From Eledone cirrhosa (lineage: Eukaryota): DNA of 64,000 bases. This document shows positions 1 through 64,000 of the stretch, in pieces. The translations under genes were made by a program, and so were the position numbers. The DNA lies in NCBI GenBank assembly GCA_964016885.1, contig OZ024743.1:238886001-238950000 (forward strand). The letters are read 5' to 3'. The notes below the pieces were generated by a model that searched no databases, was not told the DNA's origin, and worked only from the letters and a program-made list of their open reading frames with translations. Positions within the stretch are counted from its first letter, which is position 1, and every line of letters starts with the position of its first letter.

Positions 1-1091
1 CGAAAAAAAGAAAACAGAGAAAGAAAAAAAAAACTCAACAAAGCACAAAAACACCCACAATAAAAAATGCAGACATCACCCACGCAAACATCTCCTCAAC
101 AACACCTACATCAACACCACTATCACCATCACTAGAACCCCCAAACGCAAACAACCTAAACAGACGCAAGAACAAATACACACACAAACATCTGAAACCA
201 CAGACACCGCACTCACAACAAACAGACACAACCGAAACAACACCATCAAAACCATCACCACCACAGCCACGCAAACAAATAAAATCACACCAACAAAACA
301 TACAAAACTTCGTGCTCGTCAGGAGGTCCAACAAGTTACTGATGGCCCTCGTAGCACAAAGTGAAGATATGCAAAAAGAGGGGGAAACTTTTAAATCGAG
401 CACATTTCGCGTGCCGGAAGATTTGTTTCTGGTGCGAATGTCGCACGATATATTCAAAGAAATACGAGACAGCTTTACTCGGGACGCGGGAACCCCGAAC
501 GTAAAACCCAATTTAAATCTTTTAAAGGGGTTCCCAAAAGAAACCCTACCAACTATGGAGGTCAAATCACCCGACCTTCACAAGAGCCCTGAAGGTAAGT
601 AAACCTTTCCTCTCTCTCTTTTAGCTTGCCAACATGGCCGTATTAAGAGTAGGAAGTTTAAATATTCGAGGCCTGGGATCGTCCTGGAAGTAGGGTCACC
701 TGCGCAACGACCTCCATTAGCAAGATCAGGATTTCCGACACGCGCGCACTAGTCCCAATTTTCGACCACTATCAGATCTTTGCATCTGTTAGTCGGTCGG
801 GAATGGGAGGTGTGTGGTAGGTTGGTAAATTTGAGGAGGAGAGGGTGCCCTTCCAGGGTGCTCTCGAAGCGTCGGGTTGTTCAGGATTGGTGGGGTACCT
901 GATCGAACCCTAGGTGGTAATCCCCCCTATTGGGGAATTTTTCTTGTTGTATTTTTCTTGTTACTTTGTTATTCTTATTCATATTGTTTACTCGATTTTT
1001 CTGTAAAACCCCACTGTCCCAGTCGCTTGTATTGTCCCCTATATGTCGGCCCTTGTGGCCAATAAATGAAATCATTATTATTATTATTATT
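1..1091 (+). mobile_element. Internally deleted L1/Tx1-like non-LTR retrotransposon remnant (ORF1 tail, start of APE endonuclease, 3' UTR, (ATT)n tail)
   Basis: ATG at 634 reads MAVLRVGSLNIRGLGSSWK*GHLRNDL, homologous to the APE N-terminus at 3097 (MTSLRTGSINARGLGSSWKQGHLLNDL). AATAAA at about 1061 is followed by (ATT)n at about 1074-1091. Confidence 0.75.
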
Positions 1092-1256
1092 GAATGCCAT
1101 GGTTGACGGAGGCTCGGCTCTGTAAGGTATTGTAAATTTTGTCCGCTATAACAATTGTAAATTGTTTAAAACTTTAACCAAACTGTAGACAAAAACACCC
1201 TCCTCCTCGTGAGAGGGGTCTTTCTGCCCGTCATTTGGCCCTTCGGGGTTAAATAA
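1092..1256 (+). mobile_element. Short 3'-terminal LINE fragment, probably related to the flanking copies
   Basis: Ends in ggcccttcggggttaaataa, resembling the ggcccttgtggccaataaa end of the upstream copy. ttattg occurs on both sides. Confidence 0.4.
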
Positions 1257-1307
1257 CCGCTTATTGGGGTTTTGTGACCAATATTTATTTTAAACCCCCA
1301 AAAAATC

Positions 1308-3061
1308 ATGGCTACGAAAAATAATTTTCACAAGTCACTCCCACTCATTCCGTCTTCTTCTTCCTCAATCGTCACTACAGCAGAGAGAAGATTGTCTCTC
1401 TCCCTCCCTTCTCTAAATGTGTCTCTCTCCCCCTCTTCTCTTTCGCAAGCGACGCCAGCAAAGAAAAATAGTTTACAAAATCACGTGCAAATCAAGGAAC
1501 ATTTCTCCACGACGACGACAACGACGAAAAAGATGTGAGGGAAATACGAAAATCCATTTCATTCGTCTGACGTCAGGAATAATAGCAGTAGCATATTTTT
1601 CGAAACCCAACAGCACTGTACGGTCACGTACCGTACAGTAAACACAAAATCCCGTAGCGTTGAAAGAGCCACAGAGGCTCAAATACAAAAAGCCTTAGGG
1701 TCTGTGTGGCAGCGGAAAACGCATATCACCCGAGGCAAGAAATATGCCACCGTAGACGTGCTTTTTGTCACACCCCAGGAAGCAAAGGCTCAATCCTTAG
1801 TGACCCTAAGGAGCGAGGAAATGGTGTTGGTGCCCTCCTACTGCGGGCAAAAAATTGTGAGGGTCAAACTGACCCAAGACACCCCCCCTCCTGGGATGGC
1901 CCCTTCTTGGCTGATCACGTCTGTCCTCGTCGGAATCGAGGACAAAACAACTGTACTGCAAGTACAGAAAAAAGTAAGAGAAGATTGGGTCGGCACCTCC
2001 ATTGAGATGTTAATCCAAACCAACCAGGAGTGCATCGAAGCTATCCCGGATGTGATAGACTTCGATAACGGCACTCAACTTCCCATAAGTGTTGAGGGCA
2101 AACGCCCGAAAAGCTTTCGCTGTGGATCGAAGACTCACCTCAGAGCCTTCTGCAACGAGAAGACCCTGAGAAAGGAGAAAACCCCTCCTTCCGAAACCGG
2201 CTCCACGGCTACCAGCAACAGGACAAGCGACAACCAGGAACGATAGGTCCGTGGCACCCATACCCACTCCACGGAAATCAAGAACAGCAGCAGCAGTGGA
2301 AGTATTAACAACAACAACAGTAATACCAAATGCAGCTGCAACAGAGACTCCACTGCAAACATCACCAACAACAAGAAGTGAAAGAGTGTAGCTGGTACTC
2401 CTCCCCGACCTCACAGAATCAGACATGGAGTGTGAGTTGGGAGAGGGATGGCAAAAGGTTGTAAGAAGGCACAAACGCAGAAGCAGCGCATCGTCGCCTT
2501 CGAAAAAGGCTACTGCAAAGAGACTCACAGCAGCAACACCACCAACACCATCACCACCCACACTAGCACCACCATCACAACCGGCGACAACCCTACCGCC
2601 AACAACAACAACACCTTCAACACCACAAGCACCAACATCGCAAACACAACAACAAAACACACACACCCAGCAACAACGACAAGAAAATAGCAGAACCACA
2701 CCCCACCCCCAGAAAAACAAATGCACGGCAATAAATACACACAACAAGAAACTAATGACTTACATAATTGAACACAGACATTTCACAGCACGACTACATA
2801 ATACCAGCACCAATCAAAACGCCAACGAACATAAGACTGGTAAAAATAGCACAGAAACAATACACAAACATTAAAACGAAATTCCCCAAAGCAGTTGGGG
2901 ATTTCAGAGACCTAGGAGGGACTCTCAACCGGAGAGTATATTCGTACATACTCATAGAAGAGCCGACGACCAGCCGAAGGGACGATTCAACGGTCCCTTC
3001 ACCAGACGATCAAGTGAAAAGGGATGGAGAAACCATCCTTCCTCTACGAAAAGAACGGTAA
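1308..3061 (+). pseudogene. LINE ORF1 (gag-like nucleic-acid-binding protein), disrupted
   Basis: Fragmented ORFs 1308-1538, 1704-2246, 2425-2874 and 2768-3061. Degenerate zinc knuckle SFRCGSKTHLRAFC (CX2CX4HX4C with first C lost). Thr/Pro/Gln-rich tail. Confidence 0.7.
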
Positions 3062-3096
3062 GTCGTCTTTCCCATCTTTTCCACTCCATTTTAAAC

Positions 3097-5520
3097 ATGA
3101 CCTCACTCAGAACAGGCAGCATAAATGCGCGTGGTTTGGGGTCGTCATGGAAGCAGGGTCACCTGCTCAACGACCTCAGGTCACTAAACATAGATGTAGT
3201 GGCCTTCAGCGAGACCAGTACTCCGAAGCACGGGCCTTCGCACCGATCTTCGGCGGCTACGATGTGTACGCATCTCCCAGCCGTCCTGGATCGGGGGGAG
3301 GAGTTGCTGTGCTTTTTCGGAGAGGTTTGGATCTCGCCATACGGGCCATCTTCCTGAACCCAGAGGGTAAGTTGGTGGTGCTGGACGTGACCAGCGGAGA
3401 CGAGCAAGCTTTCAGGCTAGTGGCCGTCTATGCCCCGACAGGAGCAGGGCGGCCTGATTTCTTCCGGCGTCTGGAGATCTTTCTTGGAACGTCCCGCTCT
3501 TTAGTGATAGTGGGCGACTAGAACGGGATCTTAGATGCACGCTGGGACTGTGTGGGATTAGCGGATAGGGGTGGAGGGTGCAAGAGCCTCACCAACCTGC
3601 TCAGGCGTTTTGAACTGTCTGACAGGTACCGATTGGATTTCCCGAATGTGCCAATGTGGACTTGGACAAATCGCATAGGGTCATCCAGATCATATCTAGA
3701 TAGAGTATTTTGTAGGGAAATAGATAGGTCTAGCATAGGCTGTCCACAATTCAAGATAGTCAGCTATACGGACCACAAATTTGTGATCTGTGTGCTTGAT
3801 TTAGATAGGCTTCATAGACGAGTACCCTGCTACTGGAAGCTAAACTCTTCCTTACCAGCGCGCAAGGCCTACAGAGACCGGATTAGTGAACTAGTTAAGC
3901 GGGCGTTGACGGGGGCCATCGTCAACAACAAGTGGTGGTTTGCTCTGAAAAGAGCGATTAGAATAGAATCCATTAGGATTAGTAAGGCTTTAGCAATAGA
4001 GAAAAATAGAGCAGAGGGAGAACTAGTTAGAAAATTAGACGAGCCGCTTAGCAAAAGCATCGCGACCGACGTGCTTGCGGCGAAATTGGCCCTTGACCAA
4101 TTCTTCAATGTAAAGCACGAAGGCTGCGTTGTCAGAGCTAGGGTGCGTGCTCTCAGACACGAGGGGACGAAAGCCGTTCAATGGACCCGAGTGGCGGAGA
4201 CGCGTCGTGGCAACAAAGCCACGATCCGGTATTTGGTGGACCACGACGGGTGCATGCTACTCGATCCCGGGCAAATGTGTGAAGCTTTTCAGCGACACTT
4301 CGCTCAGCTGTTCGGGGTCAGCGGTTGGCCGGGTCGAGGGATAAACTTTAGTGTCTACCTCGACGGACTGCCGCGGCTCTCGGCCACTGAGGCGAAGTGT
4401 TGCGAAAAGCCGATAAGAGCCGCTGAAGTACGGGAGGCAATGACTGGCTGCACAAGAGGTAAATCGCCTGGTTTGGATGGTCTGCCCTATGAACTTTACG
4501 TACAGATGCGTGACTTGTTCGGAGGCCTCTTGGCGGATGTCTACTGCAACTGGCAACAGAACGGGAGAATTCCCAGCTCCGTGAGCCGAGGAGCGGTGGC
4601 ACTCCTGAGAAAGGATCAGAACAAGGAGGATAACATAGATAATTTCAGGCCCATAACTCTGCTAAACACAGAGTTCAAGATTTTGGTCAAGGTGCTAGCA
4701 AAGAGTTTGGCGCTTATCGTTGGTGGTTGGTGGGATAGGCGCAGACATGCGCCATTCCCGACAGATCCATCCACGACAACCTCCACCTCATGCGATACAT
4801 CGTAGAGAAGGTAGCTAGGGAACCTGGAACGGGTGGGTCTTTGATCAATTTAGATCATTTGAAAGCTTTCGATAGGGTCGACCATCGTTACCTAGCCGCA
4901 GTCTTGAGGGCGGCTGGCTTTGGGCCCGTCTTCAGAGGCTGGATCGCTGCCATGCACAGCGACATCTGCTCTGTGGTGAGAGTCAACGGTCACCTTTCGG
5001 AACCGATCAACATCATGCGCTCGGTCCGCCAGGGATGTCCCCTCTCGTCCCTCTTGTACGTATTGACTCTCGAGCCATTACTTCACAAACTGGAGACGTT
5101 TAGGGGAGTCGCGCGCGAACTAGGATGCTTAAGATCCGTGTCAGCATATGCGGACGATGTCATCGTAGTGGTGTCGAATGCCAAACACATCGAGGCGATC
5201 GGTACTACACTAAGAGAATACGAAGCGGTGACAGGAGCAATGATCAACCAGGAAAAGTCAGTGGGCCTGCAGCTCGGCACATGGAGAGGCAGGTCTATGC
5301 CGTCCAACAGCAAAGTCGGACGCTGGACGGATGGACCGGTTAAATTGCTAGGGGTCTGGTTCGGTTCGGACATCCAGACGGACAAACACTGGGACGAGGT
5401 GACGAGCAGGTTGGCTTCTCTCACCCAGAAATGGGCGGAGAGGAAGCTATCCCTGAAAGGTCGAGCGGAGGTGGCTAACGCGTACATCGCGTCTGTCATC
5501 TGCTACCGCCTGCCGTCGTA
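3097..5520 (+). pseudogene. LINE ORF2: APE endonuclease plus reverse transcriptase, with frameshifts and a premature stop
   Basis: Motifs GSINARG, VYAP, IVGD*N (TAG at 3519), YLDRVF, TDH, WKLN, KSPGLDGLPYE, FRPITLLN, KAFDRV, RQGCPLS and AYADD, spread over several frames. Confidence 0.93.
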
Positions 5521-5589
5521 TCTTGTCCTAAGCCCCGCCTCACTGTTATTCATGTATATAAGTACATATTTAAATATATAATTATATAT

Positions 5590-5689
<100 letters not shown>

Positions 5690-5708
5690 TATATATAGAT
5701 AATTTAAT

Positions 5709-5830
5709 ATATCAACTAACATAAGCGCACAGATGCACGCCTATGCCAGCAAACACACAGGTTATGTCATAGTACCTAGGTGGTTCAATGCAGGAGGATG
5801 CAGAACAATAATATAAAAGACGTCTTTTAT
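5709..5830 (-). mobile_element. Fragment of the 546-bp HHR-bearing repeat family seen at 26750-27784
   Basis: Shares gttatgtcatagtacctaggtggttcaatgcaggaggatgcagaacaataatat with 26811-26865 and 27358-27411. Flanked by (AT)n. Confidence 0.75.
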
Positions 5831-6339
5831 ATATAATTATATATATATATATATATAATTATATATATATATATATATATATATAATTGAAAAAGTCGAG
5901 AATAACATGGTCAACAGTACAAAAAAGGGGATTTATTTGCAGTCTAACAATTGTTTCACCGATAGAGTTATCTAAAAATTGCTGAACACTAAAAGCAGTG
6001 CCACTCAATTTTAAATACGATGTTAACTCTACTAGATCATTGGAAACTGATCAAAACATATATGTGTAACCGGCAAATTTACAAATTCAAATTACATCAT
6101 CAATAATAATATTAATAATAAAGATGTAGAGAGAAAAGGAGGAAAAAAGGGAGATAGCTTTACTTAAGGCAGGCCATAAAGAAAATACATACCAGATACA
6201 AAAAATAACAACACACTTAATATTAATAGCACCATCCACACCTATAGAAACAACAAACCTAGAACTAAACATAAAAATTGGCAACATGCACGTAAATTAA
6301 AGGAACAGAATACTATTACAAAGACCACTAATAACTATA

Positions 6340-7149
6340 GAAGATGCCGAAATAGAAACTACTTATGGTTCAATCCTATGTTTAACCCCTCTATAAAAAC
6401 TAAGCTACCTTACACTTTCTTAAAATTAGTTGACAAACATTTCCCTAAAATTCATAAATATCATAAAATCTTTAATAGAAAAACTATCAAACTATCATAC
6501 TCCACTGCCAACAACATAGAATCGCACATACACAATATTAACTATAAAAGAACGTATAATACAAGTGGCCCACAAATAAGTGCCATAACACCAAATACAA
6601 AACACAAGCATATAACATCATCACAACCAAACTCGCGTCAGAGCACATCACCACAATGCGTCAACAAACCCAATTCTCATCCCATACATAGCAACCTGCA
6701 AAACCATTTAGAAGAACCGGCGCATAGAAAAGCATCTAAATGTAACTGGCACCTAACTGACAAATGCCATTTACAAAACAGATGCCAAGAGACAAATATA
6801 GTATACCTATGTACTATAAATTCAGGTAGCTTAGGACGGAATTACATTGGTTCCGCAGCTGGAGAGTTTAAGAAAAGGTGGTACGTACATAGACACTCTA
6901 TGACTAACATGAATCTCTGAAAGACAACGACTCTCGCCAATAAAATCTGGCAAATTAAAGATGCAAACATAGAATATAAAATCAACTGGACAAAGCAATC
7001 AAATTGGTATGTCCCACTGTGGTCTCTGTAATATGGAACTTTTTCAAATTTTAAATTAAAACAAGATTCTTCTTAACAGTAAAATTGAAAAAAACATTTT
7101 TTGTCGACATAAATCAGCAACTAAATTTGAGAACTTTAGACCAGCTTAA
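6340..7149 (+). pseudogene. PLE linker plus GIY-YIG endonuclease remnant (Naiad-like)
   Basis: WFNP..FLKLVDKHFP..HKYHKIFNRKTIKLSYST, Cys-rich linker KCNWHLTDKCHLQNRC, NIVYLC..NYIGS..FKKRWYVH. Stops downstream. Confidence 0.85.
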
Positions 7150-7456
7150 TTCCATCTTATCTATCCCATAACCCAGATTGTACCACTTGGATCTATTATG
7201 ATATCACATTATCAGCATCATCATCATCATTATAATTATTACTATAATTGTCATCATCTATCAAAGAACAACAGCAAAACCTCTTATATTTACAATTTTA
7301 TTTAATATATATATTTTTTTTCACTCTTTATCTTAATATGTCTCTCCCTAAATTTATCTTATAATTGTCATTCTATTTTATCGTATAATATAACTTAAAA
7401 CTAATTAATTAATTTATTTATTAAAATAACCATTACACATATAAATATATTTAACA

Positions 7457-8020
7457 CTAGCAGTGGTACCCGGCGTTGCACGGGAAAATGTATTTTGGAA
7501 CGCGGGCCGCCAACAGAACTAATCGTGGAAAAACTGTATGCCTCGACAATATGTAAAGAAAATAAAGCGAATACTCTGATGGCTGGATAATCTTTAAGAT
7601 TTTACTAGATGAAGAAGGAAAAATACGGACCCTAGGGGATCAAGAAAATGAATTTTTTTATGTGCATAATATGCCTTGACATTTCGGGAAAATCGGCTAG
7701 ACGTAACGCCTCAACAAAGCTCTAAAATGTTGAAAAAATGAAGTTTTTCACCTAATGCGGGCCCTAGACCATAAAATAGTTGGATTTTTTTTGCTCACCG
7801 TATGAAGAAGAGACTGACTAATACATAGTTACAATTTCAAGGAAATCAGTATGAGGTAACGCCTCAAAAAACACCAAAAAACCTGAATAAACGCAGTTTG
7901 TCACCTAGGGGGAAAAAAGGTAATTTTTTTATGTGCATAACACTCCCTGACACATAAGTAATACACCTGTAAAGTTTGAAAAAAGTCGGTTGGGTTATTC
8001 TCGAGTTTTAGGGATTCAAA

Positions 8021-8113
<93 letters not shown>

Positions 8114-8430
8114 ACACACACACAGACAGACATCCTCAGGGTAGTGACGTAATGCAACAGCCAGACATACAGACAGATATTATAAGGGCGCGACGTTATA
8201 TGTATGTATCTATGTAAAAAGAGAAAGACTAAGAATTATAGAGAGAGATCGATAAATCGCCTAATGCGGTCCCTAGGGCATTGCCAATTTGAAATTCTTT
8301 TTTCTCAGAATGCTCCCTGAAACATAAGTATTACATGTGTAAAGTTTGAAAACAGTCGGTTGGGTGGTTCTCTAGTTTTAGGGATTCAAACTCACACACA
8401 CACAGACATCCTCAGTTTTATATATATAGA
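7457..8430 (-). mobile_element. Non-autonomous Helitron
   Basis: Minus strand starts TCTATATATATAAAACTGAGGATGTC and ends cccgtgcaacgccggg hairpin ...CTAG followed by T. It has an internal duplication of its 5' part and a (CA)n tract at about 8023-8123. Confidence 0.85.
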
Positions 8431-9485
8431 CTAGCAGAAAGCCACCCGGTGGGCGGTTTTCTGCTAGAAAATCTAGTGTATATAGTGATATTGTTGAGAT
8501 TTGGATGAGAAATATTTTCGGCACCACATGTTCACCGTCTCTCGGTGTGTCTTTTATGGATGTATAAATATATATGTTATCTATACGGTGAAATCTCTGA
8601 AATAAATATATGTTAAAACGAAAAAGGAGAAAATAAATAACTGGCGGTTAGAAAAAATATTCCTATGAATTTGTAATCATACCATTAGGTGTGAATAAGG
8701 AAATATTTTTTTATTGTCAAAACAAATGTTCAAAAGTTAAACTTCAATTTTTTGAATTATTTCCAATTTTTTCATGAAATTGAACACTGGACATTGGCTG
8801 CTGGAAATGGAAATTAAGTCGTATTTAATTGTATTTAAATTTCTAGCCTTATTTTATTATTTATATTTTTTCAATAAGAAATAAAAAAAAACAACAAAAA
8901 AAATTGAAGAAAAAAATTGAACAAATCAAACGTAGGTTATGGAACTGCGCAATCTGATTAATAAATTACCTCATCAGCAGCAACCTTCTTCAAATGGTCC
9001 TTATTATCAGCAGCAACAACCACAAATTCAATGGCAACCTTCTTCAAATGGTCCTTATTATCAGCAGCAACAACCACAAATTCAATGGCAACTTTCTTCA
9101 AACCACAAATTCAATGGCGACCTTCTTTGCATGGTGTCAAGTCAGAACCGCCTCGAACTGGTTACTTCTGGCTTGTACAAGGTGTCTCTATAGCAACCAG
9201 CGATTCCCTCGGCCTCAGTGACCAAAGTCAGTGGCGAGGGGAAGGTAATGTTTCTATAGCGACAGTGTTTCTCTTGGTACTACCAAAGTGGAGAAAGGAA
9301 GGGGAAGGTAATATTTCTGTAGCACGTGTTTTAGCGTCTATTCACTATCTCTCTCTCCCTCTCTCCCTTCCGCTATCCCCCTCTCGTAGTCTGTCTCTTT
9401 CTTTCACTCTCACTCTCTCTCTACGCACGTGTTTCCACTGTCGGACAGACAGACAGAGAAATTGCTGGTTATATATATAAGTAGA
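8431..9485 (-). mobile_element. Second non-autonomous Helitron (different family), head-to-tail with the first
   Basis: Minus strand is A|TCTACTTATATATATAACC ... GC-rich hairpin ...CTAG. It contains about 60-bp tandem repeats at about 8970-9120. Confidence 0.8.
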
Positions 9486-9887
9486 TTACCATATTTTCAC
9501 CATTTTTTCATAATTTTTTTTATATATATATTTTAATTTTTATTTACATTTATTTACGCATTAACGCTTATTCATCTATTTGTCTCCCTATCCTTCTTCT
9601 CTTCTCTCTATCATACGTTTATTCTTATTTACGTTTGTTACTCATCTATCTACCATCATATTCTTCATCTCTTTATATTTCTATCTATAATAATTTCTCC
9701 TTTTCTTCTTCTTTCTTTTTTTCTTTTTCTTTTTCCTTCTTCTTCTTTTTCCTTCCTTTCCTTTGTTTCTTTACTGTATGTATCTCCCTGTGTTCCTCCT
9801 TTTCTCTCTAAATCTTTATTGTTAATATTATTATTGATGATGTAATTTGAATTTGTAAATTTGCCGGTTACACATATATGTTTTGAT

Positions 9888-9997
9888 CAGTTTCCGATGA
9901 TCGAGTAGAGTTAACATCGTATTTAAAATTGAGTGGCACTGCTTTTAGTGTTCAGCAATTTTTAGATAACTCTATCGGTGAAACAATTGTTAGACTG
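9888..9997 (+). ncRNA. Type I hammerhead ribozyme variant (CCGAUGA core, 79-nt stem II)
   Basis: Stem I cagttt/agactg, core CCGATGA, stem II tagagtta/taactcta, GAAA, palindromic stem III acaattgt, GUU triplet. A mutated inverted copy lies at about 5940-6049. Confidence 0.7.
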
Positions 9998-10310
9998 CAA
10001 ATAAATCCCCTTTTTTGTACCGTTGTCATGTTATTCTCCACTTTTTAAATTCTATTACTGCAAGATAAACTTACATAGGAATACAAGTGAAATCATAAAC
10101 TCGTCATCTACGTAAACCTCTTGTTGAGTTAAGCAACGCCGTACGCTAGCACTATCCATAATAAGAAATATTCACAACCTCTAATTGGATTACCTATAAC
10201 AATATTTTGTTATCCTTTATATATATATATACACATTCACTGCTTATCTACCTATTTATCTCTCATTCTCTGTCTCTCTCCCTCTGTCTGTCTGTCAATC
10301 TCTTTCTCCC

Positions 10311-10359
<49 letters not shown>

Positions 10360-10424
10360 ATCTCTCTCTATATATATATATGTATATATGTATATATATT
10401 TAAGTATATATGTATATGTGTGTT

Positions 10425-10538
<114 letters not shown>

Positions 10539-11093
10539 TGTTTATATATATATGTGTCTGTGTGCGTGTGTGTATGTATGAATATAAATAAAATAAAAAC
10601 ATAGAAATATTAATAACCCAGCTAATAATAAAATTAAATAAAACAACATACAACACAAAAGGAAACAGAAAAAAACTGCCGACTAGAAACCTTTTCCCTA
10701 GAAGGAATTAGTTGGCTAAACGACCTAATCATGTGACATACAGCCCCTTCAGACGTATTCCCTGGTGAGAGGTGATGAAAATGTTATCTATTCCTTTGGG
10801 GAAGAGGACATTTGATATCATGTTCTGAACATTTTAGAACTTCGAATGTTTTGGCTGATTTAGCAGTATAACAGAAGAATTAGACGTTGATGATAATCTA
10901 TTTTGCTTCCACTTGCTTGCATTTACGTACACTGGTACATCATTTTATACCCACACACACAACCACACACACACACATATACATATACATACATATATAT
11001 ATATATGTTTTCTATACCTTTCATTTATATATATATATATATATATCTACCAACACAAATTTTCAAACTACTTCTGAATTTACTTTGTCAATT

Positions 11094-11173
<80 letters not shown>

Positions 11174-11307
11174 ATATACACACAATGATATGTATAATAT
11201 ATTGAGAGGGAGAGAGAGAAGGAGAGAAGGATTATACCAGTTTAAACTAGTAAGACCATAACTCGGCAGAGCACAACAACAGCTCAGTCATCGGGCGCTG
11301 ACTCTCT

Positions 11308-11346
<39 letters not shown>

Positions 11347-11919
11347 GTCTCTGTGTGTGTGAGTGTGTGTGTGTAAAATTTCTCTCATAATCTCACCTGA
11401 CATCGAAATATAGGTAAACGAATATAACAGCAGAGGCTCACCAAACCAAATACCATTACTCGGCTATAAAATGACAACGTATATCACAATTGCTTAGTCA
11501 GGAGAAAGAGAAATATCCATGACCCTTTTATTGGAGACCTGACCCAAACGTTGCTAAAGAAATCTAACTGACGGTTGATGGCGTTAAACCAGGCGATTAA
11601 CACACACACAAACACACAGCGTCCGAAACGTTAAGACCCTCCTCCTGCTATATCAAGCGTTAACCTAATATAACCCTTCCATATACTGTACCGATTGTGT
11701 TGTTATTTCTGTTTACCTTTTACATACATATATATGTGTGTGTGCGTGTGTATATGTGGTGTGTGAATGTCTGTGTGTGTATGTATGTGTATGCAAGAAT
11801 GTGTGTGCCGCTGTGTGCATGTATATGTTTATATGTATGTGTATATTTGTATGCATGTATTTCTGGCCTCAACAGGCAGAGAACATATCGCATTATATAT
11901 ATTATTTGGCAAAACCCTT

Positions 11920-12075
11920 ATTAATGATTGTATGACAATTAGCAAAGTCGTTAAAACATCCGATAGAATTGTTTGCGGGGTTCGTCCCGACTCTTCAGTT
12001 CAAATCCCGCCGATGTCAACTTCCCCCTTTCATCCATTCCAGGTCGATAAAAAAAAGTACCAGTGTCGAAAAATA
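11920..12075 (+). mobile_element. tRNA-derived SINE (family with cctttcatcc...gtcgataaaa core), degenerate
   Basis: B-box-like gttcaaatccc followed by the same core as 16415-16602. Confidence 0.7.
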
Positions 12076-12132
12076 CTGTGTCGATTTTTCTCACTTCCTT
12101 TCCCTTGGTGCTTCCCTCGAAGAAATCTGCTA

Positions 12133-12723
12133 CAGGTAAAATTCCGTTATAACGAATTTTTCATTATAACGAAATTTGTTTTCTATCCCCGAGGTAATAA
12201 CAACCAAACGCTCGATTTGTTTCGATCGATCTCGTTATAAAGAATTTTTCGTTACACGAATTTTTTTATACCCATGAATTTCTTTATACTCAGGCCTGGA
12301 AAGGGATGGTAACCGCCAGTTTTAAAGAAATCCCCTAAGAAATGCCATGTGTCAATATGTCACCCCTACGACTCCCTCACTAGTTACGAATTCATACAAT
12401 ACTATGAACTTCAAAACGGAGAGAAAGAGATAGGTTGAGAGACAGAGATAGAAAGATAGAGAAGATAGATATAAATGAGGAGATAGATATATCAGTACAG
12501 ATATATACAGATACGGGTGGGCAGATAGATATAGATGTGTAGATATATACAGGCAAAATTCCGTTATAACGAATACTATTATAACGAATTTTTCAGTATA
12601 ACGAAATTTGTTCGATCCCTGGCCACACGCTCGATGTGTTCGGTCGATCTAGCTATAATGAATTTTTCATTACAACGAAGTTTTTTTAAACCCTGTGAAT
12701 TTCGTTATCACGGAATTTCACTG
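12133..12723. mobile_element. Tc1/mariner-pogo-type MITEs: complete copy 12550-12723 plus partial copy from 12133
   Basis: TA|CAGGCAAAATTCCGTTATAACGAA ... TTCGTTATCACGGAATTTCACTG|TA, i.e. TIRs with TA duplication. Confidence 0.75.
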
Positions 12724-12774
12724 TATATATATATTGATAAGAAATTATGATAATAGGCAGGTAGATAGAGATAA

Positions 12775-12880
12775 TAATTGTTTCTACTTTAGGCACAAGG
12801 CCAGCAAATTACCCAGTGCATTACTGGTACTTTATTTTATCGACCCCGTAAGGATGAAAGGCAAAGTCAACCTCGCCGGG
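12775..12880 (-). mobile_element. SINE 3' half
   Basis: Reverse complement of the SINE core and tail at 16500-16602. Confidence 0.75.
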
Positions 12881-13019
12881 ATAGAGATAATAATAAATCT
12901 GTTAACATTTTGATATGTGTACAATTCTGTGGTTTATCATTCGCTTCTCATTCACAAATGTGAATACAGCATGGTCAAGAAGTTCAGTTAGCTAACATTA
13001 AATAACTGGTTGGATTTCA

Positions 13020-13750
13020 CAGCATGGCATCTTGGGCAAGTACCATTTATAGACTCAGGTCGAACCGTGTCTTTTGTGTATAATTGGGTAGACGGAATCT
13101 CTTTGGAAGTCAGTTGGATGAACTGTTCTCGTAATTCAACGAGGTCCAGCTTTGATACTCACTGTGTCACGAAGAATTGTCTTGAGAATTACGTTAAGGA
13201 TATACGTTTGCAGACATACCAACCTCTAAAGACCCAAATGGGGAGTACCATGAAAAACAGTGCCCTAAAACGGGTAGAAATGAGGCAAAATTGGGAGATT
13301 TTACATAATGAAAGCTATAACCATTTTCACAAGAGAAAACATCTCTCACCCATCCCAAAGTAGGTGGGAGATCTCCCCGTCGGACAGGGAGAGTTGACAG
13401 GTCTACATTTGAGGAGCGTTCAACCACTTACACATGAATTCCATGAGCGGGTTGTTTCATTGATCATAAGAGTGGAACACACAACGCCGATACCGACGGA
13501 GCTCCATTGATCGATATTCACACATATTTCTGGACTACTTTGTTCGGAGGCTAAGCTCTTTACAATCAAGGCATTTGAGAGATCGTACGACCGAAACACT
13601 CACCGTTAAAACCGACGGTGGTTCATCAGTGGGTATTCACACATATACTTCTTAATTGCTTTCTTTAGAAGCTAAACGATTCACAATCAATGCTTTGGAG
13701 TAGAGAATAATTAACTGCAAAACAAAACGAAATTTTAAATGCAATGCAAG
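13020..13750 (+). pseudogene. Highly degenerate PLE GIY-YIG relic with a duplicated C-terminal segment
   Basis: Traces of TIYRL..IIG, NWEIL, LCSEAKLFTI and LSLEAKRFTI..INCKT..KC. Imperfect repeat of about 116 bp beginning tattcacacatat. Confidence 0.4.
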
Positions 13751-14474
13751 TCTGTACTTGCATTGCATTCGATTTTGACAGAAGAATTCCGATACGACAG
13801 TATGACAATACATATTCTTTCGCTTGTTGAGGTTCATTTCCGTTTCCTCTTCTACTGTTCTGTTTCTCAGTAAATGTTTTCGTTGAGGGCGTTATTTACT
13901 AATTTCCGTTTTAACGACAGTCTTATATGCGGTCGACAAGCACCTGTCGTTCTAGCAGAGCTATCTGCCAGTATCTTTGTCACGTCAATTGTTTCTCACA
14001 TACAGCAGCAGCAGCAGCAGCAACAGCAGCCATATGTCCATTTTCATATTGTTTTTCATTCTTCAAATTTTCTCCCCTCCAACGTTCTCTCTCTATCACT
14101 CCTATACACACAGTCGCTCCCTCTCACATTCATTTTTCCATATTTCCCCATCCATTTTATTTAATTAATTTATTTATTTTTAATCTTATCCATCTATTAT
14201 TTTTTTATCATTTTTATTTTCATCATATTTAATTTTTCCCATTATTTTTTAATTAATGCCTTTTTTGTTATTTTTTCTATATACTTTCTTCAGTGTAATA
14301 TTTTCTAATTTTTTTTATTGTAGTAAAAGTGCTGGTTGGTGATATAGAATATATAACAGATTGGTTAAAGGTTCAATTTCATTAACACATTCGTTTCGAA
14401 AATTATTCACCATTTCGAAACCTATTCACCGAGCGAAACTTTTCTGTTTCACCGCCCAATTTCAATGAAGTAAT

Positions 14475-14740
14475 AATTGTTTCTACTTTTGGCACAAGGC
14501 CAGCAATTACCCAATACATTACTGGTACTTTATTTTATCGACCCCAATGGCTTCTAATTTAGTGACCAGATCTGCAATTTGTAAGCCAATTATAATGCTG
14601 ACCGTACTGGATCTGAACTCAGAACATAGAACGTCGTTAACTAAATTCCGCACAGAACTTTGTCCAATGCTTTACCGATTTAAAGGGATTTAATTCTATG
14701 CTGCAAAGCATGGCGTCCGATCCTCTTCCAATACTCAGCC
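14475..14740 (-). mobile_element. SINE copy or copies
   Basis: Same tail (aattgtttctactttt..ggcacaaggcc), core and tRNA-like head as the other copies. Confidence 0.7.
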
Positions 14741-15049
14741 TAACGATTGGGGTGTCGTGTTTTAGCCTTCAGCTAATGTTTATCTGATTTCTGTCTCTCT
14801 CCTATCTGCTCCTTTCTATTCTTTATCTTTCTCACTCTTTATCTTACTATTTCATATTTTCTACTGAAACCCATTTTTTCAAAGAATGCAATTCTTCCTC
14901 TGCTACATCCTCCATCCCTTCTAGCCCACACAATCTGTCACCTTCATTCTTCTCCTTTTCCTAACCATTTCCACTACAGAGCACTTCCTCTGTCTCTCAT
15001 CCATTGTCATATTTCTATTCTTGGATATTATTTGAAAGTTTCACACTAG

Positions 15050-15585
15050 ATCCTTCTCCTCGGCCTTAATTTCGTGCGCATCTGATCTACTTTCCCCCGA
15101 TATATTTCAGTTGAAGTACTGCTCTGTCGCTATTTACAAGTCTCAATACCTTGAGATACATTGGTCGAAAGTCTTAATGTATCTATCGTGATCTTTTTGT
15201 TTACGTTGCTTAATTCCCCAGTAGTCCATCACTTCGGTAAGGATCTTTCTGGCGACATTGTGTTATCATGCTTAAATGTACCGCCATTGGTCGGTCGGAA
15301 GATATATATGTAGCTAATGTTGTTTGTGTAACCCCTAGTAGCTAAAGCCATAAAAAGGCACTACGGTTATTAGTCAGTGATCCTACACTCCTTGCCAAAA
15401 CTGAAACCGTAATAACCTATAATAGGCGGCTGAAAATAGGGTAATTATGTCCGGGTTGTGACATTTTTTATGCTTGAACGAAAACGCATGCAGATAATCT
15501 TCTTTTTCTTCACACACTTATTCCTGAGAGGGCCGTATGGGGCAGATTACTCCAACGCTCTTTCCAGTGGGTCCTGTCAGAAGTA
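15050..15585 (-). mobile_element. RTE-like LINE fragments
   Basis: ttccagtgggtcctgtcagaag is shared with the element at 63180-63590. FKYLG-like (tcaaggtattgag) trace on the minus strand. Confidence 0.45.
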
Positions 15586-15769
15586 ACCGACTCCAACTTT
15601 AGGAGAGCAGCTAAGAATTCTCTCAACCTCGTGAGGTTGCACAAGCTACTCTCCTCACCAAACTTGGCAGATCTGCCATTTTAGTTGTCGATGGTCCGAC
15701 CATGCAGCACGTTTTACTGGCTTACATGTTACCAGTAGCGCTGAAGAATAACCTGACACACACACACAC

Positions 15770-15848
<79 letters not shown>

Positions 15849-15853
<5 letters not shown>

Positions 15854-16056
15854 ATGCTTTGGGAGGGTCATGCTGCCAACAAAAACACACGCACCTGCTA
15901 TTTTCACTTCAATTTATTATACATTTCCGGTTGGTTAATTGGATCGATAACCGGATGGTTGTTTATATATTGTCAAAGCTCTTTCGTCACACATTCTGTG
16001 ACTTCCTCAGTGACTAGGTTTTTATTGGCAGCATGACCCTCCCAAAGTATAACAAT
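15849..16056 (-). mobile_element. Short PLE-terminus fold-back insertion containing an HHR (15972-16014)
   Basis: Inverted ends ttgttatgctttgggagggtcatgctgccaa / ttggcagcatgaccctcccaaagtataacaa. Minus strand reads gtca CTGAGGA agtcaca..tgtgac GAAA gagc TT tgac. Confidence 0.75.
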
Positions 16057-16115
16057 ATCTGTTTCAACACACGTTTGCAGATGAGAAATTTTGCAAAACA
16101 AATTAAAAAACGAAG

Positions 16116-16200
<85 letters not shown>

Positions 16201-16414
16201 GTAAGTAAAGAATTTTAAGTAAAGAAATTCAAACACACATACACACAACACACACACACGCACACACACACAAGCACACAAATAAACATGCATATCTTTA
16301 CTTTCTTTATTCAATAGAAAATCTGAATTCTGACACCCCAGCGAACTAACCATATTCACTGAACCAGAACAATTCTCCAATCCCTTTCTCTTGACCATTA
16401 TCTTTCACTTATTC

Positions 16415-16602
16415 AGGGCGGGGGATTGGCAGTATCGGTAGAGGGTCGGATGCCATGCTTTCCAGCATAGTTACGTCCCTTTACGATCTGAGTTCAAATC
16501 CCGCCGAGGTTGACTTTGCCTTTCATCCTTACGGGGTCGATAAAATAAAGTACCAGTAACGCACTGGATAATTGCTGGCCTTGTGCCTAAAGTAGAAACA
16601 AT
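16415..16602 (+). mobile_element. Full-length tRNA-derived SINE
   Basis: A-box-like tggcagtatcggtagag, B-box gagttcaaatccc, core gactttgcctttcatccttacggggtcgataaaataaagtaccag. Multiple copies in the window. Confidence 0.85.
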
Positions 16603-16716
16603 TATCTTTCACTTATCATAAAATTCTCTAAAAGGGCTACAGAATGGATTTCCAAGTAAGAGCACGGAAATTTAATGAAAACTTGTTCACGTGACAGCCA
16701 TAATTTCATTTATAAC

Positions 16717-16749
<33 letters not shown>

Positions 16750-17008
16750 CTTCGTGAGCCTCTTTTTTCAAGTAAAAAGAAATTCAAACACTCATATATG
16801 AAAAAACAACCGGTGACAACCCCCCCCCCTCTTATTTGAAGAACTATTGTAACGCGAACTGGCGCGAAATTTATTATAATTATTGACAAACCAATCAAAT
16901 TACGTCTCGAAAAACCTGGCATTTCGAGCCACTTTTTCCAGATAAAACAAGTAACATTCAGAGACCAACCAGATGTGAGAAAAACCACAGACCCTCCATC
17001 TCAACTCA

Positions 17009-17046
17009 CCTTTTGAAAAGCAGAAGAACTGCGAAACCGGTAAAGG
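17009..17046 (+). ncRNA. Minimal type I hammerhead with U3:A8 core (UUGAAAA)
   Basis: cctt TTGAAAA gcag-aagaa-ctgc GAAA ccgg TA aagg. A second, mutated copy is at 20040-20077, inside a roughly 200-bp repeat (16977-17185 / 20008-20220). Confidence 0.75.
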
Positions 17047-17285
17047 AACCAAATAAATATATATATTTAAAAAAAAAATAAGACTCCAGTTGCATTTTCG
17101 ATTTCATCTCTTTTTCTTTATACTTTCACTCGTGTAGGACACCTCGGTTATTTTTCATTTTGTAAAAAAAAACCTCACTTTCTAATATATAAATGTATAT
17201 ATACTTATATACATATACATATATATACATCTGTATATATATAAAATGAATTAATAAAAATAAATATGTATGTATGCATATATAT

Positions 17286-17377
<92 letters not shown>

Positions 17378-17633
17378 CAAAGATATATATTGAGTTAGAA
17401 ACTCAAAATAGTCTCTTACAATTAAATACCTCAAGGAGAGAAATTTTTCCTGTCTGGGTGTCTGATAGTTATCACAATTTCGGTTTGTATTTTTTCTTAA
17501 TTCATTCTTTAAATTAAGTCAGGCAAACCTCATTGTTCATAGTTAGAATTTTTTTCACCCTAACTAACCTGTTCCCTTACGATTTGAACACATATATGTA
17601 TATATCTGTATTTATCTCTCTTTTATTTTGAAT

Positions 17634-17710
<77 letters not shown>

Positions 17711-17751
17711 CGAAACATAAGTCAATTGCATGAATTCATAATCCTTTATTT

Positions 17752-17807
17752 ACTGCTATATATATTTCGATGATAGCCATTGAATGGCTATGACCTCATC
17801 AGGCAGT
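17752..17807 (-). ncRNA. Minimal type I hammerhead ribozyme
   Basis: Minus strand reads actgc CTGATGA ggtc-atagcca-ttcaa-tggctat-catc GAAA tatata TA gcagt. A related degenerate copy is at 25716-25770 (+). Confidence 0.8.
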
Positions 17808-18312
17808 TAGTCAGTTCTTAGATATGCCAGCTCTGTGTGTATAGTGTTGATGCACGTACACTCACACCCACCTCCACAGACACACACACATCCACACATA
17901 CAAATTGAGGAATTAATGCGGGGGTGGTAATACTTAAAATAATGGTTAGAGTCAAATACTTAAATAGTTCAGAATATTTAGAAATAAAAGGCTTATGTTG
18001 GTTGACTTGTACATACACTCACACCTACACCCTCAGACACACACATATCTACACACAGAAATCCATACAGGTGTGTATATATATATATATGTACGCACAA
18101 CTATATATATATATATATAAAATATATACATATACATAAAATATATATATATATAAAATATATATATATATAAAATATACATATATATAAAATACATATA
18201 TATACACATATATATATATAAAACACATATATATATATATATATAAAATACACATATATACACATATAAAAAATATACATATATACATATAATATATATA
18301 TATATATATATA

Positions 18313-19998
18313 AAATCAGGTTCAATAAAACGTGGTTTTGATGACTCCTAACCATTAGAGGATTCGGTGGACCATCCACCATAGGTTGTTGTTGTCCATT
18401 GGTCATTGGCACGGGGTGTAGGGGACCTACAGGGGGGGGGGGGGGGGCGTTGTGGGAGGCCTTAAGCCGGGTTTATCCATATAGCTTGAGGAAAGTTCCC
18501 GTCCTTAGGTGTCTGCAGGCACCGAATAAGTCGGCCCTTGGTTCCGTCATGAAGTATCTCGAGTGTCTCACTAAGACAGAGGTTGCAAATACCAGACCTT
18601 CCTCTGTCTGGGGGAACCTTTCTAACGACGGACCAGACCAGAGAGTGCGGGGTCTTTTCATGTTTGAGCTTCCAGATCAATTCAGAAAGGGCCGTACATT
18701 TCCTCTTATCTATTCTGTTAAAGGAATAGCGATGGTTATACCACCGATCTTTGAATCTCGTCGCTGTGGACCCTATGTAGTGGTGCTCCGAGTTAGGGGT
18801 TGTGACCTTGCACCTGTAGACTGCGTTTTTCGTGATGGGTCTCTGCAATTACATGACTTCTTAAGCAACAACACCACATGTACCGCGTGGTTACCATCAC
18901 TCGGAGTTGGCTGGGTAGCCTCCACAATCAGCACAGGGTCGTTGGGTTCCGGTGTGCTAGTTCGGCCTGTCCGGGTTAGGGTGCGGCCCGCGTGTGGGTC
19001 CTGTTAGGTGGCTCCGGGGTTTACGGTGGTATTAGAGGCAGTGAGCCTATTCCTATTTATGCCAGCTATGTGTTGGGCTACGGAGCGTGTGGTTGACTAG
19101 GAAAGTATCACCGTGTGCCTGTTGAATATTTTATGGCACTTGTGGGCCCTAGGGAAACATTTATCCAGTACTCTAAAGAATGTTTTAGCCAGGCTGGTAC
19201 GTAGACCCACCGAGTACGGAGGGTTATACCAAGTGACCTTCCTGGTCTTATTCTTGCGGGGTTGTTGGGTGTCCGCCGTGGTCCATCGTGTGGTTGTGCA
19301 CAGCTCAGGTCGAGCTCGGTTGGTGTCACTCAGGTGTGCGGAGCGGTCACTATCAGGAGGGTTATATGGGCCCACCGTGGGGCTATAAAGCTGCGAGGTG
19401 CGGCTTCTCTGCTCAATTAGGGTTCGGCGGGTGGTGGGGCCGGTGGAGGGGTGCCTATGCTCCGCAGCACAGTGGTCTTCAGCGTTGTAGGTATTAGACC
19501 GGTGGGGTGGTGACGGTTAGGGGTCTGGGAGTGTTACTACTGGTCACCGAGGTATTAGGTGGGCGACTCATGCCCCTGAGGGTATTGGTCCGGGGTACCC
19601 CTGGGTCATCTCGATCATGTCCCTTAGGGTTGTAGCTGATCCTACGGCTGTGGGACGCTTGGCTAGCGCTGAGTTATAGTAATCAGCATTACTATTGAAG
19701 ATCTCTTTATTGGCAGACAAGTTAGAGATCCTGTCAGAGACACTCTTAACTACGGCCTTAACTATAGATCTAGGGTGATTAGACCCAGCGTTGATATACA
19801 ACAGCTTCTCATTGGGTTTATGATATGGGTGGTGTAGCTTGATGTTGAGGTTGTGGGTGGTGTCCAGAAAATTCACTACTTTTCTATTGGGTTCCATCTC
19901 TACTTTAAGTCCTACCTTGCTAAAGAAGTGTCTAATTCTCCTCTTCATATTTTCGACCATTGTGGTGCTGTGGTCCACTACGGTGAAGAGTGTGTCGT
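18313..19998 (-). mobile_element. PLE remnant (RT C-terminus, linker, GIY-YIG; Naiad-like) in (AT)n
   Basis: VVNFLDTT..PYHKPNEKLLYINAGSNHP, VTWYNPPYS..LDKCFP..HKIFNR, CNCRDP, NAVYRCKV..HYIGSTATRFKDRWYNH..CNLCLSE. Confidence 0.9.
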
Positions 19999-20222
19999 AT
20001 ATATATAGAGAAAAACCACAGACCCTCCATCTCAACTCACCTTTTGAAAAGAAGAAGAACTGCGAAATCGGTAAAGGAACCAAATAAATATATATATAAA
20101 AAAATAATAAGACTCCAGTTGCATTTTCGATTTCATCTCTTTTTCTTTATACTTTCACTCGTGTAGGACACCTCGGTTATTTTTCATTTTGTAAAAAAAA
20201 AAACCCCTCACTTTCTAATATA

Positions 20223-20333
<111 letters not shown>

Positions 20334-20715
20334 CATTTTAATATAGAAATACCTTCTGAAGGACTAGTAGTGTTTTCATTCGAAGGAAATGATAGGAAAG
20401 CCATTTCTATATTAAATTTGATGTGTATACCCTACTAATGTATTAAGTAACTTACTGTGACTCAAACAGGGACTCAACACACACACACACATATATAAGT
20501 ATACATACATATATATGTGTCTATATGTGTATATCGATGTATGTATGCGTATATACATATATATATATACATTTATACATGGACATGTATAAATGTGGCT
20601 ATTCTATGTCCATCTCCAAAGATGTATTCATATAGTGTTTATATTTGTTTACATGTGCAAGTAGTTACAATACACTTATAGATACCAATGCATACATACA
20701 TACATACACACACAC

Positions 20716-20903
<188 letters not shown>

Positions 20904-20909
20904 TAATAT

Positions 20910-20953
<44 letters not shown>

Positions 20954-21139
20954 AATATATATATATATATATAATATATATATATATAAATATATATATA
21001 TATATTATATATAGCTATAATCCTAAAAGAAGAATAGATCAGCACCATCGGTAACTACTGAGCCGCAGGTTTTATATCGGAGTTATATATACATAAATAT
21101 GTATATATGTGTATGTATATATATATGTATATATATATT

Positions 21140-21234
<95 letters not shown>

Positions 21235-21753
21235 GTGTGTGTGTCTGTGTGTATAACATATATGCATGCATGCATGTATGTGTATATATATAAATAGGCA
21301 ATACATACATAAATCTGTATAGTAGTTTAGCTATATATTCAAATATGTGTGTGTTTGGTGTGCGTGCGTATGTACGTGAGAACGTAACTAAAAAATAATA
21401 AATAAAAAAAAAACTGTAAAGGAATAGTGAGAAGAGAAGTACTTCATTTATAAATGAATGCTCTGGTATTTTAGATCTTCTAATCTTATATCTTAATAAA
21501 TCTACATATTAAAATGTACTACATTGTCTTTTCTCCTATCAATTCGCGTGGTATTGTCTCATTAAGAATGCTTCAGCTTAATATATTGATGATATTTTCG
21601 AAAGATAATAACACAAGCAGCTATATCAGATCTCCTATGTCTTCCTTTCCTTAACCTTTTCCTTGGAAAACTAACCGTAATTGATAGACTGTATTTATGT
21701 TTATTATCAACTGAAAACAAACACTTAGTCGTGTGTTTACCTACGCACACTTA

Positions 21754-21787
<34 letters not shown>

Positions 21788-22097
21788 CGCACACAGATAC
21801 ACGCACGCACACACACACACACCCATATATATATATATACATATACATATATATATATATATATGTATTTATATATATATAAGTATATATATACATATGA
21901 ATATATATCAGATATATAAGAACCGGAGTTTCGGAAGATCCCGTTAAGGGTGAAAGCAGGGATTATTTGCTTAAACTTTAACCTGTTATTTTAATGAATA
22001 TATATACACATATATACAAATTTATATACATATATATATATATATTTCGAATTTTGTTTATCGTGAACTCGTGCGCTGACTTTTCGATACTCGATCA

Positions 22098-22215
<118 letters not shown>

Positions 22216-22681
22216 TATATATATGTATAATAATTAGAGATTGATTAACATATCAAAATACATGAATAATCACAGGAGATAATTTAAGCTTGCGTGTAAC
22301 CGCGCATAGCTAGTTTAGGCAATATTTACCTTTAAGTGTGATTAACCTTCCTTGTATATATCTCATTAAAGAAATATATTTCACCAATTAATCAGATGGT
22401 AAGTCACGGAAAGTGGATATTATTGGATTGTCAAGAAGGAAAGGGATAATCCAGCTATCCGTGCTTACAGAGCGAGATCAAATCTTCAACTATCCGTCAC
22501 CACGTGTTGCGTCCACACAAGATAGCGGTTTCGTTTCAGTGGCGTGAAAAGATATTCGACAACTAGAAACAGCAGTGAAAATTTGGCATTCTGGAGCCAC
22601 TTTTCACTGTATATAAGGCACAAAATTTACCCATCTCACTACAGTTGAAAATTGCAAACTTGACTGTCACCACACATTATA

Positions 22682-22716
22682 AACCTGAAGATTGCGAAAG
22701 CATGAAAGTACTTGTT
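22682..22716 (+). ncRNA. Minimal type I hammerhead ribozyme
   Basis: aac CTGAAGA t-tgc-gaaa-gca-t GAAA gtac TT gtt, with palindromic stem III aagtactt. Confidence 0.75.
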
Positions 22717-22925
22717 CAATTAACACTTAACATTTAATATTCTACCATACTATTTCATTCTAATACCATTATAAATTTTAAAGGATTGTAAATAAAACGA
22801 GTAAATCAGACAAAGTTGGAATTCCTTTTATTAATATAATCTTCTATACACAATCATACACCCCCTTGTATATTTATCTATAATATATATATAGCGATGT
22901 AATAAACAACATAAGGCAATTATTC

Positions 22926-22979
22926 CATTTACCAGTGGTTTCTTAAAAACAAAAAATGTTGCTTTCAATCCTCAGAATG
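22926..22979 (-). ncRNA. Type I hammerhead ribozyme in a duplicated PLE-like terminus
   Basis: Minus strand reads catt CTGAGGA ttgaaagcaa..ttgtttttaa GAAA ccactgg TA aatg. The second copy at 24217-24271 has a non-cleavable GUG triplet. Confidence 0.7.
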
Positions 22980-23096
22980 AAAAAATCCTGGTCTGTTTAT
23001 TGAATTTGGATTTTAAAAACAAAAAAGAAATCTATATGAAAGTGAGGCTGGAGAAAGAAGAAGGAAAGGAAAAATAAAATAAAACCACACATGCAA

Positions 23097-23127
<31 letters not shown>

Positions 23128-23144
23128 CAATAGCATACATACAC

Positions 23145-23179
<35 letters not shown>

Positions 23180-23353
23180 CATACACTCATACATATACAC
23201 ACACATATACACATATATATGTGTATATAAATACACATATACACATACATATACACATACATACATACGCACATAAATATCAACACATCCATACATACAC
23301 ATATACAGCCACACACACATATATACACACATATATATATAGAAATGTAAATA

Positions 23354-23401
<48 letters not shown>

Positions 23402-23840
23402 CATACACATACACATACATAGCCATACACACATACATATACATGCATACATACATGCACACAATCATACCTATATACACGCGTACATACATACACATAC
23501 ATAAATGCGTACATATGCATGTACAAAATTAGAAAAATATACACACCTCTACATATTCACACACGCAAATAAATATGAGAAAAAATATATATAAAAAATA
23601 AAGATTATTATACAGTTGACAGCGATATAGCGGCGAGTAGATGAACAGACACGCGTGGTAAGCAATACACACAAATGCACGTACACATACGTACGAAAAG
23701 GTAATTACATACACACATTCTCACACATAAATATACGCATACAAATACATAAACACATACATACACATACACAAATACATACGCAAACACACACACACAC
23801 ACAAATATATATATATATACACACACATATACACATACAC

Positions 23841-23973
<133 letters not shown>

Positions 23974-24053
23974 CACACACACATACATACATAGCTATAC
24001 AATTATACACATACAAATACGTACATATCACAAACACGCACAACCAAATACAA

Positions 24054-24116
<63 letters not shown>

Positions 24117-24287
24117 TAAATGTGTGTGTGTAAAACTCAATCTTAGATAATTAATATGAATCTTATATATACATATATATAGTAGTAATGTAATAAACAA
24201 CATAAGGCAATTATTCCATTCACCAGTGGTTTCTTAAAAGCAAAGACATGTTGCCTTCAATCCTCAGAATGAAAAAAACCTGGTCTA

Positions 24288-24976
24288 GGACACTAGGAAC
24301 CCATATAAAAATAATAATTCAGTGGATGGAATAAAGCTAGCGGGGACTAAATTCCAAAACACTGAAAATATTCACTGCCTCTGGTCAGTGGTCGATTCTA
24401 AAGAATCAATCACGTGACACTGAGGTTACTCAGTGAGGAGTGGGGTGGTATTATGACAAGAGCCTACTACTACCATGAATTAGCAGTAAATTTTGGCAAG
24501 TTTTACTCAACGAATAATTTGGAGATAAATATAGAGAATTAGTATATCTACCAACATATGTGTACAGATGTACACCCATGCTAGCAAATATATATGTTAT
24601 GTCTTAGTACCTTTGTGGTTCTATGCAGGGGGATGCAGAACAATTATATGAAAGACGTAAAATAAGAACATTTTAAAAATTAAAAATTAACTTACTAAAA
24701 TTTTCACTCCAACTAATTAGTTTCTGTAAGGGGATAAATATAGTTACGTAATATAACTATAGAGAATTCCTTACGTCTATTCTCAGCTAAGTTCACAGAC
24801 AAATTTTAATAAGTAAGTTAATTTTTAATTTTAAAAATTTTCTTATTTTACGTCTTTCATATAATTGTTCTGCTTCCCCCCCTTCCCCCTGCATAGAACC
24901 ACAAAGGTACTAAGACATAACATATATATTTGCTAGCATGGGTGTACATCTGTACACAGATGTTGGTAGATATACT

Positions 24977-24980
<4 letters not shown>
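24288..24980. mobile_element. Older fold-back copy of the 546-bp family (HHR core deleted)
   Basis: Homologous to 27044-27300 and 26750-27030. About 24536-24700 and about 24810-24980 are inverted repeats. Confidence 0.75.
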
Positions 24981-25063
<83 letters not shown>

Positions 25064-25125
25064 CTTTCCGATTTGTTTAGCAAGATTCTTTATTTGAAAA
25101 CGTCTGTTGTCTGTTGAAACCGCTG

Positions 25126-25405
25126 TTGTTATGCTTTGGGAGGGTCATGTTGCCAATAAGAAACACACGCACCAACATGCTTTTACTCCAATTGATATAT
25201 ATAAACCCCAGTCACTGAAGAGGTCACACAAAGTGTGACGAAAGAACTTTGACAATATATGAACAACCGTCCGGTTATGGAACCAACCACCAACCGGAAA
25301 TATATAAATTCTTAAATTTATAAATTTTTTTATAATAAATTGAAGTGAAAACAACTGGTGCCTGTGTTTCTTATTGGCAACATGACCCTACCAAAGCATA
25401 ACAAT
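25126..25405 (+). mobile_element. Fold-back PLE-terminus insertion with HHR (25211-25253); same family as 15849-16056
   Basis: gtca CTGAAGA g-gtcacac-aaa-gtgtgac GAAA gaac TT tgac, with the same inverted ends. Confidence 0.75.
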
Positions 25406-25410
25406 ATATG

Positions 25411-25454
<44 letters not shown>

Positions 25455-25819
25455 TATATAGATATATAGATATATATACATATATAGGATAAAAGAGAAA
25501 ACTCAGGTAGATATTAAAAAAAGGGATTTTATCCAGGCAACTGGTGTAGTTACCACTAACCGTACGTTGAAACCGTACATGAAACTGGCTGTCTTAACCA
25601 CGAGCTGGATTAAAATAAGCAATTTTCTGCTTCCCTAACTATATACATATATACATATATATATATTCCAGTTCCTCAGTGAAATAACAACCCAGCCAGG
25701 AACTGGGCATATCAGACTGCCTGAAGAAGTCACAGACAAAGATGCCTGTCACCGAAATATATATAGCAATAATAAAGGAAGACAAATTTTAAATATTTAA
25801 CTTATTTATTTTAGTTTAT

Positions 25820-25881
<62 letters not shown>

Positions 25882-25886
25882 TTTAT

Positions 25887-26257
<371 letters not shown>

Positions 26258-26439
26258 TTTTTACTCCAATAATTTGTTGAGTGCTTTATAATAGTTATAA
26301 AAATATTTGCTTGTTGTATCCCAACAAATTAAATATAACTTCTACATATATACATATATATATACATATATATATACATATATACATATATACATATATA
26401 TATACATATATACATATATATATATACTTATATATATAC

Positions 26440-26502
<63 letters not shown>

Positions 26503-26519
26503 CATATATACATATATAC

Positions 26520-26551
<32 letters not shown>

Positions 26552-26588
26552 ATATATAGAAATATGTATATATATATATGTACATATG

Positions 26589-26681
<93 letters not shown>

Positions 26682-26749
26682 GTATATATATATGTATATA
26701 TATATATATATGTATATATATATGTATATATGTATATATATAGAGAGAG

Positions 26750-27777
26750 AGAATTTAGTATATCTACTAACATATGCGTACAGATGTACGCTAATGCTAG
26801 CAAATACATAAGTTATGTCATAGTACCTAGGTGTTTCAATGCAGGAGGATGCAGAACAATAATATGAAAGACGTAAAATAAGAAAATTTTAAAAAGAAAT
26901 TAAAAAATTAACTTACTTACTAAAATTTTCACTCCAACTAATTAGTTTCTGCAATGGGATAAAGACAGTTACGTAATATAACCGTCGAGAATTCATTGCG
27001 TCATCAGGGAGTCTATTCTCAGCTAAGTCTCCAGGCAATGCGCGGACACTGGGGACTCATATAAAAATAATAATAATTCGGTTTGATGGAACAGCTAGCG
27101 GGGACTGGATTCCATGCACTGAAAAGCTCGCTGTCTCTGGTCAAATGGCAGATTCTAAAGAATCAATCACGTGACACTGAGGCTAGTCGGTAGGAGTGGG
27201 ATGGTAAGATGACAGAAGCCTACTACCACACCAATAAATTAGTAGTGGTTTGGGCAGGTTTGCTCAACAAATAAATAATTTGGAGATAAATATAGAGAAT
27301 TTAGTATATCTACTAACATATGCGTACAGATGTACGCTAATGCTAGCAAATACATAAGTTATGTCATAGTACCTAGGTGGTTCAATGCAGGAGGATGCAG
27401 AACAATAATATGAAAGACGTAAAATAAGAAAATTTTAAAAAGAAATTAAAAAATTAGCTTACTTACTAACCTCAGTGTCACGTGATTGATTCTTTAGAAT
27501 CTGCCATTTGATCAGAGACAGCGAGCTTTTCAGTGCATGGAATCCAGTCCCCGCTAGCTGTTCCATCTACCGAATTATTATTATTTTTATATGAGTCCCC
27601 AGTGTCCGCGCATTGCCTGGAGACTTAGCTGAGAATAGACTCCCTGACGACGCAATGAATTCTCGACGGTTATATTACGTAACTGTCTTTATCCCATTGC
27701 AGAAACTAATTAGTTGGAGTGAAAATTTTAGTAAGTTAATTTTTTTATTTCTTTTTAAAATTTTCTTATTTTACGTC

Positions 27778-27784
<7 letters not shown>
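26750..27784. mobile_element. 546-bp-period HHR-bearing tandem plus inverted repeat (retrozyme-like or solo PLE terminal repeat)
   Basis: gaatttagtatatctactaac recurs at 26751 and 27297. Inversion at about 27470. HHRs at 26931-27012 (-) and 27639-27720 (+): actcc CTGA(T/C)GA c-gcaatg..cattgc-a GAAA ctaattag TT ggagt. No ORF, and flanked by (AT)n. Confidence 0.8.
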
Positions 27785-27831
<47 letters not shown>

Positions 27832-27934
27832 GTATATATGTATATATATATAAATATATATATATGTATATATATATATATGTGTGTATATATATATATA
27901 TGTGTATATATATATATGTGTATATATATATATT

Positions 27935-27970
<36 letters not shown>

Positions 27971-28033
27971 TGAATATACATATATATATGTTTGTGTGTG
28001 TATATATATATGTGTGTATATATATATATATGA

Positions 28034-28100
<67 letters not shown>

Positions 28101-28427
28101 TAAACAAATAATGAATGAACAATTCCTTATATTAAACAAAAAAAGTTCATTATTTAACGATCGTTTCTAGGGCATATATGTGTTATAATTGGTATGCATA
28201 TTCAACAGATCTATGTACAAAATTATACAAAATTATACAAATTATCAAGATTAAATATTTTAATTATTCACAGCTTTTACAGTGTTGGTGAAGTCAATAT
28301 ATGTGGATTAATTTATTTTAATAGAACTGGTATTGCAGATTTTCTTGTTTACAGGAGGAAAATGTTTTCTTACCAGATTACACTACCGTAAACTCTTGGT
28401 AGATTTATCTACATATATATATATATA

Positions 28428-28512
<85 letters not shown>

Positions 28513-28755
28513 GTATATATATATTTATATGAAGATTTCATCTGAATGAAACAGTACTAGTACTGTAGAAGCTCCTTCTATAAAATATATATATATATTG
28601 GAATAAATGCTCTGAAATAGCGATATATATGTGAATATAGACATAGAATATTCGAAAATATTCTGTATGTTTATAATAAACATTTTGAAGACCTAATCGC
28701 TATAGAATAGAATACGTCACGTATTACAATTAGATTCTCGATAAAAGCAAGGGAA

Positions 28756-30038
28756 GTAATCTACGCGTTTCATTCTCGTAAGAAATCATCAGGACTACAT
28801 ATCCAGTGCTTTTATCGAGAATGACACAGCTAGAGACTTATAGAATACTTAGCTGTGTACAGGAACTGGTTTGAAAGAGCGGTTGCCGGTCCGGCAGAAA
28901 TTAGAAATTGGAATAAATGCTCTGAAATAGCGATATATATGTGAATATAGACATAGAATATTCGAAAATATTCTGTATGTTTATAATAAACATTTTGAAG
29001 ACCTAATCGCTATAGAATAGAATACGTCACGTATTACAATTAGATTCTCGATAAAAGCAAGGGAAGTAATCTACGCGTTTCATTCTCGTAAGAAATCATC
29101 AGGACTACATATCCAGTGCTTTTATCGAGAATGACACAGCTAGAGACTTATAGAATACTTAGCTGTGTACAGGAACTGGTTTGAAAGAGCGGTTGCCGGT
29201 CCGGCAGAAATTAGAAATTGGAATAAATGCTCTGAAATAGCGATATATATGTGAATATAGACATAGAATATTCGAAAATATTCTGTATGTTTATAATAAA
29301 CATTTTGAAGACCTAATCGCTATAGAATAGAATACGTCACGTATTACAATTAGATTCTCGATAAAAGCAAGGGAAGTAATCTACGCGTTTCATTCTCGTA
29401 AGAAATCATCAGGACTACATATCCAGTGCTTTTATCGAGAATGACACAGCTAGAGACTTATAGAATACTTAGCTGTGTACAGGAACTGGTTTGAAAGAGC
29501 GGTTGCCGGTCCGGCAGAAATTAGAAATTGGAATAAATGCTCTGAAATAGCGATATATATGTGAATATAGACATAGAATATTCGAAAATATTCTGTATGT
29601 TTATAATAAACATTTTGAAGACCTAATCGCTATAGAATAGAATACGTCACGTATTACAATTAGATTCTCGATAAAAGCAAGGGAAGTAATCTACGCGTTT
29701 CATTCTCGTAAGAAATCATCAGGACTACATATCCAGTGCTTTTATCGAGAATGACACAGCTAGAGACTTATAGAATACTTAGCTGTGTACAGGAACTGGT
29801 TTGAAAGAGCGGTTGCCGGTCCGGCAGAAATTAGAAATTGGAATAAATGCTCTGAAATAGCGATATATATGTGAATATAGACATAGAATATTCGAAAATA
29901 TTCTGTATGTTTATAATAAACATTTTGAAGACCTAATCGCTATAGAATAGAATACGTCACGTATTACAATTAGATTCTCGATAAAAGCAAGGGAAGTAAT
30001 CTACGCGTTTCATTCTCGTAAGAAATCATCAGGACTAC
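28756..30038 (-). ncRNA. Five minimal type I hammerheads (28756-28798, 29066-29108, 29376-29418, 29686-29728, 29996-30038)
   Basis: Reverse complement of gtagtc CTGATGA t-ttct-tacg-agaa-t GAAA cgcg TA gattac. Confidence 0.9.
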
Positions 30039-30394
30039 ATATCCAGTGCTTTTATCGAGAATGACACAGCTAGAGACTTATAGAATACTTAGCTGTGTAC
30101 AGGAACTGGTTTGAAAGAGCGGTTGCCGGTCCGGCAGAAATTAGAAATTGGAATAAATGCTCTGAAATAGCGATATATATGTGAATATAGACATAGAATA
30201 TTCGAAAATATTCTGTATGTTTATAATAAACATTTTGAAGACCTAATCGCTATAGAATAGAATACGTCACGTACATTTATTCCAATTTCTAATTTCTGCC
30301 GGACCGGCAACCGCTCTTTCAAACCAGTTCCTGTACACAGCTAAGTATTCTATAAGTCTCTAGCTGTGTCATTCTCGATAAAAGCACTGGATAT

Positions 30395-31367
30395 GTAGTC
30401 CTGATGATTTCTTACGAGAATGAAACGCGTAGATTACTTCCCTTGCTTTTATCGAGAATCTAATTGTAATACGTGACGTATTCTATTCTATAGCGATTAG
30501 GTCTTCAAAATGTTTATTATAAACATACAGAATATTTTCGAATATTCTATGTCTATATTCACATATATATCGCTATTTCAGAGCATTTATTCCAATTTCT
30601 AATTTCTGCCGGACCGGCAACCGCTCTTTCAAACCAGTTCCTGTACACAGCTAAGTATTCTATAAGTCTCTAGCTGTGTCATTCTCGATAAAAGCACTGG
30701 ATATGTAGTCCTGATGATTTCTTACGAGAATGAAACGCGTAGATTACTTCCCTTGCTTTTATCGAGAATCTAATTGTAATACGTGACGTATTCTATTCTA
30801 TAGCGATTAGGTCTTCAAAATGTTTATTATAAACATACAGAATATTTTCGAATATTCTATGTCTATATTCACATATATATCGCTATTTCAGAGCATTTAT
30901 TCCAATTTCTAATTTCTGCCGGACCGGCAACCGCTCTTTCAAACCAGTTCCTGTACACAGCTAAGTATTCTATAAGTCTCTAGCTGTGTCATTCTCGATA
31001 AAAGCACTGGATATGTAGTCCTGATGATTTCTTACGAGAATGAAACGCGTAGATTACTTCCCTTGCTTTTATCGAGAATCTAATTGTAATACGTGACGTA
31101 TTCTATTCTATAGCGATTAGGTCTTCAAAATGTTTATTATAAACATACAGAATATTTTCGAATATTCTATGTCTATATTCACATATATATCGCTATTTCA
31201 GAGCATTTATTCCAATTTCTAATTTCTGCCGGACCGGCAACCGCTCTTTCAAACCAGTTCCTGTACACAGCTAAGTATTCTATAAGTCTCTAGCTGTGTC
31301 ATTCTCGATAAAAGCACTGGATATGTAGTCCTGATGATTTCTTACGAGAATGAAACGCGTAGATTAC
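30395..31367 (+). ncRNA. Four minimal type I hammerheads (30395-30437, 30705-30747, 31015-31057, 31325-31367)
   Basis: Stem I gtagtc/gattac, core CTGATGA, stem II ttct/agaa, GAAA, palindromic stem III acgcgt, GUA triplet. Predicted cut after 30431 and then every 310 nt. Confidence 0.9.
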
Positions 31368-31749
31368 TTCCCTTGCTTTTATCGAGAATCTAATTGTAAT
31401 ACGTGACGTATTCTATTCTATAGCGATTAGGTCTTCAAAATGTTTATTATAAACATACAGAATATTTTCGAATATTCTATGTCTATATTCACATATATAT
31501 ATATATATATATGAATATATATATATATTTAAATTATTGATATATTGTTTTATTGATATTTTTTATCTGTTTGTCCCGAATCTTCTATTATCGAATTTTT
31601 ATCGTATGGTTGATTGTAGACTTGTTCTATATGTGACGGTATTTTAACGATAGTTATAGCTCTGATTCATCTGAATTATTGAGCCCTCTGCCGCTCATTT
31701 CGAATTTTGTTTATCGTGAACTCGTGCGCCGATTTTTCGATACTCGATC

Positions 31750-31795
<46 letters not shown>

Positions 31796-31914
31796 CTGTA
31801 TATATATATGTGTATATTTATATATATGTATATATATATATATATATATATGGGTATATATATATATGTATATATGTATATATATATATGTGTGTAAGTA
31901 TATATATATATGTG

Positions 31915-32079
<165 letters not shown>

Positions 32080-32089
32080 TTAGGTTAAT

Positions 32090-32345
32090 AGGAATTTAGG
32101 TATTGTATACCCGTGTCCCATTAAGGTATTGGCAGCATAATAATTAGCTCTATGCTTTGGAGCAGAGCCGTATATATGATAAAGAACACAAGGGCGTCTA
32201 CAACATCAACATATTTTTATTGGCTTACAATGTTTCTTCCTTACGTAACCGTAGGATACATCAGAGCTATAAAAGGGGTTTGATTGGTGTTATGGACTCT
32301 ACAAACCAAACATTCAAGAACAAAGAGTAAAGAGAGTAAAGAGCA
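32090..32345 (-). mobile_element. PLE-like terminal fragment with degenerate HHR (32223-32267)
   Basis: Minus strand reads gct CTGATGT a-tcct..agga-a GAAA cattg TA agc (A9 mutated). Lies between (AT)n tracts. Confidence 0.5.
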
Positions 32346-32359
32346 AAAGCAGGGGATGA

Positions 32360-32451
<92 letters not shown>

Positions 32452-32523
32452 CAATTAAACAAAAACTTTTCGCTCTCCATGGCTGAATAAACTCAATGTA
32501 ATCTGAGTTTTTCTAATATTAGT

Positions 32524-32715
32524 AATTGTTTCTACTGTTGGCACAAGGCCCGAGATTATTCAGTGCATTACTGGTACTTTATTTTATCGACCCCGTAAGG
32601 ATGAAAGGCAAAGTTAATCTCGGCGGGATTTGAACTCAGAATGGCAAGGGCCGTAAATCTATGCTGGAAAGCATGGCGCCCGACTCTCTACCGTACTGCC
32701 AATCCACCACCTCGA
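32524..32715 (-). mobile_element. Full-length tRNA-derived SINE
   Basis: Reverse complement of the 16415-16602 family. Confidence 0.85.
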
Positions 32716-32786
32716 ATATTAATAATAATATTCGATTCGTTTGCAATTCTGCAAACAAGCCTTAGTTTTAAAGCCATGTCAGTGGA

Positions 32787-33720
32787 ATGAACATGGCATT
32801 AAATGGACACTGCCTGACACCCAACATAGTCTATAGGTGCACAGTTGAGACTGCTTCGAATACCAGCTCTTATATCGGGTCTATTTCTAACCCTTTTAAG
32901 GTACGCTATAACGCGCACTCTTTTTCCTTCCGAGATCCTAGCAACAGATGTTCGACATCGCTAGCTAGGCTCATTAAAAACCTTAAATTAAACAAAGTTC
33001 AACACTCACTATAATGGGATATCGTAGCTAGGGCCCAACCGTTCAATGGACGAAGGAAATCTTGTGATCTCTGTGTTACGGAAGCATATTACATAACTCT
33101 ATCACAACCTCTACCAATTAACGATAGAACGGAGGTAACCATTAGCTGTCAACATCGAAGGGCTAATTCCTTCGCCAATAGAGTTTTTGACCCAACTTAG
33201 TCATGTAGACCCATCTCTAATTGTAGCTAATAAGTTAAATTGCTATGAACAACTCGATAATTATAAGTTACTTCCCCTACATTGTCTCTCAATTAAATAA
33301 TTTAAATACTAGCACATAACTATAAAATACACACAATCTCTAATCTCTCGAGAAGTTACTTCCCCTGAAACCACCCTCTAATTAGTAAGGTAAATATGCC
33401 CTTTGGCAGCCATCTTGTTACCCATAGGCAGATCTCACACAATGCAGCCTCGACAGATGAATACTGCTTGATTATGGCTGACAGCTGATGCAACCAAGGC
33501 ACCATAGTAAAAACCAATATATGGAACATTATATTATGTAACATTATTTTAATTTATATTCCTTTGAGTTCCGATGAGCCACTCTGTTTTTTAAAATATG
33601 TTAATTATTTTCAACTGAACCAGATCAATTTTGATATATAGTCATCTGATCCAGAAATATTATATGGAGTAGCGAAACAATTGTAAACGGACATTATTAT
33701 TATTAATATTATTATTATTA
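32787..33720 (+). mobile_element. PLE 3' remnant: GIY-YIG (about 32787-33200) plus 3' repeat with HHR variant (33568-33688)
   Basis: LNGHCLTPNIVYRC..SYIGS..FKVRYNAH..WDIVARA..CDLC. HHR reads gtt CCGATGA gc.actc..(96 nt)..gagt.gc GAAA caattg TA aac. Confidence 0.8.
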
Positions 33721-34002
33721 TTATTATTCTCTACATTCCTTACATCAAACTAAAATATGTTGACAATCTTTAAATAATGTTTTCCTTTTGAAATTTGTGG
33801 TCCTGTTTTGCTTAACTAATGAATATTTCCAGCTCTGCGCACCTAACCTCTGCATGAACCAGCCACCTAGCTGCTTTCTAGTGCATATTGCACATTGAGC
33901 ACATGCCTTTACGCTTTGGCTTCTAACTAACTCACCAATCTTTCCTCTCATATCTCCTCTACTATCTCCATCTCTCTCTTTAAGATTGGTTACTCTTGAA
34001 CC

Positions 34003-34045
<43 letters not shown>

Positions 34046-34215
34046 TATATATCTTCATATATACATCACACATATAACAGACTAAACACACACGTCTGTT
34101 CTCTCTTCTAATGAAAGACAATCATTGGAAACATTGAGACACCTTTTCTACTGTGTATATCCCCGTAACTCCCGATAGAGTCGCATGGATACCGTCATGA
34201 CCGGCGGAAGATGCA

Positions 34216-34770
34216 GCTGGGTAGGGAGGAAAGAGACTACTCCCTTAACACACCCACCCATCAAATTCCCCACCTACAGCAGCAGCTGTAATAATAGTAG
34301 CAGTAGTTGTAGTAATAGTAGTCGTAGTAATAGTACCACACAATACCACCACCACCACCACCACCACTACCACCACTACCACCATCATTACCCCTACAAC
34401 CACCACAACAACCAACATCACTACTACCATCACTACCACCCCCACAACCATCACCATCACTACAACCACCACCACCACAACCCCCACCACCACCACAACT
34501 CCCACCACCACCACTATCACGACTGCAACCACCACCACAACCACCACTATCATCACTACTACTATTAGTCTATTCTACCCTTTTTTTTTCAATCCCTTGC
34601 ATTCACCTTTCCTTTTGTATTTCTTTGTTCACCTTGTCCATCCTTTTGCTGTCACCACCACCACTACTACTCTCAACCCACTTCATCCTGCTTGACCATA
34701 ACTTCCATTTCACTACTACTGCTACTACTATTACTACAACTACTACTGCTACTACTACTACTGCTGCTAT

Positions 34771-34844
<74 letters not shown>

Positions 34845-34998
34845 TTCCTACTGCTTCTACTACTATTGCTGCTACTACTACTATTGCTACTACTACTATT
34901 ACTACAACTACTGCTACTACTATTACAGCTGCTGCTGTAGGTGGGGAATTTGATGGGTGGGTGTGTTAAGGGAGTAGTCTCTTTCCTCCCTACCCAGC
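34216..34998. repeat. About 115-bp inverted repeat enclosing (CAC)n and (TAC)n trinucleotide tracts
   Basis: 34216-34335 is the reverse complement of about 34880-34998. Confidence 0.85.
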
Positions 34999-35489
34999 CA
35001 TTACCACCACCACCACCACTACCAGCAGCACCATTAGCTTCAGCTGTAGCTGTATTACAACTGTCACCCCTTTCTTCTACACACACTCAGACACACATAC
35101 ACACTCAAACACTAACACGCACACTCAAACAGACACACACACACACTCAAACAGACACACACATACACACATAAACACTCAAACATATACATACACACAC
35201 AGTTAAACACAGAAAGATATATATATATATTGGGCATCTTCTACATATATAGATCTTGGGCATCTTCCAGCCTTGCAAAGCCCATCCCCACTCTAAGCCT
35301 GAACATTTCAAAGGACGAAAAGACAATGATCAAGAGATATTGAGGAAGAATCAATTCTGGTTCCAGATTGGTACTTATTTATTGACTTGTAAACGATGAA
35401 AGGCAAAGGTAGCCTCAATACTTAAGTGTTCTGAATAGAGACTCAAATGTTAATATACATATCATTAATAATCCCTTGTAGCAACCTGT

Positions 35490-37060
35490 ATTGCAATACC
35501 TGTCAATCTTTCTCTTTCAGAAATTGAAACTGCCATTAGAAAACTGTCCAGCGACAAGTGTCCAAGTGATGGTGCTCTGGCAACATAAATATATAAGTAT
35601 TGGGGTCACACCCTAGTGATAATTTCTTTGTGTTCTTAACATGTTTTGAAGAGAGAGGTTCAGTTTTGCAGAAGTTTAAAGATGCCTCAATTGTACACCT
35701 TTACAAAATTTGGGTAACAGACAACCATAGGTGGATATCTCTTTTGTCAGTTCCGGAACAGATACATCCTCGAGTTAACTTGGACCACCTAAACTTTCTC
35801 TAGCAAAATTTGTGCAACCCTAGTCACAGTGTGGGTAAAGGAACTCTTCTATCACATTTGTTCACCTCATCAAGGCATTTGATACCGTGTCACATGATAC
35901 CATGTGGGTCGTCTTTCAAAACCGAAGAAACACCTGACATCATAATTTCCCTCCATTATGGAATAAAAGTATGTATTAACTCTGATGTTGACACTCAGAA
36001 CTTTTTGGTGTTACCAATGGTATTAAACAAGGATGTGCTTTAACTCCTTTTCACTTTGCGTTTCTCAGTGATGTTGAAGCATGCTTTTAAGATATAAATG
36101 AGAGAGTTTCATTTTAGTTTCGGACATCAGGAGGTCTTTACAACCAGCAACGGTTTAAAGCAAAAACAAAGTGTTTTGTTCAAGTAGCCTGTTTGCCGGT
36201 GATTGTACTCTTGTGGTCCACAAATTGATAGACATGTAAACTATTCTAAATACTTTTTCAGATGCATGTAAAGTGTTTTGAATTGTAATCAACATAAAAA
36301 AGACTGCGCTCTTTTATCAGCCTATCCCCGAAAACAACCACCTACTTTACCAACAAGTTTTGCGGATGGCTATCAGATTAAGACAGGTGATCTTTTCACC
36401 TGTCTTGGTCAGTCATAACAAATGATGCAAAAATGGACACGGGAATAGAGAATCGAATTGCAAAGATCAGCTCTGCGTGTGGTAAATTATAGTGATGTGA
36501 CTTTGAGAGTGAAGGTTGACGTTTATACAGCTTCTCTATGGTACGGAAGCATAGACCAGATATCGCAAACACATTAGACAATTAGAATCATTTCACATGC
36601 TATTCTTACGAGGAATCTGTTGCAATAAGTGGTCTAACACGATCAGAAGAGTGGAGTTCTTAAACGCAGCAATATCACTTATATGGAGGCAATCTTAATC
36701 AAAACAAACCTAAAATTGGCTGCCCACTTAGTAGGAATGTATGAATCAGGTTTGCCAAAGCAGCTGTTGTTTGGTCAGCTAACAAATTCGAAACACTGCG
36801 TAAGTCAAACATTCCCCCGGTTTAAGGACAAGCTGACGAACAATATGAAGCGTTGTGGTGTGCATATTGAATCATGGGAAGGACAGATCGTAGATTATAG
36901 TGGGTGGGGCAGATTTGCTTCAGCCTGCTCGCAGATTTTGTGGTCGGCAGACGGGAACATCGGGATTAGTTGCGTGTGGACCTAAACTCGTGTCACAGGA
37001 GGAAGGATTTAGTTCGAGTGTACACATAGCGTATAATGTTTGCTGAACTGCCGTCCTCAT
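35490..37060 (+). mobile_element. Degenerate RTE-clade (BovB-like) LINE, RT region
   Basis: Traces EIETAIRKLSSDKCP, FKDASIVHLYK, NHRWISLLS, KAFDTV, GIKQGC and LPKQLLFGQL across frameshifts. Confidence 0.8.
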
Positions 37061-37421
37061 TATCATGAGGGAACATGATAATAGTACTACTGATGATGTT
37101 GCAAATGTGTAACGAAAGAACTTCGTTAGACTATATATATATATTCATATCTGTATTTTTAACCGTTGGTGAGTCAATGATAAACATTTATTGCCAAATA
37201 AATTAACTATGGAGATATAAAAGATACAGAAGCGAAAACCAGCCAAACAGTGAATGTGTTCTGTTATTATTTCTCGCAATATTATTACAATATGACCCTC
37301 CCCAAGTATAACAATATATATATATATATGTATATGTAAAAGGTAAACAGAAATAACAACACAATCCGTACAGTATATGGAGAGATATACTAGGTTAACG
37401 TTTAATATAGCAGGATGAGGG

Positions 37422-37457
37422 TCTTAACGTTTCCGACGCTAGTCCTTCATCAGAAGA
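37422..37457 (-). ncRNA. Minimal type I hammerhead in a PLE-like terminus
   Basis: Minus strand reads tctt CTGATGA ag-gac-tagc-gtc-g GAAA cg TT aaga. The same terminus recurs truncated at 11617-11725 (+). Confidence 0.7.
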
Positions 37458-38645
37458 AAGAATGAGAAATAAGAGAGACTGAGGGGCCGAGCAGGATGGA
37501 ATTGGAAAAAATGTCTTTAGATAAAAATAACAACTCCGTTCATGTTACATATCTTGCAAAACTGTTGGTGCTGGCGTTTTGTGTATGCATATATATATTC
37601 AAATGCATATATACACACTTATACATATACATACATATATACATATTTGATGATTGCTTCATCTTGTCGGAGGATAGAAGTCGCAACATCACTTCAATCA
37701 TTCCTGCATATCTAAACCCTACTCTGTGCAAAGAGGTGACTTTTCAATCCAGCAACAAAAGGCAAGTTTAAGACTCCACTCCGAGGCACTGATAACATTT
37801 GAAAACAGGACACATCAGCACCTGACAGCTCCCGCCCATCCTACATCTCCCGTGGTGGCGCTATTTCTTTGGCGCAAATTCGTGAAACAAAGCAGTAGAT
37901 ACAGCAGCAAACCCATTGTCTATATGGTACAGGGATTCAAAGACCTGATCTGCATTGGCTGCGGAGATAGAATATCATACGAGAAAATTGCAAAAGAGAC
38001 ATCTATACATTATGGGTTATAGTCAAAAACGCTTGTACAACTTGAACGTTACTCTTGAAACTTCAGTTATTATTATCTGATGACATGAATAAGCAAAATG
38101 ACTGACCAGTAATTCCGTAAACCGTAGCTTTGACTTCAAAATTTCCATCTCTTAGAAGAATGCCGTAACAATAACTCGAGGTCTTTCAACCCCAATGAAC
38201 ACGTTGCACGCCCTGACACCAATCAGGGAGAATTTTGAGTTTCCGCCCACAGATGGATTGTCATAATTATAATTATATAGTCTCATCTAACCCGGTGTGG
38301 AATTCAGAGAGACCCTTCTCCTTGACGGATTGGCGCCCAAGATCTGTCAACACGCAGCAACTGGTTTTAAGGCTAAGTAACTCGCATTTGCCCCGTCTGG
38401 TTGTCAATTCCAAACATCCCCGCCGTGAGAAGGCCAGAAGCAGGGCTTCAGTTGTCAAAGATTATATGTGACGCAAGCCTTTTGGGGCATTTTAGTAGAG
38501 AGTAGATTGTCAGACGTACCCCCACCCCATCAATGACAAACTGAAGCAAATACTAACAATGTCCATTTCAAAGATGTGGGGACTGCGGAAATGGTAATTT
38601 CCCTAAGAAACGCACGTAAGCGACAGATGAAATGTGAATTTAACC

Positions 38646-38716
<71 letters not shown>

Positions 38717-39024
38717 ACATACATACATATTTACGTAGAGGCATATATACATGGATGCATAAAAACATACTTACATATGCGTGAAGCACCTTGTGGTATT
38801 ATGATTTCGTCAACCTATTAGTACTTATATATATATATATATATATATATAAATGAATAGTGTGAGAGAACGAAAATAGAAAACGTGGCTACTCGGTCAC
38901 CAGAGATAATATCTATTAATTACAACGAAAGTAATAGGCGATATCGCTCAGGTGTGTCTATTATAGAAATCATTACTGTTGCTTTTCAAGGAAACTGCAC
39001 ACGTAAATGTGAGAACTATATATA

Positions 39025-39100
39025 CAGGGTGTCCCAAAAATATATACACACTTCGATTGGAATGCTGTTGAAGGGTATATACATATTTTGGGACACCCTA
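39025..39100. mobile_element. Tiny Tc1/mariner-type MITE
   Basis: TA|CAGGGTGTCCCAAAA ... TTTTGGGACACCCT(A)|TA. Confidence 0.75.
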
Positions 39101-39150
39101 TATATGTATATATATGTATATATATGTATATATATATATGTATATATATG

Positions 39151-39185
<35 letters not shown>

Positions 39186-39190
39186 GTATA

Positions 39191-39257
<67 letters not shown>

Positions 39258-39297
39258 ACACACACGTACACGCAAACATATATATATATATATATAT

Positions 39298-39348
<51 letters not shown>

Positions 39349-39429
39349 TATATATATACTTGGCTGTACTTATGATTGCATTCGTTGGCTTAGCTGAGGC
39401 TCGAGCTTCGACTATGTTGTACTTCCAAT

Positions 39430-39510
<81 letters not shown>

Positions 39511-39757
39511 AGTAATAATAATAAAATTGAAGACTAAAATCCAAAGAGGGCTCGATAAGGAAAATATATATCAAATATATAAGAACCGTAGAGCAAATAT
39601 TTATTAAAATAACAGATTAAAGTTTAAGCAAAGAATCGCTGCTTTCACCCTTAACGGGATCTTCTGAAACTAACAAAGACAATCTGTAATCGCAGAACTG
39701 GATATTTCAAAAAACGTTGCAGCCGGAGGAAGACAGGAAGACGATACTTTGGTTCGT

Positions 39758-41419
39758 GACCGTAAAACTAATCGGTGCGTCATCAATGAAATCAACGATG
39801 CTGGGTTTAAAATCACATCTGATCTCAACATCCTGGACCGGACCGAACCTCTGGACCCTATCTCTCCCCACTTTACCCTGAAGGATCACAAATCCAATTT
39901 TCCGAATAACCCCTCTATTCGGCTTATTAACCCTACGATGTCCGATTTAGGTAGACTTAGTAAAACGATTCTTGATAGAATTATACCTGAAATTAGAAGT
40001 TTGGCCCTCTCGCACTGTGGAACAATTCTTTCGCGGTGATTGATTGGTTCAACGGCATATGTAACAAGGAACATTGCCGTTTTATCCAATTGGACATCAA
40101 CAATTACTACTCCTCCATCACTTTACCACTTCTCCTTAGAGCTATCAATTTCGCTAAAACACTCACAGTGGTTAAGGATTTTTAAGTTGATGTCATCCTT
40201 AATGCCCGAAAGTCGGTGATTAATTTCGACGACTCTATTTGGATTAACAAATCCAATAGTACCCCATTCGACGTGAGTATGGGCGCCAGTGACTCTGCGG
40301 AGGTTACTGATCTTATTGGCCTTTTCCTTCTTTTCTCTATCAAGGACGAATTCCCCAACGCGGGCGGTGGTTTGTACCGTGACGATGGTCTTTTGACCAT
40401 GACTAAGTGCGGACCTCGTGCTTTCGACAGGTTCAGAAAAGAACTCACAGCCTTCTTTAAAGGCTTCAACCTCTCTATACAGGTTGAGGCCAATCTCTCG
40501 GTCGTTAATTACCTCGACGTTACCCTCAATTTATTGAATGGGTTGTATTACCCGTATAGAAAGCCGAATGATACGCCTTAATTACATAAGTAAGCATTCC
40601 AATCATCCTGCCAGCATAACCAAGTGCATTTTCAACGACCATTCCACTTATTACAATGAAGCTCTTGCTCGGAGTGGATTTGTCGATAAGGTAGCATATA
40701 CAGAGTATGAAAATAGACCTAGAAGAAATAGATCCCGTCACATTTGTTGGTTTAACCCACCATATAATATGGAGGTGGCCACACCATTAGCTAAGATCTT
40801 TCTTTCCCTTATTACGAAGCATTTTCCCCCTACACATAAATATAGTAAAATTTTTAATAGAAATACTATTAAAATTTCTTACTCTACGACTCCTAACCTT
40901 GCACATAACATCACAGCTTCAAATTTAGCTAAACTACCTAGCCGTAGGAACACGTGCAACCCTGTAGTTAGTACTAACTGTAATTGTAGGAATCGGGCTG
41001 ATTGCCCCCTATCCGGGAAATGCCTCTCTAGTAACATTGTCTACAAATGTAAGGTTGTAACACCCACGTCCCGTAGGGCCTACATAGGGTTAACCGCCAA
41101 TAGTTTCAAGCAGCGTCTTTACATGCATACCCATTCTTTTCGTTACCCTCTAAGAGGGAATATGACGTCACTTTCAGCTTATATCTGGAGTCTAAAAGAC
41201 AACCACACCCAATATAAGTTACACTGGGAGATCCTAGCTAGGGCTACATCGTATAACGGAAATAAAAGACCATGTGACCTCTGCGCCGCTGAGGCCCTGG
41301 AAATACTCTACGCCATAGACCACATCTTAAACAAAAAATCTGAGGCAACTTCGGCTTGTAAACATAAATTGCACAAAACTTTCCTGTATTACAGCCCCAC
41401 GTTATACCCTAACGGATAG
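39758..41419 (+). pseudogene. PLE reverse transcriptase plus GIY-YIG endonuclease, frameshifted
   Basis: HFTLKDHKSNFPNNPSIRLINP, FDVSMGASDSAEVTDLIG, GLYRDDGL, VNYLDVTLNL, SNHP, WFNPPY, CNCRNRADCPLSGKC, NIVYKC..AYIGLT..FKQRLYMH, CDLCAAE..ILNKKSE..CKH. Confidence 0.93.
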
Positions 41420-42347
41420 CACGATCTATACGTGGATATTTTACGTCTTGATGTGGGAGCTAAGTATATGTTTTGTTTATTCCTTTACTTATTTGCATAG
41501 GTAAGTATATATTATCCATATGTTTTGTGAAGGTATGTATACCTTCTCGTACGTATATTTGACTGTTATGGCGTATCATTTTTACATATTCTGGTATTTA
41601 GGGTTTGGCTATGTGTATACCGGAGTTTTGCGTCCGAGTGAGTATGCAGGTTCGTACGTATGGTGGGTGTGTGTATATGTGTACTTCTTGTTTTAGTTGA
41701 CTTACGTCTCCGAACATTCGTGTATTTATATGTAGGTATGTGTGTGCGCTTGTTATATACGTATTTATTTACTTATATACGTTTATATAATTATTTATTT
41801 ATTTGTACACAAGCATACACACACACACATATTTATATGGGCGTGGTTTTGTATACCTATGGTAAGGTTTTGCGTATGCTTGTGTATGTACGTATCTGTT
41901 TGCGTGTATGTATTTATTTGTTTCTATTACTTCTGTATCGTATTTATTTACTTTGTTCGTAACTCTGAAGCGGAGATTCATTTGGTCTCCTAGTTAGAAT
42001 TTTAGTCTACGACTTCTGCTATACCATTTACGTGGTTTTGTCTTTGCGTGCTTTTGTTCTCCACGCTCCACATATGACTTATTATCTTCGTTTTTTCGTT
42101 CATTGCCAGAGAACGTCTCTATGCACCATCTAAGAGAACATTAGTCTACGACCTCCTTTATACAATAAACGTGGTTTTGTCTTTGCGCGTAATTGTTTTT
42201 CACCGCTCCTATTAATGACGTATTATTCGTTTTTTCCCGTTCTTTGCAAGCGAACGTTACCACGAACCAAAGTATCGTCTTCCTGTCTTCCTCCGGCTGC
42301 AACGTTTTTTGAAATATCCAGTTCTGCGTTTACAGATTGACTTTGTT

Positions 42348-42398
42348 AGTTTCAGAAGATCCCGTTAAGGGTGAAAGCAGCGATTCTTTGCTTAAACT
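42348..42398 (+). ncRNA. Hammerhead-like motif with CAGAAGA core (family B PLE terminus)
   Basis: agttt CAGAAGA t-ccc-gttaa-ggg-t GAAA gca-(9 nt)-tgc TT aaact. About 13 copies in the window. Confidence 0.65.
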
Positions 42399-42414
42399 TT
42401 AATCTGTTATTTTA

Positions 42415-42472
<58 letters not shown>

Positions 42473-43119
42473 CAAAGGAATTGTGGTAAGGAACCAGATG
42501 GACCATAACGCACCATATTACTCAATACTTGGAGTAGTAGAGTGGGAAATAGGAAAAAGTATGACCCCGACGGCAGAGCTCAAGCCGTTTCGACGGCTAT
42601 TTCTGAAATATTTCTTTTTTATTATTCTTTTAATGATGATTTGAAAGGAAATTGCTGACTGGAGATATAAACCGATCTCGTAATGTCGGCCGATTCAATA
42701 CGGTTGCCGGTCAAATGTTCTATTACTGTTAATGGTCGAACTAATGTCAAGTTGTGTTTTGGCATAAGCGATGTTTTATGTCCATGTTGGATCACATTGC
42801 TCATCTCTCATTAACTTTGTACAGCGAGCAAGCTAGTGCGGTGCGATGCTATATAGTTTCTGTGTACCAAATTTTACTGACTTGTCTCTGTGGTTATAGA
42901 AGAGTTATAAAAGAGTCATGCCCAAGGTGAACAAAAATCCTGAACTTTATAGCTACGACTACTCCTATACACATATAAGATATATGCATGTACAGTATAT
43001 ATTGCTCTAAACTAAGATCAATTGAACATTTTTATTGAGAAATATCGTCATACATTTAAAACGTGTCGATAACTTAACATAGAATCTATCTATCTATATA
43101 TACATATATATATATATGT

Positions 43120-43670
43120 AAGTTATTCCGGGTTGAATCGGAGGTAACCACAGTAAATAAGGTACTCAATACATAGCAGAGTATAACAGTTTTAATATAG
43201 AAGAGATTCTACAGGACTAGAACTCTTTCATTCGTGGGAAATTATCAGGAATCTGACTGTCCAAGTAAATATGGTTGTATTTATATCTTTTCTGGTGGTA
43301 GGAGAGGGTGGGGAGTGGGATAGGCGGAGATCATTGGTTGAAAGAAAAGGGAATTCATTAAAAGCTAATACTTTAAAGCTATAATTTATATTTAGAGTGA
43401 CAAAGGCAGAAAGAATTCTATAAACAAGTTCAAATTGGGGTGCCACTCCTTATTTTTAAGTTTCTCATGAGCTAACATTGCTTATATTTCAGGTGCCTAT
43501 AAGATGGTTGGAAGTCAGTCATGGTTGATGGGTTTAAAGAAAGGGGAATTCTTTAAAAGCTATTTCTTTAAAGCTTTACTTAGAGTGACAAAGGCAGAAA
43601 GAATTCTATAACCAAAATTCAAATTATAGGTACCTCTCCTTATTGTCAAGTTTCTCTTAAGCTATTCACT
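43120..43670 (-). mobile_element. Degenerate PLE-like terminus with HHR relic (43205-43253) and a roughly 190-bp tandem duplication
   Basis: Minus strand reads gattc CTGATAA ..GAAA..TA gaatc. agagtgacaaaggcagaaagaattctata occurs twice. Confidence 0.45.
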
Positions 43671-43740
43671 TAAGCACATTCACACACCGATAAATATATA
43701 TATATATATACTCCTACACATACACATATACACACACACA

Positions 43741-43830
<90 letters not shown>

Positions 43831-43833
43831 CAC

Positions 43834-43982
<149 letters not shown>

Positions 43983-44012
43983 TATAAATATACATATATA
44001 TTTATATATATA

Positions 44013-45373
44013 CTAGCAGAATGGCCCGACGTTGCTCGGGATTAGCTATAGGGTTCTTATATATTTGATATATATTTATCCTTATCGAACCTCGTGAAAT
44101 AAATACGTTTGTTTATATTTTGTTATTGTGTATGCAAAAATATCTGTCCATGAATATATAACTATATATATATCTATATATATAAAACAGAGGATGTCTG
44201 TGTGTCTGTTTCCCTAAGACTCGAGAAGTACCCAACCGGTTTTTTTCAAACTTTATACATGTAACTCGTATGACCCCGGAAGTGTTTTGAGCAAAAATAA
44301 TTTCAAATTTTCAATGCCCTAGGGACCGCATTAGGCGATTTAGCGATGTCTTTCTCTTTCTCTTAGTCTTTCTCTTTTTAGATAGATACATAGATATGAC
44401 GTCACGCCTTCATAATATCTGTCTGTATGCCTGACTGTCTGCATTACGTCATTATGACGCTATCAGTGTGTGTGTATATATTCTTATGCCAGGGAACGTC
44501 TTCACGAACCAAAGTATCGTCTTCCTGTTTTCCAGATTGATTTTTTTAGTATAAGAAGATCTCGTTAAGGTTGAAAGCAGCGATTCTTTGCTTAAACATT
44601 AATATGTTATTTTAATATAGATATTCGTGTACAGATATTTTTGCATACACAATAACAAAATATAAACAAACGTATTTATTTCACGAGATTCGATAAGGAT
44701 AAATATATATCAAATATATAACAACCCTATAGCAAATCCCGAGCAACGCCGGGTCATTCTGTTAGTATATATTAAAATAACAGACTAAAGTTAAAGCAAA
44801 GAATCACTGCTTTCACCCTTAACGGGATATTCTACCTAAAAGCAGTATGAAGTACATACACTAATACTAATTGATCTAATCTTTGGCCTTGTTTGTTTAT
44901 ATTTTGTTTTTGTGTATGCAAAAATATCTGTACACGAATATCTATATTAAAATAACATATTAATGTTTAAGCAAAGAATCGCTGCTTTCAACCTTAACGG
45001 GATCTTCTTAAACTAAAAAATCAATCTGGAAAACAGGAAGGCGATACTTTGGTTCGTGAAGACGTTGCCTGGCATAAGAATATATATACACACACACTGA
45101 TCGCGTCATAATGACGTAATGCAGACAGTCAGGCATACAGACAGACATTATGAAGGCGCGACGTCATATCTATGTATCTATCTAAAAAGAGAAAGACTAA
45201 GAGAAAGAGAAAGAGATCGGTAAATCGCCTAATGCGGTCCCTAGGGCATTGCAAATTTGAAATTTGTTTTGCTCAAAACACTTCCGGGGTCATACGAGTT
45301 GCATGTATAAAGTTTGAAAAAAACCGGTTGGGTACTTCTCGAGTTTTAGGGAAACAGACACACAGACATCCTC

Positions 45374-45385
<12 letters not shown>
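44013..45385. mobile_element. Cluster of nested/inverted non-autonomous Helitrons: complete + copy 44173-44765 inside minus-strand copies
   Basis: A|TCTATATATATAAAACAGAGGATGTC at 44173. cccgagcaacgccggg hairpin plus TTAG|T at 44765. Minus-strand CTAG end at 44013. The 5' part is homologous to 7457-8430. Confidence 0.85.
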
Positions 45386-45411
<26 letters not shown>

Positions 45412-45442
45412 GTATGTGTGTGTGTGTGTATGTATGTATTTG

Positions 45443-45474
<32 letters not shown>

Positions 45475-45479
45475 ATGAA

Positions 45480-46364
<885 letters not shown>

Positions 46365-46419
46365 ATGTATGTATATATATATATAGGTATATATATGTGT
46401 ATATATGTATATATATGTA

Positions 46420-46557
46420 TGACACAGGAACGATGTTCTCAGCCGTTAATATGCATAAGTAAAGTATATACTTTCAGACGTTCAATCATCTGACAGAAAG
46501 GTATACGATGCTGACGTTAGCTAATAAGCTTGAAACAAGTACATCGTTCCTGTGTCA
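46420..46557 (+). repeat. Small fold-back with degenerate HHR (46506-46546)
   Basis: Inverted ends tgacacaggaacgatgt / acatcgttcctgtgtca. cgatg CTGACGT t-agct-aata-agct-t GAAA caag TA catcg. Confidence 0.5.
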
Positions 46558-46745
46558 GTGTTGAACAAAAGGGCGACGATGGTTGCCGAGCACTCTACGG
46601 CGTAATTCGGGCTGTTTGTTTACAAACAAACCGAACATTATAATAAATGTTTGGTCAACCCATACGTACATATATATATATGTGTGCATGTATGTATATA
46701 TATACATACTACTGTGCGTCTGTACACATATATGTATGTACGTAT

Positions 46746-46808
<63 letters not shown>

Positions 46809-48155
46809 TATATCGTCTGTTTGCCTCCTATACACTTAAAAACCAAAGAATCGCTCATGTTTAAACTAAGCTAATGAGTTCTTTAGACACAGGAATAGGT
46901 TTCCATCACACTTGGACCTACATTCATTTGTTTATATGTTTGTTTGTCTGTTGTCGTTGTGCCTGTCTTTACGATGGAATATGACGGAAAATAGAGAGGA
47001 TGAATTAGTCAGAATTTGAGAGAAATTCAGCACACATGGAATTGAATAGAGCCGAAGATGGAAATAAGGAGGTAGTTGTATGTAACAATGTATGAACGAA
47101 TAGAGAAAGAAACGGAGATAAAGAAAACCAAGAAAGTGGGTGACGTGAGTTTAATATAGTAACAGACACTAAATCAACAAACACACGCTTGCTTCAGTAT
47201 TGAATGTTCCATTCTCTCTCATGTATGGAAGGAGGTACGACTAAAACAAGTGAGCGACATATGTTCAATCAACATAAAGCATCATACGCCTGTTTTAATG
47301 TAAAAATTCTCTCTCCTCTATCGGCTGCAGGCGAAGAATATTATATATTCTTTATATCTTTTCCGTGTGTGTATATATGTCATATTTACTTCATATTTAA
47401 CTCCTGAACAAAAACGGCCTCCATACCGTTCGAGGTCATGGTATTTGTATTTTAATGCACGCTAAGGGAAGTAACTTTGAGTATATCATGGTCGTAGTTG
47501 ACAGCGGCCGTGACACTGTTGATGTCTCACCGTTACCATGGCCACCAGCAATATTTTTCCCAACACATGGTTTCAAGATATAAGTTTGAAAGCAGAGGTA
47601 ACGGAGAAATGTTCCAACCAGATCCTGTCAACAAACTCTCCATATAGTTTAACTACATAAGTTTCCGAAATCCAAATGTCTAAATGTCCTGGATACGACC
47701 CGATTCCCTTAGAGTGAGAGAAATTAAGGGTCAAAATACTTGCTTTAGGAGAATTTCTTCTCTAAAGAACTTCTGCTGTCCAGCTCTCCTGAGAGTTTCT
47801 TACCAATATCTTCTTCATATCTTTCCCGTATTTGTGTATATATTCCACATCTTTGTATATAGCCCCGTGTGTATTTGTGTGTGTATCAGCCTCATTAAAT
47901 ATTAGGTCCTTTATTTAATTTATGGAAAAACTACTAAAAACAATACTTGTGAAAGATGTAATATTCTTTGCATATTCATTTCCATTAATTTTTAGATGCT
48001 GTTTCCGAAAACTGAATGAAAGTTAATTCAGTGAGTCCTCATTCAATGAAATTTGACTCGACTTAAATTCATGATTAGCATACAAATTATAATTGTTTAG
48101 ATAAATTATAATTGTTTAGATAAATTATAGTTACATTAGAAGCTGCAAGCAGAAC

Positions 48156-48760
48156 ATGCCACCGAAGAATACATCTCAAAGAATACATCTCGAAGAAAGT
48201 CTCATAAAACAGCTACAAAGGAAGAATGAAAGTGAAGAGTAGCGACAAGAAAGACTCCCAAAACAGAAAAACAACAGCGAAATAGAGGCTAAGTGAATCA
48301 GAAGAACAAAGATCAAAAAGCCTTGCTGATGATAAGAAAAGGAAAGGAAGTATTCGTCAAAAGGAATTAGATGTACGAAACTACATCACAAAACAGCGAA
48401 GATGTATTAGATGAAAGAAGATCATCAAAACGCCAACAATAAGAAATAAGAAGTACTCAGTGTAGACATGATGACTCAGAGGAATACAGATGAAAAAGAC
48501 TTGCTGAAGATAGGATAATGAAAGCAACTATTCCTTAAGAGGAATCAGATGAGTGAAAATCATCAAGACAGGAAATGGTGAGAAGTCAAGAAGCTCAAAG
48601 GTGGCATGAAGAAACTGAAGCTCAAACAACTGAAAGCCAATGTGAACAGAGAGCAGAAACAGAAGATTTACGGTTTAAAAAGGTTCCGAATAGAATTGGA
48701 CCACCTCAGTCATTTACAGAAGAACTAAAATATTTATAAGTGAATTTCATCGGTCACAAG
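48156..48760 (+). pseudogene. Decayed charged-repeat ORF resembling the STPR-like N-terminus of Helitron Rep/helicase proteins
   Basis: MPPK start and SESEEQRSKSLADDKKRK-type repeats with many stops. Confidence 0.35.
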
Positions 48761-49724
48761 AAACCCCAAGCACAGACAATATGTGATGTGGGTGTGTCGG
48801 TGTCTGCTGAGAATTTGTTTTGTGCACTTGTTGGTGTGTGTGGAGATGAATTTTTCTTTTTATTGTGTTTTCCTTTTTGCTTTTTGCGGATTTAGTGTTC
48901 CCCCTCATCTTCATTTGGAAATGTGGAGGAACTGGTTTCGGAGGGGAATGTGTTTACGGGTGTGAGAGTGTTCTACTGTGTGTGTATGTTTGAAAGAGGA
49001 GAGAGCATGTCTGGACGACTCCCTGGATGGTTTAATGGTCCTCGTGATGTTTCCTTTACGGTTAGTGCTGTTGGTGCTGGTGTTGTCTTTAGTCTCGACG
49101 CCACTCTTGGCTGAATGTCTGTCCATGATTTTTTTTTTATGGAAAAATATTTTTCAAGTAAATAAAATTCAAATATTTGGGAACAAGGCCCAAATATTAA
49201 GGGGTCGCCTTAACGCAGTGCAATGTGTGGCGCCTTGTAAAGAGTTTGTGAAAAAAATATAAGGATGAATACACTGTAAACACTTGAAAATTGACAAACC
49301 ATACAGAGTGATATTCAAATACTTTTTGGCAAACCAAACAATAATAATAATAATAATTGTTTCTACTTTTGGCACAGGGACAGCAATTACCCAATACATT
49401 ACTGGTACTCTATTTTATGAAAGGAAACAAATCGGTTACCTAAAAGTAAACGTTCAATATATTCCCAACCATCTTTCACTTTGGCAATAATCGCACTTTG
49501 CTACAAATTAATACATTGTCATATATTTCTTATATATTTCGTTTGTCAACTGCATTCAATCATCTCTTCATAATTTTTCCTCGACAAAAATAGACACCTG
49601 CCAGATTCTAAGGCACTAACATAATACAGTCTCTGCCCAAGATGACAGATATACATATAGATAGAAGATAGATAATTAGATTAAGATATAGATTGATAAA
49701 TAGATATATTGTCGATGTGTAAAT

Positions 49725-49759
<35 letters not shown>

Positions 49760-49774
49760 CATATACACAGATAA

Positions 49775-49822
<48 letters not shown>

Positions 49823-49881
49823 TTATCTGTGTATATGGGTATATATATATATATATATATATATACTTATCTGTGTATATG

Positions 49882-49917
<36 letters not shown>

Positions 49918-49937
49918 GTCTTCAAATTTATTATTAT

Positions 49938-49971
<34 letters not shown>

Positions 49972-50187
49972 GTATATATATAGGTATAAATATATATATA
50001 TGTATATATAGATATCTGAATATATAGATATGTATTTATGTGTGCGTGGATATATCTGTACGTATACACATATAAAAAAACACACACACACACACACACA
50101 TATATACATACATATATATATATGTGTATGTTTGTGGTGTGTGTATGTGTGTGTGTGAGTATATATATAAATGTATAAATGTGCAGG

Positions 50188-50430
50188 CACATAGCTTAGT
50201 TGTTGGAGCCTTTGGGTTTGCAATCGGGAGGTTGTGAGTTCGATTCTCGAACTGTGTGATGTGATGTGTTCTTGAGTAAACACTTTATTTCACGTTGACA
50301 CAGTTTACTCAGCTGTAGAAAAGAGTTACGACGTCTCTGGTGCCAAACTCTATCGGCCATTGCGTTTGGAAAAATCCAGTGGCACAGAGAGGGGAGATCT
50401 GTATACATGGGCGACTGCAGCTCTTCCATG
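50188..50430 (+). mobile_element. tRNA-derived SINE, second family
   Basis: A-box-like tagcttagttg, B-box gagttcgattc, core cttgagtaaacactttatttcacgttg. A related copy is at 54613-54880. Confidence 0.65.
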
Positions 50431-50479
50431 GACAACTTTCTTGGTTAAAATCACATAATCATTAGTGGGACCTAACCCC

Positions 50480-50519
<40 letters not shown>

Positions 50520-50526
<7 letters not shown>

Positions 50527-50710
50527 TGACAGATTAAAATTTAAGCAAAGAATCGCTGCTTTCACCTTTAACGGGATCTTCTGAAATTAAAAAAAATCAA
50601 TCTGTGGACGCAGAAGTAAATATTTCGGAAAAGGTTACAGCCGAATGAAAGCAGGAAGACAATACTTTGGTTCACGAAGACGTTCCCTGGCAATGAACGG
50701 AAAAAAAGGA
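50520..50710 (-). mobile_element. Family B PLE-terminus fragment
   Basis: Homologous to 39600-39757. Confidence 0.8.
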
Positions 50711-50894
50711 GGATAATTATGCCGTTATTATTGTTATTGCATATATCATGCTTTATGTTCATACGAATTATCATTAAGTCACAACCAGTAACCTCAAGAG
50801 ACAACAGACATGAAACATGGATTAAAGGTTAAAATATAGTCTAGATAGATGAGAAACAAAACGAGCATGTAGTTTATGGAACACCCAAATGATT

Positions 50895-51335
50895 TAGAAG
50901 TCGACCTTAAGTAAGAGCAATAGAATTAAGAAAGTTATAAACGATACCACATAATTTTGTTTTGAAAATTTTGAAGGTAGTTTTATAAGTATGAATGTTC
51001 ATAAGATTTTCGTAGCTGTCCCAGTGGGCTAGCGGTAGGTACTAGAGACGATGGAGATCCTGGTCTTGGGTTCAATCCTGGTCGAGAGGTACAAGTAATC
51101 TTTTTCAGATTTTATTTTACATGAAAAGGTTTACCGGAAACGTTACTACAGACCAGGATCGAACTTCAGACAAGGATCACCACCGACTATGATTCCTCCA
51201 TCTAAACCGCCGAGACAGCTACAACAGTATAACAAAAATTAATAATTATCAACCTACTTTCAACATCAAAGTTAAAAAGTTGTGTCGTTCATGGCTTTCC
51301 TAGAGCTATTAGTCATATTTAGGGTCGACTTGTCA
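50895..51335. repeat. Old imperfect inverted repeat with two convergent tRNA-like segments (51012-51085 +, about 51150-51222 -)
   Basis: gtagctgtc / gacagctac ends. B-boxes ggttcaatcc (+) and agttcgatcc (-). Outer arms aagtcgacc / ggtcgactt and gaaggtag / ctactttc. Confidence 0.55.
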
Positions 51336-51462
51336 ATCTTCTGGCTCTTTGGTAAAAACCTATTATTCCTATCTGTGTTTAACTGTTGAATTAATTTAAT
51401 TTGATTATTTTAACAAACAAATAATATATATATATATATATATACCCATATACACGTACTCC

Positions 51463-51494
<32 letters not shown>

Positions 51495-51501
51495 CGCATA
51501 T

Positions 51502-51543
<42 letters not shown>

Positions 51544-51812
51544 TGAGTGAGTGTGAAAGACCAAATGTCATTATTGAAAGTCTCTGAATTTCGCAAAATA
51601 CATAATATTTTTTATTGGAGAAGGTAAAATATTTTCCTACAAAAATTTGATTGCTCTGTTTTGTTTCCACTTGTGTATTTTTAAAAATGTTTTTTATTCA
51701 TTATGAAAGTTAAATGATAGCATTCTATATTTGGTGGGCCCCCTTCATCTCCTGGCCAATATCTTTAGATCCAGTCTGCCTCTGTATATATACATATATA
51801 TGCACACCCACT

Positions 51813-51937
<125 letters not shown>

Positions 51938-51939
51938 AT

Positions 51940-53450
51940 GAATGCAAAAGGCAAGCAGAAATAACGAAGCAAACGACAAAGTACAATGAGGAAATATATC
52001 ATTAGTTTCACGCTTGATATAATAGGAAACGATTCTTAACGTTTTCAGACGCTGGTTCTTCATCAGAAAATATAATTAGAAATTAAAGAAGAAATAGAAA
52101 GATAGAGGAGAGTGGACAGTGGCAGAAACCAAAATAAATTTTCTAGAGAAAAATTAGATCTATTCAAGGTCGCCATCGTCCTGGAAAACTCTTGATGCTG
52201 GCGTTGTTGTATGAGTTGATCTTGTTTTAATAGACGGTGACAGAACACGTCTGGAAAGGAAAAAATATCATTTTGTAAATAGAGCGTGCATACATCCGTT
52301 AACGTGTGTGTGTGTTTGTTTATTATTTGTCTGTACGAAGATAAGAGGATATTTGTGTTTATATATATACATTTAAGAGTGTGTGTGTGTGTGTTTGTTA
52401 TTTGTCCGTACGAAGCTAAGAAGATTTGTGTGTTTATATATACGTTTAAAAGTGTGTGTGTTGTTGTACGCATGATGCTGTGAGGATATGGAGGATATGT
52501 ACGTGGATATAAGTTCATGAAGGTAAGTGTAGAAGTATGGGCGTATTGTTGTTGGCCTGTACAAGCTGTAAGAGTGTGGGTTTCTGACTGTAATAGAGTC
52601 ATACGAAGGAACCTAGGGAGTGCATGTACGCGTGTTTGTGTAACAGCGGACGATGTCGGTTTGACAGTGGCTAAGGGTATAGAAATAAGCGCTAGCGTAA
52701 TTGTGCAAGATTAAAGAAATTGAGGAGGGGAGTTGAGTCCATAATGGAAACTAGATCCAGGCTGAAAATCAGGCTCTGTTCAGTCCTGGTGGCCTAGGCA
52801 AGCGATCCGTAATTTAAACAGACACCAAGGGCTGCAACATGTAGGGAAAAGTGGCCTGGGCAACGGAAATGACGAGCGACGTGGTATCCATGCCTAGTCG
52901 TATGTCCCTTAAGTTTTCACCTAATCGATCCGCCAGACGGCGACTTGTGTGTCCGATATATATGGACCTGCACAGACAACACTGGAGGGCATAGACTATG
53001 TTGGTGGATGTGCAGGTGAAGTAGTGGAGGATACGGAAATAACTGTTAGTGCCTGTGAGAGTGGTAAGGTTATAAATGAAGGAACAGGTGTTACAGTGGG
53101 GACGGGACAGAGAGAGGAGCCCGGTGGAGTCCTAGGAAAGGAAGGGAAGGAACTGTGTACCAGAAGGGCGCGGAGATTACGTACACGCTTAAAAGTGGTG
53201 ATGGGGCGGTTTAGAAATAAGCGATAAGTGACAGGCTTAGAAGAGAGGGTGCGGGAAGAAAAGGTGGACAAGTCACGGGAAAGGTAGGATGGTGGGGGTG
53301 GTAGGTTAGAGTGAAAAAAAGGGTGGTATTGGAGTGTGAGAGCTGTGGTATGGTCGGTTTAACGGATACGGGTGAGGGCAGCTTGGATCAGGTTGGGGTG
53401 ATATCCACGCTGGATGAAGCGAGAGACTATGTGTTCGGACTGTGTGTTTG
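51940..53450 (-). mobile_element. Neptune-like PLE remnant with GIY-YIG and HHR (52034-52070)
   Basis: Minus strand: FKRVRNLRALLVHS..PGS..C..C, NIVYALQCCLCRSIYIGHTSRRLADRLGE..RHF. tttt CTGATGA aga..tct GAAAA cg TT aaga. Confidence 0.75.
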
Positions 53451-54244
53451 TGGAAGACCAGCAGTCACCTTTGTATGCCAGTCGCCCATCTCCATGACAT
53501 ATGTGTTCTCCAACCTATTCCCCCCATCCCAATGAATTTGAAATAAAGTATCATCCCAAAAGACACAACACGCCACCCTTTTGGAACATCGTTAAGATAT
53601 TTTATTACAGTAAAATTGCAATATTAATGTGTAATATTTAACGAGCCAGACAAATAGAATTCGTACAAGTCCGAAAAAAATCAAGAAGTCAACGCAGTCA
53701 ATTCGCTCCGCCAGTTCTGACTACGTGGACTCTTTCTGAAATAACACGTCGTTCCAGACTGCATGGATTTGTTTCAGGAAATAACACGTAGCTTCTGTGC
53801 GTGATGTTTTGTAAATGCATTAACTACTCACAGGCGTAGCCACGCGGTTCGGAGTACATATTCTTGTGTTTGCACACAATTCTGTTTATTCCACTATGTA
53901 ACGTAGTGTCCACTCTGATATGTAAATTCATATTTACAACATAAGATTTTTGTAAAATAATAGAGTGAGTGGTAAACGGCGGTCTTGGACGAAATCTAAT
54001 TGTTTGGCTCATTAACATTAATACAATGTTAGAATATTAATACAATGTAAGTTGTTGGTAAATTTATAACATTAATCTCGGTGACTGGTTTAAAGTTGTT
54101 TATTTTTCATAATCCTGAGGACAGTTTGTTAATAGGTTAGAATGTTTCAGCTTTTGTTTTGCCTATGATTCGTAAATTACTCGTTTTCTGCGGCTCTCCA
54201 CTCGAGACTAGTGTGGTAAAAAAAGTTTACTTTGTAAATTTCTC

Positions 54245-54405
54245 AGATTCGGTAGAGCGTCAGACACCATGCTTTGTAGCATAGAGTTATGGCATTTTAC
54301 GTTCTGAGTTCAAATCCCGCCGAGGTTAACTTTGCCTTTCATCCTTACGGAGTCGATAATGCAATGGGATAATTGCTGGCCTTGTGCCCTAAATAGAAAC
54401 AATTA
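54245..54405 (+). mobile_element. tRNA-derived SINE (16415 family)
   Basis: gagttcaaatcccgccgaggttaactttgcctttcatccttacgg. Confidence 0.8.
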
Positions 54406-54612
54406 TTTACATGACTTTAAAAGAAATGGTATTTCTGAAACTGTTTTCATCGATGTTTTGCCGATAGTAATTTCTCAAAACAGTCTATCCGCAAAAGTTT
54501 AAATCGTCGAAAGTTTAACATAAAGTCTCTATTAAAGACAATGATTGAAATTCTAGAATCAGTATCTTGTTATTTCAATACATCTATACATGTATAGTAC
54601 ACTTAACTAATG

Positions 54613-54880
54613 AGGCGCATATTCTAGTGGCAAGTGTGTTGGATTTACGATCATAATGTTGTGGTTTCGGACTGGGTTGTGTGCTATGTGTTGTCTTCTT
54701 GAGCAAAACATTTCATTTCACGTTGCTCCAGAATACTCCGCTGAAAATGAGTACCAGCAATAGCTGAGGGTTTAACCTTGCGATGGACTGGCGTCCTGTC
54801 CAGGTCGGAGTCTTCAACTCTCAGTCGCTTCTTGCCACAGAAACCAGGATAAGAACCGGTCTGAGGGAGCAAGACAGACT
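54613..54880 (+). mobile_element. tRNA-derived SINE, second family
   Basis: Head gaggcgcat..tagtgg. Core cttgagcaaaacatttcatttcacgttgctccag..cttgcgatggactggcgtcctgtccagg. Confidence 0.65.
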
Positions 54881-54904
54881 TGTACTATACGCCCACACAT
54901 ATGT

Positions 54905-55587
54905 ATCTAAACCTCCGAAATAAAAACATGTTTTTCGAGTATCCAGACATCTTTTCAGGTGATTGAAAACCTTATGAAAAAAAATAGATTTGTATATAAA
55001 CGCACGCTAGCATATATTTGTATGTATATATATGTTTTCACTTCTCTATATATATATGTGTGTGTGTGTCTAAGTCCAGTGTATATAGATCACAGACAGC
55101 ACATATATATATATACACACACATACATATATATATATATGTAGACACACACATATTTATATATATACAAACGCACACACATTATATACATATCTGTGTA
55201 TATTTTAATTATTTAAAAATTATTTTTAAGTGTATATGATTTGAAAAAAAAATTTGAATTGAACGTGACCCAACGGGTCACGGGTGGTCTAGTGTATTAC
55301 TAAATCTCGGTGATTTTGTCTTGTCTGTAATTTAATACAGCCAAAACGGCGTACAAAGCGAAAGTACTTTGACAGAAATTTGCCCTGAAATGGGAATACA
55401 GCGGAAATAAAACAAGTTTCGCGTAAATCGGAGCACGGGTTCCCGAGATACGGGGTTTTTCCGGCTTCCTTCATAAATATATAGCGAGAAAGATAGCGAG
55501 AAAGAGAGTAGATTGAAATAGAGATATGTCTGTGTATATTTTAATTATTTTTAAGTGAACGTGACCCAACGTGTCACGGGTGGTCTA

Positions 55588-55588
<1 letters not shown>
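54905..55588 (+). mobile_element. Two tandem Helitron-like 3' ends
   Basis: cgtgacccaacg(g/t)gtcacg hairpin plus ggtggt CTAG|T at 55289-55292 and 55585-55588. The 5' ends are uncertain. Confidence 0.6.
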
Positions 55589-55620
<32 letters not shown>

Positions 55621-55623
<3 letters not shown>

Positions 55624-56151
55624 ATATGAAGACTAAAATCCAAAGAGGGCTCGATAAGGATAAATATATATCAAATATATAAGAACCGTAGAGCAAATAT
55701 TTATTAAAATAACAGATTAAAGTTTAAGCAAAGAATCGCTGCTTTCACCCTTAACGGGATCTTCTGAAACTAACAAAGTCAATCTGTAAACGCAGAAGTG
55801 AATATTTCAAAAACGTTGCAACCGGAGGAAGACAGGAAGACGATACTTTGGTTCGTGGAAATGTTCGCTGGCAAAGAACGAGAAAAAACGAATATAATAC
55901 GTCATTAATAGGCTCGGTGAAAAACAATTACGTATTATATTCGTTTTTTCGCGTTCTTTGCCAGCGAACGTTTCCACGAACCAAAGTATCGTCTTCCTGT
56001 CTTCCTCCGGTTGCAACGTTTTTTTAAATATCCAGTTCTGCGTTTACAGATTGACTTTGTTAGTTTCAGAAGATTCCGTTAAGGGTGAGTGAAAGCAGCG
56101 ATTCTTTGCTTAAACTTTAATCTGTTATTTTAATAAATAATTAATAAATAA

Positions 56152-56250
<99 letters not shown>

Positions 56251-58030
56251 TATATATATATATTTATATATATATATATAGTAATAATAGTAAATTTGAA
56301 GACTAAGATCCAAAGAGGGCTCGATAAAGATAAATATATATCAAATATGTAAGAACCGTAGAGCAAATATTTATTAAAATAACAGATTAAAGTTTAAGCA
56401 ATGAATCGCTGCTTTCACCCTTAACGGGATCTTCTGAAACTAACAAATTCAATCTGTAAACGCAGAAGTGAATATTTCAAAAACGTTGCAACCGGAGGAA
56501 GACAGGAAGACGATACTTTGGTTCGTGGAAACGTTCGCTGGCAAAGAACGAGAAAAAACGAATATAATACGTCATTAATAGGCTCGGTGAAAAACAATTA
56601 CGTATTATATTCGTTTTTTCGCGTTCTTTGCCAGCGAACGTTTCCACGAACCAAAGTATCGTCTTCCTGTCTTCCTCCGGTTGCAACGTTTTTTTAAATA
56701 TCCAGTTCTGCGTTTACAGATTGACTTTGTTAGTTTCAGAAGATTCCGTTAAGGGTGAGTGAAAGCAGCGATTCTTTGCTTAAACTTTAATCTGTTATTT
56801 TAATAAATAATTAATATATATATATATATATATATATAATTAATATATATATATATATATAATTAATATATATATATATATATATATATAGTAATAATAG
56901 TAAATTTGAAGACTAAGATCCAAAGAGGGCTCGATAAAGATAAATATATATCAAATATGTAAGAACCGTGGAGCAAATATTTATTAAAATAACAGATTAA
57001 AGTTTAAGCAATGAATCGCTGCTTTCACCCTTAACGGGATCTTCTGAAACTAAAAAAGTCAAATGTGAAGGCAGAAGTAAATATTTGTTTGCATATGTTA
57101 TGGCGTATATATTACATATTCTGGTACATGTGCATTTGGTTATGTGTATACTTGAGTTTTGCGTCTGTGTGAGTATGCGGGTTCGTACGTATGTAGGGTG
57201 TGTGTATATGTGTACTTTGTGATTTGGTCGACGTACATCTGCGAACATATGTGTATGTACATGTAGATATGTGTGTGCGCGCGTTATCAACGTATTTATT
57301 TATTTATATTCGTTTATTTAATTATATGTATACACGGACACACACACATATATATATTTTTTTTTAATATATATGTTTATGTGTATTTAGTGTATACGTT
57401 CGTATGTGTGCGGGTACAGGTGTTGTGTGGGTTTTGTATTTGCGTGCGGGATTTTTTGTGTACGTGCTTGTATTTGTATACCTATGGCGAGTGTTTTCGC
57501 GAATGAATGTGTATGTACGTTTATGGATGCGTGTATGTATTTATTTAATTTCATTTACCTCTGTATTTTATTTACTTTATTCTTAACTCTAAAGCTGAGA
57601 ATCATTCGGTTTCCTAGTTAGAATTTTAGTCTACGACTTCAGTTATACCATTTACGTGGTTTAGTCTTTGCGTGCAATTCTTCTCAACGATCCACATAAT
57701 GACGTATTATCTTCGTTTTTTCCGTTCATTGCCAAAGAACGTCTCCACGAACCACCTAATAGAATATTAGTCTACGACTTCATTTATACCATAAACGTGG
57801 TTTTGTCTTTGCGTGTAATTGTTTTTCACCGCTCCAAATAATGACGTATTATATTCGTTTTTTCCCGTTCATTGCCAGGGAACGTTTCCACGAACCAAAG
57901 TATCGTCTTCCTGTCTTCCTCCGGTTGCAACGTTTTTTGAAATACTTACTTCTGCGTTCAGAGATTGACTTTTTTCGTTTCAGAAGATCCCGTTAAGGGT
58001 GAAAGCACCGATTCTTTGCTTAAACGTTAA
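55621..58030. mobile_element. Three consecutive fold-back units of the family B PLE terminal repeat separated by (AT)n
   Basis: Units 55621-56140, 56281-56810 and 56891-58030. Each has a minus-strand terminus followed by a plus-strand terminus homologous to 41560-42420. Confidence 0.88.
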
Positions 58031-58046
58031 TCTGTTATTTTAATAA

Positions 58047-58109
<63 letters not shown>

Positions 58110-58297
58110 AATATTCTGTTATCTTTATCATTTATATATATCATCTATGATATTGGAAAGTTAATGTTACTGGAAATTTACTCATTGGATTAAACTCCGA
58201 ACTGTCTCTTAATCATCTTGTTGTGGACTTTCAAATCACATTGACCTACCTTTCAAATGTCCTTTGTCTTTATGGTTGAATTATCATCTCATTTAAA

Positions 58298-58379
<82 letters not shown>

Positions 58380-58563
58380 TTTAAATGAGATGATAATTCA
58401 ACCATAAAGACAAAGGACATTTGAAAGATCAATGTGATTTGAAAGTCCACAACAAGATGATTAAGAGACAGTTCGGAGTTTAATCCAATGAGTAAATTTC
58501 CAGTAACATTAACTTTCCAATATCATAGATGATATATATAAATGATAAAGATAACAGAATATT
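58110..58563. repeat. Near-perfect palindrome with about 190-bp arms centred on an (AT)n tract
   Basis: 58110-58300 is the reverse complement of 58377-58563, with one small indel. Confidence 0.9.
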
Positions 58564-58841
58564 AAAATTAAATAATTTAATTGGTTTACGAATGTTACGT
58601 TAGAATAACTGGAATATTCCATTTCTAATAAGCATTATTATAACAAACATTACTCTTATAATAAGCTCACCAGAATAGATTGAATAGAAATAATATTTAT
58701 CTCACACGTCCAATGAATTATAATGGAAATGCGAAAAGTTTTAAACAATAGAAATTCAAACTATATTTGGAAAACGTTAAAAGTTTATTGAAACCTAAAG
58801 ACGTAATTAAAACTTCATCATTGTTAAAAAGTAAAATATAA

Positions 58842-59026
58842 CAGTTTCTACTTTTGGCACAGGACCATCAATTATTCTAGTGCATTACTGGTGCTTTATT
58901 TTATTGACCCCGTAAGGATGAAAGGCAAAGTTAACCTCGGCGGAATTTGAACTCAGACCATAAAGGGCTATATTTCTATGCTGCAAAGCATGGCGTCCGA
59001 CCCTCTACCAATACTGCTAATCCACC
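58842..59026 (-). mobile_element. Full-length tRNA-derived SINE (16415 family)
   Basis: Reverse complement of the head, core and tail. Confidence 0.85.
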
Positions 59027-59106
59027 AATTAGATATTTTATGAGCTATCATCCATAGAAACACATACACTATTAACTAATTTAGAGTTAGAGGTCGGGAT
59101 TTTACA

Positions 59107-59188
<82 letters not shown>

Positions 59189-59249
59189 TGTACATATGCA
59201 TGTGGGTCTGTGTGTGTGTGTATGTTTGTTGAGAGAGAGTGAGAGAGAG

Positions 59250-59282
<33 letters not shown>

Positions 59283-59283
<1 letters not shown>

Positions 59284-60030
59284 AATTACACAATAATCAA
59301 AGTTATGTTCAAATCATTTTGTTGCTGAGAATCGTTTCTTCGAAACTTTCGTTTGGTGTCATCGGAGCACTAGCAATGTTTGTACATATAATTAACCTCC
59401 TATTCAACTGAACAATCATATAGATACATGGATATTAATGTTGTCAACAACAGTTTTGTATTTACAGAGTGGAGTGGATGCGACATATATTACAAGAGAA
59501 TTGTACAATAATTAAAATTAAAAAGCACAGGGGAATGCATGCGTCAGATATCACAATCATTAAAGAGGTATAAAGGAAAAAAATTACTCGTAAAACCAGG
59601 ACACCAGCAGTACATATGCAAGCGTGTAGAGAGTGCAAATGCGTTAGGCATATATAGGAAGGAGACAAGCAATGGTACTAGGCATATATGGCCAAGGTAT
59701 CAAATAAAATAACATAGGTTTACAAGCATATCAAGCAGGCAAAGGTGTTTGAGTATTAAAATTATGAGTGTATGGTTGATGTAATGTGATGATTGTTTCT
59801 GTAATGTTCAAATGTGTATGTGTTGCGAGTATCAATGTTATTGCTATCTTTTCCATTACATTGGTTAAATTTTATTTTAGTGAATGTTTTTAGTTAGTTG
59901 CAGCTATGGATTGTATATTGGTCCTATTATATTGTTATCCTTGGTTCGAGTTGTTCTATAGCGATTCTTCTAACGGTTTAATTTCCGGAAGTGTGTTTGA
60001 GATCCATATTAAGGGGAGCTAATGCGAAAG
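59283..60030 (-). mobile_element. PLE 3' remnant with degenerate CCGAUGA HHR (59323-59369)
   Basis: Minus strand reads tgct CCGATGA ca-ccaaac-gaaa-gtttcg-aa GAAA cgattc TC agca. Shares ccggaagtgtgt..taaggggag with about 46171-46200. Confidence 0.55.
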
Positions 60031-60067
60031 GGGGGGGGGGGTAACTAGCGATTAAATTGTATATGAA

Positions 60068-61370
60068 AGTAAAAAGAAAGCAAAAAGAAGAAAAAATGGA
60101 AAAAAATGTATAGTTGTTTACTGTTTCAATTAGTTAAATTCTTTGTGCTAATGTACATTATATTGTGTTACAATGTTGTTATAATGTATTGTGTTACAAT
60201 ATTGTTATAATGTATATTAGCACAAAGAATTTAACTAATTGAATAGTAAACAACTATACATTTTTTTCCATTTTTTCTTCTTTTTACTTTGCTCGATGTG
60301 GAGTAACAACATTTTACTGTATTTTACTGTTTAAGATTTGATGGTATTTGTGGTTAGGTGGGAAATGTTTATCGAGAATTGCAAAAATCTTTTTAGGGAT
60401 TTGGCCCATAGTTTTCAAGTTAAATGGAGCATTATACCATGTTACGTTTCTTTTATGGTTCCTAATTGGTTTCCTATTGTTATATTGGGTATGTATAGAA
60501 GTTTGAGGGTATATTTTGTTATCAGATGATACTATAATATTGTGATTGTTATTAAGGGTGTGAACAAATTATTTAGTAGATTTTGAATTGTATTAGTTTT
60601 GATTTATTGTTTTTTGTTTGATTTATAGATGATATTGGGAGTTTTATTAATGGAGCCTTATTGATTGGACCAAATCTTAAACAGATATACAGTAACATTT
60701 TCTTACTCCACATCGAGCAATATGCAACAAAAAATAAGTGCATATAAAATCTATTAATGTAAAAAAGCTCTATGTATACCTCTAGCACACCACACAAACT
60801 AACTATAATAATACTACAACGCATAGCCAGAATATTATTACATATCCACCAGTTACAACCACTCACTCACCTCACCAACACAATACATCAGCCTACTACC
60901 AACTACCATCTTCCTCATCCTTAATAGGAACTAAGAATTACATACCCAATCTGACCAATAACGTTCAAAACAACCATGATTCTATAAACACTATATCCCC
61001 TATAATTTCACCAACTAACAACCCTTCGAGCCATGACCACCCAACCGCAAACCCTTCTCTCTCATATAAAAATGTAAATACAAATACTAGCACTATCAAT
61101 GGGAATATAGCAAGCACACCTGAAGCCCTATGTACAAACAGTTGTAATTGTTGAGTAAAAAGTAATTACCCCTTAAATGGAAATTGCTTAATTAATAATA
61201 TAGTGTATAAATGTATAATTACCACTAAGGACTCTAATCAATCCTATATTGGATCCACATCTAATCGGTTTAAATCGAGATTTTATGCACACACCCACAG
61301 TCTTCGAAACACAAGATTAGCTAATACCACTTCTTTAGCGGAAGCAGTTAAAAATTGTAAAAGAAGAAAA
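60068..61370. mobile_element. Rearranged Naiad-like PLE remnant: hairpin 60068-60290, inverted linker segment about 60289-60700 (-), GIY-YIG about 60702-61370 (+)
   Basis: Minus strand WYNAPFN..ILDKHFPPNHKYHQI. Plus strand CNC*VKSNYPLNGNC..NIVYKC..SYIGSTSNRFKSRFYAH. Confidence 0.8.
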
Positions 61371-62262
61371 TACCTAGAGTGCAATAACGAACAACTTAAG
61401 ACCTAAGTTCTATTTCTCTGGTGGCTTAGTTAGAGGAGGAAGAGTAGAATCAATGCTGGCTAAAGAATCGATTCCTCCAGTGTTAAATCGGTTTATGGAT
61501 GATGTCTACCACCAAAGAGCAAGAAATCTCCCACCTATGGGCTTCAAGATAGCCCCAGTCTAGAAAATTCACAGCGTGCTAGTCAAAGGTACTTGTTTAA
61601 ATTGAACGCGAAACCACATAATTTTGAGGCCAACAACCATTGATTTATTTAAGAAATAAACACAATTGAACGATTTTCTAATCCTTTCAACATTGTCACA
61701 GTGGGACTTGAACTGGGCACCGGATGAAAACAAAACACTCATCAACTATTTCACTATTACCACTGCCTACTTTCATTTTCTCTCTGGTTAGAAAAAGTTC
61801 GATTTGGTTGTTGAGTGTTATGTAACTTGACAATTGATACAACGTAGTAACATGCTCAGAATATGAACCATTGACCTTCTGATTTGATATTCTACTACCA
61901 TTTCTGATAGAGTTTTCGTACTTTCCACATAGTTTCTACCTCTGAAAAATCCTTAGAACACGGCGTCGGACTTTCTACATTCTACTCCACTCCAATTATA
62001 AGAAACATTCTGTTGTACGGAAGGTTTGCATAAGGACCTTAATTTATTGCTTTCAGATTTTAACAACAGAGGTCATCGCCACCTGACAGATTTTTACGTT
62101 ATAGCTCAAGAAGCAGATGTTAGCATTGTTAGAATAATTAATTATTTTGTCCTCCTCTAATGTGTTGCGTTGCGTACTCCACATACTTACTTTAACTTTT
62201 CTTATGAAAGAGAGAGAAAGAGAGAGGGAGAGAGAGAGAGAGCGAGCAAGCGAGAGCGAGAG

Positions 62263-62323
<61 letters not shown>

Positions 62324-62827
62324 CTTTGTCCACTGAAGAAATAAATTCAAATGAAACTCGTAGGAAATAATTGGGTGCCATGTTCTTAGACTTGTTTATT
62401 CTCTTGGAAAGTGAAAAGATGTTTCTATTTGTATATAAATTGCTTCTGATAAGAATATTATTTAATTTGGGCATCTATCATGTCATAGACTGGATTTATA
62501 GCATATTTTCTATATTCACAAGTAATTGTATGAAAACAGATTCGAAAAGTGAAATTTTACTGCGAGGCTATACATGTTAAATATTTTGTAATTATTATAA
62601 CCATTAAAGGATTTAACAGAAAAATATTTCGTACTATCGTTATTATACTTATTTCACGTTTATTCAAAATTCAGTGTTTCTCAGAGTGAAATATTAGTTA
62701 AGTTTTGAAGTTCATAGAAATGTAATAAACACAAAGGAAGAAATAACTGTAAATACAGTGCGTTGCTATACATAATAGGTAAGAGAATCAGTTAAAATAC
62801 CTCCATGGACGGAAGATAGGGACTAGC

Positions 62828-62899
62828 GGTCGCTACAAAGGATCGAACTTATCTTTCAGATATCGGCTGATTGCTCTAACCATTGTGCTAAAAACGACC
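62828..62899 (-). pseudogene. tRNA-like relic (SINE head or tRNA pseudogene)
   Basis: Minus strand has a ggtcgtt/agcgacc acceptor-like stem, A-box tagcacaatggttagagc, tcag-ccGATat-ctga and B-box gttcgatcc. The T-arm spacing is defective. Confidence 0.4.
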
Positions 62900-63078
62900 T
62901 ATCCCTGCATAAGCTATTATTTATAGCAATCAATAGTATCTCAGTCTGCAACTGAGATTTTTTGCATTTTCTATAAACTTCATAACTCCTCAGCTCTCCT
63001 CAACTTTGATACTTTACATACGTTAAGTTATTTATTTAAAGCATAGATTAATAATTAAGACGATAGCTGCTGCTGGTG

Positions 63079-63590
63079 CTTCTTCTTCTTCTTCTTCTTC
63101 TTCTTCTTCTTCTTCTTCTTCTTCTTCTTCTTCTTCTTCTTCTTCTTCTTCTTCTTCTTCTTCTTCTTCTTCTTCCACTTACTACTGGGAGGGTCGTGGG
63201 GCTAGAGACCTGAAACACTCTTTTCAGTGGGTCCTGTCAGAAGCAACCATCTCCAGCAGTTCCGGCTTGATCACCAAGCGAAACCAGCCAAGCACATGGA
63301 TATTATCTAACCATCTTGCTCGGGGTCTACTCTTGAGTCTCCTGCCGGTTGGTTTTGCCCGTAAAATCTGTCCAGCGATTCGTTCCCGAAGACATTCTAA
63401 ACATATGCCCATAGTATCGGAGCTGTGGTCTCTCAATTTAGAGAAGTATCAAGTCTACCTGTAATGACTTTCTGATCTACGAGATAATCACTCTATCAAG
63501 TAACGCTACTCCAAAAATACTTCGGAGGAAACCCATTTCGGCCGCTTGTATTCGCGATCGTTTTCTTTCAGTCATTATCCGTGCATTACC
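63079..63590 (-). mobile_element. 3' end of an RTE-like LINE with (AAG)n tail (63079-63175)
   Basis: ERIAGQILRAKPTGRRLKSRPRARWLDNI, typical of the RTE C-terminus (GxRxxGRPxxRW), followed by a trinucleotide tail. Confidence 0.7.
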
Positions 63591-64000
63591 CTGCAATGAA
63601 ACATTAAAGATTTAAGGGAAATATCAGAGGTGTGTGATAATGCAAGAAACACAATTAACATACATTCTACCATGAAATAAATCGCTGGAAATGTTTGTCA
63701 GACTTAGCATCGGTAAATGGTAAAACGAATGAATATCAAAAATATGTTCAAATTGGATAAATACAGAATTGGTGTTTGTCATAGCAGTTACTCAGAATTT
63801 ACTGCGGAAAAGAGCGAGATATATTTCAGACATGGTTCGTTGCGATAGACAGAAGTACAACATATACCGTTGACAAGTTTACAGAGAACTAGTAATGTTG
63901 AAGGGAATATGTCCCAGTATGATCTTAGAAATTATAAATAGAAAATAATGTATATAATATTCTGACAGCGCGTGGGCCCTCATTTGCTCTCAATAGTGAG

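What the first reader, a model, noticed from the sequence alone, without database searches (positions are those of the whole stretch)
28597..31500. Retrozyme candidate: 310-bp non-coding monomers, each with a canonical minimal hammerhead ribozyme
Seen: about 9.4 apparently identical 310-bp units with no ORF. Nine of them carry gtagtc-CTGATGA-tttcttacgagaat-GAAA-cgcg-TA-gattac, which has an intact core, a 6-bp stem I, a 4-bp stem II, a palindromic stem III and a GUA triplet. Established: metazoan non-LTR retrozymes are tandem monomers of a few hundred nt with minimal type I HHRs that are processed to unit-length linear and circular RNAs, and are thought to depend on PLEs. Inference: this is a young retrozyme family, probably from a cephalopod, producing a 310-nt circRNA. 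I cannot check whether this family is already described. It would ordinarily be masked as a satellite.
Basis: partly seen in the sequence, partly recalled or inferred. Interest (0 to 1): 0.92.

Follow-up and report, generated by a model that had tools for sequence, protein, structure and literature searches.

The report
Hammerhead retrozyme with Penelope insertion footprint
This 310-base repeat carries a hammerhead ribozyme motif in every unit and lies at over a thousand places in this animal genome, mostly as back-to-back arrays with the ends typical of Penelope-like jumping genes, which likely means a borrowed Penelope enzyme copies a small RNA circle round and round into DNA.

Summary
Observation confirmed, with additions. 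The window holds two perfect arms of one 310-bp non-coding unit (5.41 units on -, 3.96 on +), joined 5'-to-5', with nine type I hammerheads. These are canonical, not minimal: helix I continues into a 16-bp stem. The family is dispersed and young: 13,319 intact cores genome-wide, at least 1,041 insertions. Older sister families show compensatory helix changes and a U3-A8 core swap (1,434 copies), so the ribozyme fold is under selection. That is the Penelope-like-element footprint. Rare variants are shared by all units of both arms. Best reading: a non-LTR retrozyme whose circular RNA is likely reverse-transcribed in rolling-circle fashion from both nicked target strands by a Penelope-like enzyme. 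Not shown: cleavage, RNA, circle, helper element. The window's haplotype is predicted to misfold partly. The scan noted a similar footprint on other DNA before (e1-7881736). Known class; unusually clear mechanistic evidence.

The parts
28597..30273 (-). Left arm: 5.41 identical 310-bp units, five hammerheads; its 3' end points outward and carries the tail
30274..31500 (+). Right arm: 3.96 identical units, four hammerheads; its 3' end points outward, no tail
30273..30274 (.). Blunt 5'-to-5' inversion junction (unit position 39 on - meets position 153 on +; position 1 = first base after the cleavage site)
30395..30437 (+). Type I hammerhead (first + copy): helix I 6 bp, CUGAUGA, helix II 4 bp over a U.U mismatch, GAAA, palindromic helix III, GUA; predicted cut after 30431
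30371..30459 (+). Extended helix I: internal loop plus 16-bp stem (30371-30386 with 30444-30459); in the cut monomer the same helix is predicted to hold the two ends together
30432..30741 (+). One unit-length RNA between two cleavage sites (310 nt, 34.5% GC); predicted circle
   Evidence: z = -3.9
30509..30547 (+). Two hairpins just 5' of the first fixed end, kept by compensatory changes in sister families; candidate signal for the helper reverse transcriptase (inferred)
31491..31500 (+). Fixed end A (unit positions 129-139, AT-rich, merges with the target repeat)
28597..28622 (-). [quoted passage not shown]
28585..28596 (.). (TA)n target, left flank
31501..31528 (.). (TA)n target, right flank

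Best explanation
This is a non-coding, hammerhead-bearing 310-bp tandem element (a non-LTR retrozyme) inserted at over a thousand (TA)n sites with Penelope-type ends, and it is likely spread by a Penelope-like reverse transcriptase/endonuclease that would copy a circular unit-length RNA several times round from both strands of the target. Steps: (1) an arm is transcribed (inferred; promoter unknown); (2) hammerheads cut after GUA, probably as dimers through the palindromic helix III, releasing 310-nt monomers (motif shown, activity inferred); (3) the long helix I holds the ends together and a host RtcB-type ligase closes the circle (established for axolotl and mussel retrozymes, PMC7229834; inferred here); (4) a helper Penelope-like protein, most likely of the (TA)n-targeting Hydra clade, binds the conserved hairpin module, nicks both strands of a (TA)n tract and starts cDNA at two fixed sites, positions 129-139 and 165 (fixed ends and target shown; enzyme inferred from PMC11167929); (5) each cDNA runs 0.7-14 times round the circle (lengths shown; circle inferred); (6) the two cDNA ends are joined through short microhomology, giving a head-to-head array with a one-sided tail (junctions shown).
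For: Dispersal and youth: 13,319 intact cores, 1,041 exact tail-end/(TA)n junctions, control 0, 98-100% identity between loci. Footprint: 28 of 33 loci are two-armed and divergent, none convergent; 27 of 27 scorable ones have one end A and one end B (20 at exactly 165, 7 at 159-172); the 5 single-arm loci all end at A. In the first 200 Mb of C1, 55 of 76 B ends face outward from an A end within 10 kb (0.4 expected), with 0 B-B and 0 A-A pairs. Inverted 5'-truncated copy, one-sided 30-40-bp tail and (TA)n bias are the described marks of Penelope-like insertions (PMC8557442, PMC3846280), and the tail equals the gap between two reverse-transcription start sites with both target strands extended (PMC11167929). 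A Hydra-clade element in this genome shows the same footprint with an 86-nt tail. One template per locus: rare variants fill all units of both arms (L044 6/6, L045 11/11, L047 15/15, L048 5/5, L052 two changes 13/13; L058 and a 311-bp form); across 94,825 bases 21 variant calls are locus-wide, 45 are single-unit, 2 lie between, none forms a block of neighbours. Inner ends fall at positions 16-291 in 61 of 61 arms, none at the cleavage site, so templates were not cut linear monomers. Ribozyme under selection: helix I 148/152 and helix II 129/152 cells paired across 38 distinct variants versus 86 and 43, 51 and 73 when slid; 97% of 405 cells paired, 57 two-sided changes, 0 of 500 shuffles as high; C3-G8 swapped to U3-A8 in 1,434 copies of a sister family (same swap reported in PMC4209133).
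Against: No cleavage, RNA or circle is shown. No autonomous element sharing the end module was found, although non-autonomous Penelope-like elements usually resemble their helper's 3' end (PMC8557442). In the window's haplotype the 5' strand of helix II is predicted to pair with the core GAAA instead (probability about 0.8 against 0.08), so this copy may cut poorly; 8 of 9 Xenopus retrozymes did not cleave in vitro (10.64898/2026.07.22.740005). Two loci are chimeric (L038 outermost unit, L036 innermost hammerhead carry another subfamily's letters) and one variant sits in one unit of each arm of L049, so 'one circle per locus' is not strict. Homogeneous arrays would also arise from a homogeneous linear multimer. 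Ten of the 21 locus-wide calls are just the commonest subfamily letter. Single-unit variants may be later mutations or assembly errors. For the anole Penelope-like protein, hammerhead cleavage was not needed for insertion in vitro (PMC11167929).
Confidence: 0.68

Rival explanations
1. Same element and same Penelope-like helper, but the template is a long, uncut linear multimer transcribed from a donor array; the hammerhead is slow, and circles, if made, are a side product.
For: Gives the same ends, tail and inversion. The window's haplotype (about 9,300 of 13,319 cores lack the helix II closing pair) is predicted to misfold. Unprocessed RNA was the main substrate of the anole enzyme (PMC11167929). 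L049 has one variant in one unit of each arm.
Against: New variants, including an insertion, become fixed in all units of both arms, which needs a one-unit bottleneck. Only 1 of about 34 non-fixed events is shared by both arms. Arms could only shorten over rounds of copying, yet reach 14.4 units; no arm carries donor flank or a donor inversion junction at its inner end in 61 arms (L067 has one short internal fold-back).
Confidence: 0.2
2. Short Penelope-type insertions (one to two units) later grow into arrays by local DNA amplification such as unequal crossover, as proposed for Xenopus retrozymes.
For: Proposed in 10.64898/2026.07.22.740005. Explains variants shared by both arms, since both come from one RNA. 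Sister family 2 has mostly 1-2-unit arms.
Against: No blocks of neighbouring units share a variant. The youngest family has the longest arrays and the older family 2 (about 91% identity to the query copy) the shortest in the 30 loci seen, opposite to growth with time. Both arms of nearly every locus would have to expand separately.
Confidence: 0.09
3. Ordinary satellite DNA or an assembly fold-back artefact; the hammerhead match is incidental.
For: Units are 100% identical; inverted junctions can be sequencing chimeras; Rfam finds nothing.
Against: Two different fixed ends with unique flanks at many loci; compensatory changes and the U3-A8 swap; 15 different strand-crossing joints and a (TA) loose end at unit position 170 also stand in contigs of a public run (may be the same sample).
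Confidence: 0.02

Closest known systems
Metazoan non-LTR retrozymes (coral, mussel, axolotl; Cervera and de la Pena 2020, PMC7229834)
   Same: Tandem 150-450-bp non-coding units, low GC, canonical type I hammerhead in each unit, many copies, Penelope-like elements in the same genome. The U.U mismatch at the base of helix II matches axolotl HHR_Amex2. That paper's model predicts tandem cDNA from a primed circle and names Penelope-like elements as candidates.
   Different: That paper's main text has no mention of inverted arrays ('inverted' 0 hits), a tail or a (TA)n target; it tested RNA, which I could not. Sequence is unrelated as far as known (not compared; supplements not read).
Penelope-like element insertions (Arkhipova 2013 PMC3846280; Craig 2021 PMC8557442; Frangieh 2024 PMC11167929), especially the Hydra clade
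   Same: Inverted 5'-truncated copy, one-sided tail, two fixed start sites 3' of a hammerhead, (TA)n target.
   Different: No ORF; both arms are long multimers of one small unit instead of partial tandems; end A has clear microhomology to the target, whereas the anole enzyme started at a non-homologous site; hammerhead canonical rather than minimal.
Xenopus non-LTR retrozymes as pLTR derivatives (Li, Clavereau, Pollet 2026, 10.64898/2026.07.22.740005)
   Same: Links retrozymes to Penelope-like elements.
   Different: Evidence there is co-occurrence and pLTR homology, and arrays are ascribed to local amplification; 'tail' 0 hits and 'inverted' only in a reference title. Here the link is the insertion footprint and no pLTR homologue was found.
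Non-autonomous Chlamys elements such as MRC1 (PMC8557442)
   Same: Non-autonomous Penelope-like elements with multicopy head-to-tail insertions.
   Different: That clade lacks canonical hammerheads, and its non-autonomous members resemble the helper's 3' end.

Membership tests
Metazoan non-LTR retrozyme | Tandem units of about 150-450 bp, GC below 45-50% | tested here: met
   310 bp, 34.5% GC
Metazoan non-LTR retrozyme | Canonical type I hammerhead in every unit | tested here: met
   9 of 9 full units in the window; covariation; U.U at base of helix II as in HHR_Amex2 (PMC7229834)
Metazoan non-LTR retrozyme | No protein coding capacity | tested here: met
   longest ATG ORF 30 aa
Metazoan non-LTR retrozyme | No LTR, primer-binding site or polypurine tract | not tested
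   no terminal repeats other than the unit itself are seen, but no tRNA-complement search was run
Metazoan non-LTR retrozyme | Many dispersed copies; Penelope-like elements in the same genome | tested here: met
Metazoan non-LTR retrozyme | Self-cleavage as monomer or dimer | not testable with these tools
   folding only; window haplotype predicted to misfold partly
Metazoan non-LTR retrozyme | Expressed as linear and circular unit-length RNA | not testable with these tools
   no RNA holder listed
Metazoan non-LTR retrozyme | Long target-site duplication when present | tested here: inconclusive
   both flanks are (TA)n, so a duplication cannot be read
Non-autonomous Penelope-like element | Inverted 5'-truncated copy at the 5' side | tested here: met
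   28 of 33 loci
Non-autonomous Penelope-like element | Tail of about 30-40 bp at one end only | tested here: met
   26-36 nt in 20 of 27 scorable loci, end B at 159-172 in the other 7; 55 of 76 paired ends, 0 same-type pairs
Non-autonomous Penelope-like element | AT-rich or microsatellite target | tested here: met
   outer ends in (TA)n
Non-autonomous Penelope-like element | Sequence similarity to the 3' end or pLTR of an autonomous family | tested here: inconclusive
   none in the families seen; only a small part of the genome's many families was sampled
Minimal hammerhead of Penelope pLTRs (PMC4209133) | Lacks helix III and the loop 1/closing helix | tested here: not met
   helix III (2 bp, palindromic) and a long helix I are present

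The most novel reading that the evidence does not exclude
Each locus is the fossil of one reaction in which a Penelope-like enzyme primed both strands of a (TA)n cut on a covalently closed 310-nt ribozyme RNA and rolled round it up to 14 times: natural rolling-circle target-primed reverse transcription of a viroid-like circle, recorded more than a thousand times, with a weakened hammerhead favoured because it keeps the circle closed. This would be the first genomic proof that circles are the transposition intermediate of animal retrozymes and would explain the Penelope inverted-plus-tail structure as two-strand priming.
Probability: 0.55. Interest if true: 0.85.

Novelty: new member of a known kind. 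Interest (0 to 1): 0.7.

Why it matters
Two linked questions are open in print: what mobilises animal retrozymes and whether their circles are really the templates (PMC7229834 proposes both; the 2026 preprint favours local amplification and says the mechanism remains to be shown), and how Penelope-like elements make their inverted and tailed insertions (PMC8557442). A very young family with more than a thousand near-identical loci, two exactly mapped start sites, a small conserved hairpin module and two natural ribozyme haplotypes of different predicted strength gives a 310-nt substrate and clear predictions for both. A reverse transcriptase that writes a chosen small circle into (TA)n as a multimer would also be of technical interest.

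Tried and rejected
Rfam at gathering and E-value thresholds: nothing relevant. Sequencing runs: no RNA holder listed. Laying four runs of unknown kind: three hold the unit as one 340-letter contig (310 plus overlap), which fits tandem DNA as well as a circle, and they also hold a neighbouring unrelated repeat, so no evidence on expression; summed depth is no copy number. Search for the helper: pattern on the shared module with family-excluding letters gave 175 matches, and the 30 loci read were retrozyme relatives or fragments with no RT ORF attached; the window's Hydra-clade element has the same footprint but an 86-nt tail and no similarity to the unit; GIY-YIG family search, 46 loci read of 150 matches, showed other Penelope-like families without the module; a pLTR-like repeat whose hammerhead matches 25 of 28 bases led to no ORF in the two loci extended. 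The end A pattern count (1,362) is unusable alone because its control gave 779. No clear Pol III A/B box was seen by eye, and two T4 runs lie on the sense strand; promoter unresolved. Linear monomer with template jumping rejected: no inner end at the cleavage site in 61 arms. The Atlas search of the Hydra-clade protein gave unnamed GIY-YIG/HTH clusters only. The organism was not identified.

Full report
Observation. The stretch 28597-31500 is a perfect array of a 310-bp unit, 34.5% GC, without coding capacity. It is two arms: 28597-30273 (5.41 units, hammerheads on the - strand) and 30274-31500 (3.96 units, + strand), with no mismatch between units and a blunt 5'-to-5' junction. Nine hammerheads are present as quoted. 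I number the unit from the first base after the predicted cut (30432 = 1).

The ribozyme. Core, helix I (6 bp), helix II (4 bp over a U.U mismatch), a palindromic helix III and a GUA triplet are in the sequence. Helix I continues into a 16-bp stem with pair probabilities 0.8-1.0, so it is a canonical metazoan type I motif as defined in PMC4209133 (passages read), not a minimal one. The palindrome self-pairs at -7.5 kcal/mol, which suits dimeric cleavage. Rfam misses it. Selection on the fold shows in relatives found in the same genome: a closed-helix II subfamily (4,039 matches), a 312-nt form (L122), a 316-nt family 70% identical to this one and older forms of about 319 nt. Across 38 distinct hammerhead variants, 148 of 152 helix I cells and 129 of 152 helix II cells pair, against 86 and 43, and 51 and 73, when slid by one and two. 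On 15 whole units, four helices pair in 97% of 405 cells with 57 two-sided changes; 0 of 500 shuffles reach these values, but 43 of 500 reach the count of 12 covarying pairs, the structure came from the same alignment, and the rows are kin. One sister family has swapped the core pair C3-G8 to U3-A8 in 1,434 copies, control 0; the same swap is known from a Schistosoma Penelope-like element (PMC4209133). Against: in the window's own haplotype the 5' strand of helix II is predicted to pair with the core GAAA (about 0.8) rather than form helix II (0.08), whereas the closed form folds correctly (0.9). This copy is probably a weak cutter; tertiary contacts are not in that model.

The family. The unit is dispersed: 266 matches among 39 scored candidates on many chromosomes, 13,319 exact cores genome-wide (about 4.1 Mb, 0.14%), and 1,041 exact tail-end/(TA)n junctions, a lower bound on insertions; about 7 cores per locus in the first 14 loci suggests roughly 1,900. 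The window's haplotype is a minor one.

I read 33 loci: the window, 22 picked for likeness to it and the first 10 in genome order. 28 are two-armed and divergent, 5 single-armed, none convergent; 9 of the 10 unselected ones are two-armed. Outer (3') ends lie in (TA)n at two fixed places: end A at positions 129-139, where the unit itself is AT-alternating, and end B at 165. In 27 of 27 scorable two-arm loci there is one of each (B at 165 in 20, at 159-172 in 7; L032 runs off its contig); single-arm loci all end at A. In the first 200 Mb of C1, 55 of 76 B ends have an outward-facing A end within 10 kb (0.4 expected), with no B-B or A-A pair. Inner ends are scattered (positions 16-291) and joined by 1-5-nt overlaps in 16 of 28, short insertions in 7, fold-back overlaps in 4, bluntly in 1. 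An inverted 5'-truncated copy, a one-sided 30-40-bp tail and microsatellite bias are the described marks of Penelope-like insertions (PMC8557442, passages and section 11; PMC3846280, passages). For the anole element the tail is the gap between two reverse-transcription start sites, and both target strands are cut and extended (PMC11167929, parts 1-2 of 4). As an internal comparison, the window's own Penelope-like element at about 39.4-42.5 kb carries the Hydra-clade motifs DKT, CxCX5C, CxxC and CxH, has many 94-98% identical copies, some with 713-codon frames, and shows the same (TA)n, inverted, two-ended structure with an 86-nt tail. The older sister family 2 has the same two ends with shorter arms. 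Two hairpins just 5' of end A are kept with compensatory changes across families; I infer that they are the signal for the helper.

What the template was. Arms hold 0.65-14.4 units, median 4.4 (61 arms). Rare variants are shared by every unit of both arms (L044, L045, L046, L047, L048, L049, L050, L052; L058, a 311-bp form and a two-change form). In 94,825 bases, 21 variant calls are locus-wide (10 of them the common subfamily letter), 45 are in one unit only (about 33 events), 2 lie between, and none forms a block of neighbouring units. No inner end lies at the cleavage site. This is what repeated copying of one closed monomer gives; it fits local unequal crossover poorly and cut linear monomers not at all. 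It does not exclude a homogeneous linear multimer. Two chimeric loci (L036, L038) and one variant present once in each arm of L049 show template switching, gene conversion or recurrent error. In the cut monomer the long helix I is predicted to bring both ends together, which suits ligation by RtcB, the route shown for other retrozymes (PMC7229834, Results parts 1-2 of 3 and Discussion).

Not found. No RNA holder was listed, so expression is open. No autonomous element sharing the end module was found; the genome holds many Penelope-like families and I sampled few. The Hydra clade is my best guess for the helper because of its (TA)n targeting and abundance here; this is inference. The organism was not identified.

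Comparison with print. It is a member of the non-LTR retrozyme class on every sequence feature tested; the RNA features are untested. The rolling-circle, Penelope-assisted model was proposed in PMC7229834 and repeated in PMC7761336 (passages); the 2026 preprint (parts 1-3 of 5) links Xenopus retrozymes to pLTRs but ascribes arrays to local amplification, and only 1 of its 9 elements cleaved. I found no paper describing inverted, tailed retrozyme arrays or a cephalopod retrozyme in searches; the library lacks most subscription papers, I did not read supplements (figures S6 and S9 of PMC7229834 may bear on this), and repeat databases were not searched. Earlier notes of this scan report a like footprint for a ribozyme-free tandem element and for small palindromic insertions in other genomes (unchecked, seen after my reading was formed); nothing by sequence or in this genome.

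Verdict. Real; new member of a known kind; interest 0.7 because it makes the circle-template and helper questions directly testable. Retrozyme with a selected hammerhead about 0.95; spread by Penelope-like machinery about 0.9; circle as template about 0.7.

Noticed in passing
window 39430-42470 (+): Broken copy of a very abundant Hydra-clade Penelope-like element (79,146 first-look candidates; 713-codon frames in some copies; 86-nt tail; 139-141-bp tandem units in its 3' region; no canonical hammerhead found there). Related non-coding pieces at about 55.5-58.1 kb.
   Followed up: partly
window 16010 (-), 17802 (-), 25215 (+), 37453 (-), 52066 (-): Other hammerhead-like motifs; 17802 ends a second Hydra-like element (ORF pieces 18462-20146) next to (TA)n, 52066 follows a decayed Penelope-like fragment. 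About a dozen more hammerhead families turn up in fetched flanks.
   Followed up: partly
L083-L142: A superfamily of older sister retrozymes (312, 316, about 319 nt) sharing the end module; position 10.1 toggles between a paired and a U.U form in both family 1 and family 2; a third family uses the U3-A8 core.
   Followed up: partly
L052:2604-6679: Two A-to-G changes on opposite strands of helix I are fixed in all 13 units and keep pairing as G.U; could be an A-to-I edited RNA copied back into DNA (untested; too few cases).
   Followed up: no
L038:4875-4945: One unit lacks 10 bases spanning the cleavage site exactly; another unit at the outer end carries a different subfamily's hammerhead.
   Followed up: partly
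L214:1-315, L218:7050-7220, L156:3100-3220: A separate repeat (1,513 candidates, about 97% identical) ends in a hammerhead with nearly the same helix II and two ends in (TA)n about 65 nt apart; no ORF found upstream in two loci.
   Followed up: partly
L209-L224: Several other C-terminal GIY-YIG Penelope-like families with frames up to 1,096 codons; a U3-A8 hammerhead-like motif recurs near one of them.
   Followed up: no
window 28597-31500: Every two-arm locus is a long inverted repeat with a short spacer; read-through transcription would give kilobase double-stranded RNA, a likely substrate for editing or small-RNA silencing.
   Followed up: no
window 1539-5581 (+): Decayed non-LTR retrotransposon with endonuclease-like and RT frames (Pfam RVT_1, E 2.5e-20).
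   Followed up: no

Follow-up and report, generated by a model that had tools for sequence, protein, structure and literature searches.

A head-to-head retrozyme array in Eledone cirrhosa with one short and one long end in (AT)n, and its likely insertion by a PLE-type enzyme

Ever since newt satellite DNA, it has been unclear how the hammerhead repeats of animals spread. For metazoan non-LTR retrozymes, copying of RNA circles by PLE enzymes has already been proposed (PMC7229834; PMC4209133). A PLE origin of retrozymes has been argued from co-occurrence and phylogeny, with the arrays ascribed rather to unequal crossing over, and one of nine frog retrozyme dimers was cleaved in vitro (10.64898/2026.07.22.740005). 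The PLE link has so far consisted of co-occurrence and sequence trees, and rolling reverse transcription has so far been a proposal.

A PLE insertion leaves a footprint of three parts: a copy that is inverted and 5'-truncated, a tail of 30-40 bp at one end and a (TA)n target (PMC8557442; PMC3846280); the marks of the Hydra clade are RWK, DKT, a CxCX5C linker, CxxC, CxH, a C-terminal GIY-YIG and a (TA)n target (PMC8557442). A purified PLE protein, Poseidon PAc of the anole, cuts and extends both strands of AT-rich DNA, is predicted to be a dimer and initiates at two positions within the RNA that delimit the tail and have no homology to the target; in vitro no difference in start site between the strands was seen, the RNA was a linear cognate RNA and hammerhead cleavage was unnecessary (PMC11167929). 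Here we describe an array within 64,000 nucleotides of Eledone cirrhosa (contig OZ024743.1, positions 238,886,001 to 238,950,000 of the forward strand; "the window") and its copies across the genome.

The array in the window

Judged from its sequence features, the element is a non-LTR retrozyme, a non-coding 310-nt repeat with a predicted hammerhead. Positions 28597-31500 of the window are two perfect tandem arrays of this one unit, arranged head-to-head with zero mismatches (Table 1). The arms meet 5'-to-5' at 30273/30274, and gap, overlap and added base are all absent. The original prediction had placed an orientation flip at this very point, with arms of about 5.4 and 4 units and both 3' ends in (AT)n: all of this is borne out, with a blunt junction, measured sizes of 5.41 and 3.96 units and 13 (left) and 12 (right) pure alternating bases at the ends. 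It had missed that the two ends are not equivalent, one being a 'short' and the other a 'long' end. Unit phases are counted from window position 30432, the base after the predicted cleavage site (phase 1).

Table 1. Features of the window discussed in the text (window coordinates)
Feature	Position	Strand	Details
Left arm	28597..30273	-	1,677 nt = 5.41 identical 310-nt units; 5 hammerhead motifs
Left arm ends			5' start = unit phase 39; 3' end = 'long' site, phase 163-165
Right arm	30274..31500	+	1,227 nt = 3.96 identical units; 4 hammerhead motifs
Right arm ends			5' start = phase 153; 3' end = 'short' site, phase 131-139, true end between 31492 and 31500
Head-to-head junction	30273..30274	.	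blunt; phases 39 and 153, so no mirror point
'Tail'	28597..28631	-	~33 nt, found solely at long-arm end; contains 16-17-nt core 28608-28623
Left (AT)n target half	28584..28596	.	sequence reading
Right (AT)n target half	31501..31528	.	sequence reading
Predicted type I hammerhead	30395..30437	+	motif and stem scan; cleavage predicted after 30431
PLE-A, broken copy	39512..42422	+	RT and C-terminal GIY-YIG, Hydra-clade motifs
PLE-B, older, 5'-truncated, nested insertions	5886..10218	+	sequence comparison
PLE-A end insertions, three consecutive, long-plus-short inverted	55621..58049	.	ends ~86 nt apart in each
Non-coding inverted element in (AT)n	26752..27784	.	long end ~118 nt beyond short end

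The unit has a GC content of 34%. There is no ORF of at least 120 aa in the array, which marks it as a passenger and not an autonomous PLE. Nine complete hammerhead motifs are present, one per unit and with a period of 310 nt; their cores lie at 30401, 30711, 31021 and 31331 on the + strand and at 30032, 29722, 29412, 29102 and 28792 on the - strand. The predicted ribozyme has a 6-bp stem I, a CUGAUGA core, a stem II of 4 bp whose base carries a U-U opposition, GAAA and a stem III that is short, palindromic and of the dimer type; cores with such a short stem III have been reported to act as dimers (PMC4209133). A search of the window with Rfam at gathering score gave no match. The monomer folds with -72.7 kcal/mol (z -3.9; none of 100 shuffles equally good), and the isolated 56-nt motif folds no better than shuffles, as expected for a dimer-type core.

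The retrozyme sits in (AT)n at the end of another hammerhead-bearing element: the left flank (28531-28583) is the 3' end of this element, broken off at the core, and fuller copies of it are found at L046, L067 and L094. At least four more families with a hammerhead motif lie beside (AT)n, in the window at 17802 (-), 22975 (-), 24275 (-) and 52066 (-) and elsewhere in L031, L044, L047, L061, L063, L071 and L100; one of these families has the same U-U opposition at the base of stem II.

Copies in the genome and the pairing of short and long ends

A genome search with the unit scored 39 candidates, which yielded 266 matches. A first set of 26 loci picked by unit sequence consists of the window and 25 loci taken from this and a further search: 22 are head-to-head pairs and four are single-armed. 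The original prediction depended on other copies being inverted and associated with (AT)n, and they are both. The 3' ends cluster at two sites about 33 nt apart, the short site at phase 127-139 and the long site at phase 159-172, mostly 165. In this set, both ends can be seen at 21 inverted loci, and all 21 combine a short with a long end (the probability of this is 5e-7 if arms picked their site at even odds), and the four single-armed loci all end at the short site.

Exact patterns of each end plus (AT)n have 1,218 and 1,238 matches genome-wide and the reversed-pattern controls have none, showing that the array ends do not arise by chance. The family thus comprises about 1,200 young insertions, mostly mirror-image pairs. 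Within the first 218 Mb of C1, 189 end matches (89 long, 100 short) include 63 outward pairs, every one of them short plus long; 26 long and 37 short matches are without a partner under the exact patterns. The rule also holds for three loci picked by one end only. Altogether 93 loci were mapped, seven of them single-armed (one cut by an N gap); L032, which is error-rich and has its left arm cut by the contig end, was left out after the first mapping. All 86 two-armed loci obey the rule, 62 of which had been selected as short-plus-long pairs, leaving 24 as the unbiased set. The order is long-short in 46 and short-long in 40. Arms range from 0.2 to 45 units (median 3.7) and their lengths are uncorrelated within pairs (rho 0.17, p 0.12); with 10.4 units per two-armed locus, the family total is estimated at roughly 13,000 units.

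What sets the end points is not AT microhomology, at least on present evidence. The original prediction had invoked it at both ends: in the window, the right end could share 8 nt with its target, but the left end, at the long site, has only 2 bases in common with it, and among 26 short-site ends 15 stop before the AT run of the unit, 8 could include it and 3 stop slightly earlier. Pairing with one mismatch is possible at the short site. An older sister family (316-nt unit, 2,643 candidates, about 91% identity between copies) has a different hammerhead and no AT run, and nevertheless ends at sites homologous to the short and the long site, indicating that AT pairing alone does not set the ends. 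A core of 16-17 nt between both sites is retained in further subfamilies; its conservation at this position suggests that the 17-nt core is likely a protein-binding element. Older sister lineages (L065:6373-6720, L137-L166, L218-L247) are 70-93% alike and have other hammerheads, with the core and both sites in common and arms of mostly 1-2 units.

The 5' ends are scattered around the unit: none of 72 is at the cleavage site, one of 172 lies within 5 nt of it and there is no clear hot spot among the 72 (scan p 0.04-0.48). Among the 36 clean junctions, nine have inserts of 1-39 nt; the other 27 are blunt or have an overlap of up to 6 nt, with a mean of 2.5 nt versus 0.75 nt at random (0 of 10,000 draws as high). 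Fourteen near-mirror junctions were not used, as their 5' phases are blurred by alignment overrun in an internal hairpin. At 16 of 21 informative loci (p 0.013), interruptions in the flanks retain their polarity, as for the halves of one microsatellite that served as one insertion target. Both ends have four AT pairs within 14 nt at 74 of the 86 loci and the other 12 have shorter or interrupted AT runs; the (AT)n flanks mask any target-site duplication, which in metazoan non-LTR retrozymes exceeds 4 bp when present. At L051, 66 nt of the two flanks form an inverted repeat around the insertion. Inverted flanks at L050 were considered as a fold-back and rejected: they are neighbouring PLE copies.

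Among the sequencing runs listed, 20 from 17 studies contain over half of the unit's words. Two runs labelled as other organisms, X6 and X10, each have the whole unit as one low-depth contig, with one and three differences, respectively; contamination, diet or environmental DNA, relatives or horizontal spread may be the source. That these contigs close on themselves was discarded as evidence for an RNA circle, because a tandem DNA array gives the same result.

Priming enzyme and template

We read the window array as a young insertion for which a PLE-type RT-endonuclease primed both cut (AT)n strands, probably copying one monomer RNA circle. As a whole this reading is reasonably probable; its first part, insertion by PLE-type two-strand priming, is very likely. 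All parts of the PLE footprint are found: the inverted copy (22 of 26 unit-picked loci), a tail of about 33 nt at one end (86 of 86) and the (TA)n target. The original prediction of two cDNAs primed on opposite (AT)n strands by a PLE agrees with the outward arms in (AT)n, the PLE-like layout and the PLE-type tail, but the partner PLE was not found.

Two PLE families of the window serve as a comparison. In PLE-A, the inverted arm (39512-39758) runs on for about 86 nt past the point where the + arm stops. This family is young and abundant (29,562 candidates) with open frames of up to 713 aa and more: its 709-713-aa ORFs have RWR, DKT, CxCX5C, CxxC, CxH and the C-terminal GIY-YIG, with a (TA)n target, and had no Pfam match above cut-off. 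A canonical hammerhead in the terminal repeat is another mark of the Hydra clade; the motif scan found only a degenerate core (CAGAAGA) in PLE-A. The 3' untranslated part of PLE-A holds a diverged 139-141-nt tandem repeat (42002-42257, 57619-57897) upstream of the CAGAAGA hammerhead-like hairpin. The inverted arm of PLE-B ends at a short site and its + arm about 165 nt further, and these sites recur in other copies. The original prediction had likened the array to four neighbouring regions, and the outward layout is indeed present at all four. Details differ: the element starting at 5886 ends at about 10218 and not 10051; the region given as 55621-58030 is three inverted insertions in a row that extend to 58049, two of them a 670-nt tandem duplicate; and the identification of 26750-27784 as a PLE is unsupported, since a search of this element for traces of RT and endonuclease found none.

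PLE-A and PLE-B share the asymmetry of the retrozyme but have longer tails (about 86 and 165 nt versus about 33 nt), and outward pairs of PLE-A found by pattern give a weak signal (7 long plus short, 2 short plus short and 0 long plus long from 125 matches). There is no sequence similarity between the unit and the PLE terminal repeat in the window or in 30 PLE-A loci, and the core motif is absent from the PLE-A and PLE-B loci examined; conversely, 30 loci that carry the core motif have no PLE ORF. The neighbouring families are therefore unsupported as mobilisers. An autonomous partner PLE with a 33-nt tail or common sequence was not found by BLAST, core-motif search and flank translation, which covered a fraction of the PLE families of the genome. 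The window also has broken PLE frames at about 18549-20068, 32799-33173 and 60329-61361, and inverted structures adjoining or around (AT)n at 24522-24995, 43999-45400, 58105-58568 and 60077-60290.

The template can be addressed from the differences between units. Minor calls amount to 0.08% within loci versus 0.82% between loci, and there are 34 haplotypes in 85 loci. At 18 of the 86 loci, a total of 19 variants are fixed in every scored unit of both arms while being private to the sample, meaning private among 86 of about 1,200 loci (40 nt per arm end were omitted from the variant counts). A variant in all units of two opposed arms must have passed through a one-unit template. Given PLE priming, a monomer RNA circle is thus the likely template, with multimers used in a minority of cases. 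The circular RNA template of the original prediction is accordingly favoured by the homogeneity within loci and the fixed private variants, except that two of the 86 loci are mosaic in register: at L187, both arms have two units of one haplotype followed by another, and at L176 a single-unit change is common to both arms. A mixed multimer may have served as template there, or the two RTs switched at the same time. From the L187 mosaic it follows that the two arms begin in one and the same unit of one RNA or of two identical RNAs. At L036 and L038 a haplotype switch is present in one arm only. Other points against our reading are the results in vitro given above: no strand difference in start site and no need for hammerhead cleavage (PMC11167929), and cleavage of only one of nine frog retrozyme dimers (10.64898/2026.07.22.740005).

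The in-register mosaics of L187 and L176 would also fit the alternative that comes closest, in which PLE two-strand priming takes place on a linear read-through transcript, long and uncut, of an array already in the genome. In vitro, unprocessed RNA served as the main substrate (PMC11167929). Arrays of 27-45 units are available as potential sources, and homogeneous daughters would also result from a linear transcript, provided that source arrays are few and clean. We nonetheless consider it unlikely, because it lacks the one-unit bottleneck that the fixed private variants require, and because the scattered changes of a parent array would be expected in both arms, in register. Across the 241 unit lengths that can be compared in register, 65 substitutions are confined to one arm and only two loci have a non-fixed change in both arms. 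Single-unit variants turn up again at other loci no more often than by chance (eight times versus 7.6 expected).

Further points for the monomer circle are the different spectra of fixed variants, mostly A>G and T>C, and of single-unit ones, more often C>T and G>A (Fisher p 0.002), and the near absence of deletions and of 5' ends at the predicted cleavage site. RNA editing is not supported as the origin of the fixed variants, as the excess of A>G (10) over T>C (6) is not significant (p 0.13). Among 899 crossings of the predicted cleavage site, one has a deletion; the rest are without loss, save for substitutions and one-base insertions that are mostly fixed in the locus. One-base insertions 2-4 nt past the predicted cleavage site are present in all or nearly all units of L057, L064, L181, L183, L190 and L208.

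Unequal crossing over, the satellite model favoured in 10.64898/2026.07.22.740005, would have a PLE insert arms of about one unit that grow later. The longest arms do contain repeated blocks (17 units at L053-54, 7 at L075 and 27 at L214-15), so part of their length was added after insertion or in assembly. As a general account it is quite improbable: the median arm has its 3.7 units in nearly mutation-free copies, whereas in the older sister family, which had more time, the longest arm has a median of 1.2 and a maximum of 2.3 units (30 loci chosen by best match and cut at 1.5 kb on each side).

Even lower is the probability that the second arm was copied from the first cDNA by fold-back and self-priming, akin to a model in PMC3846280. 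Such copying would explain the short microhomology at junctions and all variants shared between arms, including those of L187 and L176, but one arm class should then always be the shorter one. In fact, the longer arm is of the short-end class at 34 and of the long-end class at 52 of the 86 loci (by more than one unit at 25 and 39, respectively), and single-unit changes are mostly unshared between the arms. That either class may be longer argues against a fold-back, and arm lengths largely refute it unless later expansion is common.

In LINE-1 twin priming, primers from the two target strands likewise produce a head-to-head inversion with microhomology at the junction; the second start is variable, the arms do not overlap and poly(A) is needed. 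A broken LINE-like element with endonuclease-phosphatase and RT matches lies at 2875-5581 (+), yet the involvement of a LINE enzyme is just as hard to believe as a fold-back, given that the array has no poly(A) or repeat tail, its two arms cover overlapping sequence and begin at fixed sites inside the unit and the footprint is of the PLE type. Last, tandem plus inverted repeats are hard to assemble, as seen at L032, but an assembly or long-read fold-back artefact is scarcely conceivable, with junctions that are mostly not mirror points and vary by locus, ends that differ by a fixed rule and short-read contigs of run X1 (which may be the assembled sample) that break off into (AT)n at 30570 and 30601 (phases 139 and 170).

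For our main reading, PLE two-strand priming on a monomer circle, we propose the following steps. Array transcripts would be cut by hammerhead dimers and ligated to circles. The protein dimer would bind the conserved core between the short and long sites and cleave both strands of (AT)n; one RT would begin at the short site and the second at the long site. Both would roll by strand displacement and drop off at arbitrary points, and the two cDNA ends would then join by 0-6 nt of microhomology or a short insert. We tentatively suggest a more specific model, which we hold to be a little short of probable: one dimeric PLE-type protein would load two RTs on a single ribozyme-made circle, at two fixed sites flanking the 17-nt core, each RT being primed from one (AT)n strand and both rolling. 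If this model is true, the short-plus-long rule would explain in general why PLEs have a tail and why their insertions are inverted, and the 310-nt RNA would be a minimal substrate to rebuild the reaction.

Comparison with known systems

Retrozymes and the proposed PLE link are known; the insertion footprint and the paired start sites appear to be new. The original prediction saw in the array a genomic tie between retrozymes and PLE machinery: inversion, tail and target do support this tie, but the link itself had already been proposed (PMC7229834) and argued from phylogeny (10.64898/2026.07.22.740005). The main texts of these two papers do not describe inverted arms, fixed ends, tails or microsatellite targets for retrozymes. 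Our literature search, which did not extend to supplements and subscription journals, found no account of retrozyme insertions that are inverted and tailed, nor of start sites that are obligately paired. About 1,200 near-identical insertions carry a mechanistic footprint and, in their variants, a pattern by which circular and linear templates can be told apart. That the start sites are strictly paired is a new constraint on PLE integration, and the unit is a small, defined substrate for work in vitro.

Like the metazoan non-LTR retrozymes in the described parts of the literature (PMC7229834; 10.64898/2026.07.22.740005), the family has a non-coding tandem unit in the range of 170-400 nt with one type I hammerhead each, low GC (<50%) and extensive self-pairing; it is unlike them, as described, in its inverted arms, fixed ends, tail and microsatellite target. 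A parent pLTR for the window retrozyme was sought in the window and in 30 PLE-A loci, and none was found. In comparison with LINE-1 twin priming, the head-to-head inversion with junction microhomology is the same and the fixed second start, the overlapping arms and the absence of poly(A) are different.

With the endonuclease-bearing PLEs (Hydra, Naiad, Neptune, Penelope/Poseidon) the retrozyme shares the head-to-head 5'-truncated copy, the tail at one end and (TA)n; unlike them, it is without an ORF and its arms are multimers of up to 45 units. The tail is optional in PLEs according to PMC8557442 and PMC3846280, whereas exactly one is present in every two-armed retrozyme locus. Poseidon PAc is similar in its use of both strands and of two internal start sites that bound the tail and lack target homology; unlike its start sites in vitro, those of the retrozyme are strictly paired and lie on a non-coding passenger.
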